Source: Balanoglossus misakiensis
Taxonomy: Eukaryota > Animalia > Hemichordata
Assembly (NCBI GenBank): GCA_040954595.2
Contig: CM082594.2
Coordinates: 5,689,319-5,753,318, forward strand
Reading direction: 5' to 3'
DNA length: 64,000 nucleotides
Made by a program: the position numbers and the translations under genes. This document shows, piece by piece, positions 1 to 64,000 of the stretch. Position 1 is the first letter of the stretch, and each line of letters begins with the position of its first letter. The notes under the pieces are model-generated. The model did not search any database and was not told the DNA's origin. It saw nothing but the letters and a program-made list of their open reading frames with translations.

Positions 1-72
1 ATGATTCACCCATTGGGGGCGCTCTTCTATTCTACCAAGTCGAATCTCGGTCCATTTTCGTCCCTCTCTTTG

Positions 73-2030
73 TTATTGCTTAAACAGTGACTCGCAGAAT
101 GCTTCAAAATCCTTCTGGGTGCTTTCAAATTCTTCTTTTGTTGCATCCTGGAAATCAAAGTAAAATGCATCTGAGAAAGTTGTAGTCAACAGTGTATATA
201 TATAATACTGGACCTGATATGTTATAGGGAGAATGCTGTCATGTGACATAGACTATGTTTGCTGATAGGGAGAATGCTGTCATGTGACCTCTTACCTGAT
301 GTGTATCAAGCCAGTGTTGCAGCATACACTTCTGCAGAATAATCTTCTTCAGAATTTCATCATTACCCGGGTTTTTCACGCTGTCTATGCTCCTCTGCAA
401 ATTATTCCGCGAAGAAATTCTTGTGGTCTCTATCGCATCTTCTTTAAGATGCTGTTTCATTTCTTGTCTCATGTTTTCCAATTCGTCATCTGAGAAGCCT
501 GCATGAAAAAATAAATGAAGGTCATCTGAGATTGTAGCTTTGATCAAGCATGTCCACGCATATTGTGAGTGCCTCAGTACAACACATTTTGTGACTGCAA
601 AAAGGAGTTTATGAAGAACTAACCAATTTTGTTGCCAACCGTGACCTCACTACTGGTGCCAGAATTCTCATGGACGGCCGATATGTGGAGGACGCCATCA
701 CTGGCCGGAATGTCAAAGGTCACGGCAATCTTCGGAACACCACTTGCAGCTTGTGGAAGACTGTGTAATTCTAACTTGGCAAGAAGATTCTGAAATGCAT
801 AAAATTTTATTATGAAAAACGCCCAATAACAATTATTAAAATAAGGCATGATGTTTGTCAAGTTAATTGTAGCAGAGGCAAGATTATTCCATGAACTCCT
901 AAAAAATGTTTTTATCGTGCGATACTTACATTATCTAAAGTCTGAGTGTTCTCTCCTTCATAGACTTTAATAGGTATGGTCAGTGGTCGTGTGGACAGCG
1001 GCGTTTTGTTGCTTTGATGTTTGTTGTGGTGACAGTTGTGACGTTCGTGTTCTTCGCGCTGCTTCAGCATCATCTCCGCTTGACAGTCCGGCACCAGTCC
1101 GGCAGGGTTTTCGGAAAACGTCGTGAACTTCTGGCAGTTTTTGATCGGGACGCTCGTGTTTCGCTTGATGACCGACGCCATCGCGCCCTGGACCGCCTCG
1201 ACGCCGAGGGTGACCGGCGCCGCGTCCACCAGAAGAATTTCTTGCAGGATCTCCGACCGATCGCCGCTCAATATGGCCGCTTGTATGGCTGTGTAGAAAT
1301 GTCATCAAATTAGCATAAAAACAGAAACTGTTTTTTCACTTTCTTACAACTTGAGTGAATAGTCTAACAGTCATAAATGAAGCATCCTGACCTGTGAGGG
1401 CGCTGTAGACACAATGCTATGTATCAACTACCATTTATGTACAGGTGTCTGTGAAGGATATAGCATCTCGAGACACCTGTAACCTGTACATACCTCCAAT
1501 CACAGGAAATCTTTGGGTGATATGTTTGAGTGACAGGTATTCACTTGGCTGTTTCATTGGTAGTACTTAAAAGTTGCCTCACAAATTTTGGAAATACAAT
1601 AAAAACTGCTTTTAATTTCTGGAGAGAGAAACCATTAGGAATGAAAATGTCCTAACCTGCACCGCAAGCTACAGCTTGATCGGGATTGGTAATCTTTTTC
1701 AGATCCTTGCCGCCAAGGAATTCCTGCAGCATGGTCTGGATTCTGGGAATAGCAGATGCACCACCAACAATCAGAATCTCATCCAGTTTTGACTTCCTGA
1801 GCTTGGCATCTTGAATCGCTTTCTTGACCACGTCGAGAGTTCTCTGGAACCGGTCAGAATTCAGTTCTTCAAACTGGGCTCGGGTAACCGATGAATGGAA
1901 GTCTATGTCTTCATTGAAAGATTCAATGTCTATACTAGAGATGGGGGGAAGACAAGAATTACTGTGAAGTGTGAATCAGGGAGAGAGCTTCAGAAAAACA
2001 GGCTTAGAATATTAACACACTTTGAGGTTG

Positions 2031-2073
<43 letters not shown>

Positions 2074-3405
2074 TGATATCGTCAAAACCAACGTTCTTTA
2101 TTTTATGGAAAGCAAAGAAAGTGACAGTTACAGAGAGTAAATCACAAAGCTGCAAGTAAAAAAAAAACGACCTCACATTACCTTGCCGTGTCTGCAGAAG
2201 ACAGGGCCTTCACAGCATGTTCACAGGCAGACCTCAGCTTTGCCAATGAACGCCAATCACTTTGTATGTTTTTGCCATGCCTGTCTTCAAATTCTTGAAC
2301 GAAGTGGTTGACTAGACTCTCCACAAAGTCTTCGCCTCCCAGGCCGATGTCACCTGCAGTGGACTTGACCTCAAAGATGCCATCATCAACGTTCAGAATG
2401 GATACGCTGAGACTGCCGGCCCCAAGGTCAAAGACTAAAATGTTACGCTCTGTTTCTTTCTGTTATAAAGCAAGAAGAAAATAATGAAAACAAGTTAAAC
2501 CTTTGCCATGCATGATTTCACATTTATATTAACCATAGCTAATTTCTAAAACAGTAATTGTACCTACCCTGTCCTGGAATCCATATGCTACACCAGCAGC
2601 AGTGGAGGCAGTAATGGTCCAGACTTTGTCAAAACCAGCAATACTTCCTGCATCTTTTATGCTCTGTCTCTGTTTATAGGTAGAGCCTGCTGGAACACTG
2701 ACTACCGCAGAATCTACTTTCTGTGTTCAACAGAGAAGAAAAAAAATGTCTTTTGTAATGATTCCAGAGATGGTAAAAAGTTTTCTTTCAGTCAAATGAT
2801 ATATTTTACTTGATCTTATGTTACCTTATTAAGATGTGCTTCAGCATTTCCTTTCAACTTTGCCAATGTCAGGGCGAAGATCTCTTCAATCCTGAAAACC
2901 TTGGTAACACCTCTTTGTGTGATACGAACGCATTGCCTGCCATGGTCGTCTACAAATTTCCATGGCAACGGAGCTGTAAATGATGAATCTCCTCCTTTAT
3001 CACCGATGAGGCGTTTGGTGTCTGAAAGATAATTTTGTTTCAGAAACTGTAATGCTCATTATGAAATATATGTACATAACACAGAAGCTGGCCACAGAGA
3101 TTGAAAATTTGATATCGTCACCTATGCTTGACAGCATGCATCCAACAATGTCTATACCCACAATCACAATATGCAAATTGATGATACTTACTGAATGCAG
3201 TATTCTCTGGGTTCGCTGTGACCTGATTCTTTGCTGCGTCGCCGACAACGCAACCATTCTCAGTAAAAGCCACGTAGCTCGGCGTTGAGGTGCCGCCCCA
3301 GTCGTTGGGAATGACATCTACTTTTCCGTCCTGGAATACACAGGCTCTGGAATTGCTTGTTCCAAAGTCAATTCCAATGCTGGTGGCTCTTTCAGTAGCC
3401 ATCAT
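73..3405 (-). CDS. Divergent HSC70/HSP70-family protein, 9 coding exons, ~640 aa
   Basis: Exons 3192-3405, 2825-3021, 2568-2720, 2182-2459, 1657-1934, 930-1288, 624-789, 296-498 and 73-147 are joined by GT-AG introns and stay in frame (1923 nt). HSP70 motifs include [55 protein letters not shown] and VYEGE. It ends ...AFCESLFKQ* with no EEVD. Confidence 0.93.
2035..2072. repeat. (TG)n microsatellite in an HSP70 intron
   Basis: Direct TG run. Confidence 0.95.
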
Positions 3406-3589
3406 TTTTCTGCTGGGAAAACAATAAGTAGGGTCTATCAGAATCTAGACAGTCCTAAGTACGACTAGATTGTACGACATTACAACCTTATACTTCTACA
3501 TCTATGGTCTTTCCCACTGTGACATAATTGGTGCCATTATTCTGTATTTCACACTAATTTATCCACAAATAGTACTAGCTAAAGAATAG

Positions 3590-3822
3590 ATGAGTGGATG
3601 GATGATAGATGGATGGATGGATGGATGAATGAATGAATGAATGAATGGATGGATGGATGGATGGATGGATGGATGGATGAATGAATGAATGAATGAATGA
3701 ATGAACGAACGAACGAATGGATGGATGAATGGGTTGTTGGATGGATAATGGATGGATAGATCGTATGATGATTGATGGATGCGTTACAGGGTGGATGGAT
3801 GGATCATGGATGGATGACTGAA
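3590..3822. repeat. Compound (TGGA)n/(TGAA)n tetranucleotide repeat
   Basis: Direct repeats that explain the HPSI-rich ORF 3575-3913. Confidence 0.92.
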
Positions 3823-5005
3823 GATGAAGGGAGGAAAGAATGGCCCACACAGGCACTTGAGGTACGTCCGGATTTGGCGGATAGTCTCTAGAATAATTTG
3901 GGGTAGTACTCATGTGTATGGCATCAAACTGGAAAAACTTGTTGCATTACACACGCGAGTACTGCCCAAAATTAATATAGAGACTATACTACCCGTGCCC
4001 ATATTATCCGCTTGTGCATGGACGTCCATGCATAGACTATGGCCGACGAACGTTGCCCTTGAGCAAAGTTGAAACTCACCGCCGCTCGTTTCCACTCAGC
4101 CAGGCTTCACATTACAACCCGCTAGTATTCTTCGGCTTAAAGTTTTGTACACACGAACAGCAAACATCAACAGGAAACTCAGAAGGGAACAATGCAACCG
4201 AACAAATTTCCAGCATGCACAAAACAGCAAACGGCAATATCACTGCTGACCTTTCACCTCACCAAAGTTCAGAGGTCATATTCTACGCGCACGCGTACCC
4301 AAGTGGCCTACGCGTTTTTCGACGCGCTTATCACAGGTATCGAGTTTCCCATAAATCACCTGTTAATTACTTAATCTGTGTATCCAATCAAGGGATTTAA
4401 AGTTGATAAAATAAACATATGTGAACCTGTACTGGCTTTAAACAGTTACACGAACTACCGGACGTGGGGGTAACACAGATAAAAAAGACAAGTACAGAAA
4501 TTGTTCAGCAAGTATATTATTATTAAACGTTTATTGAAAAAAAATATGTAGATAGGAACTTCTCCGTCGTTTATTACATTGTTAGTATGTTAGTAACATG
4601 ACCAGAAACTACGACACCGAATCTTATCATTTAATAGAGTATATTATAATAATTAACGTAATATTCAATTCCAATAGCTACGACACATCCGTTTCGTACA
4701 AACTATTCGTTGAATATTGAATGATCAAAATTTTACGCTTGTAAATATAAATATATCACACATAGAGTCAATTAAAGTTAAGTTTCAATTCAAATAGATA
4801 CGACGACAAACACACTCTTTCTAGAACCGAACATTAAAACATATTGTATGAAGTATTTTCTCATAAATTGAATAATCGAAATTTTACGCTTGTATGCAAA
4901 AGATAGTAATAGTACCACCCAGCAGCTACATGGACGTAATTGAATAACACTGTAAGTCGACTTTTTTTCAGGATATAGGTACTTCTGCAAAGACAAGTAA
5001 ACGCA

Positions 5006-7539
5006 TCATTTTTCTTGATCTTCAGGGGCTTGTTTCATTCTTTGCAAAAAGCGCTTGATTTTTTGATCGGCAACAAACGCCAAGAACAGAAACGTGCCCT
5101 GCAGAGAATTGAAAATTATCACGAAGAAACTCAGAACTTCGTTGTCCAGGAAGGTTTCAAAGAGACCGATCAACCAGGACAGACCCATGATGATGAACGT
5201 CTTGACGCAGCAGGTGATGTGCCTCCTCCAGCCGCCCAGTTTACTCCTGGAGGTGACGCTGTCGTGGAGGCACTGGTACGTTGCTATGGCGGTCAGGATG
5301 TAGCACGCGGTGTTGAAGACCAGCATCAGCGCGATGGGACAGATGAAGAGCACCAGCAGGGCCGTTGGATTGTGGAACCAACAGACGCGGTGGCTCCCGT
5401 CGCCGATGTCGTACACGCCGCGATCGAGAGTGAAGTCGAGGGACACGGACACCCCAACGACGACAGCCGGCAGCAGCCATCCGCAGAGACAGTAATACAG
5501 GGACCTCCTGTCGGTCTGCGAAACAGTGAGGGACGTGTTGATGGACCTGAAGGTGCGACAGATGTCGAAACTCACCAAGGCCATCCAGAAGAAAGTGCTC
5601 AGCCAGGTGTAGTGCAGCGACACCGCCAACGGCAAGCACAGTTGGCGGAATTCGTTGAGCTTCATGCCGGCCACAAAGACAGTCTGCGCCAACAGCATCG
5701 ATATCACCAGCTGCAGAATTAGCCTACCGGGGAAAGTGCGAAGGGAAGCGTCAACACAGAACATGGTGACATGCACTGTCAGGCAGACTATTGAGAGCGT
5801 GGCACACGAGACTGTCAACCAGGACTGCCATGTGCCACTCCCGGACCGAGACCGAGCCGGACACACATAAGCCAGGGATCCATTGCTTAGGATTTGGTAT
5901 TCGCGGGTTTGAAACTTTGCGCCGCCGATGTCATAAAACAGAACACTATCGCCGATGTAAAACTCCAACTTTTCCAGTAGCAGACCCCCCTGGGCTCCGC
6001 AGCGCAAAGTGATATTCAACCAGGGGGTGTGGTTGGACGGGAGTCCAAAAGAGGCGCTGTCATTCGCACTTTTGGCCAATGACGTGTTACCTGGCAAATC
6101 GGGGCCAGAGGGAATGTTTTCTTTACGTGCAGCAGAATAAGGCAGGGTCACGCACTGAAGTTGGGAGGGGTCAAATACGGTATTTGCCGAGCAACGCATT
6201 TGACGTGACGCGACTACCATGTCCATGGGGCCCAGGGTAACCTCTGTGCCCACCGCGCCGGTAGTTGTTACATCGAGCAAAATTCTCAGGGGGTAGTGCA
6301 ACTTTTTGCGATATTTCGGCAGAGTTAGGCCACAGCGGTGATCAGCAACATTAAGATTATGACAATTTGCGCATCTCTGGTTTCTGTATATGGTTGGGGA
6401 GCGTTTATCTTGAATAAGCGAGAACGACAACTGGCACTGGCGCGTGTCGTTCACATATTCTTCATAGTCGTCATACAGAGACCGATTGCAGTAATCTATA
6501 TACTTAGCACAGTATCGCGTCACCTCCGCCAACACGTCCCCTGCATTGACGACAAGGTGACACCCCCCGTGTTTCGACAAATTGTTCGCTCTTGCTATGA
6601 TTTCTTCTAGTTGTATGCCCTCTTCCATGACCGAGTCGTATATGTTCTCACATTCCCATCCCATCTGCCACATCTGCACGTCCGCCTCGTCGACCCCGTT
6701 GCACTGGGCGCAGAAGATGTTGCGAAAGACCAGCCCCTCTTGGCTTGCTGCTGGGATAACCTCGAACGAGAAGCTGGCTGTGTGGGAGAGGGGGGGAGGG
6801 AGGAAGAAAAGGAGAGAGAGAGAGAGAGGGGGGGGGATAGAGAAGGGAAAATAAACGTGAATATGTTAGCTTCTTTCAGATTATTACTTTGGGCACGTTT
6901 GCCAGGAATAAGATTGTGCCATCTCCGCACAACACTCGGATCTCATGTCTTTTCCTACGTCTGTTGTGTTAACAAAAGTCAAGTAGTAATTTACACATGC
7001 ACGTAAACAATGGCAAAACAACCAGAAGTTAAATCTATAATATGTTTCGTCCCTTTAAATAGTCGGCCTAATGGTGGAGGGATTGACTTACTAAAATTGA
7101 ACGCAGTCTTCTCGCACAAATCTCGTATGTGGTCATCCTCCCACGTGTCTGGGCAGCTTTGTTTCAGCCATACGCCGACATTCCCGCCAAAGACGCTTGC
7201 GCACACATATCCATCATCGAGAGAGGTGGACGACGTGTTATTACCACCTGGTGAACTGCTTTCGGTGCGGTTTCCGCCCAGACACACGTCCGCATAGTCG
7301 TCACAACAGTCGGCAAAATACGAACATTGGGGATCGCAGTAGCAGCTGAGTCGCGCGTCGTGTCCAGCGGTCGAGTTGCACCCCGCATGACCATGACCAC
7401 AGGAATCGACCCTACCATGAAACCAAGTCACGCAAACGTCGGATGCCTCCGCCGACACGTTGTGCCGCTGGCTTGCTAGAAGAAGAATCGCCAGGGAGAC
7501 AGCTGCGCGAACAACGCACACAGTTTGCCCGAGTTCCAT
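5006..7539 (-). CDS. Somatomedin-B/Cys-rich ectodomain 7TM receptor (secretin/adhesion-like, Methuselah-like class), 2 coding exons, ~739 aa
   Basis: Exon 7092-7539 encodes a signal peptide and the SMB motif CYCDPQCSYFADCCDDYADVC. It splices in phase 1 to exon 5006-6777, which has FRNIFCAQCN and YRNQRCANCH repeats and seven hydrophobic helices with class-B motifs (HYTWLSTFFWM, GWLLPAVVV, CWF, MGLSW, FNSLQGTFLF). Confidence 0.88.
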
Positions 7540-8248
7540 TCCCCTGCAAATGCATAGAATATTTCACGTATATAGGTGTAAGAAGCAGTTGAAGTTTCAT
7601 GATGAACTGGCAAAACACCGCTAACAAATCTACAACTTACACCAACAGCGGCACTGGCCAACTATATTTCATTGATGCCGGGCAAACGTAGAAGGGGCGT
7701 ATAAGCTCACTAAAACGAAAGCAAAACGTCTTTTTCCTTATCTAAATGATGCATGCATTGTGATACCATGTGAAATTGGTGATTGAAGCTTTATACAAGA
7801 AACCAGTAACTCTACATCTGAGTAACACCTCCTACAGAATTTCCAATGAAATCCACAGCCTTCCTTTAATAGCATGAGAACGTGTATCGTTTTGAAGTCC
7901 TCATTTTACGAGTGGAAGTCACTGGAGAAAGTCTGTAACGGTTTTATATGACTTCTGCCATAAGGGTATCCCACCTGAGGACTCTACTGATGATACACTG
8001 TTTGAAACCTCGATAATCACGTGTTATAGAGAGTCAAACTACCGAAGGCAAGGACTTATACAAGTAAAGGTTTAAACACCAGGCTTCCAGTCAAAATCTC
8101 TTGATCCTGGGGCCTCCACTACTTTGTTTGTGAAGGCGTGATTTTAAGAAAGACGTCATGGGATGAAGTTGCAGGTGAGTAAAGCAACGATAATGCCGCA
8201 AGAGTGGCATTTCTCACACAGCACAGAAATGAAATCTCTCTCTCTCTC

Positions 8249-8250
<2 letters not shown>

Positions 8251-8326
<76 letters not shown>
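8251..8326. repeat. (TATC)n microsatellite
   Basis: Direct repeat. A (GA)n run also occurs at 8444-8468. Confidence 0.95.
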
Positions 8327-8815
8327 AGAAGACGGCATCTTTCACTAATTTTCAAACTTGAGAACGGTGAAAATTCTAGAGCATAATTTTCATTACGAAA
8401 CCCTTAATTATTAGTAGGAACATATACTATAGTGTAGCTACCTAGAGAGAGAGAGAGAGAGAGAGAGAACATGTAATTCTTCAGAAGAAAGTGTCATTTT
8501 ACTTATATAAGAATGAGACATAGGTACATGCAAAAATGAAACGTGTATAAGAAATACCCCATTACCTCTCGTATCGTATCTGCCAAGGATCTTTGTCCGG
8601 TCAACCTTGTATACAGCGCTACCAACTTCAGTTCTTCTTCTTGTCTGAGTGGGTTTCTTCAGGTGATTGTCATATACGCTGATTTTTTCGATGCATTTCT
8701 TGTCGTCACGTGATGGGTGTGGCGTTACCACGTGAGCCAAGCGAAGAAAATTAAGGTCTAAGTTGTTTGGACGAACGAGTTGTGGCCATTTGAAAATGAC
8801 AGTCACATAGCCAAT

Positions 8816-8912
8816 CACCGTGCAGAGCTTGTAGCGGATAATTCTAACCTAGCTAGGAGGTCCGACTGACAGCCAGTCCCCCTAGCTAGGTTATCTACAA
8901 TCTCTGTACGGG
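8816..8912. mobile_element. Short palindromic (foldback/MITE-like) element
   Basis: Imperfect inverted arms ccgtgcagagcttgtag...taacctagctagg and cctagctaggtta.ctacaatctctgtacgg. Confidence 0.55.
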
Positions 8913-10293
8913 GAATGTCACACAGCCAATAAGATTCAACGTTTCAGGTACACACATAATGACACATTAATTAATATTTATTCAAGTTTTAGATAAATTG
9001 TCAAATATATGCAAAGTAGTACGGTGGACATGTCATTTGCTATCCATTATTTATTCACTACATCATAGATATGGAAACGGTAACAATTCTATGCAGTATT
9101 GAGAAAGTTGTAACATTCCTACAAGCTTGACAGACCCGACACAAACATGGTCATAATTTCACAATATGGACTAACGACACAATCTTCTGAAAGTTTTACC
9201 ACTGAGCTTTATATACAAAAAATTTAAGTAAAAAAGATTACGGGATTAGATATAGGGTATTTGATAAGATTGTGTTTGCAGTGATCAAAATTGCCATTCT
9301 GTACAGCAAATATTGCGTCATATAAAGCCGGCCGGTGCATCACGAATAATTAACATATGGCAAGAATATACAAAATTGTAAATACAAAAAAAAACAAAAA
9401 AAAAAAACGAGTTCCACCATCAAAATGAATCAGTTTTGGAAAGTTCACTGCACTCGGCTGTTCTCAATGCTGATGAGATGAAGATATTACAGTACTCACT
9501 TGACAATCTGAAGTAAACAAATGAATTTCTAGCCTGTTGTATATCTAACCTTGTTTCTTCACCCTACCAACTCTATGACAACAACAACAACAAAAATAAT
9601 CTACTGTGAACAAAATGTAAATGTTGGGATATAAAGACATTTCTGCATACTTGAGGTTACTTGTACATGTATTTGAAAAATTAGTGTACTATTGATTTCA
9701 AAATGCCAGCATTTTGAAATGGATTTAACAATTCATTTGATACTTAATTTATAGGTACACATATTGCAAGTTTCGAAATCTGCTTTGAAAAACTTGGAGG
9801 AAGAATGTATGACAATTATCAAGAATTATTTAATATATCCTTATCAAAGATTATTGGATATGTAATTATATACCTGGGCAAACTTTTGCATATTTGTTCT
9901 TCTTCACAAAAGAGTTCATTTAGGAAGGCATCATTGATAGGGTGTTCATTTCAGGGTTTAACCTGCATGATTTTGGAAGATGGCATAATTAGTCTTCTAT
10001 TTGCCTAAAATACAATTTACCATGATAAACTGGTCGGCCCGTCCTTCGCAAAAAAGGTAGGATGTACCAACATGAGGCTTGCCATAGGGTCAGAGACAAG
10101 TTTTTTTTTTAGATCAAGGTGTATAATTCTAATAATTGCACTGACTATAACATTCGGATTGCATGCTATGAAATTAACTCTTTTTGGACTGATACATAAT
10201 TTTGAAGGTTTTTGAGTCAGGTCACTTGGAGTCACTCTCCATTCCAACGATAACCAATAGAAATCTTGGACCCCTCCAGTGCCAGTGGGAAAT

Positions 10294-10358
10294 TAGTCTC
10301 GGTTACCCAGACGCCTTTGCTCATCGGAAGAGCAAAGGCGTCTGGGTAACCGAGACTA
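10294..10358. repeat. Perfect 29-bp inverted repeat with 7-nt loop (palindromic MITE-like)
   Basis: tagtctcggttacccagacgcctttgctc (10294-10322) is the exact reverse complement of 10330-10358. Confidence 0.9.
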
Positions 10359-11437
10359 GTGGGAAACGGGAGTGAAAAGGTGGTGGAGCAGCCATGTTGG
10401 GACGTGGAGAGCGCCCTCACACATCACTTCAGCCATATTCTTTCTTATAATTTCCAAAGCTCTTGATCCTCAGATACCTTCCTTTTGAACTGTCTCGATT
10501 TAACCATCATATACATCTAGCAACGGTTTTTAAAAATATATGGCGGCAAATTCAGCAAGCTTATTTTGCTACATATATATAAAATTGTCCTATAACTTAT
10601 GTTGAAGCATAAATAGGGTGTTCAACATAAAATACAGCTTTTCCTACAAAAATATGTCACTTTATGGAAAAATAATTAATGCATATATTTGTGACACAAA
10701 AATATGGCAGTAAATGTGAAAATTGTACAAAATTCTCACAGCTCTGAAAGCGCTTTGAGTTATGGCAAGTTTTCTTTTCTCCTGGAAGCTGTTCATAATT
10801 TCATGATTATTGCAGCACAGAATATCAAAGGATTATAATCTTCTCTAATTTACATAATTTGCTTATATATGGTTCAAAGGGTTTGTCTAAGTCTTCTCAT
10901 GCCGATGTGGTGGTACGTTATTTTTGCATGGCCATCCAAGTGAAAATCTGTGAATGGACAGACGTCCAATTTCCAAGATGTTGTGTCTAGATTTGGACAT
11001 ATACATGTACCTTTACCACATGCATCTGAAAATTTAAAACAATTTACCCTTCCATTATAAATATATACATCTGTCAAACCTTGGACTGAAACTTGTACAA
11101 TGATTTCCTAACATGCTTCAATTCAAGAGTGGACATTAAAACTCACCATTCATGATATGAATTCTTATCAAATTTATACAAAAAAAACCCCACAGCTGTC
11201 TTAGTGATTTTGGTCAAAAAACTTTATCGATATCTGCATTAAGGTTTTGAATATGTATTATTAGTTCCTGTGCTTCAAGTACACCAATAGCGAGCATCTA
11301 ATAACTGCAGTACTATCCATCTAGCCAATATACTCTGATGTCAACAAAGCCAATAAAAGACAAACATTCTCTTGAAAGACAGCAGTAGCGATGTGCTCCC
11401 CCCCTCTGATTTAACAGCCTCTGGAAGTGTCCCAGTC

Positions 11438-11525
11438 TTAACCTCTCCACCATCATGGTTTGATCCAAATTCATTGTTTTCTATGGTAAATTTGGACCTC
11501 TATACAGGGAAAAGGGGTGAGAGGG

Positions 11526-11529
<4 letters not shown>
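11438..11529. mobile_element. ~90-bp TTAA-flanked MITE with piggyBac-like ends. Related copies at ~16362-16456, 22147-22240, 22790-22875, 23088-23175, 36803-36887 and 38143-38233
   Basis: Termini TTAA-cctctccacc...ggtgagaggg-TTAA. The core cattgttttctatggtaaa(t/g)ttggacctcta..gggaa.(t)gggg(t)gaaagggtta recurs in both orientations, with partly degenerate copies. Confidence 0.72.
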
Positions 11530-25143
<13,614 letters not shown>

Positions 25144-28100
25144 CCTGGTAAAATCAGCCTCTGCACTTCAACTTATAATCTGAGAGGGAAAACAGAAATG
25201 TACAAATTATAACTTGTGATGTACGTGTGAAGGGAATCACAATTACATATTTGCCTGGAAATCCAGAAAGTCACACAACAGTAATCCTACATCTTGATAA
25301 AGGGACATGAACAATTCATTGTACATGAAATATCAAAGTTCACATCAAGACGTGGGTGTTCAGACTAATACTAGGGTTTGCAACTTATTGCATGGCTTAC
25401 AGGCTTGGGGCAAAATTAAATATTAAAACTTACCCACTCGCAATATTTACAAAACTAATCACTCAATCATGTAGATGTTTGGCTAAATATTTTGCTACAT
25501 GTTTGTTTTCTTCATAAAAAGCTAAATCTAATTTTGCCTGGTGATCATTGTCACATGGGTGGAGTTAGTTTCACATGATTATTGAGAGAGTGTCATCCAT
25601 TGGAAAGAAGTTTAAATTCATGTGCATTGCATACACCATTAACACCAACGTACGCAAAGCTGATGTTTGGTGTATCAAGACGGTTACCCCCTGGATATTC
25701 AGTCAAGGCTGGGGTTAGGGATAGGGTTAATGAAAGCCTCTGGCGGGAAAATACCCAGGGGGTGACTGCCCTAGCATCAGGAGTCAATATCACATCCTGA
25801 ACAGCAGGAAGCAAGCTAATAGTTTCTACAACATTATCAAATATCAGATACATCACAACTTTACTCAACAGGGGACATTTATACATTGGAAGTAAAAGTC
25901 ATACGATTGTTTACATCCGCTAAAGAGAAATTGAGTTCTTTGTCGACAAATACTACTGATATTAATTTACGGCAAACATAATCACAAGCCTGCATACATT
26001 TCCAAAGAAGATTTTGCAGTATTTGCATCTAAATATTATTGCAGAACTCGTCAGAAACTGCTGTTGCCTGTGTTATGATATTGTGTACATTTACAAAGAT
26101 GAAATTGCCAGTATTCTAGTGGCGTGACTTTTAGCTCATTTCCGGATCAATTTCATATCTGACCCACTTTGGATATCCGCATAACCAGTTCCACGTAACA
26201 CACCGACTGCAAGGAAGGATATTCATATCATGTTTAGAGTACACCCCTTTCCTTTGTATTGACTTTATCTGATTTCAAACATGACATGGAATGCATGAAA
26301 TTCCACATCAATGAAACTCCAAATGTAAAGGACTGGGTACCTGCACATGTTTTGTGTTCATGTAACTATGTGTGATGTTACCAGTTTAATATCAAGAGAT
26401 ATTCTTTTCATAAGAAAGAGACAAAAGGTTATCATAGTTATGTTTCTGGAACAGAGAAAGTATGCACTGAGTTTGTCATGTTCCTGTTTACATTTATTAT
26501 AATCACCAAAAGAGATGACTTGACCCAGTAGTTTCTGTCCTTCATAAGCCCTGTTGCTAAGACTAACACTATGATGGATAACAGGTGTGGTCATCAGATT
26601 ATGGCAAAGGACCTTGGGTATGATGCGATTGAGCTTGAGGCTTTATTAAAAAAAGTAAACTTGCGAGAATCAACCCCTCAGCAGACTGGAGGGGTCAGGG
26701 TTACACAACAAGTACACTGACTTTCCAACGGTGACCTTCACTCTGGGGTCAATCATGTATCAGTACTTTTTGAGCCTTGGGGAATGTAATAACTTTCAAT
26801 ACTTGATAGTCATGAAGTTTACATTTCCCACGGGCAAAGCAAGCTGAAGTCACTGCAAGAAGGTGACATCTGCATATTTCCAATTTTTTACATGCAGTCC
26901 AGAAAAAGTAATGGTGCACATCAAAGCAAAGTTTGAATGCATGCGGTAGTCTTACCATGATGCACATCACGTCTTGAAGTCAACACAAACTGTTCAAAGT
27001 CCTTCAAATGACCTGTCACCTTATTTTGTTTGTACTTGTTTTCAGTAACCTCACATCTTTCATTTTATGATTACAATATTACCCGAGGGTCGCCACGACA
27101 ATATTTGAAATTTGAGAACCAAACCACCTGAAATTTGTCAAAACCCCTGGACTCTTCACAACAAAGTGCACTAAGGAAAGTGTGACCAGATTTTCCGCAC
27201 TCTCGTTTTGATCAAATCCTGTCTGTGGGGCGCGATGTCTTCCTAACACCACGCAGAATAACAGCTCAGAGGGTACAGAGTAATTGGCAAGATGCCAGTT
27301 ATGACATAAGTGAAATGCCCTGCACGGAGAGAATGATGGGAAGGGAACACTGTTTAAGGCCAAACAATCACTCATGAGGACTATGCACTTTTAGATCTGG
27401 TAAAACTGAAAATGGTGTGGAGGCAGAAGTTATATTCTACAAACATTGAGGATTAGTAGCTGAAGTCCATATGAGTGTGTTCCTATGTACAAAGTCTGTG
27501 TTTTAGCAGTTAAGCCAGTTCAATACGCCCTCTTCGGTTCAGTGCATATATGGACAAGCATCATGCTGTAGACACAGTGGATGTAAACCATTTGTTGTGG
27601 ATGGGTATCTTACCTGCATGTGTCTATAGACATAGTTGCTGTCACTGTTACAGTTTGAATACAGACTGAATGCAATAATCTACCAACTCTTAAATGTGCA
27701 AGGGGTTATATGATTAAAGTACAGCTGTCATATGAAGGTCTAAAACATTCCTAAAACATCTAGTACGAACAAATTGCGCACATGGCAGAGTAACATGGTA
27801 CCAGTCACTCTCTCTGTTGTGTTATGTGTAAACCTCTGTTCTTTAGCAGTAGCTGTGGTTTCTACACCACACCCTGTATTTAACACGCTGTCACTCTTGT
27901 GTAAGGTTATTCTTCAGCCCTATTGTGTAACAACATAAAATGCAATGATATGTGACCCCTTGTTTTTCTTATATACGATCTAGGTCCGGGACAAAACCAA
28001 GAAGCTACTTGGTGGCTATGAGGGGAAAAACCATAAAAACCACACACAGCTTTCACTTTTGCATTCTCAATACCCAGAATTCCTCTGGTCACTCTCTGTC

Positions 28101-31100
28101 TATCTTGATACCCAGAAATCAACTCGTCTGGGAATTCCAAAGTACGATGACTAGGGCCACAGTTTAAGGGTATGAAAGTGAAATGTTCGGTTTCTGCTAT
28201 TGCTAGATTTAGATACAAATTCTGAAACTTGGCCGCAAGAAGCTACTTTTTGCGACTGAATAGTGAATCTCTTTATTTCAGTACTATTGCTACTTTTTGT
28301 GACTGAATGCAAGGTGACTTTTCCCAATGATTCAAATTTTCTGATGGGCTGGAGACGACAAAACTTGCAAAGAACCAAGTTTCAGCAAGTTGAATTGGGT
28401 ATATGTATACATCCTTCAGTTCATACAGACCTTCAAAATGGATAGCCCACACTCAAGGCTCTGTCTGCACTACAGTGCCTTGACAATAACAACATACACG
28501 CAACACATAGATGTTACTGACTCACCTCGGCTCGACTGACTCAGTGACTGTCCACTTGTTGATTGTTTTGGTTGTCACGTAGAAAATAACACCAGTCGCA
28601 GTGAAGACGTACTATCACAATACCAGCTAGTTGTGTACTTCAGGGAAAACTTGTCAGATGTCCAACTTCTTGGAGAACTTTGGACCGTACGTGTTTACCA
28701 AAACAGTTGCGAAATGTCTCTACTGTGAGAGAGAGAGAGAAAAAAGACCAGGCCGTTATGACGTTTTCACACTGACTGTGACGAGGCTGGACGACTTAAA
28801 AACTTTTCAATGGACACTTAGGACATGCATTGTTGACGATAAACAAATCCTCTTGACATTCAAATTGGGCACATACCACTTGAACGTGGGTGGGTCTTAC
28901 GTGTACACCTGAAGTGAGGGGGGTTTATTGTATCTTTACAAAGAAGAATCTCGAGAAGTAAAATGTATTTTTGCGATGACGAAATCTGGTAAGAGTGCTC
29001 TGTTCTGCTTTCTAGATAAATACCATATCTTCAGAGACACAGGCAGCCATTCACTGATTCTCTACATGCAAAATAAACAGCTATAGCCCCCAGCCAATAC
29101 AATGAAGCCACCCAACTCCAACAACATAGCTACCCCGACGACTTTCGTATTCCCAAGTGAACCCACTCCCGCCCTATGACGCAGGGGTCGTACGACCAAA
29201 CATGGACATCGTCCCACATACATTAGCCATATACGGCATGAAAGTTTTGTATGGCCAGAGAGCTACAGTGCATTCATTGCAAAGTTTCACACTTCGTCTG
29301 ACTGACAAACAACAATAGGCATAATAGACGAGTTAAGAATAGAGTCTCAACGTCACTTTAGTATGGCACGCATGTCTAAATGTTTTGGTGGATATATGTA
29401 GGTCATATTCTTCGGCATATACACTGCAGCGTGCTCCATTCATGTGGTTTCCAAATCAATAGCATATTGTCTTGATCTCTCAATCCCTTTCAGACATTCT
29501 GTCAATTTGCATAACTGTTAACAGTTACACAAGACTTAACACCAACTGAGCTCTCAATCAACAACAATCAGGGAAACATACATGCACATGTTTAGCAAAC
29601 TAGCTCTCTATCAACACTCAACAGACTGTTTAAGTGTTGAACAAATACCATATGGTCGGCAACCTGGTATTCACAGTCAATCATCTTTTCAGCCCTTGTT
29701 TCAACATTCTAAACTACCTACATGTGTGCAATTTTTACACAGAAAGCTTCTGTAGATTTACAAGCTCTGTCTGTGTCATGTACATGTACATATATGTCAT
29801 ACTGTAGAGGGATCGATTCTCCTCCATAATCTATGAAGTTGAAGATAGCCAGTGGATTAACATTGAAGAGGGTCAGAATGTCAAACACTCTGCATCAACC
29901 TGCAGCTTCACAAGCGAGCCCTCTCACAAGGTGATCGACAACTAGCATTGATATCTGATCACGAAATGGTTACCCTTTGAGTGCAAGTTTTAAATAAATA
30001 TAAGATTGAGCAAACCCTTTGAGTTGTGTATTGAACCTGTATATATCATCACTGCTACAGTACCATTGTCAAGTATATGTATAAATAGTCTGGTAACTAG
30101 CCGTATTTACTTCCAAGGAAGCAAAGCAGACAAAATACGGCTAGGTACTAGACTAATGTATAAACACAAAAGTGAGTTTGACAATGGTGATTTCTAGTTG
30201 AACCCCGAAAAGCTGGAGGCCAGATAAAATCCAACCTCCACTCTGGCTTTATCTAATCACTTCTCAAGGACTCAATTACTGCCATAAAATAAAGGATTAT
30301 CACCAAGTGTGTGTGCTCATCAAGTACTATTCTTCTTGGACTGTCATCTCGGTTGTTGACAAAGACTGATAAAAGAGAGGACTGCTGACACAAATCATTT
30401 CAAAGTTTGTCTTGCAGCATGTGACTTTGAAATTTGATGAGCCACACAAGACAAGTTCAATGATGATGGGGTGATAAAATCTGAGTTTGGCCGTGGTGGA
30501 TGGAGTGTGTCAATGTTACAGCCTGTGGAGGTATTGACACACTGGGGACCTAGAGGGACTCTACCCTTGAGAAGTTCTGGAGTGCTAGACTGTATTCAAC
30601 ATCAAAACAAAACTGATGCTTCTACAGCATTATGATAAATTGTCGCAACAGCAGTTTCAAATCAACTTTCTCATTGGCTAAATCCAAGTGGACCCATCCG
30701 ACTGACCTCTTCATCGTGAACTTGCTCACATATAATTCTGTAGATAAACACTCGTCAACTTTTGTATTCTGCCTATGTCCCAGACTATCAGCCTCGTCGG
30801 CTGGTGATTGACTGTACTGAATGCCAATCAACATGTATCATGTTGTCACAAATTTAAATAGGCGAGACAAAAATTCAGTTTCACAAAACCTCCATTCCAC
30901 GCCCTGTTACAAATTATAAAGCCAAACATACAGCTGGCATACCACTCAAATATCAAACGGGACCAGGATCCCAGTATGACCTATACACAATCAATCACAG
31001 CAATTCACATGTGGGGTTGATGACCGCAAGTTAAATTGTATGCCATATATACATGTACATTATTACTATTGACCTATATAATGACTTTCTGCAATTGAAA

Positions 31101-31750
31101 ATTATGGAGGAGGAAATGTACTGTTTATAATAAAGCAGAGAAAGTAACACAGGAAGTGTCAAAAATGACCTCCTTCTATTCAGTACCAGTATTAGTTTAC
31201 CAATACCAATATTTTGTACAATATATTATCTACATGTACATGTAGAGTTTCAGGGGTACGTGACACAAAATGTATGATCCAAATAGAGCTTTTTTGTATA
31301 CATGTTCATCCAGGTGCTTTGTAGTATTGTTCAATTGTACATTGATCAGTGGCCATGGCTAAAATCTCCTTTGGGGGTCAGATGGTTCTACTTCATTAAA
31401 ATTTAAGCTCAGTACCTGTCTCAAGGTCAGAGTAATTAAGAATCTTCACAAAGCCCCCAAATCAACAATAACACCAGGCACGTATATGTGCTTAAAGAAT
31501 TGATTTTCTCATCACATTTAAATTATTATAATTGTTCACTGACCATATTGTTCCCCAATTAGGTAATCACTGTTTGTGGAAACTCTTTGAAAACAGACCA
31601 GGATAATAACATTTTCTCATGGAAATTCCATACATTCATCCAAACATAAGCCCTGCAGAGTTCTGAATACATGTAAACAAACATAATTAAACCATGAGTT
31701 ACGTGCTGTGAGATCTTCACAAATACACACACACACACACACACAGAAAG

Positions 31751-31855
31751 TACAGTGAAACCTGTCATAACAGACACCTCCCTTATCAGGACACCTCTCT
31801 ATTAAGGACAGATTTTCTGGTCCAGAGGTGTCCTTAATAGACAGGTTTCACTGTA
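31751..31855. mobile_element. Tc1/mariner-pogo-type MITE (TA-CAGTG...CACTG-TA). A degenerate relative lies at ~37689-37821
   Basis: 14-bp TIRs cagtgaaacctgtc / gacaggtttcactg with flanking TA. Confidence 0.8.
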
Positions 31856-34665
31856 CCTCAATTAACTCCAACAATATCTACATACATCCACTCACCTTAA
31901 GACTCCTGTCAAAGACTCGAATTGAAACAGACTATTGGCAGATGAGAATTTAAATAAGTAAGACATCTCCAGACTGTCATACAGACACTCAACTAAATAC
32001 CGTAGTCATTATTTGACGAGCATACTACGCCACTAGTAGCAGAAACGCTGGAGTAGTATTACACGCGTGAGTAATGGGTCTGACACACTGCTGTCTATGA
32101 CACATTACAATCCAATGCATCAGACAGAACACATGTTAGTGTGTATATAAACAGAGGAAGTTCACTTCTGTGCTGAGCATGGAACATGTACAACAGCACA
32201 AGAGGAACTTTCCATAAAACACTGATCTCTCAGCCTATCAGATCATTCATTGAAATGTACGCTATACAATGCACTAAATGAAACGAACGAATCCCTAAAA
32301 TTTGAGTACGCCAAACGACAAAATCCCCTTCAAGGCCTCAATGTGGTCTGACTCAAAACTCATTGATGATTCAGCCACGTGTTTCCGTCCGCCAATTACA
32401 ACGAATTCCGAAAAGGTCATGGAAATCTGCTCAGCATGTCTGCGGATATTACTACAATTTATTATGTTTTTTCCACGGATGTTTGCATCAGGGAAGCTAT
32501 TGTGTGTATGAGATATGCTGAAGTATGATAATCAGCACTGAGCAAAATTTACAATAGATACAATTATGCCATGCATCTGCCCCTGGAGAATCACCTTTCT
32601 ATAGTAGTGCTGCAAGTATTAATGACACATATTACAATATGCGAAATGTTATGTAGTAGATATCCTGGCCTGGATTTTAAGAGCAAACTATAACAGATCC
32701 CCTTCTTCCTCTCCATTTTTTACGTGGATGAAAATTTACAAATATAACGCATACATATTTGCATAATTAAAACTGTGTAAGACCACACACATCTACCACT
32801 ATATCTAATTGGCTAATTACAACCTAATAATAATATTTCATATAAAATCAAAAATGAGAATGCAGTTGTCATTAGGTATTAAATCGACAGTGTAAAGATT
32901 GATCCACATGCATAATTATTAAGATGGCTATAGGTTCGCGTTCAGATGACAATTTTATTCCACATCGATTACACTGGCTGGTTTTGTTTCCTGTGGTTGT
33001 GTTGGCAAGATGCCAAGTCAAAAGAGAGCCTGGCAATTCATCTTTGTATTTAATGCTTTTTAAAAGGGAACTGGTGATATTTATTGCAAGTTTTATGAGA
33101 TTGAACAGCCTACGGATAAGCATGAATAATGGACAGTTAACGGAACCAAATTGTTATTAAGTGGAGAAATTAATGCTATGGAGAATTCCAGTACTATTAT
33201 TAAAACTGGAAAAAATGTTGAGACATGGAAAAAGAGGGCACATGTTTCAACCGGTTACCCGCAATTAAAATTTACAATATGGCATGGTATAAGTGTGAAT
33301 TTTATTATGAAGGATGGATGTCCCAGGCAGCGGGCAGTTTGATATATCCATAAATAGAGAAATATTTCACTTGGATATGGTCCAAGAAACAGACATTTGA
33401 AATAGATGTGGAAGCTATCTGTGATGCACACTGACAATTGGTTTTATGAAAGGCGTTTGTGCTCTGCAGACAGGCTTCAAAGTGCCTGATCTTTGATCTC
33501 ACACTTACAGTACATATGCATGTATGTACAAAGCATTGTACACACACAATGGCACGAATGAAGTACGAGTCGTGACCTTGCATTTCGCGGCTACACGTGT
33601 TTCTCGTACATTTAACATGTCGGGGAAAGCTACTGTTACGTGAAACTACGACTCTTGACAAAACCGTGAAACTAGTGTCAACCGACCCGCCAACCCACAC
33701 ACATTTTTGAACGCCCACCTGACTTATTGGTTTCATCATGGACGTACATGTTTCATGAACTACGACTCTTTCCTAGCCCTTTTCTGATTGAATTCCTTTA
33801 AATATGTGTATGATCGATATATTAATGATCGAATAAGTTTTAGTGGTAGAGTGTGATGGACAGAAAGAAACGATAATGGGCTGCTTTCGGCCTGAAGCCA
33901 AGTTATATGCGCAGTGCAGTGCAGTGTACATGTACGTCCATCATGTTGAACTTCGAAGTCAAAACATCACGTCGGTCGTCAAATAAACCAGCTCAAAGTC
34001 CACAGAAGAAGGCAAATATAGACGAGTACGAGTTGACCTCCCCTTTCCATACACATTAAGCTGAAAAAAAATTCCAGAAAATGTTAAAATTACTCACTGA
34101 AAGACGACGACTCAACTCTGTCTTCTGCTTCTGATCGTCCTCTAAACCGGATGTAAACAATGTACAGTCGATCACGCCGGTGCCACGCCCACACTGACTG
34201 TGACGACCTTGATTAATAGGCTCGATCGCAGGTTTTTGTTTTTGAAAAGGTCCTGCTTATGTTTCAAGATTATTCTGTTAAAAAATAAACCAAATGTTGA
34301 CTCAAAAAAGACAAGATGGAGACAAATACAGAGTGGGAGACAAATGTTTGGTATAAAAGTGTTGGCTTATCAAGACTGTGTTTGATGCGCCTGCAGAGGG
34401 CGCCGGTCAATGTGAATTTTGTCGTCTGCTGCAACATGGACACTGCTGGTAACGTTTCTTATCAATATGTCATTTTCCATCACAGAGGATCACATTTTTT
34501 AATACCTTGTAGCCGACAATGTTCCCTAAATTCACTGATTGTACAATATCTACCTGGTTTGCGCGCTGAAACTTTAACTGACAGGATTTGAGAAAGCGAC
34601 TGTAGCAGACTGATTTCTTTCACGTACATTTCGGCAAATGAAATATATTCGGGTTACAAGCCACG

Positions 34666-34824
34666 ATGTACATCAGATGCTTTGGAATTTTCTTCTTTCT
34701 GGTGTCGCTTAGTCTACGAGAATTATGTTCAGGTAAGTCATGAGTCAGTCAGTGTATCCTCTATGTTTTCTTGACGGGTTTGGTTGATGGATGGATGGAT
34801 GGATGGATAGATAGAATATAGATG

Positions 34825-34907
<83 letters not shown>

Positions 34908-37900
34908 GTAGATAGATTCAATTTACACTCCATTTTTTATTTAGGAACACCACTGAATAAATTCATCAAGAACTTTGAACCAGTCTATTACAATAGAGAT
35001 GAGCTCACTTCAAGACATCACATTGTCAAAAGGTCACCAAGAAAAAATCTACAATTGCAGTTCTCAGCATTTGATAAGTATGCAACAACAACATGAATAG
35101 ACACAACTCAATGGAACAAAGTTATTGCATCCAGGGGATTTTTTTCGATTTATTACCAGTGCTTGTATAAACTTGGTTACCTTGTAACCATCTTTACAAT
35201 GGTAGAAAATATGTCTTAGTTACTTTTCTACTTTCAAATAAATGAACCAACAATGCCCATTCTTCATGATTTTATAATATTTTCTTTTTACACACATTTC
35301 CACAGGTTGTTTGAGTTACAGCTGCATCAAGACAGGGCTGTCTTCACAGCTGATGCAGTCATTGAGACTGGCACTGGAACTCCGATTGAGTTTGATCAGT
35401 CAAGGGTCTACATTGGAAGTTTGAAAGGTCAGTCTGCTGGGGGACAAACTAATACAGCTATTTAATATCTTCTAGTTTCAAAGTTTGTACATAAAACGAA
35501 GCCTTCTTTCCAATGAGCAGCGCCCTCATCATGTGGTAAAATGTTAGACATTTGTTTTCACAGAAATAACACTGTCTCTCGGTACCATTATGAATAAAGT
35601 GCCTGTTTTGAGAATCACAGCTGAAATCCAGATATACATTTGTTTTCTTATAATTTGCTGGCAGTTCTGAACAAGTATAAGTTTATGATTATGTCAGGGA
35701 AATGTGATTGTTCTATTGGATATAAAAAACTTCAATTTGGATACAAAAAGTAGAAATAACTCACAGGATGAACCTGATAAAATGTGTTTGAAGAAGAATG
35801 TGAAAATTATGTTTCTCGTCATAGGTCAAATCAACACTGCCGTGCATGGTGTCATCACAGAAGAAGGCTTGTTTGATGGTAATATCATCACCCCAGAAAA
35901 CGAGTACATCATCGAGTCAGCGGCAAGATATTTCCAACAGGATGGTTCAGGTGATACCGCGAAAAGCGTAGACTTTCAGTCCATAATTTACAGAATATCA
36001 GATATTGAGTTTCCGAGCAATTTGCCCATGCACTGCGGATTCAAGTACGGGCCGGGAATCGCCTTGAAGAGAATGCGAGCCAAGTACGGTGGGTGGCTGC
36101 GGCGACCGAAGCGATACAACACCCAGAGGACCTGCTGTGGCTTGTTCCTGCAAGGGGATCACACGTTCACGCAGTACCACGGGTCGGTCATCTCAGCCGT
36201 GGAGGCACTCGTTCTTCTCATCCAGAGCATGAACATCATGTACCCCGTGGTGGACTTTGATGACGACGGCGGTGCGGACAACATCACGTTCGCGGTGCAG
36301 CGAATGAAGATGTACACTGCGGAGTCCCTGGGCGATCCCGACTACCCGCTCGGCGGGGATCTCTCCGACTCCTCCGAGTACCTGGATCTGTTTTCCATGA
36401 TGGGGAACTATGACGATTACTGCCTGGCGTATGTTTTCACGGATCGGGAGTTCGATGAAGGTGTTCTTGGTCTGGCCTGGAAAGCAAGCCATCTGAGTAT
36501 TAGTGGTGGAATCTGCCAGAATCGAGTGGTGAGAGTCACAACAAATCTTGAAGATTTAGAATTGTAAACCATCAAGAAGACTTGTAGTATAAAATGCAGA
36601 AAATAACCCTGTTTCTTTTTCTTTTCAGTATTTTGCTGGAACGCTGCAAAATTTGAATACAGGACTTGTGACTTTGCGGAATGACGGTCTTCATCTCCCG
36701 GCTGTTGTCATGTCTTTTACTCTGGAACATGAAATTGGTCATTCCTTTGGAGCTAGTGTAAGATAAACGTGGTTGTCCTTGTGTTTGTCTCGAGACTATC
36801 CAGCGATTACCACAATGGTCCAGTCCAAATCCATTGTTTTCTACAGTAAGGTTGGACCTCTAGAGGGAACTGGTGGTGAAAGGGTTAGAACTTAGACCTT
36901 CAAGCCAAACTCAAAACCACCTGCTGTAGTTTGTGGGGTTTTTTTTTTAAAAGAGTGAGCAGACCCTGCCCAACTTGCAGCATCCACCATAAACAAATCT
37001 ATAGCTATCCCCTCCCCAGCTATTATTGTCAATACACCACATGTATAACTAACTGTACACCTGATTCCTAAATGTAGCATGACATACTCACAAGTGATGT
37101 CTGTTCACCGGGTGAGGAGGAAGGAGGGGTGTACACCATGAATCCATATGCAGTGGATGGATCGCAACCAAACAACAGAAGATTTTCCCCGTGCTCTAAG
37201 GAGGAGATGGATAGCATCATCAAAGCTTTTGGCATCAGCAGTGATGGTTGCTTTATAGGTTAGTCAGGTTTGTTTGTTTGAAAGGACAAGTATTTGAGAA
37301 GTCCACCACAATACAATGTCTCTCACCTCAACGATTCTTGAAAGTTGCAGAATATGAGCAAATTCACTCTTCTACTCCTAGTTAAAGTATCCCGAAGAAC
37401 TTCAGGAAAGTCCTTGAAATTTGAGCATCTACATGTATATACCCTGGATTTGCTTGCTAAAAACTAACACTTACATTTTTCTGCCTCTCTGCAGAACATC
37501 CACTGTCAGTTTGTGGCAATGGCATTGTTGAAGGTGATGAAGAGTGTGATTGTGGATTCACCCACGACTGTGTGGATGACTGTTGTTATCCAATGGACAG
37601 CGGTGGAATGTCTGATGGTACACCCTGTACTCTCAAACCAGGTGCTGTATGTAGGTGAGCATGCAAGCTGTGACGATGTATTAACCAGTACAGTAAAACC
37701 TGTCTAAACCGAACCCTGTCTAATCTGAAAAGCTGCCTTTTACCGACGACATAATCACCAGTGAAAACTGATCCATTTCTTCAGTCCGTTTGGTGTTTGG
37801 TTTAGACATGTTTTAATGTACTTTGAGGCAATTTGCATCTGTAGAAGTCCCTTTCACTGTAAAACAGTAAATGTGGGGATTTTATTTTGCTGAAGTTGAA

Positions 37901-39525
37901 TTTTATGGTTCAAACTGACCATTGTCAATGTCCAAATTCCTATCTGAATACCTCTCAACATTTCTAAGGACTGTTTTGTTTTATTTTTTTAGCCCTGAAA
38001 CCAATCCTTGTTGCAGCAAAGAGTGCAGTTTTTACACAGAGAGTGATGATATGCTGTGTAGAGAAGATAGTGCATGTGTTGATGCAGCTTACTGTCAATA
38101 TCCTTTATACATGTTATTTCATCTGTCGTCTTGTGCTCTTCAGACCCTATATCCCCATTTCCCTATGTGTTGGGCCAGCTTTACAATAGAAAACAGTAGG
38201 TTTAGACTAAACCATGGTGGTGAAAGGGGTAACCATGTAACTCTTCACTAAATCTTTCGTCTTAATGTCAGTTGTAATCCCCGGGCCTACATGTACACCA
38301 ATGTAAGCTTGGGTCCTCCCGCTGAAAGCAAATTAGTGGGTGGACCATTTGCTCACATTAGGGCCACTTGCATCTGCCTTTCAAATGCATAATGTGCAAA
38401 ATTTTACCAGGTGAAATAGGATATCTGTTACCGGTATTCCTTGACAAATGTGTTTAAGGATGATGGCTTATGTTCCAGTCCTGTGTTCAAACCAGATGGA
38501 ACAATGTGCAGTGCTGACATGATATGCTTTGATGGAGTAAGTGTCCTGTTTTGTTTTGTAGTGTACTGTACTGTGCTGAACTGTTCAATTCTGTGGGTGA
38601 CATTTGCCTGGCATGTGTATTTTGCAAACAATAATGTCCTTGTATCTAATCTTGTTAATAATGCATTTAATTATTTTCATTATATACAAGGAATGCTCCA
38701 GTTCACTCTGTGAAGTGTATGGCTTTGAGAGATGCCAGTGCAGTCTGGAATCAGAACTGTGTCATTTATGCTGCACTGTGGATGGAACTTGCATGTAAGT
38801 CTTGGTGTCACTCATGCCAGTTTTGACTACAGTATTCTGTCAATAACAGATCAAAAGTTACTTTCTGCAGGAGATTTTAATATCTGAAATGTGACTGATT
38901 TACTTATGAATCAGATCTTGTTAAAGAAAGATCATACTATAGTACATTATAAACTTTTCAAAGTCCTACTCACATCTGACATGTACCCTACAAGTTGGAC
39001 GATCATTGGTGAGACCCCAGTTTTTACTTTGTATGTTCCAGCTCATCATATAATATAGACAACATGGCTGATGCAAAGGTCCAGCCTGGACGTCCTTGTA
39101 ATGGCTTCAAGGGTTACTGTGACAGTGATCTCCGATGCCAAGAGGTAATGCATTATTCATTTCTCTCTGTAGAATTTGTCACCACACAGTTAAGCATATA
39201 TTTCAGTAGTTGGCGTTGGCTGCATTTTATAAGCAGAAGTCTGACAACCAAGTCCAACTAGATACTTGCATATCATTTCTAATGTTCACTTGTTTTTAAT
39301 CTTGCTCGTCAGGTGGAACCCAAAATTGAATTGCTGCCCATTGTGATAGAAGAGGGTTCGTCTCTGTCGTCCTGGTTACCAGGCCACTGGTGGGTCATCA
39401 TCTTAATCGTCTTGGCAACTGCAGGTGTCATTGTCGTCATTGGATACAAAGTAATGCAACGGCCAGGGCAGGTCATACCCGAAGAAGCCGGTCCAGACTC
39501 TTCCCTCTACGCACAAAATGCATAG
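34666..39525 (+). CDS. ADAM10: ADAM10/Kuzbanian-like metalloprotease-disintegrin, 12 coding exons
   Basis: Exons ~34666-34732, 34945-35077, 35306-35427, 35825-36528, 36629-36757, 37078-37258, 37495-37653, 37993-38097, 38458-38536, 38691-38794, 39042-39144 and 39313-39525. Contains a signal peptide, prodomain [10 protein letters not shown], furin site [26 protein letters not shown], zinc motif [12 protein letters not shown], disintegrin [28 protein letters not shown], a TM helix and a short tail. Probably a paralog rather than the main ortholog. Confidence 0.88.
34786..34916. repeat. (TGGA)n/(TAGA)n microsatellite in ADAM10 intron 1
   Basis: Direct repeat. Confidence 0.95.
38098..38457 (+). 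other. U12-type (minor spliceosome) intron with AT...AA termini
   Basis: 5' site ATATCCTT at 38098 and U12 branch consensus TTCCTTGAC at 38437-38445. The frame-preserving 3' junction at a plausible distance from the branch point is ...TTTAA|G at 38457/38458. Confidence 0.8.
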
Positions 39526-40246
39526 CTGAGAAGACTATTCAATTTTGTACATAAAGTTACTGTGCTTTTAGAATGTTACCACTGAGTTTTAGATAACACA
39601 GAACTATGCTGTGTATATTTTCTTGATGATTTTGGACTTTTGGAAACTATGAACTTGTTTCAGTATACTGTTTTGTATTGATTAATTAAACATACCTGTT
39701 GGTATGTGATTGACTACTGTTTTAAAAGTAAGGAATTTATTGCTTTGCATATGAATTTTGTGAAGTTGCCACATGACTGGTTATACAGTCTGAATTCTTG
39801 ATTTCACTTATTAGACTTGTATAAAGACAGATTTTTTAAAGACTTGCAAATGATTCATTTTATATATCCTCAGGCTGTCATTATTTTATTTGTATGGTGT
39901 TTAAATGTAATAAATATTGAATTACATAGGAAAGGAGGAATTTTTCATGGCTCTTCCCTGCAGAAATAGGGTGCATAGCAACATTTTGTTGTGTAAATTG
40001 CCCAGAATTTCAAAATCTAACACTGACCCAAGGCAAACAACGTGTAATAGTATGACAGATTCAACGCACGGCATCTGTATGTGTATAGTTATAGAAAAAC
40101 AAAAGCCTAGCACTTCATTTGTGCAAGAGGGCGGCAGCTAACAGAGGAAATCGCCGGCGAACAAACACACCGGACCCACGCCATCTCCAGTAATCTAAAA
40201 ATAAAGAAAGGAAATCTGACCGGCGTTGAGTCAAAACCTGGAGAAA

Positions 40247-44486
<4,240 letters not shown>

Positions 44487-45786
44487 TGGAACTGTCAAGG
44501 TTTGTGTATGAAAAATACTGTCAGGGTCTGTTGTGAAACTGATTAAGATTTGGGCTATGCCCAATGCTTCAGTAGGTACAATATGATTGGTTTACACCTG
44601 TTTGGGGGCCTTTCACTAAAGAAATCAACCAATTAGAGACAAGCTTACAATCTGATAATTATTTTCCGTTTTCTTCCTTTCAGAGTATAGCACCGATGTG
44701 GACCATGTTGAGAGACTACAAGTTTTAGATTTGTTTTCAAATCTACAGAATTCTGGTATTTTGTACACCATCTCATGTTCACTGTCCTGTTCAGTGGATG
44801 GCCAATGTTGAAATACCTTCTCTGTTTTTGTTTTCAAAGACAAGAAAAGAAGAGAAAGTTAATAACTGATGTAACCCAATCTTCATCATTTTATTCTTTG
44901 TATGGTCTTTTTTTCCTCCATAAAAAAATAAAGCTTTGTAATTTTAGTCCTATTATCTACGTGATGTATTGTTGTAGCTGCATCTTTGTGCACGGTATTT
45001 CTACATCTGTGATGTCATCTAGCAAGTTTCTGTAAACTTATTTTTTTTAACCAAAGTATATTTAACCCTGACTTCTGTGTATGATTTTAATAGTTTTAGA
45101 ATAAGTTCATAAACATCGTAAGGTCAGATGTGCTGATTTTTGAAATAGAAAGGCCTGCCATCTTATTTGTATATATGTGAACCTAATCCATGCCGTAGCA
45201 GAACAGAGCAAAACTAAGGGTCCAACCATTTGTGTAAGTTGGGGGGGGGGGGGTGACCACTGGTAATATACAGTGACTCCATGATGGCCACGTCCTTTCA
45301 CGTGTTTGTGGTTAAAACAAAATAAATTATCCATATTTTGCATCTTCAAATTGTAGATCCGCCTTAATTATGAATTAAAATATTACAACAGTCGATAATC
45401 TGACTTGAGTATGTCTTAATTATTGAAGAGCCTGTACTGTATTTTTGAGTCAATCATAGATTTATAGATGTCCTTTTGACCATATATAGGCATACGTAAA
45501 TTAGTGGTGACAATATGCCTTTAAAACTGAATCTGACATTAATTATCGTGAATTTTTAGAAACATTTTATTGCAAGTTCTTTCTTTACACCAAAGTCGAG
45601 TTCAAGAGGGAAAAAAAAGAAAATAAAAGTACACACATTTAATAAAGTTTTACACCAGTCTTAAAACAAAAATCGGGCCTCAAAAACAGACCACTTATCT
45701 ACGAATTTACTACTCATTTCGTTTCGCAAAATACATTTCAGTCTGCTTGGTAGTTCTAATACGAGGCTTCTTGAAATCATACATTT

Positions 45787-46583
45787 TCATCGTATGTCCA
45801 TATTCTGCTCACACTCTTCGACCTTTCTGATAAGCGGACGTCTGCCAATGCGTTCCAATAACTGTTTCAGCAACTCGAGGTTATTGTCGAAGATTCCTTT
45901 ATCCTCCAAGGCCTTCAGTACATCCTGAAAAGTTTTCAACTTTTCCAGCTCTCTCTTAGCTAGCTGCTTTCCCTCCAGTAGCTTTCTTATTGCATGTTCC
46001 TCGTCCTCTCCGAGTTGGTTGTGCAAGTAGAAATACAGATCTGCACGGTGGTCTATCAATCCGCTTGAGGCCGCAACTACGTTTGAGGCCGCAGCTGATA
46101 AAAACAATGAAAACTGGTTGAGTTGCACACAAGTAAAGTACTAACCATCGATTTTTTCTCAAACCACCCCGTTTGGATGCTATTTTATCATTACACAACT
46201 AACAGTACATACACATTTTCCAGGACCGTATGGACCGTATGTACACTCACACTTTCCAAAGCGCACCATGCGTATAGGCCTAGATCTGACCATTTTTGTT
46301 CCGAATGCGATCATCACTTACCCTCGGTCCGTGACGAGAGGAAATCTTCAAACCGTCCAAGCAATTCTTGACATGGAACCTTTTTCAGGACTTCTCGAAC
46401 GACCTGTTTACATCTGCTGAGTTCAAAGTGACGTAGGAGGAGATCTACTACGTCATCCGAGTCGTTCGCCTCCTCAAGTTTTCCAGCAGGTATGCCGTAT
46501 TCTTTCAAGTATGTTTTCGCACGTTTAATTTCCTTCACTTTCATTTCGTCAAATATGTTTACGAGAGTACTTCTGTCTGTCAT
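45787..46583 (-). CDS. Death-fold adaptor unit 1: PYRIN-like domain + DED, 189 aa
   Basis: Exon 46322-46583 (phase-1 GTAAGT) plus exon 45787-46094 (AG acceptor) gives 570 nt in frame. Domain 2 (LAKRELEKLKTFQDVLKALEDKGIFDNNLELLKQLLERIGRRPLIRKVEE) aligns by eye with the FADD DED. Confidence 0.85.
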
Positions 46584-46869
46584 GTTTTAAGACAAAGAGT
46601 GTTCTCTAACCTAAAAAGAAACAAAATTACAGTTACAATGTGTGTGTTTCTATCTATCTATGTATCTGTGCATATGTATATACTCCATTTTACACAATGC
46701 TCATTTGACATTTCAAGGACTTAGATGTGTATGAAAAACAATCGATGAACTTTAGTACTACATGTATTTTTTATCGTTGCCCTTATCGACCACACGTTCA
46801 CCGGGCCTTTGTCCCCATAACCAGAAGGTGGGACTTTGCTCCACTATTTGACCTCTTGGTTTTTACTTC

Positions 46870-46879
46870 GGAAATCCCC
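46870..46879 (-). promoter_or_regulatory. Consensus NF-kB site GGGGATTTCC, repeated at 49513, 52152, 54542 and 56804 (degenerate at 60956)
   Basis: GGAAATCCCC on the + strand at the same relative position, ~200-400 bp 5' of each unit's ATG. An AP-1 motif TGACTCA follows ~23 bp later in units 1-5. Confidence 0.6.
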
Positions 46880-48454
46880 GTTTTGTCCCCAAACTTTATA
46901 TGACTCACAGTTTCGATACCTTTCTACGGTAATGGCGACCATGCGTTTTTTTTTCGTTTTATCTCATAAATTCTTGGACTGACAAGATTTTTTACAAGAT
47001 AAGTTTCCAGTCCTGCCATAACATAAATGTCCAGTTAACTTAGTGCAAATGCAGCTGATGTTTCAAATTAACAAATTTGAAATGGCTCCTGGCCAAACGT
47101 TTATCCAATATGTACATCTGGTTAAGGTATATCCTTAGTCTGTTATAACGCTCTAAGGGCAACTCTGTGAAATGAATTTTACCAGCGACATTCACTTCTG
47201 AAACGACAAACACAACGAGCGCAAGTTTCGTATAAACAAGGTCGTAAATAATAAATCGTATGTTTTTTTATGGTGGATTAGTTCCGCAACGTCACAGCCA
47301 AGAGATTTCATTTGCCATGGAAAGGGACGAATATGTGTACTGCCGTGAAATGTCGAGAAAACGGGAAAGGTATGACAAAGCTTTTGCAAAAATAATGCGT
47401 ATGACTCAAGGAAATTCACTGTAACACCGAACAATAAAGGGCGGGTATAACCACACCTAGCCCAGGTCTGAAGATTCCATTGCAGGCGCTAGTTTAAGGT
47501 ATAAAGTATTCGTTTTGCTGATTTTTGTTAGTTTGAGATCTAGGTTAACCCAGCATTCCGGGTATATTAAAAAAGTGAAACATACCTGATAATGTTCCGT
47601 CTCTTTCCGTTGGAAGAAAACGCTTTGGTGTTCACAAAAGAAAAGGGGGTCAAAGCTGCCGTTTATCTAGGTGGTGTGTTTTCTGAGAAACCCTCTTAGA
47701 GGTAAATGGTGCAATTGGTTGCTGTCAATCACGTGTCGCACTAATGAGACTGCGCATGCAGGCTGTCTGGACCACTTGAGTCAAAAACACGTTGATACAT
47801 GTTCTGGTGTATCCCACGTTTGCATTTATCACGTATGTGCTATGTGTTGTCATAGAGACGGACAATGAACAAAATAATGCCTTCTCAACTTGACGCATAT
47901 TCTTGATCGGCTTTATCCAACAATCAATGGATTTCCGCCACATACACATTCATTGTCAATCAGAACTAATGCGAGAGCCAGGGATTGAAAAGTGCCCCTT
48001 TAACATTCAAGATTTTAGTGTTGCTAAGGTTTGTGATTTTATGTTAAGAGAGGTCAAAAGCGGTGACCTGGTTTCAGGGCGAAGGAACACCACTAAGCAA
48101 TTATATTTATGGTGCATTCACAGATCACCATGATATCTGTCTAAACTGTGAAAATGTATGTTGTTTGAAGTCATGCATATTGCAGAATGATTGCAACTAC
48201 ATTTGTAAGTAATGGCGTACATAGTAATCGGAAAGTGAACATTTGCAATTGCTTTCACGTTATTCTTTATTTGTCGTATCTAATTGTTACAATATCATTG
48301 TAGCAATGTTTACAAACAAGGCGACGTATCTAGCTAGTTGTACACTAGTCTTAAAACAAAAATCATGCCTCAAAAACAGACCACTTATCTACGAATTTAC
48401 TACATTTCAGTCTGCTTGTAGTAGTAATACGAGGCTCTGTGAAATCATACATTT

Positions 48455-49236
48455 TCATCGTTTTTCCTTATTCTTCTCACACTCTTCGACCTTTTTGATA
48501 AGTGGACGTCTGTCGATCTTTTCCAATAACTGTTCCAGCAACTTGAGGTCTTTGTCGAAGATTCCCTTATCCTCCAAGGCCTTCAGTACATCCTGCAGAG
48601 TTTTCAGCTTTTCCAGCTCTCTCTTAGCCAGCTGATTTCCCTCCAGTAGCTTTCGTATTTTGTGTTCCTCGTCTTCTCCGAGTTGGTTGTGCAAGTAGAG
48701 ATACAGATCTGCACGGTGGCTTATCGATACGTTTGAGGCCGCAGCTGAAAATACAATGAAAACTGGTTGAGTTGCACACAAGTAAAGTACTAACCATCGA
48801 TTTTTTTCTCAAACCACCCCGTTTGGATGCAATTTTATAATTACACAACTAACAGACTGAGTACAGACACGTTTTCCAGGACCGTATGGACGGACACTCA
48901 CACTTTCCAAAGCGCACCATGCATATAGGCCTAGATCTGACCATTTTGTTCCGAAGGCGATCATCACTTACCCTCGGTCCGTGGCGAGAGGAAATCTTTA
49001 AACTGCCCATTCAGCAATTCTTGACATGGAACCTTTTCCAGGACTTCTCGAACGACCTGTTTACATCTGTCGGGTTCAAAGTGACTTAGCAGGAGAGCTA
49101 CTATGTCATCCGAGTCTTTCGCCTCCTCAAGTTTTCCAGCAGGTATCTCGTATCCTTGCAAGTATGTTTTCGCACGTTTAATTTCCCTCCCTTTCATTTC
49201 GTCTAATATTTTTACGAGGGTAATTCTGTCTGCCAT
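48455..49236 (-). CDS. Death-fold adaptor unit 2: PYRIN-like + DED, 184 aa
   Basis: Exons 48972-49236 and 48455-48744 have canonical splice sites and give 555 nt in frame. Confidence 0.85.
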
Positions 49237-51101
49237 GTTTTAAGATAAAGAGTGTTCTCAAACCTAAAAAGAAACAAAATTACAGTTACAATGCGTGTGT
49301 TTCTATCTATCTATGTATTTGTGCATATATATGTACTTCATGCTCATTTGACATTTCAAGGACTTAGATGTGTATGAAAAACAATCGATGAACTTTAGTA
49401 TTACATGTATTTTTTATCGTTTCCCTTACCGACCACACGTTCACCGGGTCTTTGTCCACATAACCAGAAGGTGGGACTTTGCTCCACTATTTGACCTCTT
49501 GGTATTTACTTCGGAAATCCCCGTTTTGTCCCCAATCGTGTTATGACTCAGTTTCGATACGTTCAGTAGTCTTTGAAACCTTCCTACGGTAATATGGACG
49601 ATGTTGTGTTTTTTTTTCGTTTTATCTAATAAATTCTTGCATTAACAATTAAGTGCAAATGCATGTCTAGTTAACTTAGTGCAAATGTAACTGTTCTTTC
49701 AAATTAACAAATTTGAAATAATTCCTGGCCAAACGTTTATCCAGTATGTACATCTGGTTAAGGTATATCCTTAGTCTGTTATAACGCTCTAATGGCAACT
49801 CTGTGAAATGAATTTTACCAGCGACATTCACTTCTGAAACGACAAACACAACGAGCGCAAGTTTCGTATAAACAAGGTCGTAAATAATAAATCGTATGTT
49901 TTTTATGGTGGATTAGTTCCGCAACGTCATAGCCAAGAGATTGCATTTGTCATGCAAAGGGACGAATATGTGTACTGCCGTGAAATGTCGAGAAAACGGG
50001 AAAGGTATGGAAAAAGTTTATGCTAAAATAATGCGTATGACTCAAGGAAATTAACTGTAACACCGAACCATAAATGGTGGGTATAACCACACCTAGCCCA
50101 GGTCTGAATATTCCATTGCAGGTGCTGATATAAGGTATAAAGTAATCGTTTTCATTTTGCTGATTTTTGTTAGTATGAGATTCAGTTTAACCCAGCATCC
50201 CGGGTATATTAAAAAAGTTAAACATACCTAATAATATTCTGTCCTTTTTGATGGGAAAAAACGACCTGGTGTTCACAAAGGAAAATGGAGTCAATGCTGC
50301 CCGTTTATGTAGGTGGTATATGTTTTCTGAGAAGCCCTCTTAGAGGAAAATGTTGCAATTGGTTACTCTCAATCACGTGTCGTAATGAGACTACTGCGCA
50401 TGCAGGCTGTCTCGACCACTTGAGTCAAAAACACGTCGATACATGTTCTGGTGTATCCCACGTTCGCATTTATCACGTATGTGCTATGTGTTGTCACAGA
50501 GACGGACAATCAACAAAAATACTGCCTTCTCAACTTGACGCATATTCTTGATCGGCTTTATCCAAAAATCAATGGATTTCCGCCACATACACATTCATTG
50601 TCAATCAGAACTAATGCGAGAACCAGGGATTGAAAAGTGCTCCTTTAACATTCAAGATTTTAGTGTTGCCAGGTTTGTGATTGTATGTTAAGAGAGGTCA
50701 AAAGCGGTGACCTGGTTTCAGGGCGAAGGAACACCACTAAACAATCATATTTATGGTGCATTCACAGATCACCATGATATCTGTCTAAACTGTGTAAATA
50801 TATGTTGTTTGAAGTCATGCATATTGCAGAATGATTGCAACTACATTTGTAAGTAATGGCGTACATAGTAATCGGAAAGTAAACATTTGCAATTGCTTTC
50901 ACGTTATTCTTTATTTGCCGTATCTAATTGTTACAATTATATCATTATAGCAATGTTTACAAACAAAGTGACGTATCTAGCTAGTTGTACACTAGTCTTA
51001 AAACAAAAATCATGCCTCAAAAACAGACCACTTATCTACGAATTTACTACATTTCAGTCTGCTTGTAGTTGTAATACGAGGCTCTGTGAAATCATACATT
51101 T

Positions 51102-51874
51102 TCATCGTTTGTCCATATTCTTCTCACACTCTTCGACCTCTTTGATAAGCGGACGTCTGCCGATCTTTTCCAATAACAGTTTCAGCAACTTGAGGTCTTC
51201 GTCGAAGAATCCTCTCTCCTCCAAGGCCTTCAGTACATCCTGCAGAGTTTTCAGCTTTTCCAGCTCTCTCTTAGCCAGCTGATTTCCCTCCAGTAGCTTT
51301 CGTATTTTGTGTTCCTCGTCTTCTCCGAGTTGGTTGTGCAAGTTTAGATACAGATCTGCACGGTGGCTTATCGATACGTTTGAGGCCGCAGTTGAAAATA
51401 CAATGAAAACTGGTTGAGTTGCACACAAGTAAAGCACTAACCATCGATTTTTTTCTCAAGCCACCCCGTTTGGATGCTATTTTATCATTACACAACTAAC
51501 AGTACAAACACATTTTCCAGGACCGTATGGACGGACACACTTTCCAAAGCGCACCATGCGTATAGGCCTAGATTTGACCATTTTTGTTCCGAAGGCGATC
51601 ATCACTTACCCTCGGTCCGTGGCGAGAGGAAATCTTTAAACTGCCCATTCAGCAATTCTTGACATGGAACCTTTTCCAGGACTTCTCGAACGACCTGTTT
51701 ACATCTGTCGGGTTCAAAGTGACTTAGCAGGAGAGCTACTATGTCATCCGAGTCTTTCGCCTCCTCAAGTTTTCCAGCAGGTATCTCGTATCCTTGCAAG
51801 TATGTTTTCGCACGTTTAATTTCCCTCCCTTTCATTTCGTCAAATATTTTTACGAGGGTAATTCTGTCTGCCAT
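51102..51874 (-). CDS. Death-fold adaptor unit 3: PYRIN-like + DED with a mutated exon-2 acceptor
   Basis: Exons 51610-51874 and 51102-51391 are open, but the acceptor reads TTTTCAA instead of TTTTCAG. An in-frame cryptic CAG lies 18 nt upstream (exon start 51409). Confidence 0.7.
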
Positions 51875-53710
51875 GTTTTAAGATAAAGAGTGTTCTCAAA
51901 CCTAAAAAGAAACAAAATTACAGTTACAATGTGTGTGTTTCTATCTATCTATGTATTTGTGCATATATATGTACTTCATGCTCATTTGACATTTCAAGGA
52001 CTTAGATGTGTATGAAAAACAATCGATGAACTTTAGTATTACATGTATTTTTTTATCGTTGCCCTTACCGACCACACGTTCACCGGGCCTTTGTCTACAT
52101 AACCAGAAGGTGGGACTTTGCTCTACTATTTGACCTCTTGGTTTTTACTTCGGAAATCCCCGTTTTGTTCCCAAACTTTATATGACTCACAGTTTCGATA
52201 CCTTTCTACGGTAATGGCGACCATACGGTGTTTTTTTCGTTTTATCTCATAAATTCTTGGGCTGACAAGTTTTTTTAAAAGATAAGTATTCTGTCCAGCC
52301 ATAACATAAATGTCCAGTTAACTTAGTGCAAATGCAGCTGATGTTTCAAATTAACAAATTGAAATGGTTCCTGGCCAAACGTTTATCCTGTTATAACGCT
52401 CTAATGGCAACTCTGTGAAATGAATTTTACCAGCGACATTCCCTTCTGATACGACAAACACAACGAGCACAAGTTTCGTATAAACAAGTAAATAATAAAT
52501 CGTATGTTTTTTATGGTGGATTAGTTCCGCAACGTCATAGCCAAGAGATTGCATTTGCCATGGAAAGGGACGAATATGTGTACTGCCGTGAAATGTCGAG
52601 AAAACGGGAAAGGTATGAAAAAGCTTTTGCAAAAATAATGCGTATGACTCAAGGAAATTCACTGTAACACCGAACCATAAATGGTGGGTATTACCACCAC
52701 ACCTAGCCCAGGTCTGAATATACCATTGCAGGTGCTGATATAAGGTATAAAGTAATCGTTTTCATTTTGCTGGTTTTTTTAGTATGAGATCAAGGTTAAC
52801 CCAGCATCCCGGGTATATTAAAAAAAGTCAAACGTACCTAATAATATTCCGTCCTTTTTTGATGGGAAAAAACGACCTGGTGTTCACAAAGGAAAATGGA
52901 GTCAATGCTGCCCGTTTATGTAGGTGGTATATTTTCTGAGAAGCCCTCTTAGAGGAAAATGGTGCAATTGGTTACTCTCAATCACGTGTCGTAATGAGAC
53001 TACTGCGCATACAGGCTGTCTCGACCACTTGAGTCAAAAACACGTTGATACATGTTCTGGTGTATCCCACGTTCGCATTTATCACGTATGTGCTATGTGT
53101 TGTCACAGAGACGGACAATCAACAAAAATACTGCCTTCTGAACTTGACGCATTTTCTTTATCGACTTTTTTTCTAAAATCAAATGGATTTCCGCCACATA
53201 CACATTCATTGTCAATCAGAACTAATGCGAGAACCAGGGATTGAAAAGTGCCCCTTTATCATTCAAGATTTTAGTGTTGCCAGGTTTGTGATTTTATGTT
53301 AAGAGAGGTCAAAAGCGGTGACCTGGTTTCAGGGCGAAGGAACACCACTAAACAATTATATTCATGGTGCATTCACAGATCACCATGATATCTGTCTAAA
53401 CTGTGAAAATGTATGTTGTTTGAAGGCATGCATATTGCAGAATGATTGTAATTACATTTGTAAGTAATGGCGTACATAGTAATCGGAAAGTAAACAGTTT
53501 GCGATTTCTTTCACGTTATTCTTTATTTGCCGTATCTAATTGTTACAATATCATTGTAGCAATGTTTACAAACAAGGTGACGTATCTAGCTAGTTGTACA
53601 CTAGTCTTAAAACAAAGATCATGCCTCAAAAACAGACCACTTATCTACGAATTTACTACATTTCAGTCTGTTTGTAGTAGTAATACGAGGCTCTGTGAAA
53701 TCATACATTT

Positions 53711-54240
53711 TCATCGTTTTTCCATATTCTTCTCACACTCTTCGACCTTTCTGATAAGCGGACGTCTGCTGATCTTTTCCAATAACTGTTTCAGCAACTC
53801 GAGGTCTTCGTCGAAGAATCCTCTCTCCTCCAAGGCCTTCAGTACATCCTGCAGAGTTTTCAGCTTTTCCAGCTCTCTCTTAGCCAGCTGATTTCCTTCC
53901 AGTAGCTTTCGTATTTGGTGTTCCTCGTCTTCTCCGAGTTGGTTGTGCAAGTAGTGATACAGATCTGCACGGTGGCTTATCAATACGTTGGAGGCCGCAG
54001 CTGAAAATACAATGAAAACTGGTTGAGTTGCACACAAGTAAAGTACTAACCATCGATTTTTTTCTCAAACCACCCCGTTTGGATGGTATTTTATCATTAC
54101 AAAACTAACAGTACAGACCCATTTTCCAGGACCGTATGGACACTCACACTTTCCAAAGCGCACCATGCGTATAGGCCTAGATCTGACCATTTTTGTTCCG
54201 AAGGCGATCATCACTTACCCTTGGTACTTCTGTCTGCCAT
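53711..54240 (-). CDS. Death-fold unit 4: DED-only protein (~103 aa) from an in-frame deletion of domain 1
   Basis: Exon 1 is reduced to 22 nt (ATGGCAGACAGAAGTACCAAGG|GTAAG, 54219-54240) and is still phase 1. The DED exon 53711-54000 is intact with a CAG acceptor. Confidence 0.72.
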
Positions 54241-56347
54241 GTTTTAAGATAAAGAGTGTTCTCAAACCTAAAAAGAAACAAAATTATAGTTGCAATTACC
54301 ATGCGATGCCTGCCTGCCCGCCTGACATTTCAAGGACTTAGATGTGTATGAAAAACAATCAATGAACTTTAGTATTTATACATGTAATTTGTCATTAAGC
54401 AGACCGAGATCGCCACGGTTGTCATTTTGCACAGGCCTACTATGGTATTTTCCCTTACCGACCACACGTGCTCGGGGCCTTTGTTCACATAACCAGAAGG
54501 TGGGACTTTGCTCCACTATTTGACCTCTTGGTTTTTACTTCGGAAATCCCCGTTTTGTCCCCAAACTTTATATGACTCACAGTTTCGATACCTTTCTACG
54601 GTAATGGCGACCATACGGTGTTTTTTTTCGTTTTATCTCATAAATTCTTGGGCTGACAAGTTTTTTACAAGATAAGTTTTCAGTCCTGCCATAACATAAA
54701 TGTCTAGTTAACTTAGTGCAAATGCAGCTGATGCTTCAAATTAACAAATTGAAATGGTTCCTGGCCAAACGTTTATCCTGTTATAACGCTCTAATGGCAA
54801 CTCTGTGAAATGAATTTTACCAGCGACATTCCCTTCTGATACGACAAACACAACGAGCACAAGTTTCGTATAAACAAGTAAATAATAAATCGTATGTTTT
54901 TTATGGTGGATTAGTTCCGCAACGTCATAGCCAAGAGATTGCATTTGCCATGGAAAGGGACGAATATGTGTACTGCCGTGAAATGTCGAGAAAACGGGAA
55001 AGGTATGAAAAAGCTTTTGCAAAAATAATGCGTATGACTCAAGGAAATTCACTGTAACACCGAACCATAAATGGTGGGTATAACCACCACACCTAGCCTA
55101 GGTCTGAATATTCCATTGCAGGTGCTGATATAAGGTATAAAGTAATCGTTTTCATTTGGCTGGTTTTTGTTAGTTTGAGATCTAGGTTAACCCAGCATCC
55201 CGGGTATATTAAAAAAGTAAAACATACCTAATAATATTCCGTCCTTTTTGATGGGAAAAAAACGACCTGGTGTTCACAAAGGAAAATGGAGTCAATGCTG
55301 CCCGTTTATCTAGGTGGTATATTTTCTGAGAAGCCCTCTTAGAGGAAAATGGTGCAATTGGTTACTCTCAATCACGTGTCGTAATGAGACTACTGCGCAT
55401 GCAGGCTGTCTCGACCACTTGAGTCAAAAACACGTCGATACATGTTCTGGTGTATCCCACGTTCGCATTTATCACGTATGTGCTATGTGTTGTCATAGAG
55501 ACGGACAATGAACAAAATACTGCCTTCTCAACTTGACGCATATTCTTGATCGGCTTTATCCAAAAATCAATGGATTTCCGCCACACACACATTCAATGTC
55601 AACAAGAACCTATGCGAGAGCCAGGGATAGAAAAGTGCTCCTTTAACATTCAAGATTTTAGTGTTGCTAAGGTTTGTGATTTTATGTTAAGAGAGGTCAA
55701 AAGCGGTGACCTGGTTTCAGGGCGAAGGAACACCACTAAACAATCATATTTATGGTGCATTCACAGATCACCATGATATCTGTCTAATCTGTGTAAATGT
55801 ATGTTGTTTGAAGTCATGGATATTGCAGAATGATTGCAACTACATTTGTAAGTAATGGCGTACATAGTAATCGGAAAGTAAACATTTTGCAATTGCTTTC
55901 ACGTTATTCTTTATTTGCCGTATCGAATTGTTACAATATCATTATAGCAATGTTTACAAACAAATTGACATATCTAGCTAGTTGTGTACTCGGGTTTACT
56001 TCATTCACTGCTTCAAATTACTGTAGGTATCCATGACGTCATGAAACAAGTGATCTTCAACACACGACTCTTCTTCAAGTGGATGGGAAACCTTGAAAGA
56101 AATCAATAAAGAATTGAGTCAATGTAGATGATGACCATCATCATTAATATCATCCGTGCTGCAAAGATTAAATCCGTCTTTAAAATTATATACTTGAGGC
56201 GTTTTCTTTATTGAATACATACACACTTAAATCACTAAGGGATTAAACTGATCTGTCGGAAACTTAGCATGTTGATTAACGTCTCAATACTTTGAAACCT
56301 ACACCATCTGACCATTTGTTTTCCAAAGGAGAAAACTTACCGTAGGT

Positions 56348-56602
56348 CTATGAGAAGATGTAATAGTCAAACTTGTCAAGTAAGTCTTGACGCGGGATCT
56401 TTCTTATGACTTGTTGAACGACCTGTTTACGTGCAGTACGATCAAAGAACCCCTGGAAGAGACCTGCCATGTCAACAGAGTCCTTCACTACCTCAAGCTT
56501 CCCAGCAGGTATGTTGTATGCTTTCAAGAATTCTTTCACGAGTTTCAGTTCATTCCCTGTCATCTCGTCAAATATTTTTATGAGGGTCTCTCTGTCGTCC
56601 AT
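56348..56602 (-). CDS. Death-fold unit 5: single-domain PYRIN-like protein, 84 aa
   Basis: Homolog of domain 1 (IPAGKLE, DSVDMAGLF, IPRQDLL). TAG lies 7 nt before the retained GTAAG donor, and no DED exon follows. Confidence 0.78.
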   Translation of the reverse strand: MDDRETLIKIFDEMTGNELKLVKEFLKAYNIPAGKLEVVKDSVDMAGLFQGFFDRTARKQVVQQVIRKIPRQDLLDKFDYYIFS

Positions 56603-57609
56603 GATTTATAGAGTGGCAAAAGTCTCCACAAACCTTTAAAAGAAACAAAAATGTAATCACATGCATGCATGCATGCATGGATATATGTATTACGAGTGTA
56701 GGCCCTGCTTACACGAAACTGACCAGTCATGCACCGCCTATGATCACCGCTGTCCACAAATCCAGGACAGAAGGTAAGACTTTGCCCCACTGATTTTTAT
56801 TTCGGAAATCCCCGTTTTGTCCCCCCAAATTTTATATGACTCAGTTTCGATACGACAAGGAGTCTTTGAAACCTACCTACCGTAATGGCGACCATTGTTT
56901 TTTCGTTATATCTCATAAATTTTGTATTAACAAGTGTTTTACAAGATAAGTTTTCTGTCCGGCCATAACATGCATGTCTGGTTAACTTGATTTTTGTCAG
57001 TTTGAGATCCAGGTTAACCCAGCATCCCGGGTATATTAAAAAAGTGAAACATACCTGATAATGTTCCGTCCTTTTTGATGGGAGAAAACGACCTGGTGTT
57101 CACAAAGGAAAATGGAGTCAATGCTGCCCGTTTATCTGGGTGGTATGTTTTCTGAGAAGCCCTCTTAGAGGAAAATAGTGCAATTGGTTACTTTCAATCA
57201 CGTGTCGTAATGAGACTGCGCATGCAGACTGTACTGTCTCGACCACTTGAGTCAAAAACACGTTGATACATGTTCTGGTGTATCCGACGTTCGCATTTAT
57301 TCACGTATGTCTATATGTTGTCACAGAGACGGACAATGAACAAAATAATGCCTTCTCAACTTGACGCATATTCTTGATCGGCTTTATCTAAAATCAAATG
57401 GATTTAACCTGATAAATATTTCAGTGGGTTTCCATTCAATGTCAACATGAACTAATGCGAAAACCAGGGATTGAAAAGTGCTCCTTTAACATTCAAGATT
57501 TTAGGGTTGCCAGGTTTGTGATTGTATGTTAATTGAGAGGTCAAAAGCGGTGACCTTGTTTAAGGGTGAAGGAACTCCGCCAAACAATACCATTTAGGGT
57601 GCACTCACA

Positions 57610-59007
57610 AACTACTCTGGTTCCCTGTCCTAGTGTTACCGCTGGCTGCGCTATGTTTACGAATGGGGTCCTGTGCGTTAATCGTACTGGACAAAATGGA
57701 CGCTGTTTGTTACTAATAGTCTTCTGATCACTGCCAAACTTATGATCGTCCCAGTCAATTTGATGTTGTAATGGGTTCGTGTAAGCTCTTGTATAGCGTA
57801 CAAAAGTGTGATTGAACTTTTCGACCTGGCAGGCACTTTGTGGGTGATGTCGGGTGGGATAAGCTTTGTTCATACCAAGCAAATCACACACACTGGGAAA
57901 ATTGTCCAGCAATACCTTTGCAACCATATTCTTATGAGCCTCCTCATTGGGGATGGGGTAAGGCTCTACCGACTTGGGCGAAATTATCACCAACTACCTG
58001 TCTTTCGATCAGCCCCACTACTCACAGGAAAAGGTTCCAATTGAATGGCAATGCGCTCAAGGTTTACTGCAACAACATCAGTTTTCAACGATACTCTCTT
58101 TTCCCCTGTGAATAGTTGGTTCTACATAATAACATTCCAATAGCCTATCAGACGGAGTCATAATTGCTGATTTTTTTCGACTTTGGTCATTCAGAGCAAC
58201 CTGATAAACCAGTGCTAAGGTCAACACAACTGAAAGCGTGCTTCACCCAAACCTTTCAAGTTGTTTAGTATACGAGACAAGGGGAACTGCATTTATGCGA
58301 CGAAATTCACACAATCAGCCGAAATGAGTAATCTTTCTTGGCTACAAGTAGACATGGGCTACTCCATGGGGAATCACTCACTACCAACAACCAAACAAAT
58401 GTTGGTATCTGCTTATCAATCTCAGCTTTCTTCCGACCTTCCGACATGGGACAATGTATGGAAACAATTTTATTGGTTTCTCAGTTGTTGTAGGTATGTG
58501 GTGTTTCACTATGTGTCTTATCTCCAAATCTTTGTTGAATCTCTGTTGAATCTTTGCAAAAGACATTAGCATTTGAACAAAATTGAGGGTGGTAAAGGGG
58601 GGGGGGGTTAAAGACTTAGGGTTTCAGGGGAACTGAAGTACTTTGGTTTGGTCCTTTCATAAAAGGACAAAGCCTAATTTTAGGTACCATGTTTTGAAGT
58701 TAATTTTCAAGGTATAATTGCTAATCTGAAACATCAGTGTCACAGTTAACCTAAATGGAATCATTTATAGAATTACAGGACTTTTATCGCATCTACAGTA
58801 TGAAATGCTATTGTGTTTCTCTAAAAACAACTAATAGGATGTGTTGGTTACAAAACAACCACTGTACTTTTGATTTTGAGCACACTCTGAGTCACTGTAC
58901 ATACTAAAGTAGACATACAGTCTTTGCATATTTGTTGCTCTTGCATCTCTGATAAGTGTAATGACCCCTAAAAGTTAGGTTTATTTCCAAATGACACAAT
59001 TTACTTT
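57610..59007 (-). mobile_element. Insertion containing decayed Gypsy/Ty3 LTR-retrotransposon pol fragments
   Basis: Interrupts the shared spacer block at ...gtgcactcaca|, and homology resumes near 59008. The minus strand gives integrase-like HPQSACQVEKFNHT...QIDWDD (57541-57993) and pre-RT-like VKHHIPTTTEKPIKLFPY (58381-58572), broken by stops and frameshifts. Confidence 0.7.
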
Positions 59008-60022
59008 CATCACCGTATCTGTCTACAATGTGTGTGTTGTTTGAAGGCATGTATACTACAAAATGGCTGTACAAATGTAATTACATTTATAAGTTACATG
59101 TATGTGTACTCACTATAAGATCAGACAAGTGAACATTTGCAATTGCCTTCATGTCATTCTTTATTTGCCATTTATGTAAGTAAATCATTCACCTGTAGTC
59201 CGCTCACGTAGAATACTTTTTTTATGTAGGAACAAGGAAGATTCGTGAGGTGCTATCTCTCATTGTCACAGGTGTCATCTGGGTACCATGCAAATTAGCC
59301 GCGCCGAGACAAAAAGTCACGTCACACCTGCTAGCTGCTGCCATCGCCCAAATTGTACGAATTTGATTGGCCTTCAAAGGGGAAATTTTCAATCCATGGT
59401 CCCCGCATCAGTTATTGTTGATAATGAATATTTGTATAGTGGAAAGCTTTTGTTTTCAATTGATATCTTTTTTATCAAGTAATCTATTTACTTTCAAATA
59501 AAGCTGAAAAAGCAGGCGCAGGTTAAAGCTAAATTTCAGAGAATTTTGCTAAAGGAGAAAATGCGGTTTTATCACCTCAAAAGCTTGTTTACCATGATAT
59601 AAACGAGGACTCGTGGGTGACTTTTTTCTAGTATAAGACATTACATGGAAAGGCATGGTTATAGCATATGATGTCACAGTCTAGATAAGGTCTTGTGAAC
59701 TTTAGGTTGACAGTAGTACATCCGCTTGTGGTAAAAGAATTACATATTAAATGTCTAGTCTAATGATAGTTGTGACAAACTCTTCTTTGAAAGGAATTAT
59801 GATACTCTCCCTCACTATTTGAATTTCACAGCTAAGTGGCTAAACTATAATCTAATCATAGCAATGTTAATAAACAAAGTGACAAATATAGTAGTACTCG
59901 GGTTTACTTCATTCACTACTTCAAAGTATCCATGACGTCACAAATATGTGATCTTCAACTTCTTCAAGTGGATGCCAAACCTTGAACGAAAGCAATGAAA
60001 ACTGAGTCAATGTACATGATGA

Positions 60023-60024
<2 letters not shown>

Positions 60025-60097
<73 letters not shown>

Positions 60098-60143
60098 GTC
60101 ATCGTCATCGTCATCGTCATCATCATCATCATCATCATCATCG

Positions 60144-60205
<62 letters not shown>

Positions 60206-60229
60206 GCCACCACCATCATCATCATCATT
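60025..60229. repeat. (CAT)n trinucleotide microsatellite
   Basis: Long CAT run with CGT variants. The paralogous site in unit 5 (~56127-56145) has only a few units. Confidence 0.95.
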
Positions 60230-60329
60230 AAAAGACTAATATGCTCTGTCGGAAACTTAGCATGGGCGCCATATATCTGCGTACATCAGGTCATTTGTGT
60301 TCCTAGGGAGAAAACTTACCTTAGGTCTA

Positions 60330-60581
60330 TTACTCGATGTAGACTTGAAACTTGAGAAGTAAGTCTGCACGCGGGATCCTTTCTAGGACATATCGAACGG
60401 TCTGTTTACGTTCAGAGGGGATATAGTAAACCTGGAAGAGATCCGCCATGTCATAGGAGTCCTTCACGTTCTCAAGCTTTCCAGCAGGTATACCGTAATC
60501 TGTCAAGATTGCTTTCACGTGCTTCAATTCACCCCCCTTCAATTCGTCAAATATTTGTATGAGGGCCTCTCTGTCTGCCAT
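60330..60581 (-). CDS. Death-fold unit 6: single-domain PYRIN-like protein, 83 aa
   Basis: MADREALIQIFDELKGGELKHVKAILTDYGIPAGKLENVKDSYDMADLFQVYY...VLERIPRADLL. Stops TAA TAG precede the retained donor. Confidence 0.8.
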   Translation of the reverse strand: MADREALIQIFDELKGGELKHVKAILTDYGIPAGKLENVKDSYDMADLFQVYYIPSERKQTVRYVLERIPRADLLLKFQVYIE

Positions 60582-60638
60582 GGTGTATGGAATGGTAAAC
60601 GTTTCCACAAACCTAAAAAAGAAACAACAAATCTTAAT

Positions 60639-60851
<213 letters not shown>

Positions 60852-61573
60852 ATTTTATCGTTTCCCTTACCGACCACACGATCAGCGGGCCTTTGTCCGC
60901 ATAATAAGGAGGTGGGACTTTGCCCCACTATTTGACCTTTTAGTCGTTATACTTCGGAAATTCACGTTTTGTCCCCCAAAACTTTTTATGACTCTATGTA
61001 TGTACGTAGGCCTACATGTATGAAAAGAATGGAGAAATTTGTCTTCGTGGTATATATGCATCTAGTGAAAAACATGTCTTCCACCGCTGGGACAGACTTA
61101 TGTTCCACTCCGGACTGTGGACATGTTTGTAAAATATAACCATCGCTAGTAATAAATTCCAGCTCCTACCGTCCGCAATTCTGATAGGACGAGAGCTCAA
61201 TCCAGCGATGCTAAAATTAAGCAATAATGCACTGCTAAAACGGGCCCCTGAACTAGCATACGGCGGCAAAAATGTGCGGTTAAACCACAGTCGCGCGTGT
61301 TTAAACCAAATAAATAAAACAAAAATACTGTTGAATTAACGGACGTTTTATTTTGGAACTGCTCTGTGGAAATATTTGTCACTTTGCCACGCGCGATGCC
61401 CGTCTTGTCACTTTTTGTCGCCTGCTTCATGTTTAATGCTCGATCCCGGCCGCTCGTGTTTACATTCATCGTCGCCATGTTGGTTCACGATCGTAATTTC
61501 TCTTTCTGACGCCGTTTCGGTAAGAAAATGACACTGATATGCCACAAAAACAATTGTTGATATAATATAATAG

Positions 61574-61711
61574 CAATAACCCCCGCCTCAGTCGGGTATA
61601 CGCTCGATTTGGGCACAATTCTCTCCATATAGCACTCGCCTGACGGCTCGTGCTATATGTCTCGAATTGTACCCAAATCTCGCGTATACCCGCCTGCGGC
61701 GGGGGTTATTG
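61574..61711. mobile_element. ~140-bp palindromic MITE/foldback in the unit-6 upstream region
   Basis: caataacccccgcc...cgggtatacgc.cgatttggg.acaattc...catatagcac mirrors gtgctatatg...gaattgt.cccaaatc.cgcgtatacccg...ggcgggggttattg. Confidence 0.8.
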
Positions 61712-62599
61712 TTTAAATAGCATCGTTGTTGTCCAGTCAGAATGGCCGATGGTAGCATGATATAATATAATGTAATTGCATTTTTTCAAACCTTTTGAAA
61801 ACTACAGTAGTACTTCAGAAATCCCGATTTTCCCCCAAAAGTGTTTGTGCCTCACAGATTTGAAACGTTTACCATTCTTAGAAACCTGTTTACGGCTATG
61901 ATAGCCTAACCATATGATTGTTTTCTTTTATATCATAAATATCATGCATGAATTAGCAATTAGTGTTTTACAAGACTGGTTTTCTTTCAGATCATAACAC
62001 GAACATTCCATGTATGTCTAGTTAACTGTGCTTCAAATTTACACATTTGAAATGGCTCCTGACCAAAGCTAAGCTCTGTTATAAAAGTTTAACGGCAACT
62101 CCGTGAAGTTGATTTCACCAGTGGCGTTCATTTCTAACACGCCAAGCACAGCGAGCACAAGTGATGTCTCGCACAAATAGGGTCGTAAATATTAATTTGG
62201 AGGGCTTTCTTGTGGTTTCGTTTCACTAGGTACCAGTCACTGACGTACTTTGTTTTGATATTGACTGTTTAATTGCCTTTGTAGTCTATGATTTATTCTC
62301 TTTGGGGCGTTTTCCGAGGTGTGTCGAAGGGGCAAACTTTGAGCAAATATTAAAAAAAACGGCTAAGTTTGGCCAGCACAGGTTTGTTTGCGCGCGATAT
62401 GCACTTACAGACTAGCCCACTAGTCGCTTGGTGATTTTTGGAATCTCAATACTTAGTGTGTGTTTGCGGTGATTTTTTGTCTTTATAAATAATCTCAACA
62501 CTTGTCTTGAGCGTGTTTCTGGTAGTGAGGCGAGTTTCGAATTTGGGACTGAGCTCATGGTTTCGGGCAGCGTCGGTATGGGCCTACGCATGTCCTAGA

Positions 62600-62810
62600 C
62601 ACACGCGTTGAACTCGCTGTCTTTTACTCCACACACACTACATAGGAAGACTCGGAACAATTTAAAAAAAATGTATATATTATGAAATAACGAAGCCCTT
62701 AGACTTGGAGCAAGTCTAAGTCTATCTTTCTATGTTAAATTTTTGTAACCCCCTTGCATTTGGGCCGGAGGCCTTGGAACGCAATAAAACTATTCTTCTA
62801 TTCTATTCTA
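62600..62810 (+). mobile_element. Possible retroposon 3' end
   Basis: AATAAA followed by a short (TTCTA)n tail in a segment absent from the other units. Confidence 0.35.
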
Positions 62811-64000
62811 GCTCGCTATACCAGATTAAACTGTCGGAAAATATTTGACCAGGAGCCATTTCAAATTTGTTAATTTGAAACATCAGCTTTATTTGCACTA
62901 AGTTAACGAACAGATTGCATTTGTCATGGAAGGGGACGAAGCGATAGTCTTACTATGAAATGTTGAAAAAGCGGGAATGGTAAGACAGGTTTATTTAAGA
63001 AACGAATATGCTTATGACTCAATGCAAAACTGCTGTGACCGCGAAAATAAATTGTGTCTGATAATGTGGGTCTAAACAGACCAAGCCTACTACGCTGCAA
63101 ATTCTCTTGAATTGAAATTTCAACACATTGGTTTGGCCTCAAGCCGCAAGGGTTTACTGACAAGCCATACCGATTTACTTACTGAAGTAATATCGGTACC
63201 GGTTTTTCCACAAGCAAGCTAAAATCAAGCCAATTTTGAAGAAACGAAACAATCCGATTAGCGACAAACAAGCCGGTTTGATTTTGGCTTGAAATTAGCT
63301 TGTGAGTAAGTCAAAAGAATTTGCAGTGTAGTAGCTTTGTTCGTAAGATTCATTACAGGTGCTATTTTTAGGTATAATGTAATCGACGTTTTCATTTTGC
63401 TGTTTTTTTGTAGTTTTATCCCAAAGGGATATCGTATAAAACAAAAAAGTGATACATACTTTACAATATTCCGTCTTTTATCGATGGAAGAAAACGCCTT
63501 GGTGTTCACAAAGTAGTAAATTCCGCCTTTGACCAAGGTCTTGTTTTCTTATATGCCTAGAGAAATGGTGCGATTGGTTGTTGTCAATCACGTGCCGTAA
63601 AGAGACTGCGTATGCACACTATCTTGACCACGTGAGTCAAACATGTTGAGTCAAGTCATGCTAGTATCTAGCCGTATTTTTGTCCGCTTTGCTTCCAAAA
63701 ATAACGTCTAGCATCATGCATGTCACCGGCCCAATAAGTCCTTTGCTGGGAATTGTGATGTAACTAGCAGCGTGTCTTTTAAGTCAGTCAATCACGTACT
63801 TTGTTTTTCCAATGATTGGACATAGAATACACATATGTATGTGTAATTAAGGATATTTTAAATTCAAATTAGCCCTGCATTCATCATAATCTTACACTCA
63901 TTCACGATTGTTCGGTTTATGTAATTGACTTCTAGGGGGACCACAGCAAGGGGTATCAGACTCTATTGGGCCAGTGGCCGGCCAGTGGCATGCATGACGG

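Follow-up and report, generated by a model that had tools for sequence, protein, structure and literature searches.

The vertebrate adaptor ASC (PYCARD) joins an N-terminal PYD through a linker to a second death fold, a CARD, and carries no enzyme. Other proteins consist of death folds only, among them POP1 (PYDC1), cPOP1 and the CARD-only proteins, as well as cFLIP-S, vFLIP MC159 and PEA-15. In amphioxus, an invertebrate deuterostome whose NLRs carry DEDs, the ASC-like adaptors bbtASC-S and bbtASC-L have a DED in place of the PYD (sections of PMC3196919). Adaptor domains can also be fused to a protease, as in the cnidarian Death-Trypsin_2 cluster and bacterial EAD1-trypsin, for which homotypic recruitment is predicted (part of PMC7159879), and in the PYD caspases caspy and caspase-15 (part of PMC12292325). 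Passages of four papers published from 2010 to 2024 (PMC2858798, PMC3196919, PMC8662601, PMC11508797) describe invertebrates as lacking PYD and ASC; one of the four includes acorn worms in its survey, and these passages guess that the PYD descended from another death fold. Our searches of an open-access library brought up no paper describing a PYD in an invertebrate, and the passages listed from 12 of the 13 supplements of PMC8195603 show no such architecture.

We analysed a stretch of 64,000 nucleotides (the window) from the acorn worm Balanoglossus misakiensis, in which six minus-strand paralogs (U1-U6) lie side by side at positions 45787-60581. Three encode a PYD-type domain followed by a DED (U1-U3), one a DED only (U4) and two a PYD-type domain only (U5, U6). 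Like ASC, U1-U3 have an N-terminal PYD-type domain, a linker and a second death fold without an enzyme; unlike ASC, their second fold is a DED, they belong to an invertebrate lineage, and their predicted direction of reading is reversed. They share the use of a DED with the amphioxus adaptors, but there the DED replaces the PYD, whereas here both domains stand in one protein, an architecture that is new relative to the literature searched. U5 and U6 resemble POP1, cPOP1 and the CARD-only proteins in being single domains in a tandem cluster, with no orthology implied and with inhibition putative. U4, a single DED, recalls cFLIP-S, MC159 and PEA-15; unlike in these, domain 1 of the array is not assigned to the DEDs, FL and RxDL are altered, and the linker is variable.

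Between immune sensors and cell-killing enzymes, the array proteins would likely serve as adaptors and dampers. PYDs in this array and in two other acorn-worm genera likely move the origin of the module back before the vertebrates, and the known distribution of PYDs needs revision even if the wiring proposed below is wrong. With the acorn-worm family, the question of PYD origin can also be put to the test, through structures and through cross-seeding with ASC.

Gene structures and the shared promoter block

The gene structures confirm the six head-to-tail paralogs and three architectures described in the initial annotation. In U1-U3 a domain-1 exon is followed by a phase-1 intron and a DED exon. 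The first coding exon of U1 (46322..46583, here and below on the minus strand) has 87 codons and a phase-1 donor, and the second (45787..46094) encodes the linker and the DED and ends at the stop codon, giving a product of 189 amino acids. The corresponding exons are at 48972..49236 and 48455..48744 in U2 (184 amino acids), and at 51610..51874 and 51102..51391 in U3, whose PYD exon is 99% identical in protein sequence to that of U2. The frame of the U3 DED exon is open but its homologous acceptor reads AA in place of AG, with in-frame AGs at -18 and +36. In U1 the promoter alignment places AT instead of GT at the donor of the 5'-UTR intron (46785..46786). The initial annotation, made from the sequence only, does not mention these two splice-site mutations. 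Among the PYD+DED copies, U2 has canonical tested splice sites in all three introns.

In U4 an in-frame PYD deletion has cut the first coding exon to seven codons (54219..54240), which are joined to an intact DED exon (53711..54000) to give a DED-only product of 103 amino acids. U5 (56348..56602, 84 amino acids) and U6 (60330..60581, 83 amino acids) end at a stop codon 7-10 bases upstream of the conserved donor, and tblastn found no DED remnant downstream of either PYD exon; each is thus a single PYD without a second domain, as in the POPs. For U5 a non-coding last exon is predicted at 55910..56091, with an acceptor homologous to those of U1-U4 and extending to an AATAAA polyadenylation signal.

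As had been proposed, the promoter architecture is common to all six units: a block could be aligned in each. It holds a candidate kappaB-type site, found by match to the kappaB consensus, that is exact in five units (U1, 46870..46879; U2, 49513..49522; U3, 52152..52161; U4, 54542..54551; U5, 56804..56813) and variant in U6 (60956..60965). The window holds seven kappaB matches against 3.0 expected, and seven or more occurred in 6 of 100 shuffles, a marginal enrichment; nor are the copies independent.

A PYD-type domain followed by a DED

Is domain 1 a PYD or a DED? The initial annotation favoured a PYD, and suggested an hmmscan-type test and comparison of models with known structures; both bear it out. 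All five copies pass the Pfam PYRIN (PF02758) cutoff of 22.9 with 26.5-39.7 bits, and none passes the Pfam DED cutoff of 35.9 (15.9-27.8 bits). Raw PYRIN bits exceed DED bits in four of the five (U1, 36.8 vs 23.9; U2, 39.7 vs 16.1; U3, 37.7 for PYRIN; U5, 30.2 vs 20.3); in U6 the order is reversed (26.5 vs 27.8), yet it passes the PYRIN cutoff alone. Eleven of 14 acorn-worm family members match PYRIN at E<=0.1, and with the 14-sequence profile all 21 PDB matches at E<=0.001 were PYD proteins, the top DED coming at E 0.019. When the predicted model of the U2 domain (pLDDT 77.6, third helix short) was compared with 48,161 PDB chains, the top 12 were PYD proteins (Z 13.5-9.4), headed by the NLRP3 PYD (Z 13.5, rmsd 2.2, 83 aligned), with cPOP1 at Z 11.9 and the top DED at Z 9.2. 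Foldseek gave no match to this model at E<=0.001, PYDs occupying the ranks above the first DED (rank 27). A search of 1.84 billion proteins found 93 relatives of domain 1, of which 86 match PYRIN. The U6 PYD is 33% identical to that of frog ASC, and the hydrophobic core is kept at 20 of 20 positions in four copies and 19 of 20 in U6. The arginine of the RxDL-like motif in the last PYD helix is retained in U5 and U6 and lost in U1-U3.

Domain 2 had been called a DED, and it is one. Three of four copies pass the Pfam DED (PF01335) cutoff of 35.9 bits (U1, 43.4; U2, 37.6; U4, 39.9), with U3 at 35.2. In a control fold search with the U1 domain, DEDs rank first (FADD DED, Z 13.4, rmsd 1.5, 86 aligned; MC159, Z 12.9; PEA-15, Z 12.7) and the top PYD scores 10.8. 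The architecture is accordingly neither the PYD-CARD of ASC nor, with domain 1 under the DED cutoff everywhere and nearer to PYDs, the tandem DED of cFLIP-S and vFLIP. FADD recruits caspase-8 through its FL motif (part of PMC4819448). Aligned with FADD, domain 2 has Lys for F25 and Pro for D74, and keeps E19 and R72; it has RxPL in place of RxDL, so that both the FL motif and the full E/D-RxDL charge triad of a FADD-type nucleator are missing. All seven family DEDs aligned lack the FL motif.

In trees the acorn-worm domains form a clade of their own (SH-aLRT 92-97), with its base unresolved. The first tree was a quick search of 76 rows with 44 of 80 vertebrate PYDs; the second had 43 rows and 16 vertebrate PYDs after five long or duplicate rows were removed. 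The DEDs sampled were seven sequences, all from acorn worms. Approximately unbiased (AU) tests rejected none of three groupings of domain 1, vertebrate PYDs and DEDs (p 0.57-0.63), and therefore do not decide between shared ancestry and convergence of domain 1 with the vertebrate PYD. Domain 1 might then be an offshoot of acorn-worm DEDs whose sequence became PYD-like by convergence, making U1-U3 tandem-DED proteins like vFLIP and cFLIP-S with no special vertebrate PYD ancestry. The unresolved deep tree with its small DED sample, the reversed scores of U6 and the mixed PYRIN/DED character of the nearest Atlas clusters are compatible with such an origin. We nevertheless consider it very unlikely: Pfam, PDB sequences and PDB folds, none of them chosen by similarity to PYDs, and the 1.84-billion-protein search all rank PYD over DED; in a profile-profile comparison, partly circular as its PYD set was collected by similarity, domain 1 scores 121.9 with vertebrate PYDs and 30.2 with DEDs of its own family; and domain 1 occurs singly on protease and GT4 proteins. 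We reject vertebrate contamination or transfer in view of the acorn-worm clade across two genera, the intron-bearing genes and the Ptychodera-like DEDs.

Acorn-worm partners and the proposed wiring

The closest relatives of the array domains are proteins of the acorn worms Ptychodera and Saccoglossus, followed by vertebrate PYDs; the 30 looked up among the 93 relatives comprise 10 hemichordate, 15 vertebrate and 5 unnamed sequences. Four uncharacterised Ptychodera flava proteins (XP_070544111.1, XP_070545573.1, XP_070575743.1, XP_070548766.1) have the same PYD-DED architecture, which occurs in at least five Ptychodera clusters (P0003, P0004, P0009, P0010, P0100), and the uncharacterised Saccoglossus protein XP_006821045.1 is a double PYD. 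Their identity to the array is about 40% for domain 1 and 53% for the DED. Some of these relatives bear a precomputed PF02758 tag; we found no paper describing them. By inspection, the linkers of family members differ in length, from about 10 to about 40 residues, unlike a rigid tandem DED.

In Ptychodera the partners of domain 1 are a DED, a FAM111-like protease, a GT4 glycosyltransferase and a TRAF-like domain. P0005 and P0032 join the PYD to a FAM111-like protease that has the His, Asp and Ser motifs, and P0006 and P0007 join it to GT4. The protease fusions are comparable to Death-Trypsin_2, EAD1-trypsin and the PYD caspases, but unlike them unite a PYD-type domain with a FAM111-like protease, which makes a non-caspase protease a candidate PYD effector. 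On the sensor side, Dataset S5 of PMC13012124 counts 73 NACHT proteins in Ptychodera, of which 25 are DED-NACHT and none PYRIN-NACHT, and no PYRIN-NACHT in Saccoglossus; the evidence on DED-NACHT and on PYD-enzyme fusions comes from Ptychodera flava, not from the array's own genome. One supplementary tree of that source has the word 'PYRIN' next to an accession from a sea urchin; we took it for a legend label because the species has no PYRIN-NACHT in the table.

The initial annotation had a PYD-bearing sensor recruit the PYD-DED adaptor, whose DED would nucleate a chain of caspase-8/10-like enzymes. The PYD-first order does mirror ASC, domain 2 is nearest to the FADD DED, and a PYD-GT4 protein could be the sensor; names are known for only 30 of the 93 relatives, and our word-index search is weak on long proteins. 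Against this direction, there is no hemichordate PYD-NLR among the 30 relatives looked up, neither acorn worm has a PYRIN-NACHT protein, the PYD partners found in acorn worms are enzymes, and the FL motif is missing. The two or three NACHT-bearing PYD matches (P0071, P0073, P0088, all unnamed) have vertebrate-type architecture or group with vertebrate PYDs. We regard this direction as unlikely. The word-index protein search with window-only alignment found no relatives among 6814 and 70 candidates, and is insensitive here since true relatives exist that it missed; with wider alignment it gave seven matches, all from acorn worms and none an NLR or caspase. Two metagenome scans (566 and 387 pattern matches) yielded no relatives of the array proteins.

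The reversed wiring is likelier because Ptychodera has 25 DED-NACHT and no PYRIN-NACHT proteins and because the DED lacks FL. In our preferred reading, for which we judge the case evenly balanced, the two-domain proteins would work as a reversed ASC, from DED-NLR sensors to PYD enzymes, with the single-domain copies as dampers on either side. Infection would induce U1-U6 through the shared kappaB-type block, and an activated DED-NACHT platform would bind the adaptor's DED, which, lacking FL, would end the DED chain instead of extending it to a caspase-8-like enzyme. Once displayed, the PYDs would form clusters that attract PYD-fused enzymes and, through dimerisation, activate a FAM111-type protease, in parallel to ASC and caspase-1; FAM111A is antiviral and dimerisation-dependent (part of PMC10920703). 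U5 and U6 would compete in the manner of vertebrate POPs, and U4 as a decoy of the COP or PEA-15 type. We assume here that the wiring is homotypic, but heterotypic PYD-DED binding is known (sections of PMC12066828, PMC11874512). This adaptor-plus-decoy reading is plausible. More tentatively, and leaning slightly against it, we suggest that the PYD is a deuterostome invention predating vertebrates and that acorn worms run a caspase-independent PYD inflammasome, from DED-NLR through PYD-DED adaptor to PYD-FAM111-type proteases and GT4 enzymes, with tuning by POP-like and DED-only decoys of independent origin.

A pure inhibitor would account for the loss of FL and RxDL just as well. Vertebrate decoy clusters arise by tandem duplication with domain loss and share a kappaB-type block. 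The array shows the same features, its products have no catalytic domain, its DEDs have RxPL and no FL, and U1-U3 lack the last-helix arginine that U5 and U6 keep. All six products might then be an NF-kB-induced feedback kit that bridges nothing: like cFLIP-S, POPs and COPs, they would cap PYD filaments and DED chains. We find this doubtful: at least five Ptychodera clusters retain the architecture of two different folds joined by a variable linker, a pattern seen in adaptors (ASC, FADD and the DED-bearing amphioxus ASC), and a DED-NACHT sensor side and a PYD-protease enzyme side require a bridge.

Divergence of the copies

Recent duplication of a unit of about 2.65 kb produced U1-U4 (85-91% identity); over the coding exon, U5 and U6 share 70-72% identity with these copies. 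Pairwise dN/dS values of 0.6-1.4 do not differ significantly from 1 in any pair, and in two pairs among U2-U4 coding and non-coding sequence have diverged equally. Might the array be mostly neutral duplication debris, with one or two working copies and accidental single-domain forms? These values would fit, as would the splice-site mutations of U1 and U3, and the U4 deletion had a one-in-three chance of retaining the frame. We give this hardly any credence: the U5 and U6 proteins are only 46-60% identical to the other copies and to each other, yet their frames are open and their hydrophobic cores kept, and in a neutral simulation frames stayed free of stops with a probability of 0.20 after 0.2 substitutions per site and 0.08 after 0.4. 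Moreover, the divergence of U1 from U2-U4 is greater in coding (0.11-0.12) than in non-coding sequence (0.06-0.07; p 0.01 to 7e-5), as would be expected under diversifying selection, although patchy gene conversion can give the same pattern. The array undergoes birth-and-death evolution, and some copies (U1, U3 or U4) may be duplicates in decay. Core positions change less than others in two of six pairs (p 0.03 and 0.017), the other four being not significant.

Architecture of the array

The six head-to-tail paralogs at 45787-60581 on the minus strand (U1 to U6) are a real PYD-type (pyrin-domain) gene family of an invertebrate deuterostome, comprising a PYD-DED (death-effector domain) architecture and single-domain derivatives. 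In U1-U3 the first coding exon (262-265 bases) encodes domain 1; a phase-1 intron of 218-227 bases separates it from the second exon, which specifies a linker and the DED. U4 (DED-only) has its first coding exon cut to 22 bases with the frame to the DED exon preserved; in U5 and U6 (PYD-only) the stop codons fall just ahead of the conserved donor, and no DED remnant was found behind either. Recent duplication of a 2.65-kb unit gave U1-U4 (85-91% identity), U5 and U6 being older. The initial annotation recognized the six paralogs and their three architectures but overlooked two splice-site defects: the DED acceptor of U3 is AA, with in-frame alternative acceptors present, and the 5'-UTR donor of U1 is AT. 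Across 45646-55985 the duplicated unit takes in the U5 3' flank, and U2-U4 apparently use copies of the U5 polyadenylation region (AATAAA at 48271, 50915, 53527 and 55915).

One promoter block is common to all six units, as had been proposed; we take its motifs to be AP-1-like, TATA-like and kappaB-type. Matches of the kappaB type in the window marginally exceed chance (7 observed versus 3.0 expected; 6 of 100 shuffles reach 7).

Domain identity and relatives

Is domain 1 a PYD or a DED? All five copies pass the Pfam PYRIN cutoff (26.5-39.7 bits; cutoff 22.9) and none passes that for DED (15.9-27.8 bits; cutoff 35.9), a clear DED score being the outcome that the initial annotation had named as fatal to its PYRIN assignment. 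Only U6 has a raw DED score above its PYRIN score. When an AlphaFold model of domain 1 (pLDDT 77.6) was compared with 48,161 solved chains, PYD proteins took the top 12 ranks, led by NLRP3 (Z 13.5, rmsd 2.2, 83 aligned); the highest-scoring DED reached Z 9.2. For domain 2, which is a DED, DEDs led (FADD, Z 13.4) and the best PYD reached Z 10.8; the opposite rankings indicate that the comparison separates PYD from DED. Foldseek gave no match to the domain 1 model at E<=0.001, yet again placed PYDs ahead of DEDs. An acorn-worm profile (14 sequences) had 21 matches among PDB sequences at E<=0.001, every one a PYD protein. Pfam cutoffs, fold ranks and PDB profile thus all favor PYD; the assignment is well supported, and that domain 1 is instead a convergent DED is improbable.

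Searching 1.84 billion proteins with the window profile gave 93 matches, 86 with a PYRIN match (25/30 plus 61/63). The 30 looked up included nine from Ptychodera flava, one from Saccoglossus kowalevskii and 15 from vertebrates; the top single-domain scores were Ptychodera proteins, which are also nearest to both domains (about 40% identity for domain 1, 53% for the DED), making an acorn-worm source for the window likely. The vertebrate matches nearest to the family include shark PYD + CD20/MS4A-like membrane proteins (clusters P0020, P0024) and, from a snake, a 'FADD-like' protein with a PYD and a death domain (P0033). Ptychodera carries domain 1 in PYD-DED (5 clusters), PYD-GT4, PYD-FAM111-like protease and PYD-TRAF3-like proteins; Saccoglossus has it as a double PYD. 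The Ptychodera flava proteins P0005 and P0032 (XP_070534084.1, XP_070534099.1) are FAM111-like trypsin proteases that carry one or two PYD-type domains at the N terminus and have catalytic motifs; nearest to them in the Atlas is a cnidarian family of Death + Trypsin_2 proteins. In P0006, P0007, P0095 and P0026, also from P. flava, the PYD-type domain is fused to GT4-conflict glycosyltransferases and to a TRAF3-like coiled coil. The P0006 PYD nests within the PYD-DED clade (support 99-100), which suggests exon shuffling.

Trees group the acorn-worm domains in a clade apart from vertebrate PYDs and from a long DED branch (support 92 for 17/18 rows in one tree, 97 for 15/15 in a second). AU tests, with a DED sample of seven, all from acorn worms, rejected no grouping at the tree base. 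Common ancestry with vertebrate PYDs would be the simplest reading of the similarity.

Several papers place PYDs outside invertebrates or confine them to bony vertebrates (PMC2858798, PMC11508797), state their absence from amphioxus (PMC3196919), or report absence in a survey including acorn worms, with the PYD result as 'data not shown' (PMC8662601). No contrary report was found in the open-access literature; subscription papers or supplements could hold one. Hemichordate GT4 and death-fold immune proteins have been described, with no PYD in the parts examined (PMC8195603). Some database records are already tagged PF02758, so that the invertebrate PYD was latent in annotation.

Direction of signaling

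Which way would a PYD-DED adaptor pass a signal? We infer a testable wiring, that of ASC reversed: a DED-NLR would act first and signal to the adaptor, the adaptor would hand on to a PYD-enzyme, and the single-domain products of U4-U6 would be competitors. We favor this at roughly even chance, because 25 of 73 Ptychodera NACHT proteins are DED-NACHT and none is PYRIN-NACHT (PMC13012124, Dataset S5); because the partners found for the PYD in acorn worms are enzymes, among them FAM111-like proteases that have catalytic motifs; and because the DED has Lys aligned to FADD F25 and Pro to D74, FADD recruiting caspase-8 through its FL motif (PMC4819448). Human FAM111A is described as requiring dimerisation (PMC10920703). 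The same three observations point away from the direction first proposed, from PYD sensor to DED caspase, which now appears unlikely. An array made up wholly of inhibitors is a better contender, if still on the doubtful side. PYD and DED filaments have a common symmetry and can bind each other, according to PMC12066828 and PMC11874512, making a PYD-DED adaptor plausible and weakening purely homotypic predictions.

Selection and neighborhood

Overall dN/dS is near 1, and between U1 and U2-U4 the exons have diverged further than the non-coding DNA. The hydrophobic core is preserved in 19-20 of 20 columns, and in two of six pairs it changes less than the remaining positions; in a neutral simulation open frames were unlikely but possible. 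This pattern is consistent with folds under constraint whose surfaces change quickly, or with gene conversion, and individual copies may be decaying; that the array is mostly neutral debris is very improbable.

A DZF-domain gene (Pfam DZF_N; ILF2-like by eye; about 42515-44900, plus strand) converges on the array. Also present are an M12B/ADAM-type metalloprotease (35253-40000, plus) and, on the minus strand, a secretin-family 7TM receptor (5006-6673) and two genes classed by eye, one MEGF-like with EGF repeats (about 15800-22400) and one Hsp70-like (about 600-3400). Between U5 and U6 lies a minus-strand ORF of 128 codons (57541-57927), by eye like a retroelement integrase fragment, with no Pfam match. 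An imperfect palindrome of 138 bases (61574-61711) and, at 62029-63649, fragments of the sequence upstream of the units, repeated in either orientation, are possibly small transposons.
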